From Candidatus Cloacimonadales bacterium (GTDB taxonomy: Bacteria; Cloacimonadota; Cloacimonadia; Cloacimonadales; JAFGVF01), in the NCBI GenBank assembly GCA_963677495.2, contig CAXXOU010000004.1:800001-864000 (forward strand): 64,000 nt of DNA. Reading direction: 5' to 3'. Of this stretch, positions 1-64,000 are shown in pieces. The position numbers were made by a program, and so were the translations under genes. Numbering within the stretch: the stretch's first letter is position 1; each line of letters begins with the position of its first letter. The notes beneath the pieces were generated by a model. That model was not told the DNA's origin and did not search any database. It worked only from the letters and a program-made list of their open reading frames with translations.

Positions 1-551
<551 letters not shown>

Positions 552-677
552 TTAAATAAAATGTCCTGTTAAGTTACGTCAAGCATAAATTCATTATATA
601 TTTTCTCTTTGTAAATCACAGGATAAGTATCAACTTTGAATTCATTCAATTAATTATGAACCTGATGCAGAAATTGT

Positions 678-706
678 TTGACATCTTTTATTTTACACAA
701 TAGTAT
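678..706 (+). promoter_or_regulatory. Putative sigma70-type promoter
   Basis: TTGACA (678-683), 17-nt spacer, TAGTAT (701-706), followed by AGGAGG RBS and ATG at 725. Confidence 0.55.
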
Positions 707-724
707 ATACTTAGGAGGTGAAGA

Positions 725-1138
725 ATGGACATACAAAAAGCAAAAGCTGTTCGCCTTATTTTCAATATCGTCCGTGCAGTCATGTTATTCTACACAGTGC
801 TATTCATACTATTCTCACTCTTCTCCGGTTCAGAAGGCTATGGAGGAGGAGTTAAAGGCTTATTACGTAATTCACCCAACATGTTCCCATGGTTAGTATT
901 GCTGCTCATCAATTTCCTGAGCTGGGGTTGGGAAAAGACCGGCGGAATTCTTTTAATCATCTACGGTTTGTTTAGTGCTTTCTTTTTTGGTGGCTTTACC
1001 GGTAACATGTTCATTGTCTTCGCTATCACTGTGCCGTTGATTGTATTTGGCATCGCTACCATAGTTTTTGGTAATTTCAAGAGTATTCATCCAAACTATT
1101 TTGCAAGGGTAAATAAGGAATATCATTTACGAGAGTAA
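725..1138 (+). CDS. Hypothetical membrane protein (about 4 TM segments)
   Basis: 137-aa ORF, strong RBS, four hydrophobic stretches, followed by a terminator. Confidence 0.8.
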   Translation: MDIQKAKAVRLIFNIVRAVMLFYTVLFILFSLFSGSEGYGGGVKGLLRNSPNMFPWLVLLLINFLSWGWEKTGGILLIIYGLFSAFFFGGFTGNMFIVFAITVPLIVFGIATIVFGNFKSIHPNYFARVNKEYHLRE

Positions 1139-1162
1139 ATTGTACTTCCCATTCAATTATGA

Positions 1163-1201
1163 GACGTACATCATTGGAGTCCTAGTGGTGTACGTTTTTT
1201 T
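1163..1201 (+). terminator. Rho-independent terminator
   Basis: Stem GACGTACATCATT...AGTGGTGTACGTT followed by a T run, just after the 725-1138 ORF. Confidence 0.65.
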
Positions 1202-1255
1202 CTACTTATTATCTGATTTCCAAAATAAACATTAAACTCCTTTGTTCATCTTCAG

Positions 1256-1390
1256 TCTCAGCAGTAAATATTGATCCCAAACAGGTTTTAACTTGGGTAT
1301 ATGTTGGTAATTTCTTAGCAATTAGGCCAAGGATTGGCCAAGTGTTGGCCAAGTGTTGACCAAGAGTTTGGCAGGATTTACTGCTGGGAG
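1256..1390. repeat. Family-A 11-bp-periodic palindromic element, copy 1
   Basis: Terminal inverted repeats CTCAGCAGTAA...TTACTGCTG; CCAAG at 1327, 1338, 1349, 1360; homologous copies at 17633-17767 and 40433-40567. Confidence 0.85.
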
Positions 1391-1403
1391 ATGAGGGAGT
1401 GTT

Positions 1404-1430
1404 GTAGGGCAAACAAGCTGCATGCCCTAC
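1404..1430. repeat. GTAG-type REP-like hairpin
   Basis: GTAGGGCA-aacaagctgca-TGCCCTAC; related hairpin near 40857. Confidence 0.6.
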
Positions 1431-1439
1431 GTAACAAGT

Positions 1440-2396
1440 CTAAAAGCCTGTAATGAAGAAAGTACCCGGTTCATTAACTACTACAATTGCAGAATTATTA
1501 TATCTTGAAAATTCCAGATAGAACTGATTATCACTGAACTCATCAACGTATGTGTACTCTGTGATAGCACCATTCAAGTCTCTGAAATATAGCCTAAGAT
1601 TGGAACCAACATAACTTGGTGGGAACTGAAGATATAATAGTGGGCTTTCCTCATTTGCATGATCGAATATGAAACTCGTTGTAATTGGTTGGTCATTAAA
1701 ATCTTTAAAAGCAATATCATAGCCAGCGATAGGGGAGTAGCCCGGAATTGCAATATTGTTAGATATCTGAACTCTATTACCTACTTGGAAATAGTGAGGT
1801 AAAAAGTATGCCGGAAGCATAAATTGAGTCTGATATAAGGAGACATTAACAGGTTCAGTTAGGGAAGTGATTTCATAATCTGCTATTTGTAGTGGTGTGT
1901 TTTCATCAATAGCGAAGTAGTAACCTGGATCATGGACTAAGAACATAGCTCCGTTCTCACCAATTACATAGTCATAACCGTTCAGCTCTGTTCCTAGTGG
2001 ATATGGGTATAGTCGACCACGATTATCTGGTGTAAAGTAGAAGAGGTGTGTTTGATTAGTTGAAACAATATCGACAATAGGATTTATCTCTGCTAGTAGT
2101 GTATCCAGGTTTGTTCCATTACCATCTGTTAATGAGAAATCATAAACTGAAGAAACAAGTTCACTATCATATTGATTCATTAAATCAATCGCTTCAGATG
2201 GTATTGACTCAGTAATGGAAGCATTTAAGAGAAGTCCAACCGGATATGTATTCTGAATCTCATTGTTTAAGTTGCAAAAGCAGGATAAATAGGGGTTCAT
2301 GATTGTAGTTTGCTCTTTAGCAAGTGGTATAATAACCTGATCTGCTAGCTTATTTAAGCTTGCAAATAGTTTCAGAGATGATCTATCAATACCCAA
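1440..2396 (-). CDS. C-terminal part of large repeat lipoprotein (frameshifted continuation of 2462-4663)
   Basis: Frame stays open upstream of the listed start to about 2501 and reads DILESNDSISIVTIEETTDNTKYSYSDGLLHLGIDRSS, matching the repeat motif of the upstream ORF. Confidence 0.75.
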   Translation of the reverse strand: MGIDRSSLKLFASLNKLADQVIIPLAKEQTTIMNPYLSCFCNLNNEIQNTYPVGLLLNASITESIPSEAIDLMNQYDSELVSSVYDFSLTDGNGTNLDTLLAEINPIVDIVSTNQTHLFYFTPDNRGRLYPYPLGTELNGYDYVIGENGAMFLVHDPGYYFAIDENTPLQIADYEITSLTEPVNVSLYQTQFMLPAYFLPHYFQVGNRVQISNNIAIPGYSPIAGYDIAFKDFNDQPITTSFIFDHANEESPLLYLQFPPSYVGSNLRLYFRDLNGAITEYTYVDEFSDNQFYLEFSRYNNSAIVVVNEPGTFFITGF

Positions 2397-2461
2397 ATGT
2401 AGTAAACCATCTGAGTATGAATATTTTGTATTGTCAGTGGTTTCTTCAATTGTGACTATGC

Positions 2462-4663
2462 TTATTGAATCATTGCTTTCAAGTATATCAATATATACAT
2501 ATTATCAGCAGGTTCAGGATGTGATCTGGAAAGAATGATTACTTCACCATCTTGCAAAGATTCCAGAGGGACATCATCAATAAAGAGATTAGCTTCATAC
2601 ACAAACTCGGGTGTATCAATATTAAGTAAATTTGGGTTGAAATATGAAGTGTTTATATTGTTTTGAGGGCTAGTATCAATATGAACCTGATGGGCAGATA
2701 CAACACTGTTTGTACTAATGAAGAAATCATCAGTCATAATCTCAACAGCACTTGGAGGAAGAAAGAAAGTGTATTCATCTAGATCTGTATCAGTATCAGC
2801 AATTACATATTTACTGCTTGAGATGGATCCGAAATAGATGAAGTTGTCTACGGATGCATAATGATTCTCATTGTACTCATCCCCGGCAGTTTGATAATAT
2901 AGTTCAAAATCGATAAGCGTGTTGTTGATAGTAAAAAGGTGTGGGTTTGTAGAGTTTATTAAATCAGAACTAAGTCCTATTTCAATAAACTCATCATCTT
3001 CTAACTCCTGAACTACTAAATCTCCATCTCTCATAATTGTATGCAAAGTGAATGGGGTAGATTCAAGTGTAAAAGGCTCACCTGCGAAGATTCTATCATA
3101 GTAGGGTATCTCAGTATCAAAGATAAGCTCGATTGATGTTAAATCATCTGTATATTCGTTATTATGGATAGTAAGGTTACCATAATCAAACCAAACATTG
3201 TCATAAGGGATATGTACGGTTTTAGATTCAAGATTAGGCTCGTAATCAGCGAAGAAATACTCACTGTTTGAGTTGACACCAAAGTAAAGAAATCCATCTG
3301 AAGATGTATAATGCTCTTCATCGTAACTATCACTTTCGGTTAGATAATCCACAGTTAGAGAATATCCATCATCTTTGTGGAAGAAGAGTAATCTGTCAGC
3401 TTTGCTTTCAGGGAAACCGACTTCGATGTACATATCATCCGGTAGCTCCGATACTAGCTCTCCATCAATTTCAAATGAAAAACCATAAATACTATTAGGA
3501 GTTGCAAGGTTATAACTCTGTGCTCCGAACTTTGAGTCCCAATCAGTTATACTGCTATCAAGATTCAAGGTAAGATAAGCATTATCAATTACAGTATTCT
3601 CAAGATTGCAGTAGAAATCACCCAGATAAATTGAAGAATATGTTCCATCTATAGGAACTTGATATGATTGTGTTTCAGGAATACTGTTGACTAAAAGGTA
3701 TTCTCCTGAACTATTTGGAAAAAGCTTTAGAGTATTGCTATTAAAACTCCATAACTCACTTGATGAGTTTAGCAATACTAAATCATGATTTTGGCTTAGC
3801 AATAAGTGCGTGGGCTCAGATTCAACTAAATCTTTGTATTGCAGGACAATATACATGTTGTCAGGGAGTTTTGTTTTAAAATCAATACTTAATGATTTGC
3901 TACTAACTAACATGTTATTGTAAAGAGCTTGAGCAGATTGAAGTGTTGGTGCTGAAATGCTAGTATCAATATCTATTGCATTTGAGAAACCAAGATCAGA
4001 TGGTAGGAAACAATTGAATCTTTTAGTTAATACATGTAGATTCTTGTTTATATAATCTATAGAATAATGTTCTCTTAACTTAGCCGTAGTATAATAGAAT
4101 CCAAATTCTTCTCCAGGAGTAAGAGGAAGTGATAAGAATGTTGATTCGGGTTCAAGAGCATTGTAGTCGAAGTCTTGTATGAATTCATCATCCCATGTAA
4201 TCATACACAATTCTGATTGGCTCTCTTCTGTTACAGGTATGAAAGCTTTGAAAGCGTTCTCAGGGAATTTAGATGAGAAATCAACAAGCATAGAATCACG
4301 ATAAACGCCAAAGAAATAAGTTGGAGTTGCTTCATTGTACTCAGGTGAAATATAGATAGTATCCCTTTCCACAAAACTTTCTACTTCCCCAAACCAAAGA
4401 AAGTCACCTTTTACGAGGAGAGAATCACTAATGATTTCTTTATTAACTAATAGATATGCATCTGTGTTTTGTGATGGCACATAGTAGTTCATAGTTTCAG
4501 TAATCTCAGTTCCGATGAAGTAACCGGGTATATCACTTTCTGTAATAGAGAAAGGATCAACTCCAACAGGATAATCATTGCTTTCCCTAAAGCATCCGGA
4601 TAGTGTAAGTAAAAGTAGGCTTATATATGTCAGTTTCTTTATAACTACCAAACGAAACTCCAT
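2462..4663 (-). CDS. Large acidic beta-rich lipoprotein with internal repeats (N-terminal part; about 1074 aa if joined to 1440-2396)
   Basis: Lipobox LLLTLSGC; repeated motif HYTSSDGFLYFGVNSNSEY / HYASVDNFIYFGSISSSKY; start overlaps the upstream stop (TAATG). Confidence 0.8.
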   Translation of the reverse strand: MEFRLVVIKKLTYISLLLLTLSGCFRESNDYPVGVDPFSITESDIPGYFIGTEITETMNYYVPSQNTDAYLLVNKEIISDSLLVKGDFLWFGEVESFVERDTIYISPEYNEATPTYFFGVYRDSMLVDFSSKFPENAFKAFIPVTEESQSELCMITWDDEFIQDFDYNALEPESTFLSLPLTPGEEFGFYYTTAKLREHYSIDYINKNLHVLTKRFNCFLPSDLGFSNAIDIDTSISAPTLQSAQALYNNMLVSSKSLSIDFKTKLPDNMYIVLQYKDLVESEPTHLLLSQNHDLVLLNSSSELWSFNSNTLKLFPNSSGEYLLVNSIPETQSYQVPIDGTYSSIYLGDFYCNLENTVIDNAYLTLNLDSSITDWDSKFGAQSYNLATPNSIYGFSFEIDGELVSELPDDMYIEVGFPESKADRLLFFHKDDGYSLTVDYLTESDSYDEEHYTSSDGFLYFGVNSNSEYFFADYEPNLESKTVHIPYDNVWFDYGNLTIHNNEYTDDLTSIELIFDTEIPYYDRIFAGEPFTLESTPFTLHTIMRDGDLVVQELEDDEFIEIGLSSDLINSTNPHLFTINNTLIDFELYYQTAGDEYNENHYASVDNFIYFGSISSSKYVIADTDTDLDEYTFFLPPSAVEIMTDDFFISTNSVVSAHQVHIDTSPQNNINTSYFNPNLLNIDTPEFVYEANLFIDDVPLESLQDGEVIILSRSHPEPADNMYILIYLKAMIQ

Positions 4664-5880
4664 TATAGTTTGAATTTGTAACCTACTGTTCCAGTGTAGG
4701 CGTATGTATCATCATTAATAGTATATGATAAAGAGAAGATAAAGCTCTTCGGAGAATATTTGAGACCTAGACCATATGATAAAATAGGCTCATCATGGTT
4801 ATCTATAACATATCCAGTCGGTGAAACGTAAAACTCTTTGTCACCCCAAAAGACGTAAGCATTTGGAGTGAAATTATATGGCAAGTAGTAGATAAGATTT
4901 GAATGGAAAAGCCAATAATCATCATCCATATCTTCTACTTCATAATCTCTGATACTGCTACTTAACTCTACTTTAAGACCAATGTTATCAAGTTTAGTTT
5001 CATACCATATAGTGTTTTGAATTGTAGAAAGAATATCATAATAGAAGTATGAAAATGCATAACCCAGTCTATTATAGCCGTATTGATTGATAAACTCCTT
5101 CTGATACATAACTGAACCACCATAAGTGTCATATAACAACTTATAATCACCTGAAATGTATGTTAAATCGATACCTGATTTCCAACCGGAACCGATAAAC
5201 TTATAACCGAGACTGTAACTGTCACGTTTTGTATCATCTGATTCGAAGTGATTATATCTCATACTGATTAGATTTGTTCTCATAGTGATATGTGTAGAAC
5301 CAAAATAGGATACATTGTCATCATCAGAAGAACTGTAACCGGAATAGATTGATGTGAAAAAAGGCATCTTCTCAAGGTAATCCAATTTTTGAGATGCAAT
5401 ATAGTTATTACTATTCACTTTAAGTGCGTTCCTAAGATAACCTTCTGCCTTAGAAAGGTAATGTAGATCTATGTAGTTCATACCAAGACCAGTAAGCTCT
5501 ATTGATCGGTCAGCAGAACCAAGAATAGCTGTTTTATAATAGTGAATACTTTTAAAGTTATTACCTTCAAGGTAATTAATGTAACCTAAGTAACTTGCAA
5601 ATATTCTGTTGGGAGAACAGCATATAAGTGCAGTACCCGCATCGACTTTTGCTCTATCTAGATGTTTGAGAGCTAGTGAAGACTCTATTGCTCCAATATA
5701 TGCATTGATATTTGTACTGTCAGCATCAATAACATCGTAATATGCATTTCGAGCAGTAAGATACTGTTTATTTAGTAATAACTGATATGCTTTTTCAATG
5801 GAAGCATTAGCCAGCAATTGTAAGGGTAAAATCAGTATTATAAGAAAGAGACTATTTCTTAATAGCTGCTTCATATTCAC
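4663..5880 (-). CDS. TPR domain + probable outer-membrane beta-barrel protein
   Basis: Signal peptide, TPR-like helices over about 170 aa, then Tyr/Gly/Ser-rich alternating strands ending YTGTVGYKFKL. Confidence 0.75.
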   Translation of the reverse strand: MNMKQLLRNSLFLIILILPLQLLANASIEKAYQLLLNKQYLTARNAYYDVIDADSTNINAYIGAIESSLALKHLDRAKVDAGTALICCSPNRIFASYLGYINYLEGNNFKSIHYYKTAILGSADRSIELTGLGMNYIDLHYLSKAEGYLRNALKVNSNNYIASQKLDYLEKMPFFTSIYSGYSSSDDDNVSYFGSTHITMRTNLISMRYNHFESDDTKRDSYSLGYKFIGSGWKSGIDLTYISGDYKLLYDTYGGSVMYQKEFINQYGYNRLGYAFSYFYYDILSTIQNTIWYETKLDNIGLKVELSSSIRDYEVEDMDDDYWLFHSNLIYYLPYNFTPNAYVFWGDKEFYVSPTGYVIDNHDEPILSYGLGLKYSPKSFIFSLSYTINDDTYAYTGTVGYKFKL

Positions 5881-6457
5881 TCAGATATTTACTTGATGGT
5901 GCATACTTCTTTACAAACTCATACTGAGTTTTAGCTTTCATGAAATCAGATGAGTATGTATAGCAACCAAGTAAGTAACATCTACTATCGATATGATATG
6001 GGTAGCGAGTTAGGATTTTAGTATAAACCTTTGCTGCTTTTGTCCAATCTCCTTTGAGGAAGAAAGCATAAGCTTTATAACCAAGTGCTGTGAAGTCATA
6101 TGGATATTTCTTCAGTACTTCATCTGAGTACTTAATTACTTTATCCCAGTCAGCAGTATAATAAGCAACAAGGTTTAAACCCTCTAATGCTTCAGTGGAT
6201 TTATCCATTTTATATGCTTTTTCATAGTAGTTCTTTGCAGATACATAATCAGCACTAAGATAGCTTAGCCAACCTAATCTAATGTTGTAAAATGCATTGT
6301 TAGGATCTGACTTAATTAGGGAATGCATAGCTTCTAGAGCTGCAGTATACTGATAGTTAGTCTCATAATTATATGATCTTGTTAAAGGATTCTCATTTTG
6401 GGCATAAAGAAAGCTCATCGCAATCAATACAACAACTAATATTATTATCTTCTTCAT
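5852..6457 (-). CDS. Secreted tetratricopeptide repeat protein
   Basis: Signal peptide MKKIIILVVVLIAMSFLYAQ; TPR patterns such as YNIRLGWLSYLSADYVSAKNYYEKA. Confidence 0.85.
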   Translation of the reverse strand: MKKIIILVVVLIAMSFLYAQNENPLTRSYNYETNYQYTAALEAMHSLIKSDPNNAFYNIRLGWLSYLSADYVSAKNYYEKAYKMDKSTEALEGLNLVAYYTADWDKVIKYSDEVLKKYPYDFTALGYKAYAFFLKGDWTKAAKVYTKILTRYPYHIDSRCYLLGCYTYSSDFMKAKTQYEFVKKYAPSSKYLSEYEAAIKK

Positions 6458-7405
6458 CTATTCCTCCATAAGTTTTAAATTCTTACTTAGCTCTTCAGAA
6501 AACAATTTTGCTCCTAAAGCATTTAAATGATCACCATCTCCGAAACCTTTATCAGGTAATGGAAAACGCGAAAAATCTAGGTATTTAGCATTAAATTCCT
6601 GCTTAAGATGATCATAAACAACCACATGGTTTCGTTTAAAAGCATCCGGTATTTTATTGTAATAATCGTCGTGGACAGGAGTGTTTATAAGAATTATCTC
6701 TATATTGTTTTCGTTACACATACTGCAAATCTTTTTTACGTATGAATACATGAGTTCAGATATTCCTGCTTTTGCGCCATCACTATCATAATGTGCTTTC
6801 AATGACTGTTGTATTGTATCATTCGAAAGGTTACATGTATCATTATATCGATAATATCCACCGAATGGATAGTTTGCTATGTCCGGTTTACCATTGTGCA
6901 TAAGATAGAAAAACAGGTGCATGTTATTTGAAAAGTCGAAGGGTAATCCCCAATCATACTTAAGCTTAGTATATAACCAATCACCATCTTTCTTTGATGT
7001 AAAGATATTTTCTTGATCCGAAATAATCGGGTAATATCTGTTTAAAAGAACATTGCGTCTAACTCCCAACATCTCTTCATCATACAGTGTTGAGAAGTTA
7101 TGATAGGAGAAATTGAGCAGAACTCTTTCAGGTTTGCTGTACTTGAGGAAATAAGTTAACTTCACGTACGTTAGAAAGTAATTCTCACTGTTTTTCGATA
7201 GATTTACAGAGTCCTCGATAATATCAGGATCAATTGCACACTGAGTATGAGAATCTCCCATAATGAATGTTTTTTCATCCAAGGAGAAATACTTAGGATT
7301 ATAGATAGTTGGTAAGAACACAAACTTGTTCACTAAAGTTAATCCAATTATGAAAGCACTTGTAATCAGTAAAAAAATCAGTATGTATTTAAATATATTA
7401 CGCAT
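6458..7405 (-). CDS. Membrane-anchored SGNH-fold protein (AlgJ/PatB/DltD-like acyltransferase partner)
   Basis: N-terminal TM helix, block I IMGDSH, block V DGDHLN; directly downstream of the MBOAT gene. Confidence 0.75.
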   Translation of the reverse strand: MRNIFKYILIFLLITSAFIIGLTLVNKFVFLPTIYNPKYFSLDEKTFIMGDSHTQCAIDPDIIEDSVNLSKNSENYFLTYVKLTYFLKYSKPERVLLNFSYHNFSTLYDEEMLGVRRNVLLNRYYPIISDQENIFTSKKDGDWLYTKLKYDWGLPFDFSNNMHLFFYLMHNGKPDIANYPFGGYYRYNDTCNLSNDTIQQSLKAHYDSDGAKAGISELMYSYVKKICSMCNENNIEIILINTPVHDDYYNKIPDAFKRNHVVVYDHLKQEFNAKYLDFSRFPLPDKGFGDGDHLNALGAKLFSEELSKNLKLMEE

Positions 7406-7407
7406 AG

Positions 7408-8802
7408 TTAGAATTGGAAATAGATGAATTGGTTCTCGTTAAAGATTCCAAAACAAAAGATTATAACAACGAGAGCACTTAGAATGAAAACACGTTGCAT
7501 AGGTTTTATTGTAGTAAACTTTGAAAGGTCTGTTTCAAACTTTAGATGAATCAATCCCATCAAAGCAATGAATACGAAACTAAGAACAAGTTCTGTCAAA
7601 GTTAGTCCCGGTAAAAAACCACCCCAACTAAGAGGTGATACAATATTTTTAAGAATATAACAAGCTTCAAACAATGAATCAGCTCTAAAGAATATCCAAG
7701 CAAGACTTACAAGTGTAAATGTTATAACTACTCCAAGGAATCTCGGAATCTTAAGATTAAATGGTTTTAAGATATTCCAAAGAATTATCATAACTCCATG
7801 GATTAAGCCCCAAATCATAAATGTCCAGTTTGCTCCATGCCAAAAGCCACTTAAAGCAAAAACAATAGCAAGGTTCAGGTATTTTCTTGGAATAGAAATC
7901 CTATTACCACCAATTGGAATATATAGATAATCTTTAAACCAAGCCGATAGTGAGATATGCCAACGTCTCCAGAACTCGTTAATATTATGAGCAATATAAG
8001 GAGATTTGAAATTTTCCAGGAGTCTGATACCCATCATCCTTGCAATACCTAATGCAATATCAGTATAACCACTAAAATCACAATAGATCTGGAAAGTAAA
8101 AAACACTACACCTATTATTAAGGGTAACCCGGAGTATGCTGTAGCATGTGAGAATACTTCGTCAGAGAAAAGTGCTAATCTATCAGCAATCACTACTTTC
8201 TTAAATAATCCAAAAATAATTCTTGAGATTCCAATCAAAAAATCATCACTTTCTATATGCTTTTTTGTTCTTAACTGGGGTAACAGATGACCGGCCCTTT
8301 CAATCGGTCCGGCAACCAGTTGTGGAAAGAAAGAAACGTATAAAGCAAAATACCCTAAATGTCTTTCCGCTTTAAGTTTTCTTCTATATACATCTATTGT
8401 ATATCCCATTGTCTGGAATGTATAGAAAGAGATGCCAACTGGGAGTAGAACATCTATGAATTTATACCCTTGAGGATATGCATCAGTAAATAGTCCAAGC
8501 AGACTCCCTGAAAGGAAGTTGAAATATTTAAAGAAGAATAGCAGTCCAATATTGGTAACTATACTCAAATACAGGAACAGTTTTTTAGTTCTCTCAGAAT
8601 TACTTGATTCTATCCTAATTCCTGCAATGTAATCAACAATAATTGATGTTACAATCAGAATCAGATAAGCCGGCCTCCAAAAACTATAAAAGAGGAAGCT
8701 TGCTCCAAGTAATAATCCCCATCTACCTCTTTGAGGTACAATGTGAAAAAGAATCAATATTACAGGAAGAAACAGGGCAAATTCCAAGGAATTAAAAAGC
8801 AT
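7408..8802 (-). CDS. MBOAT family O-acyltransferase (AlgI/PatA/DltB-like)
   Basis: LPVGISFYTFQ, FFPQLVAGPIER, FSGYTDIA, EFWRRWHISLS, SGFWHGA (catalytic His), C-terminal FIYFQF. Confidence 0.95.
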   Translation of the reverse strand: MLFNSLEFALFLPVILILFHIVPQRGRWGLLLGASFLFYSFWRPAYLILIVTSIIVDYIAGIRIESSNSERTKKLFLYLSIVTNIGLLFFFKYFNFLSGSLLGLFTDAYPQGYKFIDVLLPVGISFYTFQTMGYTIDVYRRKLKAERHLGYFALYVSFFPQLVAGPIERAGHLLPQLRTKKHIESDDFLIGISRIIFGLFKKVVIADRLALFSDEVFSHATAYSGLPLIIGVVFFTFQIYCDFSGYTDIALGIARMMGIRLLENFKSPYIAHNINEFWRRWHISLSAWFKDYLYIPIGGNRISIPRKYLNLAIVFALSGFWHGANWTFMIWGLIHGVMIILWNILKPFNLKIPRFLGVVITFTLVSLAWIFFRADSLFEACYILKNIVSPLSWGGFLPGLTLTELVLSFVFIALMGLIHLKFETDLSKFTTIKPMQRVFILSALVVIIFCFGIFNENQFIYFQF

Positions 8803-10946
8803 TATTCAGTTCTTTCGACCTCTATCAGGTTCTCTCCATTTTTATCTAAGCACATTCTTGATATACCGTTTTCCTGAGAAATCTCAATCGTTCCAGTATA
8901 CTTTCTAAAAACCTTGTTAAAGATTTTTAAGTTAATGAATGATTGAATTTCTAGAACTCCCTTATTGTCAACAGCTTTATAATTAGCTTCTGTTGTAATG
9001 AATCCGGGCATGAATGCTTTTAAGAAGAGAATTGATTTCTCCATGAATGGAGAATAGAAGATTGATAATGGTGGTTTATCATTCCACTCTATCGACTTAC
9101 CTTTGAGATAGGGGAGTCTTGAAAGCAGAATTGCAAATGCATGTAAGCATGTACATCTATTACCATAATAACTGAAACAGTTATAAATTCCTTCATAGAT
9201 TGAGAAATATATATATGATTTATTGTCACTGGTGATGCTCAGATTTCCTAATAAATCCACATTTACTTCCCAGTTTTCTTTGGTAGTGCCACTTGCGACC
9301 TTTTTATTGAATACATAACTATCTTTAACTTTAAATCTCAATAGGTCTTGAAGTGAGTAATCAGGGATTAAAGGAGAGATTAAATCATCTTTTAATGGAA
9401 TTCCATAAGGAGTGAACTCATAATTCATAGTATCTTGAGTCTTCTTATAATTTACAAGATATGACTTAAGAGTTGAGGATCCCGGTTCAGGGCCTAACTG
9501 AATATTGAAATGCAGATGTGGGACTTCTGATCGACCTGTATTACCAACTGAACCAATTTTTGTTCCCTTACCGATGTAATCACCTAATTTCAGGTTAATT
9601 GTTCCTGGTTTCAAATGTGCATACATTGAATAGATACTACCCCAATGATGTACAATAACGTAATTACCCCAGTTATCTGTAGTATTTATTTGTCCAATTG
9701 GATTATCAGGAACTCCATCTAAAACTTTTGCAACATATCCAGGGGCTGATGCTAATACAGGTTTACCGTAACAGAAATAATCATTAGCATTGATTCCTTC
9801 ATTACGATACTTTTTACCCTCTTTATCTTGCATCTCAAAGTCCCATGCATGTTTCCAAAGATCTTTGTGAGTAAACTCCCCATCGTTACCTTGAGTGATA
9901 ACCCATTCTCCACTAAAAGGTAAGGCAAACTGAGATGTACCGGTTTCATAGAAACGATCAATTCTTGAGTAATAGTACTCTAGGTTTCCTTCAGGATGGA
10001 AAGCACCATAGTCTATGCTATATGGGTTCTTATTCACCAATCTAAGTCGCATAGCATATACATAGATAAACACTGTTATGCAATATGGGAATGCAAAAGG
10101 TGGTACGAAAAAGTTATAAAGCATTGTCTGGAAAGAAAATGCTATTATAATACCAGTAATCCCTGCAACCAAAGCTATAAGGTATGAGTACCAACCTGGC
10201 ACAAAGAAAACCCCGCCAATAGCTATTGAAATGAGTATCAGGTTCAGGCTTGGGAATAGTATTTCACCTGTTGGAAAATTATTAAAAACAGTCATGAAGA
10301 TAAAACTCAAACTATAACCAACTAACGATAGTACAAATCCGATTCTAGTTGTTATCAAAAGAGCAATTGCAATTAAAGCTCCTGTCACTATATTGGGTTG
10401 AAAGAAAATACTTCCTAAACTCTTGAAGTATAGCTCAATGAATTGAGGAATCTCCAGTGATATAGGGAATATAAGTGCTCTTGCTTCACCTATTAGTGTA
10501 CCACCAATTCTCAAATAGAAGAAACTAAAGAATATAGCTATGAATGAGAATGACAGACTCATCGATGGGAAGTTTAAGTATCTCGTGATTATCGAATTCA
10601 ACGCAACAAAAGTCAGCATTGTTAAGATAGAACCTATTACAAGTAAGCTACAGAAGATAAGTGGATTAAATCCGCTTGATGGATAGAAGTAACCTAGTCC
10701 AAGTGTTACCAATAAACTGTTAAAACCTAATAGACCTGAACGACTCTCCCAACCTTCAAACTTAAAGATTCTAGCAAAAGTTAGCGATATAGTAACTCCA
10801 ACTAGTCCTGAAAGACCTGTCTTCCAGTCGATAAGGGTTGAGACTAGAATTAGAAATCCTACTATCCTTTCATTGCTGAAGAGGATAGTAGAATATGAAT
10901 TAAATACTGCATCAACTAATGCAGGAATCTTAAATTTTGCTTTCAT
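8802..10946 (-). CDS. Urea-transporter-like membrane domain fused to M23 metallopeptidase domain and a C-terminal extension
   Basis: About 10 TM segments with UT-like motifs (GLLGFNSLLV, SLGSIFFQ); M23 motifs HAWDF, YAHLK, VGNTGRSEVPHLHF. Confidence 0.85.
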   Translation of the reverse strand: MKAKFKIPALVDAVFNSYSTILFSNERIVGFLILVSTLIDWKTGLSGLVGVTISLTFARIFKFEGWESRSGLLGFNSLLVTLGLGYFYPSSGFNPLIFCSLLVIGSILTMLTFVALNSIITRYLNFPSMSLSFSFIAIFFSFFYLRIGGTLIGEARALIFPISLEIPQFIELYFKSLGSIFFQPNIVTGALIAIALLITTRIGFVLSLVGYSLSFIFMTVFNNFPTGEILFPSLNLILISIAIGGVFFVPGWYSYLIALVAGITGIIIAFSFQTMLYNFFVPPFAFPYCITVFIYVYAMRLRLVNKNPYSIDYGAFHPEGNLEYYYSRIDRFYETGTSQFALPFSGEWVITQGNDGEFTHKDLWKHAWDFEMQDKEGKKYRNEGINANDYFCYGKPVLASAPGYVAKVLDGVPDNPIGQINTTDNWGNYVIVHHWGSIYSMYAHLKPGTINLKLGDYIGKGTKIGSVGNTGRSEVPHLHFNIQLGPEPGSSTLKSYLVNYKKTQDTMNYEFTPYGIPLKDDLISPLIPDYSLQDLLRFKVKDSYVFNKKVASGTTKENWEVNVDLLGNLSITSDNKSYIYFSIYEGIYNCFSYYGNRCTCLHAFAILLSRLPYLKGKSIEWNDKPPLSIFYSPFMEKSILFLKAFMPGFITTEANYKAVDNKGVLEIQSFINLKIFNKVFRKYTGTIEISQENGISRMCLDKNGENLIEVERTE

Positions 10947-10949
10947 ATA

Positions 10950-12296
10950 TTATGATTTAAGATGTTCTGGGATTCTCTCTTTATGCTGGATATCATTAAG
11001 ATATTCACGCTCTCTTATGAGCTCAACATCACCCGTCTCAGTAATTAGAACAACATTAGGTCTATATTCAATAAACTGCATCCATTGTGTCACATTGTAC
11101 GCGCCTACCGGATGAATAATAACTTTATCATCAACATGTAGATCAGGGAAAACACAATCAGGTTTAACTACATCAATATTCATGCAAAGAGGTCCATAAA
11201 ATACAGTACTTCTGGAAGTGCCTGATAACGGTTGAGCAGGTTTTACTGTAAGGTTATACCACCAGGCTGTAATCATAATATTTACACCACCATCAAGGAT
11301 AACAGCACGTTGTCCGGTAGGTAAATCCTTCTTTCCAAGCACAGAAGAGATGCAATATCCGGCTTCTGAAACTAACACACGCCCGGTTTCCATAATGAGT
11401 TTTGGGTTCTCTTCTCTGGTAAATTGAGCTTCATTGAATGCTCTGCCAATAGCTGCAAAGTATTGCTCTGGATTTGGAGATGCAAATTCTCCCGGAGTAT
11501 ATTGGTTATGTAGTGTGTTTTTAGAAGCGAACCCGCCGCCTAAATCGATATATTCAACTACAATACCAAACTTTTCTTTTAACTGCATTGCAAGGTCTAG
11601 GAGTGCTTTAGCTGAAAAATAATATGCAGATGGTTCAAGCATGAAAGTACCTATGTGACAATGAAGTCCTACAATCTTTAACTTGCCACCTGATACAATA
11701 CGTTGGAGCGTTCGCATTGCTTCTCCATTTTCATAATTAAACCCAAATCTTTGCCATTGCGGATAAACTCTTGTATCCATGTTCACGCGAATAGCAACTT
11801 CAGGGGTCATACTTAGCTCTTCAGCAACTTCTTCAAGAAGAACAAGCTCATCCATATGATCTATATGAATCTTAGCATTCTCAGATACTGCTTTTAACAG
11901 GTCATCTTTACGCTTACCGGGACCATTGAAGATAATATCTTCACCCTTCTGTCCTAGACCTTTTGCCATATCGTATTCCATGATGCTAACAACTTCAGGT
12001 TTCGCACCTTCCTGATGGAAGATAGAGGAGATGGCTTGTAGGTAGTTAGTCTTATATGACCAGCTTATCTCTGAGTTAGGATAATACTTCTCAAGTTCAA
12101 CTTTCATTTTACGATACTTTTCTCTAATCGCATTCTCAGAGAAGACGATTACCGGAGAACCATACTGCTCTACGATATCATTTACAGGTACATTCTCTAT
12201 TCTATCCTGATAATTTGCTACGCTTGAGAATCCAAACTTGTTTGTCATCCCTACATCATTTTTTTCTATAAAAGGTGGGTTATATTTCTTCTTCAT
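10950..12296 (-). CDS. PLP-dependent fold-type III decarboxylase (DAP/Orn/Arg decarboxylase family), substrate uncertain
   Basis: SYKTN (PLP Lys), FNGPGK, HCHIGT, DLGGGF, ETGR, GPLC, VGAY. Confidence 0.88.
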   Translation of the reverse strand: MKKKYNPPFIEKNDVGMTNKFGFSSVANYQDRIENVPVNDIVEQYGSPVIVFSENAIREKYRKMKVELEKYYPNSEISWSYKTNYLQAISSIFHQEGAKPEVVSIMEYDMAKGLGQKGEDIIFNGPGKRKDDLLKAVSENAKIHIDHMDELVLLEEVAEELSMTPEVAIRVNMDTRVYPQWQRFGFNYENGEAMRTLQRIVSGGKLKIVGLHCHIGTFMLEPSAYYFSAKALLDLAMQLKEKFGIVVEYIDLGGGFASKNTLHNQYTPGEFASPNPEQYFAAIGRAFNEAQFTREENPKLIMETGRVLVSEAGYCISSVLGKKDLPTGQRAVILDGGVNIMITAWWYNLTVKPAQPLSGTSRSTVFYGPLCMNIDVVKPDCVFPDLHVDDKVIIHPVGAYNVTQWMQFIEYRPNVVLITETGDVELIREREYLNDIQHKERIPEHLKS

Positions 12297-12298
12297 AA

Positions 12299-13372
12299 TT
12301 AGTTTTCCTTGCTGTAGTGTAATTCTCCCTGACTGGAGATTGTTCCGAATCTATCGATTGTTGAGATTATATCTTCTGAATGTCTAATAAATATTGTACC
12401 TGCTTTGTACTCTGTCATTGGCTCCACTTCTTTATCGAGAGCTTTTAAAAGGCAAGCTGCCGGAAGGTTTTGTCCTGCTCCTGATGAAAGTCTTATCCAG
12501 GCAGGGAAGCGAGGATTAATCTCAATAATAAAGATTTCACCAGCACCATTCTGAATAACTTCGAGCTCTGCCGGTCCTCGCCAGTTCAGAATTCTTATAA
12601 CTTGATGAGTAAACTCAGTTAAAGCCTGATTCTCAATCACAACACCACCAAACCCTTTACCCTTATCGGTAATTATAAGCTTGCGTTGCGGTATCATACC
12701 AAGTACTCCACCTTCACCATCACCAACAAGTGAGACATTGAATTCATCGCCAATCACTTTCTCCTGCACGATTATTGGCAGTCCCCATTTAGCTTTAAGT
12801 CTGGCAAAGACATCAAAAGCTTCGTCAATTGTACACACCTCGTATGCTTCGTACAATCTTCCCTTCACAAAGAACGGGAATGCTATTGTAGTTACAATAT
12901 TATACAACTCTTTAGCATCTGCACAGAAGAAGGTTTTTGGAACTTTGATTCCAAGCTCTCCAAACTCACGGTTAAGCCTTGTCTTATCTCTGGCAAGGAA
13001 CTGCTCTTCTGTTGGTAAGTAGAAGCTAATCCCTCGTTCTTTCAATTTATCTTCAAGTCTAATATAGTTGATTATCTCAGAATCAAGCGTAGGGATAATT
13101 ACATCTATCTTAGTTTTACTCAATATGTAATCAAGACGAGTAAGGAATATCTCTGAGCCACCGGAAGGGAAAGGCATCAGATAGATCTCATCAGCTAAAT
13201 CGTCAACAAAGATTCCCGCTTCAAGTGCATCATAAACTAGTGCTACTATTTTTCCTTTGAATCCCGCATCACGTAAACATCTGATTACGGGAGTGCCGGG
13301 TTGAGGGTTATCTCCGGTCTTTAGACCGGTAACAGCTACTGTTATGTCTAAACTACTTAAATCAATTTGCAT
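12299..13372 (-). CDS. ATP-grasp carboxylate-amine ligase
   Basis: DK, FPFFVKG, IVQEKVIGDEF, EINPRFPAW motifs; N-terminal VAVTGLKTGDNPQPG. Confidence 0.9.
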   Translation of the reverse strand: MQIDLSSLDITVAVTGLKTGDNPQPGTPVIRCLRDAGFKGKIVALVYDALEAGIFVDDLADEIYLMPFPSGGSEIFLTRLDYILSKTKIDVIIPTLDSEIINYIRLEDKLKERGISFYLPTEEQFLARDKTRLNREFGELGIKVPKTFFCADAKELYNIVTTIAFPFFVKGRLYEAYEVCTIDEAFDVFARLKAKWGLPIIVQEKVIGDEFNVSLVGDGEGGVLGMIPQRKLIITDKGKGFGGVVIENQALTEFTHQVIRILNWRGPAELEVIQNGAGEIFIIEINPRFPAWIRLSSGAGQNLPAACLLKALDKEVEPMTEYKAGTIFIRHSEDIISTIDRFGTISSQGELHYSKEN

Positions 13373-13373
13373 A

Positions 13374-13619
13374 TTACTTCACCAAATGAAGGTTTTTAAG
13401 TTGAGTTAAGAAGTATGCAACATCTCTGTTCAGGTTTTCTTCTGTAACTTCATATTCTGACAGTATTTTTGCTTCAATTTCAGTGTCAGATAGGCCTGAT
13501 TTCAAAAGAGATATAATTGTTAAAGCCATATCATTACAATTATAAGATAGCCCTGTTGTAGGGTCAAAAATAAAGCCATTATCGCTAATAGCTAGTTTGT
13601 TTAAATTTGTTACGTCCAT
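13374..13619 (-). CDS. PqqD-family (RRE) peptide-chaperone-like protein
   Basis: 81 aa; three short beta strands (FIFDPTTGLSYNCN) then helices ending EYEVTEENLNRDVAYFLTQLKNLHLV, a typical PqqD pattern; GGAG RBS. Confidence 0.85.
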   Translation of the reverse strand: MDVTNLNKLAISDNGFIFDPTTGLSYNCNDMALTIISLLKSGLSDTEIEAKILSEYEVTEENLNRDVAYFLTQLKNLHLVK

Positions 13620-13656
13620 ATACTAACTCCATTTTATTGCCCGAAGAAAAAGAGAA

Positions 13657-15477
13657 TTACCCCGTAGGGTTATTCTTAAAATACTTATAAATCTCCGTGG
13701 CTAACTTAAGACTGATGCCTTTAACTTCAGTCAGTTCTCCTACTGTTGCACGTTTTATTCCATCTACTGAGCCGAATTCTTTCAATAGGAGGAATTTTGT
13801 TTTATCACCAACACCTTTAATATTGTCTAATTCTGATTTAATTGTGCGCTTACTGCGTCTCTGTCTATGAAAAGTAATTGCAAATCTATGTGCTTCATCT
13901 CTCACATCAATTAACACTCTTAACGCTCCTGAAGATCTGGGGAGGAGTATAGAGCTTGTTTGTCCTGCAACGAAGACTTCTTCGATTCGTTTAGCAAGTG
14001 AAATCATGCTAATCGAGCCGTCTGATTGTTCCCGTAATTGACTGTACGCTCTGTTTAACTGTCCCTTTCCGCCATCTATGACAATCAAGTCCGGTTTTAA
14101 CTGCTCATCTTTTTCAGTTTCATGTAAAAATCTTTCTAAAGTCTCTGCCATGGATGCGAAATCATCTTGTCCAATAACCGTTTTCATAATGAACTTACGG
14201 TACATCTTCTTCTTGGGTTTACCGTTCTCAAAAAATACTGCAGAGGACACTGTATCACTTCCTTGAATCGTCGAAATATCCATACAGACAATCTTACGGG
14301 GTAGCTTTGGTAATCCAAGTAGTTCTTTCAGTTCCTGAATCGGTACAATTGTTCTTGTTGCTTTTCTCAAATGTGCAAGCTTCTGCTCCTCAACATAATT
14401 GAAGGCATTGAGTTTGGCTACATTGATCAGTTGAGCTTTTTCACCACGCTGAGGGAGAGTTAGACGATTTCCTAACCACTCATTCAATACATCCATAATA
14501 TCCGGTTCTAACTGGAGTAATATGCTATGTGGTAACTCATCAATCTGAGCATAATATGATTGCAGGAAGAAAGACAATATCTCAGATTCAGTCGATTCTT
14601 TAACCTGCGATAGGGGATAAACCTCTTTGTGTAGCACTTTACCTTCAACCATCTTGATTACAACAACTGCAGCAATATCTTCCTCTTTCGCGAGAGCTAT
14701 AATATCTCTATCCTTGAAATCAGTAAGGAACATAGTACGATTCGATTGAACTTTCTGAAGTGCTTCAATCTTATCTCTGGTAAGTGCAGCTTTCTCAAAC
14801 TCCATCTTTTCAGCTTGTTCCTGCATCTCAGCTTTCAGTTCATCAATTATCGCATTATGCTTGCCCTTAAGGAACTTCATCATCTGATCAACAACTCGTT
14901 TATACTCATTCACAGATATTTTACCTATACAAGGTGCAGTGCAAGTACCTAATTGGTAGTTGATACAGGCTTTATCAAATACGACCTTGTCAGCAGGAAT
15001 GTTCCTTGTACATCTGCGAATAGGAAAGATCCATTCCATTAACCTCATGGTCTTACGAACAGCTCCTGCATTTGTATGAGGACCGAAGTATCTGTTCCCA
15101 TCCTTCTTATAATCTCTGGTAACAAAGACACGTGGGAATGGTTCTTTAGTAGTAACTTTTATGAAGGGATATCGTTTATCATCTTTCATGATGATGTTAT
15201 ATCGAGGTCTATGTTGCTTGATTAGGTTTGCTTCGAGCTCTAATGCTTCCGACTCTGTATTGGTGATTATATAATCCAAATCACAAATTTTCGAAACTAG
15301 TCTTGCAGTCTTGGGATCAGACGGTTTTCCATTAATATATGACATAACCCTGTTCTTAAGGTTAACTGCTTTCCCTACATATATAATCTTACCTTTCTCA
15401 TTCTTCCAGAGATAACACCCTGGTTTAGAGGGGAGAAGACGTAGTTTAGTTTTTAGTTCTTCCGAAATCTTTGCCAT
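13657..15477 (-). CDS. uvrC: Excinuclease ABC subunit C
   Basis: GIY-YIG LPSKPGCY...IIYVGKAVNLKNRV, DIST, VIDGGKGQL, RDEAHRFAI, C-terminal HhH. Confidence 0.97.
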   Translation of the reverse strand: MAKISEELKTKLRLLPSKPGCYLWKNEKGKIIYVGKAVNLKNRVMSYINGKPSDPKTARLVSKICDLDYIITNTESEALELEANLIKQHRPRYNIIMKDDKRYPFIKVTTKEPFPRVFVTRDYKKDGNRYFGPHTNAGAVRKTMRLMEWIFPIRRCTRNIPADKVVFDKACINYQLGTCTAPCIGKISVNEYKRVVDQMMKFLKGKHNAIIDELKAEMQEQAEKMEFEKAALTRDKIEALQKVQSNRTMFLTDFKDRDIIALAKEEDIAAVVVIKMVEGKVLHKEVYPLSQVKESTESEILSFFLQSYYAQIDELPHSILLQLEPDIMDVLNEWLGNRLTLPQRGEKAQLINVAKLNAFNYVEEQKLAHLRKATRTIVPIQELKELLGLPKLPRKIVCMDISTIQGSDTVSSAVFFENGKPKKKMYRKFIMKTVIGQDDFASMAETLERFLHETEKDEQLKPDLIVIDGGKGQLNRAYSQLREQSDGSISMISLAKRIEEVFVAGQTSSILLPRSSGALRVLIDVRDEAHRFAITFHRQRRSKRTIKSELDNIKGVGDKTKFLLLKEFGSVDGIKRATVGELTEVKGISLKLATEIYKYFKNNPTG

Positions 15478-17015
15478 ACTTTCTTTATTGCATAGTTTGC
15501 ATAATCTATTTTAATTATTGAAGCTATTAAAATATACAACCCCATTACTATTGATGAGATAATACCAACTTTTACAAATAGTAATATTTGGTTCTCAGGT
15601 TCATACAATCCATTTAAGTAGTTGATTAATACGAAAAGGAATCCTGATAAGCCTATAGCTTTGAAGATATTAAAAGCTATACCCTTAAACTTGATTACCG
15701 GATATCGTTTCCTTATTAGGATTATCAATGTAAACGTATTTATTATTGCAGTTATGGTTGTAGAAAGTGCTAGACCTCCATGACCAAGGAACTGCATAAG
15801 AACATAGTTTAAGCTGATGTTAACTGCAACCATAACAGATGCTAGTATAACAGGTGTCTTCGTGTCCTTATTCGCATAAAACAGTGGAATAAGTGTTTGA
15901 TTTAAGCTAAAGAATAACAATCCTAAACAATAGAACATGAGCGCAAAATATGTCATATCGACAGCTTGTATTCCGAACTCACCACGCTTAAAAAGGATAG
16001 TGATTATATCTTCTCCTAGGCCAATCATAATAACAGAAATAGGTATCATAATATTTGCAAGTGATAGTATTGCAAAACGAAGACTATCAGATAGTTCCTT
16101 CCACTTCTCCTCAACTACATATCGAGAGAACATTGGTAACACTGCTGTTCCGGTAGCGATACCAAATATTCCTAAAGGTAACTGCATAAGCCTATTACCA
16201 AACATCAAAGCTGTAATGCTACCGGTTTGCAGGAACGATGCCATAAGATTATCTGCTATCAGGTTTAACTGTCTTACTCCAATCCCAATCACACCAGGAA
16301 TAAATCTTTTCCATAATGCGGTTAGTGCTTCACCTGTAACCTTAAGTGACAGCTTAAACCTATATCCTAAATTAGCAAGGAACGGGAGGTTTATTAGTAT
16401 TTGTAAGATACCACCTGTGAGAACTCCTAAAGCTGCATAATGTACTAATTGGTATGTAGATTCAACACCCATCAGCTTTGGAATAATCAAAAATGCCATC
16501 CATCCTATGTTCAGGAGTCCTGAAGACAATCCGGTCATAAAGAACTTATCATGTGAGTTAAGAATTGCAATCATCGTTGACGATAGTCCGATACAGAACA
16601 GGTAAGGGAAGAGGATTCTTGTTAAGCTGATAGTAACTATTGAAGTTCCCTCATCGAATCCCGGGAAGAATAGTCTTATCAATATTGGAGCGAGGAGCAC
16701 ACCCAATCCGGATAATATAAGTAGAAATGCCGAAAGCAAACTCATCACATTCAGAGCAAATTTGTATTGCTCTTCTTTACTTCTCGTCACACCGATTTCA
16801 TTATATATAGGCACAAATGCTGCTGATAAAGCACCCTCTCCAAACAATCTTCTTAATAGGTTGGGAAGGTTAAAAGCTGCATTGAATGCATCATTATAAA
16901 AGGTTGTACCAAAGAAGTATGCCATCACCTGATCTCGTAACAAACCGAGTATCCGACTTAGAAATACTGATGTTGACATAATTCCAATATTCTTAGCTAA
17001 TCTATTCTTGCTCAA
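15453..17015 (-). CDS. murJ: Lipid II flippase MurJ (MviN); TTG start at 17015 after GGAG preferred, ORF extends to 17039
   Basis: SRILGLLRD, LPNLLRRLFGEGALSAAFVP, RLMQLPLGIFG, FYANKDTKTP. Confidence 0.95.
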   Translation of the reverse strand: MSKNRLAKNIGIMSTSVFLSRILGLLRDQVMAYFFGTTFYNDAFNAAFNLPNLLRRLFGEGALSAAFVPIYNEIGVTRSKEEQYKFALNVMSLLSAFLLILSGLGVLLAPILIRLFFPGFDEGTSIVTISLTRILFPYLFCIGLSSTMIAILNSHDKFFMTGLSSGLLNIGWMAFLIIPKLMGVESTYQLVHYAALGVLTGGILQILINLPFLANLGYRFKLSLKVTGEALTALWKRFIPGVIGIGVRQLNLIADNLMASFLQTGSITALMFGNRLMQLPLGIFGIATGTAVLPMFSRYVVEEKWKELSDSLRFAILSLANIMIPISVIMIGLGEDIITILFKRGEFGIQAVDMTYFALMFYCLGLLFFSLNQTLIPLFYANKDTKTPVILASVMVAVNISLNYVLMQFLGHGGLALSTTITAIINTFTLIILIRKRYPVIKFKGIAFNIFKAIGLSGFLFVLINYLNGLYEPENQILLFVKVGIISSIVMGLYILIASIIKIDYANYAIKKVWQRFRKN

Positions 17016-17205
17016 AAGCACTCCATTAAAGATTTTCATAACTATTTAACGGGATTAGTTATTGTCAAGCGGGATATTCATATCGACTCTTTAGAACTCT
17101 TTAACAAGTTAACCAGGTTTTGTTATCAGCTTATCCGTTTATTCAATAATCGTGTTTCTATTGATTAGGATAACTTAAGGTCGTTAGCATACAATGCTAT
17201 TTCCA

Positions 17206-17505
17206 GTCATCTTGAGCGTAATGAGGACACGAACGAAGTCGAACCGACGACCATCGGGAGGAGCTCGTAAGCCGATAGGCGAGCAACTATTTACCTCTCC
17301 GATAACTTTAGTCTCCCAGCAATAGAAGAGCTCTTTTCCGATAGGAAAACACTGAAAGATAAGTCAATACTGCAAACAGTAATCCACTAAAGTCATCCGA
17401 GCGACCCGGAAGTTGTTCGCCTATCGGCTTACGAGCTCCTCCCGATGGTCGTCGGTTCGACTTCGTTCATTTCGTTTCACTGCATTCAGCTCCGCTCAGG
17501 GTGAC
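17206..17505. repeat. About 300-bp REP/MITE-like element (family R), copy 1, with an internal 58-bp inverted repeat
   Basis: Ends GTCATCTTGAGCG...CGCTCAGGGTGAC; arms 17231-17288 and 17411-17468 differ at 1 position; core ACCTCTCCGATAACTTTAGTCTCCC shared with 35025-35296 and 63101-63419. Confidence 0.85.
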
Positions 17506-17632
17506 ATGTATCATTACAAACTGATATTTATGGGCTTTTCTGTTCAAAAGTCTGGTAGAACCAGGTGTCATCCCTTGAATCGCTTGTGGATTTCAGACTT
17601 TTGTCCATTACTACTCTTATCCACATCGCTTC

Positions 17633-17767
17633 TCTCAGCAGTAATTAGTGATATAAAATTGGTTTTATCCTGGTGATAAGTTGGTTAAATCTTGGCAATT
17701 AGGCCAAGAATAGGCCAAGTGTTTGCCAAGGGTTTACCAAGTGTCTACCAAGAATTACTGCTGGAAG
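17633..17767. repeat. Family-A 11-bp-periodic palindromic element, copy 2
   Basis: TGG at 17660/17671/17682/17693 and CCAAG at 17704/17715/17726/17737/17748; terminal CTCAGCAGTAATT...AATTACTGCTG. Confidence 0.9.
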
Positions 17768-17990
17768 ATGAAGGATAAGTGAAGGAGTGTATTCAATCTG
17801 CCTTTCAGGGAGTTTATCCGATGCGAAGCGGAAACAGAGTTCCTTAAATGCACTTCGACTTTGCACGTCGAACACGCAGGAGACGCTTTCAGCTTGTCTG
17901 CATAGCTGGGATCATAGCGACCAAAGGGAGTTGGAGCGATAGCGAAAGATGGTAATTCTTTCACCACTATAAGTCCAATGATGAAAAAAA

Positions 17991-18088
17991 GTGCCGAGTT
18001 GACAGTATCACATCACAAAATTCGCTTAATGCTGCTTCCTTCCGGACCTGACATGGTTCACGACATGCAATTGCACTGGACTCGGCAG
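17991..18088 (-). ncRNA. ffs: Signal recognition particle RNA (4.5S, small bacterial type)
   Basis: Minus strand contains GAACCATGTCAGGTCCGGAAGGAAGCAGCATTAAG (conserved domain IV), closed by the TGCCGAGT/ACTCGGCA stem; T tract downstream, TTGACA upstream (18115-18120). Confidence 0.95.
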
Positions 18089-18192
18089 TACCAAGATTAA
18101 TTTTCTAAAGAGGCTGTCAAGGGTAATAAACAGCTTTTAAAGAATAGTAAGGCATATTCAATATGTAAAGTTAATTATTAGAAAGCTTTTTG

Positions 18193-18221
18193 TTGACTTG
18201 AAAATGGGGGGTATTTACTTT
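18193..18221 (+). promoter_or_regulatory. Putative sigma70-type promoter of the DRTGG/hydrogenase-like cassette
   Basis: TTGACT-N17-TACTTT. Confidence 0.5.
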
Positions 18222-18273
18222 GTTGCTCAGAAAAGATGTATAAATAAAAATAAACGATAAATAGAGGTAAAAA

Positions 18274-18624
18274 ATGACTCTGAGAGAACTAGTTTCGATA
18301 CTTGACGCCGAAGTATTGACTCCATCTGCTAACCTTGATGCGGAAGTACCATGTGCTTTTAGTTGCGATTTGATTAGTGATATCCTAATGTGTACACAGG
18401 AATCTACTCTTTTGCTTACCGGTCTAACTAATCCCCAGGTGATTAGGCTATCTGATATGATTGACTTAGCCGGTATCGTATTTGTTAGAGGAAAGAAACC
18501 AACAGACGAGCTCGTTGAAATGGCAAAAGAGAGAGAGTTAGCTTTGATTTCAACCCAACATTCAATGTTTATGGCAAGTGGAGTACTTTTCAATGAAGGA
18601 CTCAGAAGTTGTAAGATAAAGTAG
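18274..18624 (+). CDS. DRTGG-domain protein
   Basis: CDLISDIL...LLLTGLTNPQVIRLSDMIDLAGIVFVRGKKP, typical DRTGG/HPr-kinase N-terminal-like family. Confidence 0.85.
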   Translation: MTLRELVSILDAEVLTPSANLDAEVPCAFSCDLISDILMCTQESTLLLTGLTNPQVIRLSDMIDLAGIVFVRGKKPTDELVEMAKERELALISTQHSMFMASGVLFNEGLRSCKIK

Positions 18625-18628
18625 AATT

Positions 18629-19123
18629 ATGGCAGAATATTTAAAAGTAAATCCCGCATATCAAGAGAGAGAGAATGAGATATTCTCTACCGATAGAACA
18701 CCGGAGATAACATTAGAATTTGATATTCTCGAACATGATTTTGTTAACTCAGGAAAGGGCTCAGCTGAACTAAAGCTGACAATTAAACGTTTAGGTGTTG
18801 ATCCTGCAATAATGCGTAAAGTCGCTGTTGCAGCGTATGAAGCTGAAATCAATATTGCTGCTCATTCCAGGGGTGGAACAATGACCAGTAATATATATCC
18901 CGACTATGTGCACATAGTTTTTGAGGATCAGGGTCCCGGTATTGAAGACTTATCCAAAGCGATGACTCCAGGTTTCTCTACTGCTATTGAATTAGTTAGA
19001 GAGATGGGTTTCGGAGCCGGATTAGGTTTGCCGAACATAGATAGAAACTCAGATATTATGAGATTGAACTCAGAAAAGAATTCCCGAACAAGATTGGACG
19101 TAGTAATATTCTTTCAAAGTTGA
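18629..19123 (+). CDS. Anti-sigma regulatory factor / Ser-Thr kinase (RsbT-like HATPase)
   Basis: YEAEINIAAH (N box), EDQGPGI (G1), GFGAGLGLPNI (G2). Confidence 0.9.
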   Translation: MAEYLKVNPAYQERENEIFSTDRTPEITLEFDILEHDFVNSGKGSAELKLTIKRLGVDPAIMRKVAVAAYEAEINIAAHSRGGTMTSNIYPDYVHIVFEDQGPGIEDLSKAMTPGFSTAIELVREMGFGAGLGLPNIDRNSDIMRLNSEKNSRTRLDVVIFFQS

Positions 19124-19131
19124 AGGTAAAT

Positions 19132-20394
19132 ATGGAAGATAAAAGATACTATCACGGATTTGAGGTAGTAAGAGAAAGATGTACCGGTTGCACTGCATGT
19201 GTGCGTGTTTGTCCTACAGAGGCGATGCGCGTTAGGCATGGCAAAGTTGTTATTGATGCGAATAGATGTATTGATTGTGGAGATTGCATAACTGCCTGCA
19301 AATTCAATGCATTGGTTCCAAAACCGGATGGTCTTGAAAAATTAAAAGATTTCGATTATAGAATTGCAATTGTTACATCAGCTTTTGCAGGCCAATTCTC
19401 AGCGAATATCTCTTATAAGGAGATATTGGCAGCTGTAAAAAAACTTGGTTTTGATGAAGTGATTGAAGCTAGTATGGTTACTGATTTTATGGTGAAACTT
19501 ATTAGAGAATATGTGCGAGAAAATAAGCATATAAGACCTATCCTGTCAAGTAACTGTCCGGCTGTAGTGAGGTTGATACAGGTGAGATTCCCTTCATTAT
19601 TGCCAAACCTTCTATTGCTAGAGTCTCCTATGGGTATTCTAGCTAATTACTGTAGGGAGAAGGTTGTGAAAGAGATGAATATGGATCCTGATAAAGTAGG
19701 TATTTTTAACATAGTTCCCTGTTTAGCGGATGTAACTGCTACTCATCAACCTGAAGGCTCAAAGGAACGTTTATATGATGCTGCTTTCTCAATAACTGAT
19801 ATCTATAACGAAGTTAAACAGATTCTTAATTCAGGAGTTGAGCTTGATACTGATTTTGAAACCTATGAATCAGGTTTAGCATGGACACTTTCAGGTGTTG
19901 AAGCTGATTTAGTTGATTGTGACGATATACGAACACTCTCTGTTAATGGTATTGAGAATGTTAAAGATGTACTTTCGAAGGTTGAAGATCACTATCTTGA
20001 TCAATATGATTACATTGTTGTAAGAAACTGCAAAAATGGATGTGTTGGTGGAGCATTAAATCCGGAAAATCCATTTGTAGCAATGAGTAGGATAAAGAAG
20101 CTTTCAAAAGAAGCTGAACATCATGATATTGATGATTCCGGCTTTAGAGAACTTTATGAACAGGGTGAGTTTGCAGTTGCAGCTCTTAAACCTAGGTCTA
20201 TGATGAAACTTGATCAGGATATAAAGGCAGCACTGGCAAAGATGAGAAAGATTAATGAGATTCTTACAGAGTTACCGGGTCTTAACTGCTCTGCTTGTGG
20301 GTCTCCCAATTGTGAAAGCTTAGCTGAAGACATAGTTCAAGGTAAAGCTACAGTAGATGACTGTATAATTCTATATAAACAGACAAAGGAATAA
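19132..20394 (+). CDS. [FeFe]-hydrogenase-like iron-sulfur protein (2x4Fe-4S, degenerate H-domain, C-terminal FeS domain), probably sensory
   Basis: CTGCTACVRVCP / CIDCGDCITAC; H-domain motifs SSNCPA, IVPCLAD, CKNGCVGG; C-terminal LPGLNCSACGSPNC; ATG at 19132 (ORF open from 19120). Confidence 0.88.
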   Translation: MEDKRYYHGFEVVRERCTGCTACVRVCPTEAMRVRHGKVVIDANRCIDCGDCITACKFNALVPKPDGLEKLKDFDYRIAIVTSAFAGQFSANISYKEILAAVKKLGFDEVIEASMVTDFMVKLIREYVRENKHIRPILSSNCPAVVRLIQVRFPSLLPNLLLLESPMGILANYCREKVVKEMNMDPDKVGIFNIVPCLADVTATHQPEGSKERLYDAAFSITDIYNEVKQILNSGVELDTDFETYESGLAWTLSGVEADLVDCDDIRTLSVNGIENVKDVLSKVEDHYLDQYDYIVVRNCKNGCVGGALNPENPFVAMSRIKKLSKEAEHHDIDDSGFRELYEQGEFAVAALKPRSMMKLDQDIKAALAKMRKINEILTELPGLNCSACGSPNCESLAEDIVQGKATVDDCIILYKQTKE

Positions 20395-20397
20395 ATT

Positions 20398-20742
20398 ATG
20401 GCTATTAATGTACAAACTCTTATACAGAATATTAGAATGACAAATCTTACTCCTGATATAGATGCAGAGAAGATTGAGATTGAAAGTGGTTATGTTTCAG
20501 ACCTTCTATCTGATGTAATGGGCTCAGCTCAGGAAAACCAGATATGGATTACTATTATGCGTCACTTAAATACTATTGCTGTAGCTTCAATGACAGGTAT
20601 ACCAGTAATCGTTTTTGCAAAAGATATTATCCCTGAACAATCTGTTATTGATAAAGCTAGGGAAGAGGGAATTATTCTTCTTACAAGTCCTCTTACTGTT
20701 TTCGAACTTGCCGGGAAGATTTATACTCTAATCAATAGTTAA
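20398..20742 (+). CDS. DRTGG-domain protein
   Basis: GYVSDLLSDVMG...IWITIMRHLNTIAVA; paralog of 18274-18624. Confidence 0.85.
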   Translation: MAINVQTLIQNIRMTNLTPDIDAEKIEIESGYVSDLLSDVMGSAQENQIWITIMRHLNTIAVASMTGIPVIVFAKDIIPEQSVIDKAREEGIILLTSPLTVFELAGKIYTLINS

Positions 20743-21479
20743 TGAGATTTTTTAAAGCAGATTTGCATCTGCATACAGTCCTTTCACCCTGTGGGGGTTT
20801 GGAGATGTCTCCTATTGCATTGATTGACGCTGCTATTGAAGCAGGCTTGGAGATAATAGCTGTAACAGATCATAATACCCTTAAAAATTGTAGAGCATAT
20901 ATTGAGAAGGGTATCGAACAGGGGATCACTGTTCTGCCTGGTGTTGAGATTCAGACTGCTGAAGAGATTCACTTGATAGGATTGTTCCCCAATCTGGATG
21001 TAGCTGAACAATTTGACCAACAAATCTATGACTCATTACTTCCAATTGAGAATAATCCTGATTTCTTTGGTGATCAGGTTATTGTGGATGCGGATGAGAA
21101 CATTGTGGGAATAGAAGATAGAGCATTGATTAACTCCTCAATGTGGTCATTTGATGAGGCTGTAGAAAATGTGAGATTGAATGGTGGAGTTTGTTTCCCC
21201 GCTCATGTTGATGCTACTACATATTCGCTTCTAGGGCAGTTGGGTTTTGTGCCACCTGACCTGGAACTCATGACGTTAGGTATCAGTGCTAAGTGTAAAG
21301 TTGATCGTCTTCTTGAAAAGTATCCTTTTGTAAAGAGTTTTCAGCTAATACGCAATTCTGACTCACATTACTTGAATCAGATAAATATTGGATATAATGA
21401 ACTCTACATAGAGTCTGCTTCCTTTGATGAAGTAGCACAGGCTATTAGAAAGACTAACTCACGATATATCAAGCAATAA
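20742..21479 (+). CDS. PHP-domain phosphoesterase
   Basis: DLHLHT, IAVTDHN, GVEI...EEIH, PAHVD, NSDSH. Confidence 0.92.
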   Translation: MRFFKADLHLHTVLSPCGGLEMSPIALIDAAIEAGLEIIAVTDHNTLKNCRAYIEKGIEQGITVLPGVEIQTAEEIHLIGLFPNLDVAEQFDQQIYDSLLPIENNPDFFGDQVIVDADENIVGIEDRALINSSMWSFDEAVENVRLNGGVCFPAHVDATTYSLLGQLGFVPPDLELMTLGISAKCKVDRLLEKYPFVKSFQLIRNSDSHYLNQINIGYNELYIESASFDEVAQAIRKTNSRYIKQ

Positions 21480-21547
21480 TTTCAACACCATACTGATTGC
21501 AACTGTTAAAGGCCGAAGAAAAAAATGCGCTAATCACCTGTTAGCTA

Positions 21548-21575
21548 TTGACAGGAATTTGTGATTTTATATAAT
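21548..21575 (+). promoter_or_regulatory. Consensus sigma70 promoter
   Basis: TTGACA-N16-TATAAT, ending 46 nt before the ATG at 21622. Confidence 0.7.
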
Positions 21576-21621
21576 TGTCTAACGAAGATTACATACTTCC
21601 AATAATAAATAGGCCGAATTA

Positions 21622-22905
21622 ATGAAACTTATTAGAAACGTCTACTTGCCTAAAAGCAACAAAAAACTTAAGCCAATGAATGTGCTTTTTGATGACAAGA
21701 TTGTCAAAATCACAAATGAAGAGATTGAAGATGAACAGATTGAAGAGATCATCGATGCAGAAGGGATGTATCTACTTCCTGGTGCAATTGATGCTCAGGT
21801 TCATTTCACATCAGTCGATGGTAGTGAAAACTGTATAAAAGAGATGGGTGCTTTTGCCGTTAAAGGTGGATTCACATCAGTAATCGATTCTCCAGTTGGA
21901 GAAGACGAAGCTATCATAACATCTGAACAATATTGTGATTCAAGGGACGATTTCGACGAACTCCCTGTTAATAGGGCATTGTGGTCTAAGATTGATCCGG
22001 CAGAAGCTCCATATTATTTTGAAGATATGGAGGAGATGTGGGATAAGGGAACTATTGGATTCCAAATTTATACTTTAACAGATGCGGAAGATTTAGAGTA
22101 CTTCACTTATGAGGAGATAAATGACCTTTTCTCTGATATACCGGATAAAGAGATGGTTGTATCGATTAATGCTCTTGATTATTTAAAGCTGACATCGCTT
22201 CAAGAAAGTATGGACGAGGAGACTCTTTCTCAATACCAGATGGATTCGCTTACAAAGATTGTACGTAGATCACTGGATAATCCTATACATTTTACTAATA
22301 TGACAACTTTCAAAGCAATCAACTACTTAATCTCAGCTCAGAAGCGATTTGATATTAGCTTTGATCTGAGACCTGAATATTTTATAAAACTGCATACAGA
22401 TGGACTTGTTGGTGCTATCTTCTCTCGTTCATATCAAAAGCGTAATGAAGAACGGAACAACATGAAGGATATGTTTAAATTCTGCCGTGCTAGTATACTT
22501 GCCACACATTATGGGCTTAAAGATAAGAATATGATATATAACTCTGATTTACCTGAATCCAAAGTAAATGATTATCCATATCATATACCATTTTTGTATA
22601 CAGAATTTTTCTCAAATCCTAAAGCACAAATGAGTCAGTTTATTAATCTTACTGCCGAGAATATTGCCCGGACACTCAATATTTACCCAAGAAAGGGTAG
22701 CATCGAAAAAGGGGCAGATGCAGACTTCTATCTGCTAGATCCTAACGATAGTTATACTGTTGATGATGTAGATTCAAACTATCATGGATATGAAATGAGC
22801 TGTAGATTAACTCATACATTTGTAAGAGGTGCAAAAGTTTATTCCCATTCAGAAAATGTTAAAGTTGTAAACAATGGTCAATTCTTTGAAAGGAATGTAT
22901 TATAA
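21622..22905 (+). CDS. Amidohydrolase-superfamily (dihydroorotase/allantoinase-like) protein, probably catalytically inactive
   Basis: IIDAEGMYLLPGAIDAQVH, GGFTSVID, KGSIEKGADAD, TFVRG; most metal ligands replaced. Confidence 0.8.
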   Translation: MKLIRNVYLPKSNKKLKPMNVLFDDKIVKITNEEIEDEQIEEIIDAEGMYLLPGAIDAQVHFTSVDGSENCIKEMGAFAVKGGFTSVIDSPVGEDEAIITSEQYCDSRDDFDELPVNRALWSKIDPAEAPYYFEDMEEMWDKGTIGFQIYTLTDAEDLEYFTYEEINDLFSDIPDKEMVVSINALDYLKLTSLQESMDEETLSQYQMDSLTKIVRRSLDNPIHFTNMTTFKAINYLISAQKRFDISFDLRPEYFIKLHTDGLVGAIFSRSYQKRNEERNNMKDMFKFCRASILATHYGLKDKNMIYNSDLPESKVNDYPYHIPFLYTEFFSNPKAQMSQFINLTAENIARTLNIYPRKGSIEKGADADFYLLDPNDSYTVDDVDSNYHGYEMSCRLTHTFVRGAKVYSHSENVKVVNNGQFFERNVL

Positions 22906-23099
22906 ATTATTGCTATTCTTGGAACTATCTTAGTTAACTATTTTTATCTTTGTTAGTAGTGTTATCTGATTATGATAATGAAATCATGATTGAGATAAGA
23001 AGTAATTTAAAATCCTTATGAAAAGCTTGACTCTTAACTATGCACAGTTAATTGTTAGCCGTTGAAGTAACAAGATTAATATAAGAATAAGGGAAAGCA

Positions 23100-24758
23100 A
23101 TGATAGCAGTATATATCGATCCTGAACTATCAAAATACAATACGCACATTAATGCTGCAGTAGAGTTTCTGCTTGATACACTTGGTTATCAATTCAGAAA
23201 CATTTATGACTTTGATAGTTTGATTATTAACGATACTTTGCTTTACTATTCTAAGAAACCTCCCTCAGATGAGTTATTCATCTCTTTTGCTTTGAAACAT
23301 CCTGTTATCATTATGCCTTTCTGTAGTGAAATCTATGAGCTTGATAAGATTAAGAAAGGAAGGATTGATTCTTATAAACAATACATTAATACCGGTACAG
23401 AAGTACCTGTATTACATAATAAGAAGATTACAGAACCAGTTACTATTATGCGAAACGAGCATGTGGTTACTGCCAGATATAATTTTGACCTAATAGCTAA
23501 TGTTATGTTTTTCCTTTCTAACAAAGAGAAAGAGCTTCGAGCAGATGAGGATGAACAGTTTGATGAAACATCAAGTTATTTCTATAAAGATTTTGACCAT
23601 GCTTTTGTTGCTGAGTATTTGAATGCATTTGAATGGGTACTTGAAAATGTCCTTAAAGCAAAAGGCTTCTACCTGCTAAAGAAAGAGCTTTGGCCCCAAT
23701 CTGAGGAATATGCTTTTGCTGTAACGCATACTGTTGATAAACTTAATAAATGGACATGGGGGAAGATTTTTCATTCTTTGCTTGATGTCTTTTTACTCTT
23801 ACTCACATTAAGAATTCCAGCTTTTTTAAGACAATTCGGAAGTATGATTTACTTCATGTTCAGAGGAGTCGAGCAATATTGGTCATTTCCGGAATACTCC
23901 AAGCTTGAGCAGGATTATAGTTTGAAATCCAGTTGGTTCTTTGCTGTTAATGAAAGTGATATAACTGATTATAACTTCCTAGATAGGGAGTTGCAAGATG
24001 CGATAATTGAATTAGCGAAGACCGGTCATGACATTGGTCTTTATTCGTTTCCGAAGCAGGAGACAATTGAGAGACTTTTCCAAAATGAGAAGCGATTAAA
24101 GATTGCCTCCGGTAAAGGATCAGGTGTAAGAAACAATAGTTATTTTACTAACTCATCATCTTTGTCAAGAGCTGATAGAGCAAACCTGATATATGATAGT
24201 TCATTCTCATTCACAAAGAAATTTGGTTTCCCCAATGGAATAGTTTATCCATATAAGCCTGTTACTTCTAAGTTCCGTTCAGAAAGTTATACATATCCTG
24301 TAAATTGTAATGACTCAGCTCTCCGAATCGATAAGTATAAGGCTATTATGTTTAAGCAAGCCAAAGTTGCGTTTAAAGAGATACTTGATGATGTTAAGAA
24401 ATATAATGGGTTGCTTTGCTTGGATTTAAAACTATCAAACTATTTCGAGACCTATTATCAAAGTAAATTCACAAACTACATAATGGAGAAGCTCAAGGAT
24501 GGTAAAGTTTTCAAGGGCACTTTAACAGAGATTAATCAATGGTGGAAATCTAGGTCAGCTGTGGTAGCGTTTGAAGAAGAATATGATTTATCGATAACCT
24601 TCCAAGAGGAGTTTAAGCACATTACATTTGCAATAATTGGTAATAAGCAGATTTCTGAGATTACAGGAGTCAATGCTAAAATTGATAAAAACAAGATTAG
24701 ATTCAGTGATGTGGTTAAAGGTTCGGAAGCATTAATAAAGTTTTCTGCAAAGAAATAA
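23100..24758 (+). CDS. Polysaccharide deacetylase-like protein (degenerate active site)
   Basis: FAVTHTVD, SSWFF, DIGLY, YDSSFSF..FGFPNG..YPY pattern of NodB-like proteins found in polysaccharide clusters. Confidence 0.65.
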   Translation: MIAVYIDPELSKYNTHINAAVEFLLDTLGYQFRNIYDFDSLIINDTLLYYSKKPPSDELFISFALKHPVIIMPFCSEIYELDKIKKGRIDSYKQYINTGTEVPVLHNKKITEPVTIMRNEHVVTARYNFDLIANVMFFLSNKEKELRADEDEQFDETSSYFYKDFDHAFVAEYLNAFEWVLENVLKAKGFYLLKKELWPQSEEYAFAVTHTVDKLNKWTWGKIFHSLLDVFLLLLTLRIPAFLRQFGSMIYFMFRGVEQYWSFPEYSKLEQDYSLKSSWFFAVNESDITDYNFLDRELQDAIIELAKTGHDIGLYSFPKQETIERLFQNEKRLKIASGKGSGVRNNSYFTNSSSLSRADRANLIYDSSFSFTKKFGFPNGIVYPYKPVTSKFRSESYTYPVNCNDSALRIDKYKAIMFKQAKVAFKEILDDVKKYNGLLCLDLKLSNYFETYYQSKFTNYIMEKLKDGKVFKGTLTEINQWWKSRSAVVAFEEEYDLSITFQEEFKHITFAIIGNKQISEITGVNAKIDKNKIRFSDVVKGSEALIKFSAKK

Positions 24759-24759
24759 G

Positions 24760-27099
24760 ATGAAAATAGCAATAATAACAAACTCTCACAGAATTGATGA
24801 CACACGACTGTTCTGGAAGATTGCTAGTACGTTAGCAGGAACGAATGAAGTTACTATCTTCGGTTTTAAGGGTGAAGTAGTTGAAAATACGAATGTTAGG
24901 TTTGTGAAGAAACAGGAACTGGATACTTTTGATAATCTTATAGAACTTTATCGTTGCACTAAGAAGTACAATCCAGATTTGCTTATTTGTGTTGAGCCTT
25001 TAACTTTGGTTGTTGGTAATATTTTAAAGAAAAAACTTCATTTGAAACTTGTTTACGATTGTCATGAGTTTTTCGGTGATGCATTTGCTGAACGTTTTAA
25101 AGACCCACTGAGTTTGATAATGAAACGCTTTTACCTCTCTGTTGAAAACTATATGTGTCGTAAGGTCGATTCAATATGGGTAGTTAATTCATTGTTGCGA
25201 AACAGATTCAGAAAGAAAGGGAATGTTGAAATAATCAGTAATTACCCGATCAGTGTTAATGATACAATTACCAGTGATTACAAGTATGATGTAATCTATG
25301 CAGGAGGAGTTACAGTTGAACGTGGTGTCTTTAAGCTGATAAAAGCAACTTCGATAATTAAAAAGTCTCTTCCTGAAATCAAAGTCTTAATTTTGGGAAG
25401 AGTTAAGAATGAACTTATTATTGAGTTACAAGAAAAGATATTAGCTTTGAATCTTGTAGACAATGTCAAACTACTTTCTGAAGTATCTGCCGATAAGGCT
25501 CAGGAGTATATAAGCAATTCGAAAGTTGGTATATCGCTCTTAGACCCAAACGTTAAGAGATATAAAAAGGCTCTTCCATTGAAGACACTTGAATACTTAT
25601 CCCATGGATTACAAGTAATTACAAACGATTTTGATTTTCAGAAAACGTTTCTCAAAGAATTAGGAGATAGTGTTCAATTTATTGAATATAATTCCTTAAC
25701 ATTAGCAAAAGCTATTGGAAGCGCAGTATCTAAATCACCAATAGACTTAGACGAGATTTCAAAACAAAATAAGGCGTTTGTTAATGGAAAAGCTCATTGG
25801 TCAGGTGAAGCAAAAAAGCTGAACACTTTCATAAACTCAATTAGTCTTGAAAAAGAGTTGCTTTTCTGCACATATTTCTATCCACCATTGGGTGGACCCG
25901 CGGTTCAAAGACCATGTAAAACAATCAAGTACCTAACAAAGCTTGGTTGGAAATGTGATGTTTTGACTGTAGATAAAGTTTTCTACCATTCAGAAGATAA
26001 AACTCTTCTTACTGAGTGTATGGAAAGAAATCTTTTTAGAACACCCTCATTAGATCCGATGTCAGTAACAAAAGCAATTAAGACGGAAGCTCCTACAAAA
26101 AATAGTTTTTACTTCAATGCACCTGAAAAAATGAAAGTTTTTATCAAGAAATTCTTCCCAATTGATGATAAAATCGGATGGCTGCTTCCAGCTGTAATAA
26201 AAGGTGTCAAAGAAGCCCGAAAGAATAATTATAAATATGTGATATCAACAATGGGACCATATACAACAGGTTTGATTGGTTACTATATATCCAAGATATG
26301 TAATATCCCTTTAGTAATAGATTATCGCGATCACTGGACAATAAACCCCTATGATGATAATTTAAAGATATTACGACCGCTCTCTGTTTATTGGGAAAAG
26401 AAACTTCTCAACCACTCGTATCTTGTGACAGTTATTGGAAAAGTCATGAAAGAACAGTTGTGTCAAAGATTTGGTGAAGATTTGAGCGAAAAGATAGAAG
26501 TTTTATATAATGGTTTCGATGAAAGTGATTTTACAAATTATGTACCCTCAGAGAGTTCTGAAACTGTTGTGCTTAGCTATTTAGGAAACTTCTATCGGAA
26601 TAGAACACCTAAGTATTTCTTGAAAGCCATAAATGAATTAAAAGCTGAAGGGTATGACTTTAGTCGAATAAAAGTTAATTTTGTTGGTAACTACTATAGA
26701 GAAGCTATGGAACTTCTGAAAGACAAGAGCTTATCTGATATTGTAGAAGTTATCCCTCAAGTAACCCATGATAAAGTTATTCAACATTTTGAAACAACAT
26801 CTGCTTTAATTCTATTTATTGCAAACGAAAATGGAAAGGGAGTGTTAACAGGAAAGCTGTTTGAATACTTACGATCCGGCTTACCAATCTTAGCTATGGT
26901 TCCACCGGACGGAGAAGCAGCAGAAATTCTAAAAGAGAATTATCAAGAATTCATTTGCAAAATTGATGATGTACCTATGATCAAAGAGACTTTGAAACAG
27001 TTGATAGATTCCATCCACACTAAAAGAAGGAATCTGATTCCCACCAATAAATATAGTAGAGAAACACAGATTAACGAGCTAAATAAAAGGCTAGTATAG
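24760..27099 (+). CDS. Double GT4-family glycosyltransferase (two fused GT-B units)
   Basis: Unit 1: H..DDTR, YDCHE, YAGG..ERG, PLKTLEY; unit 2: YFYPPLGGPAVQR, DYRDHW, YNGFD, TGKLFEYL. Confidence 0.88.
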   Translation: MKIAIITNSHRIDDTRLFWKIASTLAGTNEVTIFGFKGEVVENTNVRFVKKQELDTFDNLIELYRCTKKYNPDLLICVEPLTLVVGNILKKKLHLKLVYDCHEFFGDAFAERFKDPLSLIMKRFYLSVENYMCRKVDSIWVVNSLLRNRFRKKGNVEIISNYPISVNDTITSDYKYDVIYAGGVTVERGVFKLIKATSIIKKSLPEIKVLILGRVKNELIIELQEKILALNLVDNVKLLSEVSADKAQEYISNSKVGISLLDPNVKRYKKALPLKTLEYLSHGLQVITNDFDFQKTFLKELGDSVQFIEYNSLTLAKAIGSAVSKSPIDLDEISKQNKAFVNGKAHWSGEAKKLNTFINSISLEKELLFCTYFYPPLGGPAVQRPCKTIKYLTKLGWKCDVLTVDKVFYHSEDKTLLTECMERNLFRTPSLDPMSVTKAIKTEAPTKNSFYFNAPEKMKVFIKKFFPIDDKIGWLLPAVIKGVKEARKNNYKYVISTMGPYTTGLIGYYISKICNIPLVIDYRDHWTINPYDDNLKILRPLSVYWEKKLLNHSYLVTVIGKVMKEQLCQRFGEDLSEKIEVLYNGFDESDFTNYVPSESSETVVLSYLGNFYRNRTPKYFLKAINELKAEGYDFSRIKVNFVGNYYREAMELLKDKSLSDIVEVIPQVTHDKVIQHFETTSALILFIANENGKGVLTGKLFEYLRSGLPILAMVPPDGEAAEILKENYQEFICKIDDVPMIKETLKQLIDSIHTKRRNLIPTNKYSRETQINELNKRLV

Positions 27100-28200
27100 A
27101 TGAAGATAAAGATTGCCCATATACAGTTATTACCAATAATGTCAGGAGTGCAGAAGATAAGTTATAGCATTTTTAAAGGACTTGATACTGATGAGTACGA
27201 TGTCCATTTAATATGTTCAGATGACCCTTATAAAAGAGAAGAATCATTGATAAACAAGGCGGAAGCTCTTGGAGTTAAAGTTCATGTTATAAAACATTTA
27301 AAGCGTGAGATTAGTTTGAAGGATATATCAGTTTTCAAACAGGTTAGAAAGATTTGCAAAGAAGAGAATTTTGATATAGTTCATACACATACAACAAAGA
27401 TGGGATTCATCGGACGCTTAGCTGCTAAATCAGCTGGGATTAAGAAAGTAATTCATACATTGCATGGCATAGCTTTTCATCCTTTTGAAAGTAAACCAAA
27501 GAGAGTTTTGTACTTCCTTTGTGAGGTATTATCATCCTTTTTCTGTGATAAGCATGTATTGGTAAACAGAGGGTATAGAAAAACATTCTGGTTTACTTTA
27601 AGAAACTTGATTACTATATATAACGGAATTAGCTTTGCTGATTTACAGGTTAAAGAAGTGTATGGTAATGAATTAAAACTGATTTTTATTGGGAGGCTAG
27701 ATTCTCAGAAGGATCCATTAACCTTGTTAAAAGCAATTAATCTTGTAAAGATTCAAGGTTATAGTATAGAAGCAAAACTGGTTGGAGATGGTGAACTGAT
27801 GAAGCAGTGTATGGAGTTTGTAAACAAAAAAGGCTTGAATGAGATGGTTGAACTTTGTGGTTGGAGAGACGATATTTCTAACTTACTAGCTGAATCAAAT
27901 GTGTTTTGTTCAAGCTCTTTATATGAAGCTTTACCACTCTCATTTCTTGAAGCAGGATATTCCGGATTAACTACTATCGGTACAGATATTATTGGAGTAA
28001 GAGAGGTTGTTGTAAAAGATACGACAGGTTATCTGTTTAATACAAAAGATTATGTTAAATTGTCTGAACTTCTGGTTAGGTTAATTGAGAAGCCGGAACT
28101 AATAGAAAATATGGGTAGAAATGCTCATAAGTTTGTTAAAGAGAACTTTCAAGAAGAACGAATGATTGAGGAATATCTTGAGTTATATAGAAATATTTAA
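27100..28200 (+). CDS. GT4-family glycosyltransferase
   Basis: DIVHTH, IGRLDSQK, EALPLSFLEA (EX7E). Confidence 0.92.
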   Translation: MKIKIAHIQLLPIMSGVQKISYSIFKGLDTDEYDVHLICSDDPYKREESLINKAEALGVKVHVIKHLKREISLKDISVFKQVRKICKEENFDIVHTHTTKMGFIGRLAAKSAGIKKVIHTLHGIAFHPFESKPKRVLYFLCEVLSSFFCDKHVLVNRGYRKTFWFTLRNLITIYNGISFADLQVKEVYGNELKLIFIGRLDSQKDPLTLLKAINLVKIQGYSIEAKLVGDGELMKQCMEFVNKKGLNEMVELCGWRDDISNLLAESNVFCSSSLYEALPLSFLEAGYSGLTTIGTDIIGVREVVVKDTTGYLFNTKDYVKLSELLVRLIEKPELIENMGRNAHKFVKENFQEERMIEEYLELYRNI

Positions 28201-29230
28201 ATTCTCTGCAGTTTTTATCGGTGTTTTTCTTGGCACTCTGATAATGTTACCTATAAGCAGAAAAACTGTAGCAATATTGGGAGTTGTAGATAATCCAGAA
28301 AAACGTAAAGTCCACAAAGTTCCAATACCAAGTGGGGGAGGAATTGCGTTCGGTATTCCGATCATCATAGCTCAATTTTTATTCTATATGATTTATCCAG
28401 ACTTTCAATATAAAAACCAAGTAGGTGCTTTGGCGGTATGTGGCCTTTGGGTGATGATACTTGGTATTATAGATGATAGATATAAAGTTAAAGCTTATAC
28501 AAAGCTGATATATCAAGCCATTTTGGCTATTTTCCTGTACTTCTCGGGTTTTAGAATTATGGAGATAACAAACCCGTTTGGTACTGAATTTCAATTAGGA
28601 CTTTTGTCTTTTCCTGTAACCGTTTTTTGGTATTTACTAATCATCAACTCAATAAATCTTATAGATGGAATTGATGGATTAGCAGCAGGTATTGGCAGTG
28701 TTGCATCAACAATATTATTTCTAGTAGGAGTTAAGTATAATAATATCTATGTCATGTATCTTTCTATGGTATTAATCGCCGGATCTACAGCATTCTTGAA
28801 AGACAATTTCTATCCGGCAAAAATGTTTATGGGTGACACCGGTAGCATGTTTATAGGGATGAACTTAGCATCAATAGCGACAATTGGAACTGGGCAGCTT
28901 AAAGGAATAACCGCGATAACTCTTATTATACCAATTACAGTTATGGGTGTACCTCTCTTAGATACATTCTTAGCTGTTTTCAGAAGATTGAAAGATAAGA
29001 GAAATATCTTCTCAGCAGATAAAGAACACTTTCATCATATACTGTTGAATCATGGGTTATCACACAAAGCTATTGCCTATATCTCCTATTTGTTTACTTT
29101 ACTCTTTGGATTGATTGCTCTTGGTTTTTCATTCTCTTCAAAGAAAATTATGCTATCAGTCATGGTACTACTATTGTTAATCATAATGGTAGTACTTTAT
29201 TCAACATTAAAAAGGGAGTCTGATAAATGA
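28166..29230 (+). CDS. WecA/TagO-type undecaprenyl-phosphate N-acetylhexosamine-1-phosphate transferase (MraY family)
   Basis: RKVHKVPIPSGGG, GIIDD, NSINLIDGIDGL, FMGDTGS, DKEHFHH. Confidence 0.92.
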   Translation: MRNILSYIEIFKFSAVFIGVFLGTLIMLPISRKTVAILGVVDNPEKRKVHKVPIPSGGGIAFGIPIIIAQFLFYMIYPDFQYKNQVGALAVCGLWVMILGIIDDRYKVKAYTKLIYQAILAIFLYFSGFRIMEITNPFGTEFQLGLLSFPVTVFWYLLIINSINLIDGIDGLAAGIGSVASTILFLVGVKYNNIYVMYLSMVLIAGSTAFLKDNFYPAKMFMGDTGSMFIGMNLASIATIGTGQLKGITAITLIIPITVMGVPLLDTFLAVFRRLKDKRNIFSADKEHFHHILLNHGLSHKAIAYISYLFTLLFGLIALGFSFSSKKIMLSVMVLLLLIIMVVLYSTLKRESDK

Positions 29231-31776
29231 AAAAGACTGCATTAATTATACAGATATTACTTATTCTAACAGCTAATTATGCAATGAGTAATACATGGAA
29301 ATCCTACACAAATACAACACATATACATGATTTTGATTTAATCAATAACAAACTGTATCTCGCTACATGGGGTGGACTTGAAGAATACAACATTGAAGGT
29401 AGTAACTTCACGAAAAGCAACATCCAACATAGCAAGAAATACAACAATATCAATGGGCTTGCAGGTAATGATCTTCGTACGGTAGTACATGATCCATTTG
29501 TTAACTCGATCTGGATGAGTGTCTACAATCAAGGAATCAATCTTTTACATGATACAGGAAAGATTACTCTTATCGACCAAGATCTTCTTGGTTTACCATC
29601 TAATAAAGTCTCAAAGGTAATTGTAGATACTTTGTTCTATGTTGCAACAGACAATGGACTCTGTACTTATGATAGCTTTGATAATATTCCTTTCCCTCTG
29701 TTAATGAGTACATATGATGACGAGTTGCTAAGCACTGAGATCAGGGATATGGAGTTAACTGTAAATGGTTACTTAGTAATTGCAACCTCGTTAGGTGTTA
29801 ATTATGTCCATAAAGATTCAATGGATTATTCAGCTGCATGGCACAATTGGACATTCGAAGGGAATCAGTTACCTGATAATGATGTGAGTAGTCTTGATGT
29901 TTATGGTGAAGGAGTAGTTATAGCTACTTTAAAAGGTTTGGTTCGTGTTACTGGTTTCCCTTCTAATCAAGAATTCTCAATTCTTTCTCAATTCGAAGAA
30001 CTTGAATCACCAGCCATTTCTGAAGTTTATATCGATTCTGAGAACAGAATATGGATTAGTTTTGGCAGTTGGAAAGAGGAATCCATGAGCTTTATCGAAA
30101 GCCAAGACTATTCAATAATGGTTCTTAACTCTGATGGGACAGTACTCGATACTTGGAAAACAAATGAAGAAGGTTTGTTATCCAGTGATATTACTGCTAT
30201 TAAAGAAATTGATAATAAGATATGTATTGCAACTTGGGGACAAGGTATCTTCATTCGTGAAGATGGATTCTGGCACCAGATTATTGAGGAGAGTATCGGT
30301 TTCAATTCAATAAAAAGCATCGAGACAGATAAAAATAACGTACTTTGGTTCTCCTCTGGAGTGTGGGCTGATTCTAAGACAAAAAAAGGCACTAGAGGTG
30401 TTAGCTCATTTGATGGAGAAACCTGGGTGACTTACAATGTAGATAACTCACCATTAAATAGTGATAATATTAACACTATAGCAGTAGATGCTCTAAACAG
30501 GAAGTGGTTTGGTGCTTGGGCTGCCGGAAGTAGCAATGAGTTTGGATGGCGAAGTGGAATCAGTATATTAGATGATTCAGGAGATGAGAAGATCTGGTAT
30601 CGATTAAATGGAAATGGGTTGAGTGTCTACGATGATGTTGATGGCCAATTTGTTACTCTTGATACTGATATCGGACTAGCCAGTTCAACAGTCCCATATA
30701 TATTGGTCGATAACGAAGACAATGTTATTGTTAGCTGCTTTGATAGTGGTATGTCTATCTATTCAATTGCTGATAACAGTAATAACTTAGAAAAAATTGA
30801 TGATGTACGAATAGAAAGTAATCCGGGTCAAAAGACAACCTATTCTGTTCAATCTGGAGATAAGTATTTCTTTGCTCTAAACAGGTCACTTGTTTCTGAT
30901 GGAGAAGTGTACTGTTGGGACAATTCAGGATTACCTCAATCTAATTCAGAATCTGACTGGTCCAATGTTCCTATCTCTGAACTCAGGGATTGTACAATGA
31001 ACTCTATCGTTTCTTTCGAAGATCCTTTCGGGAGAACTCAAACCTGGTTTGCAGCAAATACTGGTCTTTTTACTTACATAGATAGTAACCAATCTGATGA
31101 AGGCTGGTATAAATGGGGCACAAGTATCAAACGTGAAAAGTGGACTGGGTACACATGGACTCATCAGACCTATGACCTTTACTATATTGATGAAGAAAGA
31201 CTGTTTGGTGCGAATGAATCTGAAGCATTCTCACTCTATTATGATCCTTTTGGCATACTCTGGATAGGTTCTAATGGACAAGGTTTGTCATCGTTTGATC
31301 CATATACTGAACGTTTTACTAATTACTCTACTTCCAATACTAAAATGATTTCTGATGTGGTAGCAACTATAGGACATGATCCAGTGAGTGGTAGGTTACT
31401 TATCGGTACTCCTGAAGGTCTCAGTTCCTTTATCATCGGTGTCTCTGATAATAAGGAGAAAGACTTAAACTCTGTTATAGCCTATCCGAATCCCTATTAC
31501 CCTAATGAAAACCCTGAAGATGTAATTAGAATCGTTAATAGTGATACAAAAAGAATATCTGATGCTAATTCTTTAGCTTTCCCTGATGCAGCTGAAGAGT
31601 GCAGAATATACGACACTGGTGGTGACTTAGTTGTAGTTCTCCCTCTGAGTAATCAAAAGATTTTTACATGGGATGGAACTAATGAAATCGGTGAAGAATG
31701 TAGTTCCGGAATCTATTTCTATGTTGTCTCCGGTGATGGTGAAGGAACAAGAGGCAAAATTGCCTTAATCAGGTAA
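29227..31776 (+). CDS. PorZ-like beta-propeller protein with T9SS-type/FlgD-Ig C-terminal domain
   Basis: Signal peptide; repeated WxGT/ATxGG propeller blades; C-terminus AYPNPY...IYD..G.LV...WDGTN..G....SGIYFY...GKIALIR. Confidence 0.75.
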   Translation: MKKTALIIQILLILTANYAMSNTWKSYTNTTHIHDFDLINNKLYLATWGGLEEYNIEGSNFTKSNIQHSKKYNNINGLAGNDLRTVVHDPFVNSIWMSVYNQGINLLHDTGKITLIDQDLLGLPSNKVSKVIVDTLFYVATDNGLCTYDSFDNIPFPLLMSTYDDELLSTEIRDMELTVNGYLVIATSLGVNYVHKDSMDYSAAWHNWTFEGNQLPDNDVSSLDVYGEGVVIATLKGLVRVTGFPSNQEFSILSQFEELESPAISEVYIDSENRIWISFGSWKEESMSFIESQDYSIMVLNSDGTVLDTWKTNEEGLLSSDITAIKEIDNKICIATWGQGIFIREDGFWHQIIEESIGFNSIKSIETDKNNVLWFSSGVWADSKTKKGTRGVSSFDGETWVTYNVDNSPLNSDNINTIAVDALNRKWFGAWAAGSSNEFGWRSGISILDDSGDEKIWYRLNGNGLSVYDDVDGQFVTLDTDIGLASSTVPYILVDNEDNVIVSCFDSGMSIYSIADNSNNLEKIDDVRIESNPGQKTTYSVQSGDKYFFALNRSLVSDGEVYCWDNSGLPQSNSESDWSNVPISELRDCTMNSIVSFEDPFGRTQTWFAANTGLFTYIDSNQSDEGWYKWGTSIKREKWTGYTWTHQTYDLYYIDEERLFGANESEAFSLYYDPFGILWIGSNGQGLSSFDPYTERFTNYSTSNTKMISDVVATIGHDPVSGRLLIGTPEGLSSFIIGVSDNKEKDLNSVIAYPNPYYPNENPEDVIRIVNSDTKRISDANSLAFPDAAEECRIYDTGGDLVVVLPLSNQKIFTWDGTNEIGEECSSGIYFYVVSGDGEGTRGKIALIR

Positions 31777-32828
31777 TGGTAAATAATTACACTTTTGAAC
31801 CAAAAGCATATAAAACTGAAGTCGAATCTCTTCAGTTAGATAAACTTTACAATCTCCTTCTGAGTAAGAGGGAGATTGTTTTCATTATTGATTCGCTTAT
31901 CAAGGATAAATATCCTGATTTATTAAACTCTTTGAACTCAAAAATCACCTATATTTTTACTGCGAAAGAATCAAATAAGAATCTAAAGAACGTAGAGCAA
32001 ATATACGAATTCCTTACCAAAATCAATGTGAAAAGGTCTACTATTATTTGTGGGATAGGTGGAGGTATAACTACCGATATTACAGCTTTCGCAGCATCTA
32101 CTTTCAAGCGTGGTTGTCGTTTGTGGTTAATCCCTACAACAGTTATAGCTATGGTGGATGCGGCTATTGGTGGCAAAACTGCTGTAAATAATCTCAATGT
32201 AAAGAATGCAATAGGTACTTTCTATCCAGCTGAAAAGGTATTCTATTGCTCTGATTTTCTCAGAACTCTTCCATTAACAGAAGGTTTAAATGGTCTATAC
32301 GAGATACAAAAGATCTCGTTCATAAACCAATCATTCCATCTTGATAAGTCTGTTTTCTCACGAGGTATCACTCAAGATTTGATTCTTCAAGCTGCGGAAC
32401 TCAAGTTCGATATATGTCATCGGGACCTATATGATAAAGGTGAGAGGAGAAAACTAAATCTAGGGCACTCCTTTGCTCATCTTATAGAAGTCTTAACCGA
32501 ATACAAAGTCCCTCATGGACTTGCTGTTGGTATTGGGATGAGAATCGCTCTAAATCTTAGCCTCCGTTTGGGAATTATTGATACTAAGACCAATCTGAGA
32601 ATCGAATCACAATTAAATCAAATTCCTCTTACAGTATTTCTTGACTCCAATCTCATAGTAAAAATAAAGGAATTGGGAAAGGAAATACTCTTATCCGATA
32701 AAAAAGCTACAGATACTCTCAACTTAATCCTATTCAAAGGAGCTGAAGCAGAAGTTACAGTTTATCCTATTTCCTTTTCCGAATTGATAATAAATTCGAT
32801 AATAGAGGAAATAGAGAAGTTATGTTAA
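31776..32828 (+). CDS. aroB: 3-dehydroquinate synthase
   Basis: GGGITTD, PTT...VDAAIGGKTAVN, KNAIGTF, LNLGHSFAH, HGLAV. Confidence 0.85.
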   Translation: MVNNYTFEPKAYKTEVESLQLDKLYNLLLSKREIVFIIDSLIKDKYPDLLNSLNSKITYIFTAKESNKNLKNVEQIYEFLTKINVKRSTIICGIGGGITTDITAFAASTFKRGCRLWLIPTTVIAMVDAAIGGKTAVNNLNVKNAIGTFYPAEKVFYCSDFLRTLPLTEGLNGLYEIQKISFINQSFHLDKSVFSRGITQDLILQAAELKFDICHRDLYDKGERRKLNLGHSFAHLIEVLTEYKVPHGLAVGIGMRIALNLSLRLGIIDTKTNLRIESQLNQIPLTVFLDSNLIVKIKELGKEILLSDKKATDTLNLILFKGAEAEVTVYPISFSELIINSIIEEIEKLC

Positions 32829-34537
32829 AAAGATTCGTTTCTTATTACAAACCACATATCCACCTGTTTATTCTGGATATGACTGCTGCTATCCTGAGTT
32901 CTATCATGGGAGTCTTTTTCCCGATGATTACCAGGAATCTACTTAAGTATTACATCCCTGCAAAAGACTTAAAACTGATATCTACAGCTTTTATATTGAT
33001 GGCTGTTGCCTGGTCGTTCAGAGCAATCTTTAACTTCATTCGTGTCAAATGGGGGCATATTCTAGGTGTTAGAATGGAAGCTGATATGAGAAAACATATC
33101 TTCCAGCACTTGCAAAAACTCTCATTCACATATTACGATAATACTAAGACAGGTCATATAATGTCTCGCATTACAAATGACCTTAACATGATTGCTGAAG
33201 TTGCTCATCACGGTCCGGAAGATTTGATAATCTCTATATTCATGATTATCGGCTCATTCATCTTCATGTTTAGCTTCAATACTAAACTAGCATGGATCTC
33301 TTTGATACCTCTACCTATAATTCTTATATGGGGACTCACTCTCGGACGTAGAATGAAAGCAGGCTTCAGAGATGTTCGTGCTAAGATTGCAGATATGAAT
33401 AGTAGTGTAGAAAACTCAGTTGTTGGCATTAGAGAAGTTAAGTCATTTGCTAAAGAGGATCTGGAAATTGCTAAGTTTGGTGAAGTTAATAGACTCTTCA
33501 AGAAGGCTAAAGAACGTATGTACACATTAATGGCTACCTTCTTTACCGGTATGAACTTCCTAACTGACCTGTATTACGGTACTGTAGTTGCAGGAGGTAC
33601 TTATCTTATTCTCAATAACCAGTTAGATGCAGCTGACCTTCTTAGTTTCATTCTTTATATTAATTTTATTCTAGATCCAATTAAACGTCTAATCAACTTC
33701 ATTGAACAGTATCAACAAGGTACTACTGCTTTCGAGCGTTTTACCGAGATTATGGATATTGAACCCGACATTCAGGATGCACCGGATGCTGTTAAAGCAA
33801 AGGATATTTCAGGTAAGATTAAGTTCAATGATGTTACATTCAAATATGAGGGAACAAAGGACATAGTTCTTAAAAACATCGACCTGACTTTACCGGCCGG
33901 TAAAACAATCGCTATTGTAGGTGAGTCCGGTGCAGGTAAATCAACACTTGTTTCACTTATACCTAGATTCTATGAAGTGGAACATGGAACAATTACTTTA
34001 GATGATAAGAACATTACTGAGTTCAAACAACGCTCTCTTCGTGAGAAAATAGGCATTGTGCAGCAGAATGTGTTCCTCTTTGACACTACGATTAGAGAGA
34101 ATATTCTTTATGGTAATCCTGATGCTTCAGAGGCTGAACTAATAGATTGTGCTCAGAAAGCTAATATTTATGACTTCATTAAGAATCTTCCAGATGGTTT
34201 TGACACACTGGTAGGGGAGAGAGGAGTTAAACTTTCCGGTGGTCAAAAACAGAGAGTTTCAATAGCTAGAGCCTTTTTGAAGAACCCACCTGTACTGATT
34301 TTCGACGAAGCAACCTCATCCTTGGACACAGAATCTGAGTCTCTCATCCAAAAATCTATGGAAGAATTAGCTGTAAATCGTACAACTGTGATTATTGCAC
34401 ACAGATTATCTACGGTAAGAAATGCAGATTGGATCTATGTACTTAGGCATGGTGAGTTGATTGAAGAGGGAACACACGAAAATCTTTTAAGTCAGCATGG
34501 ATATTATAACACTCTGTATACTCGTAACTTATTATAA
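32822..34537 (+). CDS. ABC transporter, fused permease/ATP-binding (type IV exporter)
   Basis: TM domain, GESGAGKST, LSGGQKQR, LIFDEATSSLD, IAHRLST. Confidence 0.95.
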   Translation: MLKRFVSYYKPHIHLFILDMTAAILSSIMGVFFPMITRNLLKYYIPAKDLKLISTAFILMAVAWSFRAIFNFIRVKWGHILGVRMEADMRKHIFQHLQKLSFTYYDNTKTGHIMSRITNDLNMIAEVAHHGPEDLIISIFMIIGSFIFMFSFNTKLAWISLIPLPIILIWGLTLGRRMKAGFRDVRAKIADMNSSVENSVVGIREVKSFAKEDLEIAKFGEVNRLFKKAKERMYTLMATFFTGMNFLTDLYYGTVVAGGTYLILNNQLDAADLLSFILYINFILDPIKRLINFIEQYQQGTTAFERFTEIMDIEPDIQDAPDAVKAKDISGKIKFNDVTFKYEGTKDIVLKNIDLTLPAGKTIAIVGESGAGKSTLVSLIPRFYEVEHGTITLDDKNITEFKQRSLREKIGIVQQNVFLFDTTIRENILYGNPDASEAELIDCAQKANIYDFIKNLPDGFDTLVGERGVKLSGGQKQRVSIARAFLKNPPVLIFDEATSSLDTESESLIQKSMEELAVNRTTVIIAHRLSTVRNADWIYVLRHGELIEEGTHENLLSQHGYYNTLYTRNLL

Positions 34538-34629
34538 TGAGCGGGAAGCGAGTGTTAAAAAAGTTAAAATAAAATGTGTTTTATGCTTGACAGCATAACT
34601 CAGATATAGATGTTGGCTAAACATCACGT

Positions 34630-34708
<79 letters not shown>

Positions 34709-34732
34709 GATATAGAGTGAATTGTAAAAGAT

Positions 34733-34808
34733 GGGCGTTTAGCTCAGTTGGGAGAGCGCCTGCCTTACAAGCAGGTGGTCGGGGGTTCAAGTCCCTCAGC
34801 GCCCACCA
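34733..34808 (+). tRNA. tRNA-Val(TAC), copy 1
   Basis: GGGCGTT...AGCGCCC-A-CCA, CCTGC-CTTACAA-GCAGG anticodon arm, GGTTCAAGTCC. Confidence 0.97.
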
Positions 34809-34824
34809 TCTTTTATTCCTATAA

Positions 34825-34900
34825 GGGCGTTTAGCTCAGTTGGGAGAGCGCCTGCCTTACAAGCAGGTGGTCGGGGGTTCAAGTCCCTCAGCGCCCACCA
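34825..34900 (+). tRNA. tRNA-Val(TAC), copy 2 (identical)
   Basis: Same 76-nt sequence as 34733-34808. Confidence 0.97.
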
Positions 34901-34908
34901 TAAATTTT

Positions 34909-34939
34909 AAGGCTGTTACATTTCGTAACAGCCTTTCTT
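34909..34939 (+). terminator. Rho-independent terminator of the tRNA operon
   Basis: AAGGCTGTTAC-atttc-GTAACAGCCTT followed by a T-rich tail. Confidence 0.8.
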
Positions 34940-35024
34940 CATTTTATAAACTTTATATTATTAGTACTATGCTTGTGGTGTAATATAAAAGGGATTTGCC
35001 TTCGCAAATCCGGTAACCCCGTTT

Positions 35025-35296
35025 GTCATCCTGAACGGAATGAGGATACGAATGAAGCTGAAGGACCTCTCCGATAACTTTAGTCTCCCAACTAAAGAAA
35101 AGCTCTTTTCCGAAGGAAAACAGTGAAAAGATTTGCAGACTAAGCTCGAGTCCATACGACCATCGGGAGTTCGACTCCAAGCGAAATAACACCATTAAAT
35201 AAGTTTATATTGCCATTATCGCTTGGCGTCGTGTTCGTATCTCACATGGACGCGAGCTTAGAATTCATTCACTTCATTCACTACGCTCAGGGTGGC
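35025..35296. repeat. Family-R REP/MITE-like element, copy 2
   Basis: GTCATCCTGAACG...CGCTCAGGGTGGC ends and core ACCTCTCCGATAACTTTAGTCTCCC..CTAAAGAAAAGCTCTTTTCCGA. Confidence 0.8.
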
Positions 35297-35297
35297 A

Positions 35298-35800
35298 TAC
35301 ACAGTGCGATTTGCAACAACTTACGGCATTTCAGGGAGTTTGTCGGCCTGATAAGGCAACGGACTTCCTAAAATGCACTTCGAAGTGGCATATTCCTGAT
35401 TTCGTTCTCGCGTCACGCTATCGCTGCAACGCAAGTCCGAGGTTGTGTGACATGACAAACCGACACAGTCGGTTAAGTCCATATATGGACTGCATCAACT
35501 GTGTAGATGCAACTGCAAGATGACCCAGGAAGAAGTGATTCGCAAAGAAGTGGGAATCGCTAATTCCGGTACGCGATGTCTGATTTGTTCTCGCATCAAG
35601 CTATCGCTACAACGCAAGTCCGAGTTAATTCCTTCGAAGTACAACCATTCGCAAGGTCATTCGACCATTCCGAAGGTTTTCGGTAGTTGTCACCTGTCCG
35701 TGACTGTCCTTGTATGTCCTTGCAAGTCTGTGCTTGTGCCTATTGTGCAAGTCAATTCGTTCTCGCCCCACACTTCGTTGCGGCCTGTCGGGGCGTAGCT
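35298..35800. repeat. Mosaic of dispersed repeat modules
   Basis: TTTCAGGGAGTTTGTCGGCCTGATAAGGCAACGGACTTCCTAAAATGCACTTCGAAGT (also near 63570 and inverted near 44745); about 40-bp direct repeat at 35401 and 35584; TTCGTTCTCGCCCCACACTTCGTTGCGG (also near 63644). Confidence 0.8.
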
Positions 35801-35871
35801 TTCAAGCGAAGACTGATGCAAGTCCACAAAAACATTTGACAAACAATCCCACACAAATATAGATGGCTTAA

Positions 35872-35987
35872 TTCTGTTTTCGGGGCTGGGTGAAATTCCC
35901 GACCGGTGGTACAGTCCACGAGCCGAAAAGGTTGAATTGGTGAAATTCCAATACCGACAGTTAAAGTCTGGAGGAGAGAAAACAGTT
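35872..35987 (+). promoter_or_regulatory. FMN riboswitch (RFN element)
   Basis: TTCGGGGCTGGGTGAAATTCCCGACCGGTGGT..AGTCCACGAGCC...GGTGAAATTCC..TACCGACAGTTAAAGTCTGGAGGAGAGAA directly upstream of ribD. Confidence 0.96.
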
Positions 35988-36025
35988 CTTAACTCGTTCC
36001 AAGCCCCGGTGCGAGGTTTTTTATT

Positions 36026-37114
36026 ATGTGCAAAAAATTTATGAAACGTGCTCTGGAGCTTGCCGGCAAGTTCGAAGGGCAGACAAGTCCCAATCCGATG
36101 GTGGGGGCTGTCCTTGTGAAGGATGGTGTTATTATTGGGGAAGGGGCTCACGAAAAAGCAGGTCAACCACATGCTGAGGTTAATGCTATCAGAAATGCAA
36201 CCTGCTCCCCTAAAGGTTCTACACTTTACGTAACCCTGGAACCCTGTTCCCATTACGGGAAAACTCCCCCTTGTGCTGATTTAATCATAGAATCTGGTGT
36301 CACTGAAGTCTATATTGCAATGACTGATCCCAATCCACTTGTGAATGGCAGAGGGATTATGAAGATGCAGAAAGCAGAAATCACAGTTCATGTGGGTATG
36401 TGTGAAGAGGAAGCAAAACAGCTTAATGAACAGTTCATCTGTAATGTTACTAAGAAGCGTCCATTCGTTAGCTTGAAGTCCGCACTTAGTCTTGATGGCA
36501 AGATTGCAACTTCAACTATGGATTCGAAGTGGATTACTAATGAGTTATCTAGGACTGAAACACATAGGATTCGTAACATCCATGATGCAATCATAATTGG
36601 TAAGAATACTTTCCTAAGCGATAATCCATCAATGAATGTACGTTTTAATCAAAAAACTGGGCAAGAGCCTGATAAGATTGTTCTAGCCGACTCATTCTTG
36701 GGTGATAGAGAGTTTGTTGAAAATTGCAATGCTTACAAAACTCTCAATGGCAATAAACTCTATATTGCTTTTCCTGAAAGCTGTGGGGATGACAGTTCTG
36801 AGCTTGAAACTCTGGATTCAGTTGAGTTGATTAGGTTCAATTCTCTCGATAACTTAATGAAACAGCTATTCGACCTGGGTGTAATGAGTGTCATGCTTGA
36901 AGGAGGCTCAGGATTGTATAATAGCTTTATCAAAGCAAACTTAGTCGATAAGTACTATCTCTTCATTGCACCTCTGATTCTTGGAAACGAAGGTATTGGG
37001 TGGAGTGGAGATCATGGCATAAACAAAGTGGAACATGCGAAACGCTTGCAAAATACTACAATAAAACAATTTGAAGATGATACATTGCTAATCATCTATC
37101 CCGAGGAGAGCTAA
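36026..37114 (+). CDS. ribD: Riboflavin biosynthesis deaminase/reductase RibD
   Basis: PNPMVGA, HAE, TLEPCSHYGKTPPC, SLDGKIA, LEGG. Confidence 0.97.
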   Translation: MCKKFMKRALELAGKFEGQTSPNPMVGAVLVKDGVIIGEGAHEKAGQPHAEVNAIRNATCSPKGSTLYVTLEPCSHYGKTPPCADLIIESGVTEVYIAMTDPNPLVNGRGIMKMQKAEITVHVGMCEEEAKQLNEQFICNVTKKRPFVSLKSALSLDGKIATSTMDSKWITNELSRTETHRIRNIHDAIIIGKNTFLSDNPSMNVRFNQKTGQEPDKIVLADSFLGDREFVENCNAYKTLNGNKLYIAFPESCGDDSSELETLDSVELIRFNSLDNLMKQLFDLGVMSVMLEGGSGLYNSFIKANLVDKYYLFIAPLILGNEGIGWSGDHGINKVEHAKRLQNTTIKQFEDDTLLIIYPEES

Positions 37115-37755
37115 TGTTTACAGGGATTATAGAAGAAATCGGTAGAATAAAGAACTTCATAGAGGGCTCTGATAACTGTGTTATAGAGATCTCAGCCGAG
37201 AAGGTCTTAGAGGACTCAAAGCTGGGAGATAGCATCTCTGTAAACGGTATATGCTTAACGGTTACATCTCTAAGCTCAGAAAGTTTCACTGCTGACGTTA
37301 TGCCTGTAACAATTGAGAAGTCTTCATTAAAAGGCATTAGTACCGGAATGGAAGTTAACCTTGAAAGAGCTTTAACTCCCACAACCAGAATGGGTGGACA
37401 CATTGTTTCAGGTCATGTAGATGCTGTGGGAACGATTATCTCAGTTCTACCTCTTGGTAACGCAGTGTTGTACTCAATAGCAGTGAATTCGGATGTAACT
37501 AAGTTCATGATACCGGAAGGCTCAATAGCAATTGATGGGATTAGTCTAACAATAGCTGAGTTGAATGGAAGTAGTTTCACTGTGTCAATCATACCGACCA
37601 CGTTGGAGGAAACAGTTTTGAAGAACAAATCAGTTGGGGATATCGTAAATATAGAGAGTGATGTGATTGGTAAATATGTCTGGTACCAGACAAATAATAA
37701 ACAAAATGAAAGTAAGATAACTAGGTCATTTTTAGCAGAAAATGGATTTATATAG
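37114..37755 (+). CDS. ribE: Riboflavin synthase (alpha chain)
   Basis: MFTGIIEE, GDSISVNGICLTV, VNLERA, GGHIVSGHVD. Confidence 0.97.
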   Translation: MFTGIIEEIGRIKNFIEGSDNCVIEISAEKVLEDSKLGDSISVNGICLTVTSLSSESFTADVMPVTIEKSSLKGISTGMEVNLERALTPTTRMGGHIVSGHVDAVGTIISVLPLGNAVLYSIAVNSDVTKFMIPEGSIAIDGISLTIAELNGSSFTVSIIPTTLEETVLKNKSVGDIVNIESDVIGKYVWYQTNNKQNESKITRSFLAENGFI

Positions 37756-37768
37756 GTTAGGAGTAGAG

Positions 37769-39004
37769 ATGGAAGAGATTAAATTAAACACAATCGAAGA
37801 AGCATTAGAAGATATAAAGAACGGTAAAATCATCATTGTAGTGGATGATGAAGATAGAGAGAATGAGGGTGATTTCGTAATGGCTACGGAGCTTGTCACA
37901 CCTGAAGCAGTGAACTTTATGATTACTCATGGTAAAGGATTGGTATGCGTTTCAATGCCGGAGCAGGAACTTAACAGATTGAACATCAATCTCATGGTTT
38001 CTAAGAACTCCGATTCTTTTAAAACAGCTTTTACTACATCAATCGACCACCTTTCAACAACTACAGGTATTTCAGCTCATGAGAGAGCAGAGACGCTTAA
38101 ACAGCTAACTAATCCTGATTCCAAACCTGCTGATTTCAATAGACCGGGGCATGTATTCCCATTACAGATACAACATGGTGGTGTTTTAGCACGTCCGGGA
38201 CACACTGAAGCATCTGCTGATATGGCTAAGATGGCGGGATTATTCCAGTCAGGTACTATCTGTGAAATCGTGAATCCTGATGGTTCAATGGCACGTCTTC
38301 CACAGATAATGGAATATGCTAAAGAATGGGAAATGAAGGTAGTTTCAGTAGCTATGTTGATAGAATACATTAAAAAGAATGAGATAAAACTTTATTCAGA
38401 AAGGAAATATGATGCAAGATTGCTTGCAGAATCTACACTATCGACTGCCTTCGGTGACTTTGATCTTTATGCATTTGATAACTTTGGTTCTGAAGAACCT
38501 AACCTTGCTTTAGTTAAAGGCAATCCTGCAGAATTTGAAGGTGATGTTTTAGTACGAGTACATTCAGAATGCTTTACAGGAGATATCTTCGCTTCCAAAC
38601 GTTGTGATTGTGGAGCTCAGTTACATGAATCCATGCGTCGTGTTCAAAAAGAGGGACAAGGAATGATTATCTATCTCAGACAAGAGGGGAGAGGTATCGG
38701 ACTTGTGAACAAAGTGAGAGCTTATAGATTGCAGGAGAAGGGTTACGACACAGTTGAAGCTAACCACAAGCTTGGTTTCGCTTCAGATCTTCGTGACTTC
38801 AAATCAGCAGCTGATATCTTGAAGTTCTTCGGCGTAATCAATATCAGGCTCATGACAAATAACCCTTTAAAAATAAAAGATTTAGAGAAATACGGTATCA
38901 AAGTAAAACGTCGTGAAGCGATAGAGATACCTGCTCATAATGGCAATCATCATTATTTAAAAACAAAGAAAGATAAAATGGAACACATCTTAGAGAAAGT
39001 GTAG
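37769..39004 (+). CDS. ribBA: Bifunctional DHBP synthase / GTP cyclohydrolase II
   Basis: [47 protein letters not shown] at 37769 after an AGGAG RBS. Confidence 0.97.
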
Positions 39005-39015
39005 TGGAGGATAGA

Positions 39016-39480
39016 ATGGCTAATATTATTGAAGGAAAACTGATTGGTAAAGGTTTAAAGTTTGCGATTGTATGCGGAAGATTTAATGAGTTTATTTCAT
39101 CAAAACTGCTTGGTGGAGCTATGGATGCTCTTGTTCGTCATGAAGTTGGTGAAGCAGATATTGATGTTATTTGGGTACCTGGTGCTTTTGAGATGCCATT
39201 GGCCGCTTTGAAAGCTGCTAAAACAGAGAAGTATGATGCGATCATCTGTCTTGGTGCTGTAATCAAGGGTTCAACACCTCATTTCGATTATGTATCTGCT
39301 GAAGTAAGCAAAGGTATCGCTAAAGTTATGATGGATTTCTCTATCCCTGTAAGTTTTGGTGTATTGACTACAAACACTATTGAACAGGCAATCGAAAGAG
39401 CAGGAACTAAAGCCGGTAACAAAGGCTGGGATAGTGCAGTTAGTGCTATCGAAATGGCTAACTTACTCAAACAGGTTTAA
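39016..39480 (+). CDS. ribH: 6,7-dimethyl-8-ribityllumazine synthase
   Basis: [43 protein letters not shown] before ATG 39016. Confidence 0.97.
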
Positions 39481-39489
39481 AAGATATTC

Positions 39490-39518
39490 GGGGTGCACTT
39501 GATTGTGCATCCCTCTTT
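39490..39518 (+). terminator. Putative terminator after ribH
   Basis: GGGTGCAC-ttgatt-GTGCATCC hairpin followed by CTCTTT. Confidence 0.5.
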
Positions 39519-39527
39519 GGTTTAACT

Positions 39528-40250
39528 ATGATATTCAATAGAACAGAGATGATATTCGGGAAAGAAGCTGTTGCCCGTTTCAAACAGGTTAAAGTTGCTG
39601 TCTTTGGTCTGGGTGGAGTTGGATCATACGCTTGCGAGAGCTTAGCAAGAAGCGGATTCAGCAGGTTCGTATTAGTCGATTTCGATACAGTCGATAGAAC
39701 CAATATCAACAGACAAAACATAGCCCTGCATTCGACAATTGGTAAGGCAAAGACAGATGTAATGATGGAACGCTTGTTGGATATTAATCCTGATTGCGAG
39801 ATAGAATTTTATAATGAATTTGCTGATATTAATACACGCAATAAGATGCTATCTAATGGTGTAGACTTTGTTGTTGATGCAATCGATAGTTTAAACCCGA
39901 AAGTTGGACTTCTGGAAGATGTCTATAACCTTGGAATCCCAATTATAAGTTCAATGGGAGCAGGTAACAGAATAGACCCTTCTCAAGTAAGACTAAGTGA
40001 TCTTTTTGAATCTCAAGGATGTCCTTTAGCTTCTCGAGTTCGAAAGTATCTCAGAAGAAGAGGCATTTCAAGCGGTATCCCATGCGTTTATTCATCTGAG
40101 AAACCGGTTGAGCTTAACCTGGAGTGCAATGCAAAGAGCGAAGTATCCAGAGGAAGAGCTCGAGTCCCTGTCGGTTCTGTTTCCTATATGACCGCAATCA
40201 TGGGATTGTGGGTGTCATCTTATGTAATTCGTACAATAGCGAATAGATAA
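39528..40250 (+). CDS. tcdA: tRNA threonylcarbamoyladenosine dehydratase (ThiF family)
   Basis: GLGGVGS, TNINRQ, DAIDS, SSMGAG, PLASRVRKYLR, VYSSE. Confidence 0.88.
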   Translation: MIFNRTEMIFGKEAVARFKQVKVAVFGLGGVGSYACESLARSGFSRFVLVDFDTVDRTNINRQNIALHSTIGKAKTDVMMERLLDINPDCEIEFYNEFADINTRNKMLSNGVDFVVDAIDSLNPKVGLLEDVYNLGIPIISSMGAGNRIDPSQVRLSDLFESQGCPLASRVRKYLRRRGISSGIPCVYSSEKPVELNLECNAKSEVSRGRARVPVGSVSYMTAIMGLWVSSYVIRTIANR

Positions 40251-40432
40251 GTAAGGTTTTTTGGCAGAGAGTTTACCTCCTCTCGCTCTGAAAGAGTGAT
40301 TGTTTAATAGCCCCATGCGTGAGCTTGAGGTTGAAATTCGTTATAATGATTAGCCCTGTAGGGGCGTAAGAACTATTTGTTTGTGATATTACGCACCTAT
40401 ATAGTTAATTCTGCTCCCATGCATCTCTCTAC

Positions 40433-40567
40433 TCTCAGCAGTAATCAGTGATTTCAAACTGACTTTAACTTGGTGATAGGTTGGTTAATTCTTAGCAATT
40501 AGGCCAGGAATAGGCCAAGTGTTTGCCAAGGGTTTACCAAGTGTTTCGCAGGAATTACTGCCGAGAT
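40433..40567. repeat. Family-A 11-bp-periodic palindromic element, copy 3
   Basis: CTCAGCAGTAAT...AATTACTGCCGAG; right arm nearly identical to copy 2. Confidence 0.88.
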
Positions 40568-40614
40568 ATAAAGGAGATAAAAGAGAAGATGTAATTCTTG
40601 GGTTGGCAAGTTGT

Positions 40615-41120
40615 CATTAGCTCGAGTCCATTCGATTGAAAGGAGTTCGACTCTATGCGTTCTTTACAGCTTTCGCTTTGCATATGGCTATTTGAACTTA
40701 TACCTCTTCGAGGTTGCATATGTAACAACGTACTGCGACTCTCCTGAGTTGCTGTGACGACGAAGTCGGCAAATTCCACTGACGGGAGATAAATATATAA
40801 TAGTTAACCGGGAGGATTCCAGATTTCCAGTTGACTTCCGGCAAAGTATTTGTTCCGTAGGGGCACAACAACTTGTGCCCTATTTAGCTGTTTATGTTTC
40901 TGGATAAATCCATATCTAAACGTATGTTGTGGATACACCTTAGGGCTTAAGTTGTTAAGCCCCTACAAAAATACTTATAACTCTTCAAGCTATGTGCAAG
41001 TGAGGACACTCGCACTACGTTTTAGCCCTATATGGGCTGAATATGAATAGCCCCGGGTTTTGTGAACCCGGGGTCAAGTACACCCAAAAGACCTTTCGAA
41101 CCCTGAAGGGGTTCAACAAT
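40615..41120. repeat. Array of short REP-like hairpins and shared modules
   Basis: GTAGGGGCACAA..TTGTGCCCTA, TAGGGCTTAA..TTAAGCCCCTAC, CCCCGGGTT..AACCCGGGG, AACCCTGAAGGGGTT; module 40730-40783 also at about 63926-63979; AGCTCGAGTCCAT...GGAGTTCGACTC also near 35144. Confidence 0.7.
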
Positions 41121-41212
41121 CTTATCGGATGAATTAAGCAATTTAAACAACTTTTCCTTGACTTCTATAATTAGCTGTGTTAATGCATATCTAAATCATA
41201 AAAGAGGGAAAC

Positions 41213-42259
41213 ATGAAAAAGATTTTACTCATCTGTTTACTGAGCATTCTGCTATTGGGATTGAAAGCTAACTCTACAATTAATGACATTAGATTCGGAT
41301 ATTATGATTTTGGTACACGTATAGTTATTGAAACCGATAACACAACTGATTATACATACGATGTGATTAGTGGTGACCTTATACTCAGAATCAATTCATC
41401 AATCACAAAAACTGCAAGTAATATCAAGCCTAAATCCAAATTCATTAAATCTTTTAAGATTAGTGATGAAGATGACCAAACTGAGATAACAATCGCTACT
41501 CGCTTGTTTAGACGTCCAAATATCTTTACGCTCTCAGGTAGTCCATATAAGATAGTTGTCGACCTTTTGTGTGAACCATCTAAAGGCAAATATGCAAATG
41601 ATTTGGGTATTGCCAACTATCTCCGTAATCTTGGACTCAGGAAAGCAGCTGACGTAGAGTTTGCAAAGATTGAGAAAAGCAATCCTGATAAGAAAGACTT
41701 TTACTACTATTATGCCCTCAATGATTTAAAGCTCGCTCGAAAGAAAGATGCCATTAAGCATTTTAAGATGGTACCAACTAATGATAGAAACTATGCAGAT
41801 GCAGTAAAGCAACTAAAGAAACTAGGCGTTTCGATTGAACAGAAGAAGAAGGAAGTCGAGCCTGCACCTGTGCAGATAAAAGAGACTAAACCTCTTGAAA
41901 CTGAGGAGATTGTTGAGGTTGAAGAGGAAGTGGTAGAATCTGTTCACGAAGACAGTGATTCAACTTCTGTTGTAGACCCCTCTTTCTTTAAATCTCCGTT
42001 CTGGTATCTTACTCTTGTCATTGCTATCATAGTTATAGGCTCTACAATCTTCTTTTTTGTTAGAAGGAACTCCTTTAAGTCTAAGTTTGATGAAAGCAGT
42101 ATCAAGTTCGATAATGAGCATGACCTTAAGAGTAAGCATGAAGCTATACGAAAGCTATACAATCAGGGTTGGAGCGTTAAAGCTATTTCTAAAGAGCTGA
42201 ACATTGATCAAGATGATGTTTATCTGACTATTGAGGAAGAATCAGAAGGTAAAGCATAG
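41213..42259 (+). CDS. Hypothetical protein: AMIN-like domain, TPR-like helices, TM helix, C-terminal HTH-like domain
   Basis: Signal peptide, INDIRFG...TRIVIE...KIVVDL (AMIN-like), TM FWYLTLVIAIIVIGSTIFFFV, LYNQGWSVKAISKELNI. Confidence 0.7.
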   Translation: MKKILLICLLSILLLGLKANSTINDIRFGYYDFGTRIVIETDNTTDYTYDVISGDLILRINSSITKTASNIKPKSKFIKSFKISDEDDQTEITIATRLFRRPNIFTLSGSPYKIVVDLLCEPSKGKYANDLGIANYLRNLGLRKAADVEFAKIEKSNPDKKDFYYYYALNDLKLARKKDAIKHFKMVPTNDRNYADAVKQLKKLGVSIEQKKKEVEPAPVQIKETKPLETEEIVEVEEEVVESVHEDSDSTSVVDPSFFKSPFWYLTLVIAIIVIGSTIFFFVRRNSFKSKFDESSIKFDNEHDLKSKHEAIRKLYNQGWSVKAISKELNIDQDDVYLTIEEESEGKA

Positions 42260-43219
42260 TTGAGAATTATAATCATTAGAATGAGCTCTTTGGGGGATAT
42301 TATCCTCACGGAGCCTATCACTGCACTTCTTAAGAAAGAGTTTCCTGATGCTGACATCGATTATCTAACTAAACCGGTTTTCAAGGAGCTTGTTTCGCTC
42401 TTCCCACATGTTGATAACATTCATACAGATTACAAGAACCGTGGTTTTCTAAAATCTTTAGGGCAGTATGATTATGCCTTTGATTTACATGGAAAGCTCA
42501 GTTCTGCAATAGCTTTGCATGCTATCAGAGCTACGAAGAAGTTTACATATAAAAAACAAAGACTCTTGAGACAAAAGATAGTGGCAGGAAGAACAGATGC
42601 ATCAATTTCATCTACAAGCAGCTTGTACTTCTCTGCAATTGAACCTGTTATTGGAAAACAGGATATTCCCAATCCAAGTATAACTATTCCTCATATAGAA
42701 GATATCCTTAACAAGACTGATAGACTTCAAGTTGGCATATTCCCCGGAGCCAGTTACAATAGTAAGCGTTGGCCTTCTGAGTATTTCAAGCTTCTTATTG
42801 AAGATTTGATTTCCAAATCAAAGGCCGAAGTCACACTATTAGGTTCTAAGTCTGAGTACGAACTTTGTGAGTCTATTGCATCAATACATCCGACGTATTG
42901 CACTAATAGAGCCGGGGAGTTTGATCTAGTTAGACTTGCCAAGTTTGTAAGTGAGTTTGACTTGCTTATAACAAATGACAGCGGTCCGATGCATTTAGCA
43001 TCTGCTTATGCTAAACCATTAGTGGCAATCTTTGGAGCAACTCACCCTCGTCTTGGCTTTGCTCCTATGAATGATAATGCCGTTGTTTTAACTATGGATT
43101 ATCCCTGTCAACCGTGTTCCTTACATGGGGGAGATGTCTGCCCTTTGAAACACTTTAGATGCATGCAGGACATCTTACCTGATGAAGTATATAATGCCTG
43201 CTTGAAAGTACTGGAGTAA
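42260..43219 (+). CDS. GT9-family LPS heptosyltransferase (WaaF/RfaF-like)
   Basis: IRMSSLGDII, PGASYNSKRWP, NDSGPMHLA, IFGAT, CQPC...CP..HFRCM. Confidence 0.9.
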   Translation: MRIIIIRMSSLGDIILTEPITALLKKEFPDADIDYLTKPVFKELVSLFPHVDNIHTDYKNRGFLKSLGQYDYAFDLHGKLSSAIALHAIRATKKFTYKKQRLLRQKIVAGRTDASISSTSSLYFSAIEPVIGKQDIPNPSITIPHIEDILNKTDRLQVGIFPGASYNSKRWPSEYFKLLIEDLISKSKAEVTLLGSKSEYELCESIASIHPTYCTNRAGEFDLVRLAKFVSEFDLLITNDSGPMHLASAYAKPLVAIFGATHPRLGFAPMNDNAVVLTMDYPCQPCSLHGGDVCPLKHFRCMQDILPDEVYNACLKVLE

Positions 43220-43222
43220 ATT

Positions 43223-44314
43223 ATGTTAAAGAAAATGATAGAGGTCCCCCCCTCCAGAATTATTGAGGTGGGGAATATTATAAAGAGATTATCAAAAGAA
43301 ACAGGCGAGGAATATTTAGCTTTAAATCGTGGAGTAAATGCTGTTGAACCAATAGATTTAAACCAACTTGTTAAGTCTATGGACTTAAATCAAGGTGTAT
43401 TACAGAATTACCCTGTATCACATGGCTCGGAAACATTCAAAAAAGCTGTGATTGATGAATATTTTGATAATAGAACTACTTTAGATATGATAACAGTAAC
43501 AACAGGTGCTATTAGTGCTTTAGATTTAATATTGAGAGTCACAAGTCCAACTACAATCTACTTACCGAAGTTCTTCTGGGGGCCATATCGCTATCTTGCT
43601 GAGTTAAACGGTCACAAAGTGAGTTTCTATCAAGAATTGACAGAATCGTTCGAAAAAGATGCCATTTTAGTGATTTGTGACCCTAATAATCCTACCGGTG
43701 CTAAGTTTGATGACGATTACCTCTATGAAAACTTGGAAAGAATCTCTAACTCAGGAACTATGGTTCTTTTCGATAGTCCCTATCGTCGAATGAGAAAGGA
43801 TAGATCGGATGATTTCTTTAAACGTATCTCTCATCTTGAGAATGTGGTTACAATAGAATCTTTCAGTAAATCCTTAGGGATACCGGGACTTAGGATTGCG
43901 TTCATCAGAACCATTAATCAAGATTTGACAAATGCAGTGAGAACAAGACTTACATACGGCTTTAGTGGAGTTAACATGTTTTCGCAACAAGTTGTAGTTA
44001 AGCTTCTTACGACTGAAACAGGACAGCAAATAGTCAAGCGATTCAAGCAAACAACGAACAATGAAATAGTCAAAAACATCAATTGGCTTAGAGATAACAA
44101 ATTACTTGAGGAATCATTATACACACAGGAACCGGATGGAATCTTTGCAATTGTCAACAAATCGGAAGAATATCTTCTTAGCAAAAGAATTGGGGCAGTA
44201 ACATTAAACTTCTTCACAGCTCTACCTGAGTTAATGAATCGATATTCTAACTGTTCAAGAATCTGTGTATCAGTTCCTCATACTAAATTCGTGGAGTATT
44301 TTAAAGGAGTCTAG
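43223..44314 (+). CDS. PLP-dependent aminotransferase class I/II
   Basis: PNNPTG, DSPY, SFSKSLGIPGLRI. Confidence 0.9.
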   Translation: MLKKMIEVPPSRIIEVGNIIKRLSKETGEEYLALNRGVNAVEPIDLNQLVKSMDLNQGVLQNYPVSHGSETFKKAVIDEYFDNRTTLDMITVTTGAISALDLILRVTSPTTIYLPKFFWGPYRYLAELNGHKVSFYQELTESFEKDAILVICDPNNPTGAKFDDDYLYENLERISNSGTMVLFDSPYRRMRKDRSDDFFKRISHLENVVTIESFSKSLGIPGLRIAFIRTINQDLTNAVRTRLTYGFSGVNMFSQQVVVKLLTTETGQQIVKRFKQTTNNEIVKNINWLRDNKLLEESLYTQEPDGIFAIVNKSEEYLLSKRIGAVTLNFFTALPELMNRYSNCSRICVSVPHTKFVEYFKGV

Positions 44315-44379
44315 CACTCAAATCTCTAATTGAGCAGTATTTTTCTACTTTGTACTCATGCTGTCTTTTCTACCTTTCA

Positions 44380-44575
44380 GCAAACTATCTATCAAAACGC
44401 AGTCATCCCACTGTTTTCCCACTGTGCACGCACTGTGCACCCAGTGAAACAGTGGGTTGGCAGTGCCTTCACAGTGCGTGCACAGTGCAAACACAGTGCG
44501 TTGATGGATAGTGCAGTAAAAGAGAGTAAAAAGGGAATAAAATGTAGCTAAGTTATTGGTAATGGCACTGCGTAT
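44380..44575. repeat. Family-B 11-bp-periodic palindromic element, copy 1
   Basis: CACTG at 44409/44420/44431; CAGTG at 44450/44461/44472/44483/44494; inverted copy at about 63690-63885. Confidence 0.9.
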
Positions 44576-44582
44576 GATATTC

Positions 44583-44815
44583 TGAAGCAGTCACCTGTAC
44601 GACTGAAAGGAGTTTGGGGAATTGCGACTTCGAAGTACACGAATATAACTGATACGCATTTCCCCAAGCTCGAAAACTCGCACTGGTGACTGCTCCTGTT
44701 GTGGGGCGAGGATGAAAACTTATCAAAAGAGGTATAGTAGTGTATTTTAGGAAGTCCGTTGCCCTATCAGGCCGACAAACTCCCTGAAATGCGGTAAGTT
44801 ATTGCGAAATGCAAA
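44583..44815. repeat. Dispersed repeat modules (inverted relative to 63423-63680)
   Basis: TGAAGCAGTCACC...GGTGACTGCTCC hairpin module and GGAAGTCCGTTGCCCTATCAGGCCGACAAACTCCCTGAAA module. Confidence 0.85.
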
Positions 44816-44823
44816 GTATAGGT

Positions 44824-45594
44824 TTACTTCCTAATCATATCGAAGACAATCTTAGCTAGTAGAAGTGTAAGGGCTCCAATAAATACCGGTTTTATTATCT
44901 TATTGCCTTTTTTAACGACAAGATGTGAGCCTGTAAGATTTCCTGCGATACCAAATATAGCAGCTGGAATTGCTAAACTGAAGATAACTTTACCATTTAT
45001 TAGAAACGTGGTTAAAGCTGCAATGTTAGAAGCAAGATTAACAACTTTAGTATTACCATTAGCAATTTTGAAATCATACCTTAAAGATAAGGTATATATC
45101 ATTATAAGAAAAGCACCTGTACCGGGGCCAAAGAAGCCATCATAAAATCCAATTATAAGACCTGCTAAAGAGCCAATAAGCATCTTCTTTAGTTTCGATA
45201 CTTTATGAGAATGATTATCTTTTCCCATCTCTTTTTTAAAGAGTGTAAAGAGAGTCATAGCAGGGATTAGCACTAACAATAAATAGTTAAGAAATGATGG
45301 GTCAAGCCAGAGAACAGTCTTTGTACCTAAAGTAGAGCCAACAAGGGCAAAAACAGCACTTATTAGAGCAACAGGAATATCAATTAAACCATGTTTAAAA
45401 TACTTGGCAGTAGAGAAGATTGTGCCACTACAAGATGAGAACTTATTGTTTCCTAAAGCAAAGTGGGGTGGAAGTCCGGCAGCTAAGTAAGCCGGGACAG
45501 ATATTAGTCCCCCTCCACCTGCAATTGAATCAATCAATCCGGCAAGATAAATCATTGGTAATACAATCAGATATGTAGTGAAAGATAATTCCAT
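44824..45594 (-). CDS. TSUP (TauE/SafE) family membrane transporter
   Basis: AGLIDSIAGGGGLI, GFYDGFFGPGTG, TKVVNLASN. Confidence 0.93.
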   Translation of the reverse strand: MELSFTTYLIVLPMIYLAGLIDSIAGGGGLISVPAYLAAGLPPHFALGNNKFSSCSGTIFSTAKYFKHGLIDIPVALISAVFALVGSTLGTKTVLWLDPSFLNYLLLVLIPAMTLFTLFKKEMGKDNHSHKVSKLKKMLIGSLAGLIIGFYDGFFGPGTGAFLIMIYTLSLRYDFKIANGNTKVVNLASNIAALTTFLINGKVIFSLAIPAAIFGIAGNLTGSHLVVKKGNKIIKPVFIGALTLLLAKIVFDMIRK

Positions 45595-45597
45595 ATG

Positions 45598-48500
45598 TTA
45601 AAACTCCGCTTTTATCTCTAATGTTAGCTTATGCTCAGTGGGGTCATCAGGATAACTATTGCCTGTATAGTCAAGGTTTGCGGAAGTATATTTATTAAAC
45701 TTATAGAACACTTTTAGTGCCCAGTTTGTTATAACACCATCTCGTTTACCGGAATAGTTTGTTAAAAATGATGAGCCGGTACGAGTGTTAGATGTGAAAT
45801 CAAAAGAGCTATTAATCTTAAAGCGTTTATAATACCAAGTTGCAGAAGGACTCACTGATAGGGAAGTTATTTCGTAATCGTCGTCACCGGATTGTTTTGA
45901 ACCTTCCTCTAACTGATAGGAGAGTTGATTTCTTAATATTAGTTTCGTAGATAGTTTCTTCTCAATATCAAGTGATATATTGTTCTGGGAAACGTCAGAA
46001 CTATACTTAGAATCTTTACCATCGGTTCTTCTGTAGCCAAAGTCCCAATCAAGCGTCAGTAAGTCATTCAACCTGATTGATGAATCATATATGGTTTCCA
46101 TAGTCTCAGTAGCATTGTCAAACTCGCTTAAATATCTATTATCAAGGGTTTCGTTTGACTCGTAACTAAGCACTGAGAAACATTTTTTAGGTATTAAATC
46201 CAGCCAAAAAGTTTGTCTTAGAAGTCGATTAGAATAGATGGAAGTGGAATCATTAAAGGTGGTTGAAGGTCTTAATAGATAAACATCCCATCTCTTATCT
46301 GAACGAGAGTTTTCAGTAACCTGAGCATAAGATTCAGATTGAATTCCACTTAATAATCCCTCTTTGAAAAGCGACTTGAAATCAATAAATAGGCTAGTAT
46401 CAGCGTTTAGCTCAATTGATAGCTCTGAATCACCGGAATTAATATATTCATAGTCGTAAAGGAGCTCCTCTTCGAACTCTCCATTCTCATCATAGATACC
46501 TTCCTCTTCTCCAACATATACGAGAGAACGAACTTGTGGATAGAACTCCAAGTTGTTCACTTCATAGTTACAATTAAGGTTCATTGTATTATCAAGAAAA
46601 CCGGTTATTGAGCTTAATTTAACTAAATCAACGTTTTGCTTGTTATCATCAACTTTATCATTCACCTGACTATGGTTATAAAAAAGGTTGAAATGGTAGT
46701 CTTGATAATTAAGACTATGCTGAGTAGAGATAGTGTAGGTATCTTTACTTCTATCCCAATCATTAGATACTGAAAGCGTATCATTTTGTTCTATTCTATA
46801 GCTGGCATTTCCCTGATAATGCTTTAAGTCTTGTGTGCCTAATCCACTAGTGTAGCTAACATATCTGGTTCCGGTTTCGTTAACAACTAATGGGTTCTGT
46901 TTTGATGAGTAGTTTGCATATGCTCCGGTTAAATTGAGATAACGATAAACATAAGATAAAAGGAGCTCATGCCTTTCCGTATCTGACTCTGAATAGATGT
47001 AATCCTCGTACTCCTCTTGAGTTAACAAAAGAGAGTAGTTTATTGAGGGGTTATAATCAGAGATCTGCGAAATACTGGTGCTAAGTTTTGCATAGTTTTG
47101 TGTGAACAGATCTTTGCTATCATTATGTTTAAGTTTAAGGTCAAATTTGAACTTATCAGAAATAGATGTTCCGGCACTTAGGTCATATTCTTTAACTGAA
47201 ACAGTATCAGAAGGTGGAAGATATATCAGGCTATAGCTATCTCCAGCATCTTTAATGTCAGCAAAGAGATCTCTATCTTTACCTAATAGGGTAGCAGAGA
47301 ACGATAGATATGGTGAAACCTTATCCCAATTTGGTTTAACTAGTAACTTACCAAAACCGGACCAACTATCATTATCTGAATCATCCTTTGAGCTAAATGT
47401 ATTTTTATCATAATGAGTATATATAGCTTCTGATGTTACTTTGAACCAATCAGAACCATATTTTAGAGAGAAATCAATATTGTTCTTTAATTCGGGAGCG
47501 TAAAGTTGCTTTAATGGTAACCATTCACCTTCACCGGTTCCTCGATATTCATACACAGAGGGGCTAATCTCGGAATAATCACCTTGTCCTAAACCAAAGT
47601 AGGTAAAGCTGATATCATAAACACCAAGTGTGTCAGAATGAACATAGTAATCTCCTGAATCAGAAAGAACATATTGTCCTAATCCCGAATCGAACGGCCC
47701 TAATACTCCATTTACATATATAGCAGCATCTCCACTATCTTTGAGAGCATCAAGTTCATCATCCGTAAAATCCGTATCAATAGGTTGATTCCTATTATCA
47801 GAACGTGAAATCAAATAAGTATCAAAACGCAGGTTCTCAAAAAGATTAATTCCGGCATTAGCTAGATAGAGGTTCTGATTATACTTCTCGTTGGAGTATT
47901 GAAAAGTAACTCTTATGGAAGTATTGGAGTTCACAATCTTAATAAATGTTATGGAGCCATCTGAATAATCAATAACATAATCACTTCCTCTAGATGCTTC
48001 CACACCATTTATATAAACAACTTCCGTACCCGGGACGATTAACAAATTATATGGATTATCAGCTATTGAAAGATAGTATGGACCTTGCTTACCATCAAGG
48101 CAATTGAAGCTATTCTCAGCATTCTTGGCTTTTGTAACTGCTAAAGCACCACCGGCATTGAAACTAGTCTGATATGATGCTTTGAGTCCCTCAAACTTAG
48201 TAGAGTAGTTAATGAATTTTGTATCAGAATACTCTGATTCCAAGTCACCGAATGCAAGTTCATATTGTTTACCATACAATCTTATATAGATCTCATCTAA
48301 ACTACTAAGCTCCTTAGAATTACCTTCAGGTGAAATTGGTGATTCGCTATCAGATAACTGAGCTTCAATATTAATATTGTTACTTAACTCACCACTAATC
48401 TTAAGAAACAGAGATTGATCTAAATCAACACCTTGATCTCTTGTTACGGAGATTGAGAAAGTCTTAGAACCGGTGATTAATAGTTTGCTATTGCTATTAA

Positions 48501-48879
48501 AAAGTTGCCGTTTAGGTTTAACATTTTTAATGCTTAAAGAATCAGATAACACTATTTTTTTAAAATAGACGAAGCTTTCAGTGATACTTTTTGGTACAAC
48601 GGAATAGCTTACGTAAAGAGTTCCATTAGGTGCAGTTAAGAAATATACAATACCATTATTAGTTTGCACGGAATAGTCTTTATCGATGATCAAAGTATCA
48701 CCCAAAGAGGTGATTGTTAAAGTATTAGCGATTATTGGGGAAGCTTTAAGCTGAAACTCCTTATTAATACCATTACCCTCAATAGTCTCAACTCGGGAAA
48801 GGGGAGAGGAGTAACTCAATCCCCAGATGAAAGATGAGATTATCGATATGGTTATTAATAGAAGGTTCTTCTTCAACAT
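45598..48879 (-). CDS. Very large outer-membrane beta-barrel-like hypothetical protein
   Basis: Signal peptide, PISPEGNSKEL, GKQGPY, DYVIDYSDGSITF, long amphipathic beta region, terminal Phe (LEIKAEF). Confidence 0.8.
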   Translation of the reverse strand: MLKKNLLLITISIISSFIWGLSYSSPLSRVETIEGNGINKEFQLKASPIIANTLTITSLGDTLIIDKDYSVQTNNGIVYFLTAPNGTLYVSYSVVPKSITESFVYFKKIVLSDSLSIKNVKPKRQLFNSNSKLLITGSKTFSISVTRDQGVDLDQSLFLKISGELSNNINIEAQLSDSESPISPEGNSKELSSLDEIYIRLYGKQYELAFGDLESEYSDTKFINYSTKFEGLKASYQTSFNAGGALAVTKAKNAENSFNCLDGKQGPYYLSIADNPYNLLIVPGTEVVYINGVEASRGSDYVIDYSDGSITFIKIVNSNTSIRVTFQYSNEKYNQNLYLANAGINLFENLRFDTYLISRSDNRNQPIDTDFTDDELDALKDSGDAAIYVNGVLGPFDSGLGQYVLSDSGDYYVHSDTLGVYDISFTYFGLGQGDYSEISPSVYEYRGTGEGEWLPLKQLYAPELKNNIDFSLKYGSDWFKVTSEAIYTHYDKNTFSSKDDSDNDSWSGFGKLLVKPNWDKVSPYLSFSATLLGKDRDLFADIKDAGDSYSLIYLPPSDTVSVKEYDLSAGTSISDKFKFDLKLKHNDSKDLFTQNYAKLSTSISQISDYNPSINYSLLLTQEEYEDYIYSESDTERHELLLSYVYRYLNLTGAYANYSSKQNPLVVNETGTRYVSYTSGLGTQDLKHYQGNASYRIEQNDTLSVSNDWDRSKDTYTISTQHSLNYQDYHFNLFYNHSQVNDKVDDNKQNVDLVKLSSITGFLDNTMNLNCNYEVNNLEFYPQVRSLVYVGEEEGIYDENGEFEEELLYDYEYINSGDSELSIELNADTSLFIDFKSLFKEGLLSGIQSESYAQVTENSRSDKRWDVYLLRPSTTFNDSTSIYSNRLLRQTFWLDLIPKKCFSVLSYESNETLDNRYLSEFDNATETMETIYDSSIRLNDLLTLDWDFGYRRTDGKDSKYSSDVSQNNISLDIEKKLSTKLILRNQLSYQLEEGSKQSGDDDYEITSLSVSPSATWYYKRFKINSSFDFTSNTRTGSSFLTNYSGKRDGVITNWALKVFYKFNKYTSANLDYTGNSYPDDPTEHKLTLEIKAEF

Positions 48880-49338
48880 CTAGTATATTTTAACCTTATA
48901 GTTCACTAACTTTGAGTTTTCATAAACAAATTTAGCAGAGAAGAATTTACCTTCAAACATCCATTTCAGAAAAAGATGGTCACCTTCCCATAATGGTAGT
49001 TGGAAGAGCATATCATCATCAATCCATTCAAGGTTCCCCTCAGGAGAATCAATAAGTTCACCGGAGAATCCCGTAACCTCATATAAATAGACATACCAAT
49101 CGTTCTTACCATCAAAAAGAGGGAATGTAAGTACACCGGCTAGCCTATAGTCATTAATAGTTAAACCACTTTCTTCTAGAACTTCACGTTCTAAGCATTC
49201 TTCCGGTGATTCTCCCTTTTCGAATTTACCACCAAGACCATTCCATTTATCTTTATGGATATCGTTCTCTTTTTTCACCCTATGAAGCATCAGGGTTTTA
49301 TTATCATTTCTAATATAACATAGTGTTGCTTGTATCAT
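48880..49338 (-). CDS. NUDIX hydrolase, 8-oxo-dGTP diphosphatase (MutT/MutX-like)
   Basis: GGKFEKGESPEECLEREVLEESG Nudix box; ATLCYI, LWEGD. Confidence 0.92.
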   Translation of the reverse strand: MIQATLCYIRNDNKTLMLHRVKKENDIHKDKWNGLGGKFEKGESPEECLEREVLEESGLTINDYRLAGVLTFPLFDGKNDWYVYLYEVTGFSGELIDSPEGNLEWIDDDMLFQLPLWEGDHLFLKWMFEGKFFSAKFVYENSKLVNYKVKIY

Positions 49339-49346
49339 AAATACCT

Positions 49347-51026
49347 CTAAAACTTAGTTTCTAAACCAAAGTGTAACATACCGTTCATGGGGGAAGTCCA
49401 TTCGTTTGAATCATATCCAAGAGCATAATCTATACCTAAAATACCAACCGGAGTTGATAGCCTTAATCCTAATCCGGTACCAATAAGATTGTATTGAGAT
49501 TTTTCCTCATCCACATCTTTGTATTGCATAACACCATAATCGAAGAATAAATGCATCCTGGAATCTCTATTTAGCAGATAGCGTAGCTCAATATTACTCC
49601 AACCTGTAAGGTATCCATTAAATCTTTGCTCTGCAAAACCTCTTAGACTATTGAAACCACCCATTCTATATTGATTGTATATTTCAACATCATGATCAGT
49701 AACATAATTTCCGTTTACACCAAACATAAAGACAAGGTTCTTAGTTATTGTCTCATAATTGTGCCAACTTAACTCGGTGTGTTCTCTCTCGGAAGTCAAG
49801 GAATCTGATTCAACATATGTGAATCTAAATCTTACATCAAGCTCCATACCGGTAGTGGGGTTTAATGAGTAATCAACATTTGAATGTCGCCAGAAGAACC
49901 CGATTGAATACTGCTTTTCAGGTTCTATAGTGATTGGTCTTCTCGAACCGGCTGCAATGTCATTATAACCTATTTCTAATCCATATCGATTCTTTAGATT
50001 GTAGTAATAGATCTCAGAGGTGACACTAGAGTCAATGTATGTTGAATCCTGCTCCACTCTATTTAACTCAATATTACCACCTACAGGGATATTTATTGGT
50101 CCCGAATCTTCATAGTAAAGATTTAATTGGCTGTAATCGTTTGGGTAGCTTTCCCAATTGAAATGAAGATTTCTATCGGTACCAAAGAGATTTAAAAACT
50201 TAAAGTTGATATATCCACTAAACTGACTTCCGGCTTCTTCTGAATTGTCATAACCGGCTAATCCTGATAGATAAGTCATTTTATCCTCTTGAATGTCAAA
50301 CATTAGGGTGCTTTCATCAATAGGAAAGATATTGCATTCGCGAATATATTCCTTCTTTCTTATATTTTCGGATGCTTGCTCTAATACATCAGGAGAATAG
50401 GAGCTATTGCTTCTTATACCTGAAATCTTCACTAGGATATCATCTTTAGTAACTTTATTACCTCTGAAGGAGAACTTTTTAAAGTGACAGGGCTTACCCT
50501 CATCTATTCGTATGATTGCTTTAAATGTACCATTAAGACTAACCATTTCATCTATCTTTGTTTGAACGAAAAGATAGTTCCTGCTAATATATAAATCGGT
50601 AGTTTGTTTTAGTATGTCATTAAGATCTGCCAGCTCAATAGGTAACTTAAGATGTAACTTATCCTTGAGTTTAGATTCTGAGAAATATTTGTTACCAACA
50701 AACTCAATATTACTGATAATAATTGATTTCTCGTTTCTAATCTTAAAGATAACTGTGACAGTGTTGTTTGAGATTGGAACGATCTCCGGATTCGCTATTT
50801 CAACCAAATGCAGATTACTTTTTTTATAGTATTCAAGTAATCTTTGCTTATCAGCAAGGAGTACATCATTATTGAATGGATCACCTTGCTTAGTGCTGAC
50901 TATCTTTTCTAGTACTTTATCAGGGAAATGCGTATTGCCTTCAAAAGTTATCTCACTAATGATTACTTCACAACTTGCATTGATTGCAATAATTAGAATG
51001 GTTAATAACAGGAGTTTTCTTAGCAT
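49347..51026 (-). CDS. BamA/TamA (Omp85) family outer-membrane protein with POTRA domains
   Basis: Three POTRA starts (ITFEGN, IEFVGN, FSFRGN), NLFGT, GGFNSLRGF, C-terminal HFGLETKF. Confidence 0.9.
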   Translation of the reverse strand: MLRKLLLLTILIIAINASCEVIISEITFEGNTHFPDKVLEKIVSTKQGDPFNNDVLLADKQRLLEYYKKSNLHLVEIANPEIVPISNNTVTVIFKIRNEKSIIISNIEFVGNKYFSESKLKDKLHLKLPIELADLNDILKQTTDLYISRNYLFVQTKIDEMVSLNGTFKAIIRIDEGKPCHFKKFSFRGNKVTKDDILVKISGIRSNSSYSPDVLEQASENIRKKEYIRECNIFPIDESTLMFDIQEDKMTYLSGLAGYDNSEEAGSQFSGYINFKFLNLFGTDRNLHFNWESYPNDYSQLNLYYEDSGPINIPVGGNIELNRVEQDSTYIDSSVTSEIYYYNLKNRYGLEIGYNDIAAGSRRPITIEPEKQYSIGFFWRHSNVDYSLNPTTGMELDVRFRFTYVESDSLTSEREHTELSWHNYETITKNLVFMFGVNGNYVTDHDVEIYNQYRMGGFNSLRGFAEQRFNGYLTGWSNIELRYLLNRDSRMHLFFDYGVMQYKDVDEEKSQYNLIGTGLGLRLSTPVGILGIDYALGYDSNEWTSPMNGMLHFGLETKF

Positions 51027-52078
51027 TAATTATGATTTGCAATAAGCTTAATTAGTTCTGGTAACAGCTCAGCTTCCGGAACCTTTTTGATTATCTCACC
51101 TCTTCTAAAGAGAAGACCCTCACCATTTCCTCCAGCTACTCCATAATCAGCTTCTCTAGCTTCACCGGGACCATTGACTATGCATCCCATCACTGCTACT
51201 TTAAGATTCAAATCAGAGTAGGGAAGAAGAGCTTTCTCAACCTTATTTGCAAGCTCAATTAGGTCTATTTTAGTTCTACCACAAGTTGGGCATGAGATTA
51301 TTTGTAAGCCTTGCTTTAGATCGAGTGATTTAAGTATAGTTTTTGCAATCAATACTTCTTCCACAGGATCTCCCGTAAGAGAAACTCGGATAGTATCACC
51401 AATTCCTTCACTGAGAAGTACTCCCATACCAATAGAGGATTTAACCGTAGCAGAGAGATAAGTCCCTGCTTCCGTAACACCTAAATGTAAAGGGTAGTCC
51501 ACTTTCTTACTAAGTAATCTATAGCTATCAATCATCATTTGGAGGTCAGAGCTTTTCACAGATATTTTCATATCATAAAAGGACAGATCTTCAAGAATCT
51601 TTACATGTTCTAGAGCTGATTCTACCAATGCTTGGGGAGTAACACCATATTTGTTGATGAGTTTTTTATCCAATGAACCTGCATTTACACCAATGCGAAT
51701 AGGAACGTTATTGGCTTTAGCTGCGGAAACAACTTCTTTAACTCTATCTATGCTTCCAATGTTACCGGGGTTAATTCTTAAACCTTGAATTCCTGCATCA
51801 ATAGCACCAAGAGCTAGTTTGTAATCAAAATGAATATCTGCAATAAGAGGAATAGAGATTTGCTTAATAATCTCAGGTAATGCCTTAACTGCATCTACAT
51901 CGGGAACTGCACTACGTATTATATCACATCCAACAGCTTCGATTCTATGTATTTGCTCTATTGTTTTTGAAACGTCAGATGTATTGGTATTTGTCATTGA
52001 TTGAATAGAGATAGGAGCATCCCCACCAATTAAAACATCACCAACTCTAATTTGTTTTGTAGATTTTCTATGTTGCAT
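51026..52078 (-). CDS. ispG: 4-hydroxy-3-methylbut-2-en-1-yl diphosphate synthase
   Basis: IQSMTNT, ADIHFDY, RINPGNIG, LHLGVTEAG, SCPTCGR, MGCIVNGPGE. Confidence 0.98.
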   Translation of the reverse strand: MQHRKSTKQIRVGDVLIGGDAPISIQSMTNTNTSDVSKTIEQIHRIEAVGCDIIRSAVPDVDAVKALPEIIKQISIPLIADIHFDYKLALGAIDAGIQGLRINPGNIGSIDRVKEVVSAAKANNVPIRIGVNAGSLDKKLINKYGVTPQALVESALEHVKILEDLSFYDMKISVKSSDLQMMIDSYRLLSKKVDYPLHLGVTEAGTYLSATVKSSIGMGVLLSEGIGDTIRVSLTGDPVEEVLIAKTILKSLDLKQGLQIISCPTCGRTKIDLIELANKVEKALLPYSDLNLKVAVMGCIVNGPGEAREADYGVAGGNGEGLLFRRGEIIKKVPEAELLPELIKLIANHN

Positions 52079-52249
52079 TTACATTCCTTATCTAGTATTG
52101 TAGGAATGATTCAGCATTAAGTTGTTGAGTCAAGAAATATCCTTAAAGGAGTTCTTCAGAGTGAAACTTGTGAGTGAAAAAGGACTTCTTGGAAATTAAT
52201 TAATATCACTAGCAAATCGAAGAACTGGCAATAATTCAAGAGACATCTT

Positions 52250-52332
52250 ACCACGGATTGACCACAGGTAAACTACGCCTAAACCAAGGGAGCCGTGGTC
52301 AACCCTTGGTCAATCCGTGGTTTACCCGTGGT
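52250..52332. repeat. Family-C 11-bp-periodic palindrome
   Basis: ACCAC/ACCAC/ACTAC/ACCAA at 52250/52261/52272/52283; GTGGT/TTGGT/GTGGT/GTGGT at 52295/52306/52317/52328. Confidence 0.85.
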
Positions 52333-52383
52333 CAAGTATTTGGGATGTATGAAAACAAGGAAGAGGTGTTTGATTAAAAAAGT

Positions 52384-52410
52384 AAAAGAAGGGAGCATTA
52401 AGCTCCCTTC
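52384..52410 (-). terminator. Rho-independent terminator of the TetR gene
   Basis: GAAGGGAGC-attaa-GCTCCCTTC with a T run on the minus strand. Confidence 0.75.
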
Positions 52411-52430
52411 AAAATATGGTAAACATAAGA

Positions 52431-53003
52431 CTATTTAAGGATACCTGTTAGCATAACACTAAAGGCTTGTTTAACACTCTTATCTAGGTTGAACTTACGA
52501 TCTTTAACAATGTCAGCATCCATGATTCTGTACAAAACACCTGATACTAATAAGTACATTGCATTAACAGAAATATCTTTAACTGCTTTAGCTTCAACAC
52601 CTACATTATAGATTTCAGTAAGCATCTCTTTTTCAAAAGTAACATTGAGTTCTTTCTCTTTATTGAGAAGTTTGCGATGTTTGTTAGGAAGGTTACTAAC
52701 TTTAAAGATTTCGCTGAAAGAAGGTTCATCAACAACTTGGTCAAATTTTGTCATGAAGAATGCTTCGAGTTTCTTCTCAAATGTAGTAGCCTTTTTAACT
52801 TTGTCAGTAACTTCTTTTCTTAGACTTGCATATTTGTTAGCAAGCATCTCCCCAAAAAGATGATCTCTGTTTTCAAAGTAGTAATAAATCGCAGTTTTTC
52901 TTAAACCAATCTCGTAAGCAACATCTTCAAGGGTTGCTTTAGCAAATCCGTAACGAACAAATACTGTTTCGGCTGCTTGTAAAATTTCTTCTTTTCTGTC
53001 CAT
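52431..53003 (-). CDS. TetR/AcrR family transcriptional regulator
   Basis: RKEEILQAAETVFVRYGFAKATLEDVAYEIGLRKTAIYYYF; ATG 53003 after an AGGAG RBS. Confidence 0.93.
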   Translation of the reverse strand: MDRKEEILQAAETVFVRYGFAKATLEDVAYEIGLRKTAIYYYFENRDHLFGEMLANKYASLRKEVTDKVKKATTFEKKLEAFFMTKFDQVVDEPSFSEIFKVSNLPNKHRKLLNKEKELNVTFEKEMLTEIYNVGVEAKAVKDISVNAMYLLVSGVLYRIMDADIVKDRKFNLDKSVKQAFSVMLTGILK

Positions 53004-53196
53004 TCTAACTCCTTTAAGTTTGAACACTAAATACATAAAGATGGTATTATAGTGTAGAGGGATTTTTTAACATTATTCCATTTTTCTTTCCTATAAAACC
53101 ACTTTTACAGTATTGTTATATTTATGGCAAGAAAAATTTAGACTTTTTCTAATATCGCAAAAAGAGCTTGGAGCCCAATTTTACAAGCAATGGTAC

Positions 53197-53976
53197 TTAT
53201 TTGAATAAAGATATACTTTCAGGAACTAAATCTAAGTCGGTATAGTTTACGTTTGTTAAATAAAGTCCGTTAGGTGGAGCAGTGAACATTACTTTTTGGT
53301 TAGCTTTCTTTCCATTTAAGAAATCAGTAATAATTTCAGGATTCATCTGATGATGAGAGATGGTCGCAAGGCATCCTATGATTCTGCGAACCATGTTATG
53401 TAGAAATCTATTAGCTGAGATAGTGAATATAAAGTCGTTATCTTTTACCTGTATATCAAGTCTTTTAAGATTACAAATTGTGTTCTCTATTTGTGGGTTT
53501 GGTTTAGAAAAAGCATCAAAATCATGTGTACCAAGAAACAAAGGCAGGGCAGAGGATATTAAATCCAAATCAAGCTTATGATGCGGTAAGAAACTCTTAT
53601 ATTTTACATTGAATGGGTTTTTTTTAGTTGTAAGAATGTAATTGTAGGTTCGTTCATAGGCATTGAACCGTGCATTGAAATTTGCCGGTACTTTCCAAAA
53701 CTTCAATGGTCGCACACTATGAGTATCTAAGGCTGTTATTAATGCCATAACAAATCTTTCTTCAGGTATATCAATTGGGAAATCGAAATGGGCGTATTGA
53801 CAAGTAGCGTGGACTCCTGTATCTGTACGTCCTGAACCTGTTATTTTTATCTCTTTTTTTGCTATTTTTGTAAGAGCATTCTCTAGAGATTCCTGAACGG
53901 TATAGGCATTCTTCTGCCTTTGCCATCCATGGAATACGCTACCATCATAGGCTAATTGTACTAAATATCTCTGCAT
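53197..53976 (-). CDS. truA: tRNA pseudouridine(38-40) synthase
   Basis: YDGSVFHGWQ, GSGRTDTGVHA, FNARF, FLHNMVR, TAPPNGLYL. Confidence 0.97.
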   Translation of the reverse strand: MQRYLVQLAYDGSVFHGWQRQKNAYTVQESLENALTKIAKKEIKITGSGRTDTGVHATCQYAHFDFPIDIPEERFVMALITALDTHSVRPLKFWKVPANFNARFNAYERTYNYILTTKKNPFNVKYKSFLPHHKLDLDLISSALPLFLGTHDFDAFSKPNPQIENTICNLKRLDIQVKDNDFIFTISANRFLHNMVRRIIGCLATISHHQMNPEIITDFLNGKKANQKVMFTAPPNGLYLTNVNYTDLDLVPESISLFK

Positions 53977-54634
53977 AGTTTATTGGGTAGTTTGTGATAA
54001 ATGTGAGCATGATTATGATTAATAATACCAGCGGAACATCTCTCCAAGTTCTAGGTTTCATATTAGTTATCTTTGAGTGTATCTCGCTTTCAACTTGCTC
54101 TTGAATAAGCTCTTTTGATTCCCAAACTTCAACAAAAGAATTTGTGTAAGCTGAAACTATAGTTCCAATACTTTTATTCTGGATTTCTGATACATGTGCT
54201 TTGTTATACTCTATGAATCTATCAATTATGGAACCACAAAGCAGCATCAATCCAAGTGAGCTTCTAACAACTCTTAGATGAGTAATGTTCTTCAAATCCG
54301 TTAATATTGTCTTTGCATCAAAAGAAGTGAATACAAAGCAGGATATTAGCACCAGAAGGCTCATCTTAGTTGAGAAAAAGATAGAATTATTATAATCTGT
54401 TTTAAACAAAAGTGCTAAGATATGATAACTTAGGAAGAAAGGCATCAACCTAAGCATTATTGAGCCCCAATTCCTGATTAGTTCTTTGTCAAACACAAGT
54501 AAACTAAAAACAATTAATTGCGCGAAGATAATGAATATGTCTTTCGCAACTACTGCTGCTACTAAAGCTATGATTATCAGTATACTTTTTATGTAGCTAT
54601 TCACAAGCAGTAATGCTTTAGATCTCTTTAACAT
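53945..54634 (-). CDS. Membrane protein, weakly EcfT/CbiQ-like
   Basis: 5-6 TM segments, long amphipathic helices, C-terminal TWRDVPLVLL; overlaps truA. Confidence 0.55.
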   Translation of the reverse strand: MLKRSKALLLVNSYIKSILIIIALVAAVVAKDIFIIFAQLIVFSLLVFDKELIRNWGSIMLRLMPFFLSYHILALLFKTDYNNSIFFSTKMSLLVLISCFVFTSFDAKTILTDLKNITHLRVVRSSLGLMLLCGSIIDRFIEYNKAHVSEIQNKSIGTIVSAYTNSFVEVWESKELIQEQVESEIHSKITNMKPRTWRDVPLVLLIIIMLTFITNYPINYAEIFSTISL

Positions 54635-54640
54635 CAGATA

Positions 54641-56650
54641 TTATTCAGTTAGTTCTTCGACTATTTCAGATTTCTTCTGAGGTTTAAGCTCTTTTAACTC
54701 AACTTCTTCAATTGGTTCCTCTTGCTCAATATCAAGTGTATCATGAATAACTTCTTCCTGAACATTCAAAGAATCAATGTCATCTTTAACTTCAGTCTTC
54801 ACGAACGTGCCTTCTTGATAAAATGTTCTGACATTAACTCTATATTTATCATCAAAATCCTCATCAAGAAGTTTATCAAAGAACGGTTTGGCTGAAACTG
54901 AATCATCCAAAACAAACTTGTATACAAAACCTGAAGTATAGAGTGAATTTAAGTAGAATTTAGATAATGGGTCATTAGCGAACTCAGCTAAGAGTTTAAT
55001 CGAAGAATCAGGGTTATTGTACATATTCTCAACCGCTAAATCATACTTCTGCAAGTTCTTTTGTTGTAAAGGTGATTCAAGTACTGCTTTCTCGCCATTA
55101 AGCATCAAACTACAAGCATAAGTATACTCGTTTGTAGCATAATTGTTTTTCAAAACATCATAATTGAGCAAAGCGTTTGTAGAATCAGATTTGATCTCTA
55201 AATATATCCATGACTTAACAAAATATGTGAATGGAAGAATCTTAGCTTCGAAATCTGCAAGGGTTGATTCATAGTTTTCAATCTGATTGTTGATAGTTCT
55301 ATACTCGGGACTATTTTCAAACTTAGGTACTTCTACCTTTGTTGTGTCAGTGCTTATTGAATCAACCTGGGTAAGTTTTATTGAATCTTGATATGCAATA
55401 AATTTATCATTTTCGTGGGCTAATTCTATTCTCAATGTATCTAGATGTAATGCTAAAGCTTCCTTAGTCTCGATAATGTTATCATACACAACAAGGGCAG
55501 AATCAGGCATACTCATTACATTAATGAAGTATTCAGCTAGCTTGAATTGCTCATCTACCAATGATTCCGGATTGAGATTCCTATCTGGATCGGAAAGTAA
55601 TTGAATCTGACTTGCAACTGAGCTTTTAGTAATCGCTGCTTCTACGAACTCTGATTTCTTATATTCAGTTTTCACTTTGTTGTAGTACACAATTGCTTCT
55701 GCATAATCAAAGGAAGTATAGAGATAATATTCACCAAGTAAAAAGGCACATTCAGCTGAGATAGCTGTCCTGGAATGGTTATCCAGTATGAATTTCATGT
55801 CATCAACAAATCCGTCAGCATCACCGTTAGCAAGCTTGATTCTTCCTCTAAGCATTTTTACATATGGGATTCTATCATTTCTGCTTTCTTTTTTTAGAAG
55901 CTTTTTTACTATCTTTTGAGCTTTTACCAAATCATCTTGATAATAATAACTATAGGCAAGATAAAATCTGGCATCAAGCTTCATCTCATTCTGAAGTCTC
56001 AATCTTAAAAGTGAGGAAAGTACTTCTATTGATCTATCATAATCTTTGGCCTGATGATATGTTTTACCAAGTAAGAAGTACGCTTCTTCGTATTCATCAC
56101 TTTTTTTACCATTATCCAATATTTTCTGAAGATGATATGTAGCTTTTGTATATTCATCATCTTCCAGACTAAACTCAGCAATGAGGAGATGAGCTCGATT
56201 ATACCATTCACTATTTTCCGGAGCAATAAGGAAATCAGTGACATATTTGTTCAGATCTTCATCTTTATGCATACGTCTAAACAGTCGCATTACATATAAA
56301 CGAGCTTCCGGAGTAAATTCACTATCCGGGAAATTATTGATTAATTCATTGAATTGCTTCAATGCTTTATGTGGGTTAGTCTTCTTGTAAAAGAGAGCCC
56401 TGGCCATAAGGAAAGCAGCATCATCAGTCCATTTACTATTCTTGTAATTAGTAATGATTTTACCACATTTCTTCACTACTGCGTTATATTCTTTTATTGC
56501 TTGAGCCGAAGGTCGACCATGTGAGTTTAGAGGTCTTTCTTGAGCTAATTCAAAATTCTTTCTTGCATTATAAAAAGTGTTATAATAAACACAGCCACTT
56601 AACAATAATACTACAACTATTATCAGGTAGATACCAGGGATCTTTTTCAA
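54641..56650 (-). CDS. TPR lipoprotein (SprE/PorW-like)
   Basis: Lipobox LLLSGC followed by VYYNTFYNA; SKWTDDA; many TPR units; acidic tail. Confidence 0.8.
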   Translation of the reverse strand: MKKIPGIYLIIVVVLLLSGCVYYNTFYNARKNFELAQERPLNSHGRPSAQAIKEYNAVVKKCGKIITNYKNSKWTDDAAFLMARALFYKKTNPHKALKQFNELINNFPDSEFTPEARLYVMRLFRRMHKDEDLNKYVTDFLIAPENSEWYNRAHLLIAEFSLEDDEYTKATYHLQKILDNGKKSDEYEEAYFLLGKTYHQAKDYDRSIEVLSSLLRLRLQNEMKLDARFYLAYSYYYQDDLVKAQKIVKKLLKKESRNDRIPYVKMLRGRIKLANGDADGFVDDMKFILDNHSRTAISAECAFLLGEYYLYTSFDYAEAIVYYNKVKTEYKKSEFVEAAITKSSVASQIQLLSDPDRNLNPESLVDEQFKLAEYFINVMSMPDSALVVYDNIIETKEALALHLDTLRIELAHENDKFIAYQDSIKLTQVDSISTDTTKVEVPKFENSPEYRTINNQIENYESTLADFEAKILPFTYFVKSWIYLEIKSDSTNALLNYDVLKNNYATNEYTYACSLMLNGEKAVLESPLQQKNLQKYDLAVENMYNNPDSSIKLLAEFANDPLSKFYLNSLYTSGFVYKFVLDDSVSAKPFFDKLLDEDFDDKYRVNVRTFYQEGTFVKTEVKDDIDSLNVQEEVIHDTLDIEQEEPIEEVELKELKPQKKSEIVEELTE

Positions 56651-56660
56651 TTCAAACTTC

Positions 56661-58187
56661 CTATTTCATTTTAAAGTATTTCTCTACTATTTGAGTGAAG
56701 ATAGGACTATCAACTAACTCTTTCATTCTAAGAATGTCAGGTTGCATAAATCTATCTTTCTCTATTTTCTTTACGTCTTTTCGGATTTCAGCTTTAATCT
56801 CTTCAATTATTGGTGAAGATGGGAAATCTCTTGCATCTAATGCCTGACAGCCTGCCATTAGCTCAATTGCAAGTACAAATGATGTGTTTTCTACAACACT
56901 TCTTGCTTTCAGAGATGATACAGAACCCATACTTACATGGTCTTCCTGGTTAGCTGATGTTGGTATAGAATCAACTGATCCAGGATGTGAAAGCACTTTG
57001 TTCTCTGAAACTAAATTAGCTGCTGTTAGCTGTGCAATCATAAACCCGGAATCAACTCCAAGTCTTGATGCTAAGAAAGCATTTAAACCACGGTTTTGAG
57101 CTGGATTAAACATCTGTTCCATTCTTCTCTCTGATATGTTTGCTAATTCACTGACACAAATAGCCATGTTATCAAGCGCAAAAGCTAAAGGTTCGCCATG
57201 GAAATTACCACCGGAGATTACTTCTCTCTCTTCTGGGAAGATGAGAGGATTGTCAGTTGCTGAATTAATCTCTACTTCTAAAACACTTCTAACGTATTTT
57301 AAAGAGTCTCTTACTGCTCCATGAACTTGTGGCGCGCATCTTAAAGAATATGGATCTTGTACATTACCACAATCTTCGTGTGATTTTCTCAATGGACTTT
57401 CAGCAAGTAAGGCTTTCATGTTCCAAGCAGCATCAATCTGTCCCTGATGTGCTCTTACTTTATGAACTAATGGACTAAAGGCTGCATCAGTTCCAAGTAA
57501 TGCATCAACTGAGATCGCTTCTGCAATATCAGCTACTTTACAATAATGTTCAGCTTTTCTGAGTGCTAGTGCACCGATAGCTGCCATAACTTGTGTACCA
57601 TTGTTAAGAGCAAGTCCCTCTTTAGCCGCAAGTTTAACAGGTGTAAGTCCGGCATTTTTCATTGCTTCAGCACCAGGCATCTCTTTACCCTTATATATTG
57701 CTGTACCATAACCAAGCAGTACAAGAGCAAGGTGGGAGAGAGGAGCTAAATCTCCACTGGCACCAACTGAACCTTTCTCAGGGATGATTGGGTGAATGCC
57801 TGTATTTAACATTGCAATCAATGTCTCAAGTGTGGACAATCTGATACCTGAATTACCTTTTGCAAGAACGCTGATACGAAGGAGCATTATCGCTCTGGTT
57901 TCCTCTTCTGTGTAATGATTACCAACACCGGTAGCATGACTAAGAATAAGGTTTTCTTGTAGCTCTTCAAGTTGCTCAGGTGGAATAGTTACTGTTGCGA
58001 ACTTCCCAAATCCGGTTGTGAGACCATATACTACTTTTCCTTCTTTAATAATCTCATCTACGAAGTCACGACACTTGTTGATTTTGACCTTAGATTCTTC
58101 AGTAAGTGCTATTTTCCTATTCTGGAATGCTACTTCCCATATGTTTTCTATTGTGAGTGAATTGCCATCTATGAACAATGTATTCAT
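56661..58187 (-). CDS. hutH: Histidine ammonia-lyase
   Basis: VYGLTTGFG, GSVGASGDLAPL (MIO), KEGLAL, QDPYSLRC, SGGNFHG, QEDHVSMG; ATG 58187 after an AGGAG RBS. Confidence 0.96.
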   Translation of the reverse strand: MNTLFIDGNSLTIENIWEVAFQNRKIALTEESKVKINKCRDFVDEIIKEGKVVYGLTTGFGKFATVTIPPEQLEELQENLILSHATGVGNHYTEEETRAIMLLRISVLAKGNSGIRLSTLETLIAMLNTGIHPIIPEKGSVGASGDLAPLSHLALVLLGYGTAIYKGKEMPGAEAMKNAGLTPVKLAAKEGLALNNGTQVMAAIGALALRKAEHYCKVADIAEAISVDALLGTDAAFSPLVHKVRAHQGQIDAAWNMKALLAESPLRKSHEDCGNVQDPYSLRCAPQVHGAVRDSLKYVRSVLEVEINSATDNPLIFPEEREVISGGNFHGEPLAFALDNMAICVSELANISERRMEQMFNPAQNRGLNAFLASRLGVDSGFMIAQLTAANLVSENKVLSHPGSVDSIPTSANQEDHVSMGSVSSLKARSVVENTSFVLAIELMAGCQALDARDFPSSPIIEEIKAEIRKDVKKIEKDRFMQPDILRMKELVDSPIFTQIVEKYFKMK

Positions 58188-58448
58188 CAGAAATCTCCTA
58201 TTGATATTATTTTTTTTCAAATTTTACAGTTTATCATCTTTTGTCAATATGATAGGTGTAGGAAATGATATATTTCTATTGTAAGGCAGTCAGTAGTAGG
58301 ATCTGTATGGAGAACTACTTCTTTGTTGGTGTACGTATCAAGCTGTAGCTTTAGTAAGAGCTAAAGCGTTTTTGAGAAGACTGGACCGTAATGTAAGTTA
58401 CTTCTTGGTATAGAAATCTTTCAATGATTCATTTTGTTGTATTGAGCT

Positions 58449-58490
58449 AAAAAAGACAAAGCTATGAATATGAGATTTCATAGCTTTGTC
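58449..58490 (-). terminator. Rho-independent terminator after the mutase large subunit
   Basis: GACAAAGCTATGAA-N8-TTCATAGCTTTGTC with a T tract on the minus strand; second hairpin CACCTGAATATTCAGGTG at about 58503-58520. Confidence 0.75.
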
Positions 58491-58545
58491 AACATTCCAA
58501 GACACCTGAATATTCAGGTGCCTTATATATTTAAGATAATGGACT

Positions 58546-60723
58546 TTAGAGTCCTAATCTTTCATTTAACTTTTCAATGATAACTTTTGCAGCATAAGGA
58601 AGCACTGTACCAGGTCCGAAGATAGCAGCAGCACCATGCTCATAGAGATAATCATAATCCTGAGCAGGGATAACACCACCACAAATAACCATAATATCTT
58701 CACGACCCAGCTTTGCGAGCTCATCGATAAGCTGAGGAAGAAGTGTTTTATGTCCGGCAGCAAGTGAACTCATACCGATAACATGAACATCATTCTCAAC
58801 AGCTTGTCTTGCAGTCTCTTCAGGAGTCTGGAAGAGAGGTCCCATATCAACGTCAAATCCCATGTCTGCATAAGCTGTAGCAACAACTTTAGCACCACGG
58901 TCATGACCATCCTGCCCCATCTTTGCAATCATGATACGAGGACGACGACCCTCTTTCTCTTCAAAGTCATCTGCGAGTTTTCTAACACCATCAACATCTT
59001 CTGCTTTCTTATATTCAGCTTTGTAAACATTAGAAATAAGCTTGATAGTTGCTTGATGTCTTCCGAATTTCTTCTCCATAGCGTCTGATATTTCTCCTAA
59101 TGTAGCTCTTGCTCTTGTTGCATAGATAGCAAGCTCAAGCAGGTTACCTTCACCAGTTTCGCATGATTTTGTGATTGCATCAAGGCATTCCTGCACTTTC
59201 GCATTATCACGCTCAGCTTTAAGTTTATTAAGACGTTCGATCTGAGATATACGAACTGATGTATTATCTACTTCAAGAATCTCAATAGGATCTTCCTGAT
59301 CAAGACGATATTTATTAACACCAACGATTGTCTCAACACCGGAGTCAATCTTAGCTTGTCTGCGAGCAGCAGCTTCTTCGATACGCATCTTTGGAAGACC
59401 TGTTTCGATAGCTTTTGTCATGCCACCAAGCTCTTCAACCTCAACGATATGATTCCATCCCTTTATGAGAAGGTCGTTAGTAAGAGCTTCAACATAATAA
59501 GAACCACCCCAAGGATCGATTACATTACAAACACCTGTTTCTGTTTGAAGGAATAGCTGAGTGTTACGTGCAATGCGAGCACTGAAGTCAGTTGGAAGCG
59601 CAATAGCTTCATCAAGTGAGTTTGTATGCAATGACTGTGTATGCCCCATAGTTGCAGCAAGACCTTCAAGAACAGTACGTGTAACGTTGTTATATGGATC
59701 CTGCTCAGTAAGAGACCAGCCTGATGTTTGTGAGTGAGTTCTAAGAGCCATTGATTTAGGGTTCTTAGGGTTGAACTGCTTAACAAGTTTCGCCCAGAGA
59801 ACACGAGCAGCTCTAAGTTTTGCTACTTCCATGAAGTAATTCATGCCTTCAGCCCAGAAGAAAGAAAGACGTGGGGCAAAGGCATCTATATCGATACCGG
59901 CATCAATACCGGTTCTTATGTACTGTAAACCGTCAGCAATAGTATAAGCCATCTCAAGGTCAGCAGTAGCACCAGCTTCCTGCATGTGATAACCTGAAAT
60001 ACTGATACTATTGAATTTTGGCATATTCTTTGAAGTGAACTCAAAGATGTCAGCAATAATTCTCATAGATTCAGCAGGTGGGTAAACATAAGTATTACGA
60101 ACCATGTACTCTTTAAGAATATCATTCTGGATAGTACCTGATAACTGTTCCCATTTAACTCCCTGCTCTTCAGCAGCAACAATATAGAATGCCATAACAG
60201 GAATCACAGCACCGTTCATTGTCATAGAAACTGACATCTTATCAAGTGGGATACCATCAAAGAGAATCTTCATATCAAGAATTGAATCGATAGCAACACC
60301 GGCTTTACCAACATCACCAACAACTCTTTCATGATCTGAATCATAACCTCTATGTGTTGCAAGGTCAAAAGCAACTGAGAGACCTTTCTGACCCATTGCA
60401 AGGTTTCTACGATAGAAAGCATTACTTTCTTCAGCGGTTGAGAAACCGGCATATTGTCTGATTGTCCAAGGTCTTGTTACATACATTGAACCATAAGGAC
60501 CTCTTAAGTATGGTGGGATACCAGACATAAAGCCAAGGTGCTCCATACCTATCAAATCATCTTGGGTGTAGAGAGGTTTAACCTTAATCTTCTCATTTGT
60601 TTCCCAAACCATCTCTTCAATCTTCTTCCCGGATTCCGCTTGTACTTTAGTAACCCAGTCAGTGTATTTCTCTTTACTTTCTTTAAGTTTTAAATTTATC
60701 TTTGTGAAATCAGGATTGCTCAT
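58546..60723 (-). CDS. scpA: Methylmalonyl-CoA mutase, large (catalytic) subunit
   Basis: [21 protein letters not shown]12 motif [18 protein letters not shown]. Confidence 0.97.
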
Positions 60724-62852
60724 TTAGCACCTCCAACTTTCTCAACAAGTTTAGTAAGAATTTCATAAGCATTAGCTTTTACATGAATAAACTCATCTAC
60801 ACCGAGTTTCTTGAACTCTTCAACATGCTCTTTTGGATATCCTGCAAGGATAATAGATGCATCAGGATTGATCTCTTTAGTTTTTGCAACTAGACCCGGA
60901 ACAAGTTCAGGATAAGTCGCATCAGTTGAACAGATAACGACGATTGGTGATTGCTTCTCTTTATAAGCTTTAGCAAAGCAGTTAGGACATTCAAAACCAT
61001 CAGTCATGATTGTTTCAAATCCAGCTACTTCAAAGAATCCACGTGAGAAGTCAGCTCTTGGTTTATGCTGTGGGATAGGACCCATGTTAGCAAAGAATAC
61101 TTCAGGAGTCTTTTCCATCTCTTCAACACTCGCTCTGAGAAGTTCGAAATGCTTTGTGACTCTTGTTTGGTCGAATGTATCTATTTCAATATCTTCAACA
61201 GTAGGGTAGAGGATAGATGCAATCTCGAAAAGAGTCGCACCTTTTTCCCAAAGCTCACTCATCTTATCAATTGAGCATGAGCATTTCGCATCAAGTGTTG
61301 TTTCTTTAAGTTGAGTTTCAACTGCTGAATCTCTATTTGTAATGAAATCCTGTACATCAAGGATGCGTCCTTGAACCATACGTTTTACATCGTTATCTCT
61401 ATTTTCAAGCTTCTCTTCAACAAGATTAGCATACATGTTTGTTCCAATCTTCACATCTTTGCGAGTGTTAAGATTCTTTTTCTTCTGATCAGATACTTCA
61501 GCAATAGCTTTCTGTAAAAGGCCTTTTTTAAGAGCTTCTACAAGACCTGATTCTTTATCGATAGCCTGGAACATCTCCCAAGCTTTAGTAGCAATCTCAT
61601 CTGTCATTGATTCTATATACCATGAACCACCGGCAGGATCGATAAGTTTGCTTAGGTTAGATTCATCTCTAAGGATAATCTGTTGATTTCTTGCAATTCT
61701 TCTTGAGAACTCATCAGGTCTTCTCACAAGCTCATCGAAGAACCCGATATGAAGACTATCAACTCCACCGAGTACAGCACTGAAACCTTCAGTTGCAGTT
61801 CTGAGGATGTTTACATAAGGATCGTAAACAGTTTTGTTGAATCTGCCTGTAGAAGCATGGATATATATCTTCTTAACATCTTCAGAAGCACCGAATGCAT
61901 CAAGGATATTACTCCAGATAAGTCTTGCAGCTCTAAATTTAGCAATCTCCATAAAGAAGTCAGAACCGATAAAGAAATTGAACTGCATGCTCTTGGCAAT
62001 AGTATCAATCTCTAAACCACGCTCAAGCATTGCTCTGATATACTCAACAGCTTTCGCAAATGTATAAGCAAGTTCCTGAGTAGCACTACAACCACTGTCG
62101 CAGTATACTCTAGAGTTCACGGAAATCATTCTAAGTTTAGCATCATTCTTCTCAGCCCATTTGACCATGTTACGCATCATGTCATAAAGGTGAGGGAGAG
62201 GTAATGATAACTTACCTGATTCTTCCAATTCTAGAATCGGGTCAAAAGCTATATTACCTTGTAATGATTTGATGTCATCTTTGAAGTAAGCTTTCAGTAG
62301 CGCTAAGAAAGCAGGAGCCATGATACCTGAATCGAAATCAAGAGCTGTATCTTCAAAATACACATCATTAAATAAGGTTTTAAGGTCTTCAAGTGTTTCC
62401 ACTGAAGTTCCTCTGTAATAGTATTCTTTATTAAGTTTATCAGGGTTTTTACCTGATTTGCATTGTCTATCAAGTCTGATTTTCACTTTAGTGATACCGC
62501 GACCAAGGTCTTCTAAAAGCATTTTGTTTGCTTTCTTAGGACTGTAAGCGGTTTGTTCCTGGGCAATTTCCCAAGAACAATCTAAATATCCCAAGGCGTT
62601 ATTCGCTCTTACTTTGTCGTCAGCTCCGGGCATTTGTGATTTGAATTTAAGGTTTTGAATATCTTCTTCAGTGTAAATAGGTTTTAGCGTAATTCCTTCG
62701 TAAGTCTTAGTTAACATAGCTTTATCAAAGGGTTTACCCTTGAGAAGTTTGTTAACTGCTTCAACCCATTGCGAGTATTCCGGATTACCGAAATCCTCCA
62801 GTAGATTTAAGTCAGAAGCTTTTTCAGCTTTCTTCATCTTAATTTCTGCCAT
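60720..62852 (-). CDS. mutA: Methylmalonyl-CoA mutase, small (beta) subunit
   Basis: [41 protein letters not shown]; lacks DxHxxG; overlaps the large subunit start. Confidence 0.92.
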
Positions 62853-63100
62853 TTGTTTACTCCGTATTTCAGAAATTTTTTTTATTCAACTATTTGAGTT
62901 GCATAAATATGTCAATGTCATTTTGATTTTTCTGCTTTCTGTGACGGGTGAAGTTTAATTGCCAGCAGACACTTTTTTACTGTTTCGGTTATTAAGGAGT
63001 TTGTCAGTCTGTCCGACGATATTCATTTCGTTTCACTTCATTCGGCTTGGCAGTGTGACAATGGTCAGGGATTTGCATTCGCAAATCCGAGAACCATTCT

Positions 63101-63419
63101 GTCATCCCGATTGAGTGAGGATACGAACGAGTAGAGGGACCTCTCCGATAGCTTTAGTCTCCCCGCTAAAGAAGAGCTTATTTGCCTTCCGAAAGTTGCT
63201 CAAAAAAAATACAAACCACGAAAAGCACAAAAAGCACGAAAGGGGGATTAGCTTCATTATTTTTCGTGTATTTAGTGCTTTTCGTGGTTAGATATAAAAC
63301 AAAAATTTGAATACCTTAAAGATACGTCAATACCTCAAATGTTAACCCACTAAAGCCATCCGAGCGCCCCATCGACTCCGTTCATTTCGTTTCACTTCAT
63401 TCACTCCGCTCAGGGTGAC
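63101..63419. repeat. Family-R REP/MITE-like element, copy 3, with nested insertion
   Basis: GTCATCCCGA...CGCTCAGGGTGAC ends; shared core; contains a 9-bp-periodic inverted repeat at 63214-63289. Confidence 0.8.
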
Positions 63420-63422
63420 ATG

Positions 63423-63680
63423 TCAGGAGCAGTCACCAGTGCGAGTTTACGAGCTTGGGGAAATGCGGAAAAGATATGTTCTCCGGTACGCATTTCCCCG
63501 AACTCCCGATGGTCGTAATGGTGACTGCTTCAAAATACATGCACAGTGCGTTTTGCAATGACTTACCGAATTTCAGGGAGTTTGTCTGCCTGATAAGGCA
63601 ACGGACTTCCTAAAATGCACTTCGAAGTCACTTTCCCTAACTTTTCGTTCTCGCCCCACACTTCGTTGCGGAGCAAGTCC
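63423..63680. repeat. Dispersed repeat modules
   Basis: GGAGCAGTCACC...GGTGACTGCTTCA hairpin, TTTCAGGGAGTTTG...ACTTCGAAGT, TTCGTTCTCGCCCCACAC; counterparts at 35298-35800 and 44583-44815. Confidence 0.85.
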
Positions 63681-63689
63681 AAAAGAGAT

Positions 63690-63885
63690 ATACACAGTGC
63701 CTTTTGCAATCACTTAGCTACATTTCATGCCCTTTTCACTCCCTTTCACTGCTCTATCCATCAACGCACTGCATCTGCACTGTGCACGCACTGTGAAGGC
63801 ACTGCCAACCCACTGTTTCACTGGGTGCACAGTGCGTGCACAGTGGGAAAACAGTGGGATAACTGCGTTTTGGTGGATGGTTTAG
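63690..63885. repeat. Family-B 11-bp-periodic palindromic element, copy 2 (inverted)
   Basis: CACTG at 63767/63778/63789/63800/63811; CAGTG at 63830/63841/63852; reverse complement of 44380-44575. Confidence 0.9.
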
Positions 63886-64000
63886 TTCAATAGAGCATCA
63901 GTATCGAAGATACATGAATGACAATGTACTGCGATTCTCCTGAATTGCTGTGGCGACGAAGTCGGCAGTTACCACTGACTGTAATTTGGTTTTAAAACGC

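Follow-up and report, generated by a model that had tools for sequence, protein, structure and literature searches.

Positions 1440 to 13619 of the window (the whole 64,000-nucleotide stretch of DNA analyzed, from a Cloacimonadota bacterium) carry a tightly packed minus-strand operon that combines an RRE, an ATP-grasp ligase, a PLP decarboxylase, a channel–peptidase fusion, and envelope proteins (Table 1). All ten ORFs listed for this interval were confirmed, and re-examination of the window reproduced the coordinates and junctions of the initial annotation: 13374/13372, 12299/12296, 10950/10946, a shared base at 8802, 7408/7405, 6458/6457, an overlap of 5880/5852, and a shared base at 4663. 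Its domain calls held overall against Pfam and NCBIfam, with the SGNH, barrel, and lipoprotein assignments corrected in detail. The operon is immediately preceded by MurJ and UvrC, at 13657–17039.

ORFs 2462–4663 (733 aa) and 1440–2396 (318 aa) are parts of the same lipoprotein gene. An intact orthologue at locus L003 (1,067+ aa) spans both, with the frame switch aligning near 2490–2500, and short-read contigs from four runs of one sample carry an extra A behind position 2489 that joins the two frames. The split is a one-base assembly indel at 2489/2490. Because the two ORFs are one gene, the operon has nine genes, not ten.

Table 1. Genes and protein features of the operon, in window coordinates
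Feature	Position	Strand	Basis
PqqD-family RRE, 81 aa	13374..13619	-	PF05402
ATP-grasp ligase, 357 aa	12299..13372	-	ATPgrasp_Ter, ATP-grasp_3
Alanine-racemase-fold PLP decarboxylase of the FigC/BtrK kind, 448 aa	10950..12296	-	Closest solved relative FigC
Decarboxylase N-terminal tail, residues 1–22, lasso-leader look-alike	12231..12296	-	73 orthologues
Urea-transporter-fold channel domain, residues 11–298 of the fusion protein (8802–10946)	10053..10916	-	PF03253
M23 zinc peptidase domain of the fusion, residues ~343–484	9495..9920	-	PF01551
C-terminal domain of the fusion, residues ~485–714	8805..9494	-	Without Pfam or PDB match
MBOAT acyltransferase, genus-specific insert	7408..8802	-	PF03062
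SGNH-like (DUF1574-like), membrane-anchored MBOAT partner, genus-specific insert	6458..7405	-	DUF1574, subthreshold
Secreted TPR protein, 201 aa	5852..6457	-	Several TPR families, signal-like N terminus
TPR + 14-strand outer-membrane β-barrel, 405 aa	4663..5880	-	Structure model, Foldseek
Lipoprotein gene, ~1,070 aa, split in the assembly	1440..4663	-	LSGC lipobox, L003 orthologue, short-read contigs

Six of the genes form the conserved core: the PqqD-type RRE, the ATP-grasp enzyme, the decarboxylase, the fusion of a urea-transporter (UT) domain with M23 and C-terminal domains, the TPR protein, and the TPR + 14-strand barrel. We compared 27 Cloacimonadota loci with 80 metagenome loci (107 in total), together with 232 Cloacimonadota genomes; enzyme-gene neighborhoods were counted only where the flank reached 3 kb or more, and downstream TPR genes where it reached 2.5 kb or more. 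In 20/21 Cloacimonadota and 44/47 metagenome loci, the three enzyme genes (PqqD, ATP-grasp, decarboxylase) immediately precede the fusion, giving a conserved order in 64 of the 68 loci with enough flank; they were not found near the fusion in three of the 47 metagenome loci (L055, L072, and L097). A TPR-type gene lies downstream at every locus counted (24/24 and 45/45, respectively). The fusion family comprises 650 clusters at 50% identity (E ≤ 1e-30), and decarboxylase and fusion orthologues have nearly equal family-by-family distributions across the 232 genomes; 147 of these, several of them ~99% complete, lack the decarboxylase orthologue. Conservation across genomes is far above chance, and the genes co-occur in many uncultured bacteria. 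A literature search found no published pathway matching the operon, which appears undescribed: real, conserved, and matching no described pathway. The initial annotation's view of a single, tightly coupled, conserved gene set without a described pathway is thus supported.

The decarboxylase belongs to fold III (Pfam matches of 113 and 37 bits). Among solved relatives FigC (7kh2, 210 bits) ranks above LysA (1twi, 150 bits) and BtrK (7ru7, 116 bits), and the NCBIfam scores fall below the cut-offs for both FslC (237 vs. 500 bits) and lysA (214 vs. 297.9 bits). It is not a plain LysA, in support of the initial annotation: the lysA score is subthreshold, FigC is closer, and the orthologue's absences parallel those of the fusion. 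The NCBIfam cut-off for LysA is not reached anywhere in the genome; a second LysA-like gene (386 aa) lies elsewhere. K82 of the SYKTNY motif, presumably the PLP lysine, is invariant in 50 sequences together with the GGG loop and C371, and the catalytic residues of both the decarboxylase and the M23 domain are intact. Characterized members of the FigC/BtrK clade decarboxylate side-chain-conjugated amino acids (PMC7857480; PMC11350588), and the substrate of FigC is a free conjugate (PMC7857480).

Matches to ATPgrasp_Ter (36.9 bits) and ATP-grasp_3 (29.2 bits), 42 invariant columns in 50 orthologues, and a structure model with pLDDT 91.2 define the ligase. Its Foldseek matches are 2pn1 (TMt 0.86, function unknown), followed by carbamoyl-phosphate synthetase, PylC, RizA, biotin carboxylase, PurK, and Ddl. 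PylC, an ATP-grasp enzyme that acylates the lysine ε-amine, is among the top fold matches and shows the highest identity (20%); the nearest NCBIfam models are named "carbamoyl phosphate synthase-like."

The RRE matches PF05402 (PqqD) at 36.9 bits (cut-off 23.4), and when 50 orthologues are combined in a profile, its top matches are the lasso B1 proteins TbiB1 (5v1u, 49.8 bits) and TfuB1 (6jx3, 39.4 bits). The initial annotation had this domain bind a separate peptide; the operon contains no precursor peptide gene, and the segment that the RRE is predicted to bind is the N-terminal tail of the decarboxylase itself. Across 73 decarboxylase orthologues, Y/F5, P8, K20, and G/A22 are conserved in all 73, I/V10 in 72, and G16 in 69. 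In lasso leaders the YxxPxL motif spans −17 to −12 (PMC10368454); in that register, the tail carries YxxPxL, with Lys invariantly at −2 and Gly or Ala at +1. No conserved acidic residue occurs at core positions 7–9.

A complex model of decarboxylase and RRE scored 0.74 (runs of 0.77, 0.74, and 0.74; best of three controls, 0.00), passing a mark reached by 116/157 solved complexes and 2/215 mismatched pairs, a calibration that is only rough here because custom alignments were fed to the model. The runs share at least 78% of contacts, with partner pLDDT of at least 83. In the modeled interface, tail residues 2–13 and 15 lie against the RRE β3 strand (24–32) and helices, with the smallest-error contacts at Y5, P8, and I10. 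The RRE is therefore predicted to bind tail residues 2–13 through these three residues, as lasso B1 proteins bind leaders; the passing score may reflect resemblance to solved RRE–leader complexes.

The UT domain of the fusion matches the full PF03253 profile (164 bits, residues 11–298) and aligns to dvUT, UT-A, and UT-B, with TIGR03441 at 99 bits vs. a cut-off of 274.6. Measured against the dvUT selectivity-filter residues listed in PMC4357013, 33 family members retain L84 (L in 30/33), F190 (F in 32/33), and T130 (S/T in 31/33), and the equivalents of E187 and T294 are variable. The M23 domain (PF01551 match of 58.8 bits over residues 393–483) has H360, D369, H444, H477, and H479, its metal and catalytic residues, invariant in 33/33. 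No hydrophobic segment follows residue 297, which puts M23 on the side of the membrane where the UT C terminus is. We take known UT structures to place that side, and hence M23, in the cytoplasm; together with the charge distribution, this homology makes a cytoplasmic M23 very probable, rather than a periplasmic processing enzyme. The final ~230 residues have no Pfam or PDB match; their length is conserved in the best 150 representatives, and Atlas feature scores of at most 0.79 provide a lead only.

Downstream, the secreted TPR protein matches several TPR families and begins with a signal-like segment. The model of the TPR–barrel protein (pLDDT 93.8) places TPR helices at 28–170 and 14 strands at 175–404, and its best Foldseek matches are BcsC (9b8a, E 5e-12) and OmpG (TMt 0.61–0.73), which bears out the suggested likeness to polymer exporters. 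The lipoprotein has an LSGC lipobox in its 733-aa ORF and no Pfam family; homologues at 17/27 Cloacimonadota and 0/80 metagenome loci make it specific to Cloacimonadota and do not support a general part in the system. The MBOAT protein (PF03062, 109.9 bits; DltB 6bug, 98.8 bits) carries WRRWH at residue 278; copies with at least 59% identity occur only in genomes G111–G113, and paralogues occur elsewhere in 128/232 genomes. The SGNH call for its partner rests on a subthreshold DUF1574 match (21.6 bits, cut-off 29.1) together with the motifs GDS (residue 50) and DGDH (residue 290) and a membrane anchor at the N terminus. The pair is confined to the genus (the window and L001–L003, thus 3/107 loci plus the window; 0/24 other Cloacimonadota and 0/80 metagenome loci), which places acylation outside the core.

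We propose, with a probability of roughly 35%, that the six-gene core assembles an amide derived from an amino acid on the RRE-held tail of the decarboxylase and releases it at the cytoplasmic mouth of the urea-channel-like pore. The ATP-grasp enzyme would spend ATP on linking a carboxyl group of an amino acid to an amine of the tail: either the Lys20 side chain, as PylC acylates lysine, or the α-amine of Gly22 after a cut at the lasso-like −1/+1 site. The decarboxylase would then strip the free α-carboxyl from the tethered, already conjugated residue, as for FigC, SbnH, MccE, and BtrK. Cytoplasmic M23, in place of the lasso B2 protease, would cleave the amide, and the product would exit through the UT pore and then the TPR proteins and barrel. 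In the genus only, the MBOAT/SGNH insert would attach an acyl group at the periplasmic side, with the large lipoprotein following.

Assembly on the tail is favored by enzyme-gene conservation, the tail motif, the likeness of the RRE profile to B1 proteins, the complex model, and kinship with FigC and BtrK, as well as by the invariant M23 residues, the mostly kept UT pore, the PylC fold match, and the confident barrel model. Against it, a cut at −1/+1 would make the decarboxylase single-use, and most charged amines are too bulky for a UT-type filter, two positions of which (E187 and T294) are not conserved. The ATP-grasp fold matches are headed by carbamoyl-phosphate synthetase and biotin-carboxylase types, and the enzyme may carboxylate instead of ligating an amino acid; the three exceptional metagenome loci have the fusion without nearby enzymes. 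Because a single ligation, decarboxylation, and hydrolysis would only turn an amino acid into an amine at the cost of ATP, something is missing—iteration, cyclization, or another substrate.

A slightly less probable alternative is chemistry on free small molecules: the ATP-grasp enzyme would couple a free acid with a free amino acid, a reaction that FigA achieves by other means, the decarboxylase would act on the free conjugate like FigC, and a small neutral amide would leave through the UT pore, whose largely kept residues suit such a solute. The tail would then be a docking or activation device, with RRE binding assembling the enzymes at the channel or M23 leader clipping switching the decarboxylase on at the export site. 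FigC, the closest solved relative, acts on a free conjugate, the lasso-like −2/+1 register suggests one cleavage site, and the decarboxylase would be spared at each turnover, one activation aside. Left without a reason, however, are the protease–channel fusion in hundreds of lineages and the invariance of Lys20 where lasso leaders have Thr, and a dedicated outer-membrane TPR-barrel would be unusual for a urea-sized solute.

The polymer favored by the initial annotation, in which repeated ligation and decarboxylation would yield a linear amide chain to be cut by M23, threaded through channel and TPR-barrel, and acylated in the genus by MBOAT/SGNH, is improbable; no result points to such a product. 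The cellulose exporter BcsC is the best match to the TPR + barrel architecture, a slot-like, amide-selective filter is retained, and BtrJ catalyzes two steps of the butirosin side-chain route. MBOAT/SGNH pairs also usually modify extracytoplasmic polymers, and this one is inserted with translational coupling. However, the pair is absent from 104/107 loci, the size of the barrel is nearest that of the porin OmpG, no element resembling a polymerase or conferring processivity is present, and a chain that extends from its free end could not be exported during growth.

We give little credence to a ureido or carbamoyl product, for which an ATP-grasp enzyme of the carbamoyl-phosphate synthetase, biotin carboxylase, or PurK kind would activate bicarbonate and carboxylate an amine, the UT pore conducting the urea-like molecule. 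The fold matches after 2pn1, the NCBIfam model names, and the UT fold with most filter residues kept fit this scheme; yet the carboxylase-type matches, at only 14–19% identity, reflect the common ATP-grasp fold, the amino-acid ligases PylC, RizA, and Ddl score alike, and the FigC/BtrK-type decarboxylase, RRE, and M23 would have no role. Chance assembly of housekeeping genes—LysA, a urea transporter, a peptidoglycan M23 hydrolase, and an O-acetylation pair beside murJ—has the MurJ–UvrC neighborhood, the lack of an above-cut-off LysA, and the inclusion of PatA/PatB, which O-acetylate peptidoglycan, among MBOAT/SGNH pairs in its favor, and is contradicted by the conserved order and the co-distribution of decarboxylase and fusion over 232 genomes, by the second LysA-like gene, by the restriction of upstream MurJ and UvrC to this genus, and by an M23 domain that follows the last UT helix without a further membrane segment, making it extremely improbable.

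One of the closest known systems is lasso-peptide maturation (discrete B1 RRE, B2 protease, and C lactam synthetase; for example, TbiB1 and TfuB1), with which the operon shares a B1-like RRE profile, a tail with correctly spaced YxxPxL, conservation at −2, and Gly/Ala at +1, and a protease alongside an ATP-dependent amide-forming enzyme. Unlike lasso systems, the "leader" is the N terminus of a 448-aa enzyme, with no short precursor or precursor gene; the protease is a channel-fused M23 zinc enzyme, not transglutaminase-like as B2; the ligase is ATP-grasp, not asparagine-synthetase-like as C; and −2 is Lys, not Thr, with no conserved acidic residue at 7–9. The combination of a small-protein gene, a ligase, and an alanine-racemase-fold decarboxylase recurs in BtrI/BtrJ/BtrK (butirosin), CtaE/CtaD/CtaF (closthioamide), and FlvL/FlvN/FlvO, and the operon's decarboxylase matches BtrK at 116 bits. 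In those systems the decarboxylase acts on carrier-tethered Glu/Asp (PMC11350588). Here, by contrast, there is no phosphopantetheine carrier, the small protein is an RRE, the proposed tether is the decarboxylase tail, and the downstream partners are a channel–peptidase fusion and envelope proteins.

The rhizoferrin route (FigA/FigC, or FslA/FslC), along with SbnH, AcsE, and MccE, supplies the closest solved decarboxylase, FigC; the operon differs in having an ATP-grasp enzyme in place of an NIS synthetase and no siderophore-uptake context. As in UT/SLC14 proteins (dvUT, UT-A, UT-B), the channel has the complete UT fold, both LPxxxLPF-type pore repeats, and most filter positions of the dvUT list, but it is fused to M23 and a ~230-aa domain, and the E187 and T294 equivalents vary. 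The TPR + outer-membrane barrel resembles the export parts BcsC (the top overall fold match), PgaA, and AlgK/AlgE, and the genus-only MBOAT with its membrane-anchored SGNH-like partner resembles AlgI/AlgJ, PatA/PatB, and DltB/DltD; unlike exopolysaccharide synthase systems, the operon has no glycosyltransferase or synthase, its 14-strand barrel is like OmpG, and its acyltransferase pair is genus-specific. In the borosin/omphalotin enzyme OphMA, the modified substrate is the enzyme's own terminal tail, which a separate peptidase later removes. That tail is C-terminal, its chemistry is methylation, and no RRE, channel, or envelope parts are involved; like OphMA, the operon would use an enzyme's own terminal tail as the substrate.

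All open reading frames and junctions named in the initial annotation were found as listed, and its domain calls were backed by Pfam and NCBIfam matches. From the operon start to position 4663, neighboring genes are spaced by -29 to +3 nt, and intergenic gaps are 0-37 nt when the stretch upstream of PqqD is included.

Open reading frames of the minus-strand operon, in window coordinates
Feature	Coordinates	Strand	Remark
PqqD	13374-13619	-	
ATP-grasp	12299-13372	-	
Decarboxylase	10950-12296	-	
UT/M23 fusion	8802-10946	-	
MBOAT	7408-8802	-	
DUF1574-like	6458-7405	-	
TPR	5852-6457	-	
TPR/barrel	4663-5880	-	
733-aa ORF	2462-4663	-	N-terminal part of lipoprotein gene
318-aa ORF	1440-2396	-	Remainder of same lipoprotein gene

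Judged from alignment and contig evidence, the last two open reading frames are a single gene rather than two. An intact orthologue at locus L003 (1,067+ aa) spans both in alignment, with the frame switching at ~2490-2500, and contigs of four public runs (depths 6-21) carry an extra A behind 2489 that brings both parts into one frame; the four runs all stem from a single sample, which may be that of the assembly, so this correction does not count as independent of the assembly. The operon thus comprises nine genes, the ninth encoding a lipoprotein (~1,070 aa; lipobox LSGC) without a Pfam family assignment. Similar one-base indels may affect further genes of this 3.4-Mb, 4-contig genome (window at G000:C4:800001-864000). 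Upstream, murJ and uvrC (13657-17039) share 25 nt, the pair ending 37 nt ahead of PqqD; this arrangement is kept at L001 and L003 and is without counterpart in other genera. At the opposite end, a convergent DUF7670 gene (725-1138, plus strand) is followed by a hairpin with a 17-bp stem (1161-1198) that could terminate both that gene and the operon. A search of public sequencing runs listed no RNA dataset containing this sequence, a result neutral as to whether the operon is a single transcript.

The cassette genes co-occur across other genomes with their order kept, which contradicts the alternative of chance neighbors or housekeeping genes that the initial annotation had set as its refuting case. 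Among 232 Cloacimonadota genomes, the fusion of urea transporter (UT) and M23 peptidase domains is matched in 93 (E <= 1e-10, a few matches covering the M23 part only) and the decarboxylase orthologue in 85 (E <= 1e-90). By family, the decarboxylase and the fusion are both found in 11/11 genomes of f1, in 62/98 vs. 64/98 of f3, and in 5/62 vs. 8/62 of f12, and the two genes lie at adjacent coordinates in those genomes. We compared 27 Cloacimonadota loci, 20 of them additionally fetched, the related loci coming from MAGs. Where 3 kb or more of sequence precedes the fusion (21 loci), PqqD, ATP-grasp, and decarboxylase genes stand in order at 20, and a TPR-type gene lies downstream at all 24 loci with at least 2.5 kb of flank on that side. 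Accessory genes are patchier: Across the 27 loci, an MBOAT/SGNH-like pair occurs only at L001-L003 and in the window (genus g1), and homologues of the large lipoprotein occur at 17, some matching the C-terminal part alone.

Several loci show local disruption. At the one exception to enzyme-gene order, L026 (G144:C9; 773-4885), four genes separate decarboxylase and fusion, two of them coding for DNA methyltransferases and one for a T9SS-sorting-domain protein; the insert resembles a restriction-modification island. The cassette at L015 (G101:C1; 332-3364) is disrupted because a MULE/Mutator-type transposase gene (480 aa) interrupts the ATP-grasp gene, whose two pieces measure 90 aa and 331 aa. 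Fusion matches in G074, G017, and G025 carry in-frame TGA/TAG/TAA stops or are split into pieces, reflecting decay or assembly errors.

Beyond the phylum, a HMMER search of 1.84 billion representatives returned 650 fusion-family clusters (50% identity) at E <= 1e-30; most of the best 150 of the 650 measure 690-760 aa, and their matches to the query start near residue 10 and extend past residue 600. The range outside Cloacimonadota is read from the name Melioribacteraceae, borne by one of ten clusters looked up, and from T9SS-type sorting domains in neighboring genes. A metagenome scan queried with a 9-sequence alignment yielded 509 confirmed loci, of which the best 80 were examined. Counted as linkage rather than as independent events, because the loci were picked by fusion similarity and include mutual relatives, the three enzyme genes lie upstream at 44/47 of these best loci with at least 3 kb of flank (42 by filter, plus L068 and L082, where the PqqD ORF was seen separately), and a TPR-type gene follows the fusion at 45/45 with enough downstream flank. 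L055, L072, and L097 carry the fusion without any of the three enzyme genes nearby, and the MBOAT pair and the lipoprotein were found at none of the best 80 of 509.

Across cassette versions, neighboring genes form recurrent types. Por_Secre_tail (T9SS sorting) proteins, some with FG-GAP repeats, are encoded upstream of PqqD at L044, L038, L033, and L077, and others adjoin the cassette at L011 (9804-10976) and L084 (7758-8564); this placement may tie the cassette to surface proteins that are secreted. Many versions outside Cloacimonadota have an AraC-type regulator directly upstream of PqqD (L059, L074, L084, L101), and a sigma-70 region-2 (ECF-like) gene sits between decarboxylase and fusion at L074 (9360-9935) and L087 (9366-9944).

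The solved structure nearest to the decarboxylase is FigC, an N-citrylornithine decarboxylase (7kh2, 210 bits); DAP decarboxylases score at most 150 bits and BtrK 116 bits in the PDB sequence search. The lysine K82 of the SYKTNY motif, which we take to be the PLP lysine, is invariant across 50 orthologues, as are the GGG loop and C371. Excerpts of PMC7857480 group FigC, SbnH, AcsE, MccE, and BtrK with DAPDC as a single clade and give all five substrates that are amino acids already conjugated through the side chain; excerpts of PMC11350588 describe BtrK, CtaF, and FlvO as acting likewise on Glu or Asp bound to a carrier. The operon holds both an ATP-grasp enzyme and an alanine-racemase-fold decarboxylase, the likeness to FigC and BtrK being one of PDB match scores. 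Unlike BtrI/J/K-type systems, it encodes no PP-binding/ACP domain among the proteins searched with Pfam and NCBIfam.

The decarboxylase is distinct from the housekeeping LysA: It scores 214 bits against the LysA equivalog TIGR01048, below the cutoff of 297.9, and its orthologue is absent from 147/232 phylum genomes, which is not a housekeeping distribution. In the window's genome no gene reached the LysA equivalog score, in a search that was positive in 13/14 control genomes. A second LysA-like gene (G000:C4:18007-19062; L111 1453-2613), encoding 386 aa, scores 166 bits and is likewise below the curated cutoff.

About 30 residues precede the FigC-alignable region of the decarboxylase, and the first 22 form a conserved N-terminal tail. 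Across 73 orthologues, position 5 is Y/F, position 8 P, position 20 K, and position 22 G/A in every sequence (73/73 each); K at position 2, I/V at 10, and K/R at 12 are each found in 72/73, and G at 16 in 69/73. Lasso-peptide leaders, as described in excerpts of PMC10368454, carry YxxPxL at -17 to -12, a recognition residue at -2 that is Thr, rarely Ile or Val, and a core that begins with Gly1. Aligning Y5 to -17 puts Lys20 at -2 and Gly22 at +1. By this in-register spacing the tail is a lasso-leader look-alike, with Lys where lasso leaders have Thr. Searched against PDB sequences, the tail (35 residues) matched no solved chain. We considered and dropped a lasso-like macrolactam inside the decarboxylase, there being no conserved Asp/Glu at core positions 7-9; position 34 is D/E in most, not all, orthologues.

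The presumptive partner of this tail, the 81-aa PqqD-type RiPP recognition element (RRE), matches PF05402 at 36.9 bits (cutoff 23.4), and a profile of 50 orthologues lies nearest to lasso B1 proteins (TbiB1, 49.8 bits; TfuB1, 39.4 bits). No short precursor-peptide gene was found as a minus-strand ORF of at least 20 aa in the region around PqqD. A complex model of decarboxylase and RRE, built from custom alignments for both proteins, scored 0.74 (runs 0.77, 0.74, and 0.74), with the top control at 0.00; the mark used for such scores is attained by 116/157 solved complexes and by 2/215 mismatched pairs. The runs share at least 78% of contacts, with partner pLDDT of at least 83, and the modeled interface sets tail residues 2-13 and 15 against RRE residues 24-32 and helices, with the lowest-error contacts at Y5, P8, and I10. 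The pass may partly mirror a likeness to RRE-leader complexes that are already solved, and the model supports, but does not show, binding of the decarboxylase tail by the RRE.

The ATP-grasp enzyme was modeled at pLDDT 91.2. Its fold matches were, in order, 2pn1 (function unknown), carbamoyl-phosphate synthetase, PylC, RizA, biotin carboxylases, PurK, and Ddl, a series too mixed to assign the enzyme to the ligases or to the carboxylases. PylC matches at 20% identity, and its PDB title gives a complex with L-lysine-Ne-D-ornithine; 2pn1 was also the sole match in a PDB sequence search (25 bits).

In the fusion, M23 residues H360, D369, H444, H477, and H479, presumably the zinc ligands and catalytic histidines, are invariant (33/33 members). 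Solved UT proteins have both termini in the cytoplasm. Because of that topology, the basic residues at both ends of the UT domain, and the lack of any hydrophobic segment after residue 297, the M23 and C-terminal domains are most likely on the cytoplasmic side; we discarded a periplasmic, peptidoglycan-directed M23, the predicted topology being against it. An Atlas search with the C-terminal domain gave scores of at most 0.79, too weak to use. The UT part aligns over its full length with dvUT, UT-A, and UT-B and passes the Pfam threshold (164 bits), and at 99.4 bits it is below the cutoff of 274.6 for the yut equivalog TIGR03441, whose urea transporters are free-standing channels, whereas the UT domain here is fused to M23. 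Selectivity-filter residues of dvUT, as listed in an excerpt of PMC4357013, were mapped through the UT alignment onto 33 fusion-family members. Counterparts of F190 (F, 32/33), T130 (S/T, 31/33), L84 (L, 30/33), F80 (F/Y, 29/33), L247 (L, 27/33), L129 (L, 26/33), V188 (I, 26/33), and Q24 (Q, 20/33) could be assigned a typical residue, and those of E187 and T294 are variable.

Among the envelope components, the MBOAT protein matches PF03062 (109.9 bits) and DltB (98.8 bits) and has WRRWH at residue 278. The SGNH assignment of its partner is weak: This protein is anchored in the membrane at its N terminus and shows GDS (residue 50) and DGDH (residue 290), but its only family match, DUF1574 (21.6 bits), is below the cutoff of 29.1; a PDB sequence search with this protein returned nothing meaningful. 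In genus g1 the insertion of this pair separates the fusion from the TPR gene, and because the insert junctions are coupled (one base shared at 8802; a 2-nt gap at 7405-7408), acylation of the cassette product, or of its periplasmic partner, is suggested for this genus. The initial annotation had counted acylation as part of the system; found only in g1, the pair lies outside the conserved set. MBOAT paralogues are common in the phylum (128/232 genomes, with three copies in G000), and the cassette copy (at least 59% identity) occurs only in G111-G113. The barrel call was borne out by a confident model (pLDDT 93.8) with TPR helices at 28-170 and 14 strands at 175-404, for which Foldseek gave BcsC as the top overall match and OmpG as the best barrel superposition (TMt 0.61-0.73).

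We assign a probability of about 0.35 to a scheme in which the decarboxylase tail acts as a template in four steps. The tail would be gripped by the RRE; the ATP-grasp enzyme would couple an amino-acid carboxyl to Lys20, or to Gly22 after cleavage; the decarboxylase would take off the free alpha-carboxyl; and, at the UT pore mouth, M23 would cut the amide, with exit through the TPR proteins and the barrel. Four points weigh against this scheme. A single cycle would be a costly route to an ordinary amine, a cut between -1 and +1 would spend the enzyme, the ATP-grasp enzyme may be carboxylating, both types being left by the fold search, and the UT filter suits small neutral amides better than charged amines. 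The main rival, which we regard as a tentative possibility, places the chemistry on free molecules and leaves the tail for docking or activation only.

The amide polymer proposed in the initial annotation is an unlikely product. Its export half agrees with the modeled BcsC-like TPR/barrel, and synthase-dependent exopolysaccharide systems likewise join TPRs to an outer-membrane barrel; those systems, however, have an inner-membrane glycosyltransferase/synthase, no such family was found in the operon with Pfam and NCBIfam, and no direct support for a polymer was found. Also very doubtful is a polyamide machine in which the RRE-held tail would be a reusable primer, ATP-grasp and decarboxylase would alternately add and decarboxylate Glu/Asp to give oligo-GABA or oligo-beta-alanine, M23 would clip this side-chain-free, "nylon-like" chain, and single-file export would run through a UT pore read as amide-selective and the BcsC-like barrel; if true, the secreted biopolymer would belong to a new class and the UT fold would have a new use.

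Full-text literature searches, with subscription journals outside coverage, found no paper describing the gene set and nothing on PqqD with a urea transporter or on a RiPP recognition element with ATP-grasp and a PLP-dependent decarboxylase; looser queries gave unrelated papers only. Synthesis templated by the decarboxylase tail, if true, would put three familiar parts to undescribed uses: an RRE reading a leader built into an enzyme, an M23 peptidase as a cytoplasmic channel gate, and a UT fold serving a biosynthetic pathway as its exit across the inner membrane, paired with a dedicated outer-membrane pore. Given 650 clusters and ~85/232 Cloacimonadota genomes, such a metabolite, or such a modification of the envelope, may be widespread, possible habitats being anaerobic digesters, sediments, and related settings. 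The Cloacimonadota version, in which the core takes add-ons (the MBOAT/SGNH pair and the giant lipoprotein), offers a handle on the periplasmic side, and the tail, Lys20, Gly22, and a soluble M23 fragment open the hypothesis to ordinary biochemistry.

A close comparison is with lasso-peptide systems. These use a B2 cysteine protease and an asparagine-synthetase-like cyclase, neither family being among the operon proteins searched with Pfam and NCBIfam, whereas the operon has M23 and ATP-grasp in their stead. The lasso set of B1, leader, B2, and C is paralleled one for one by the RRE, the leader-like tail, a protease, and an ATP-dependent amide-forming enzyme.
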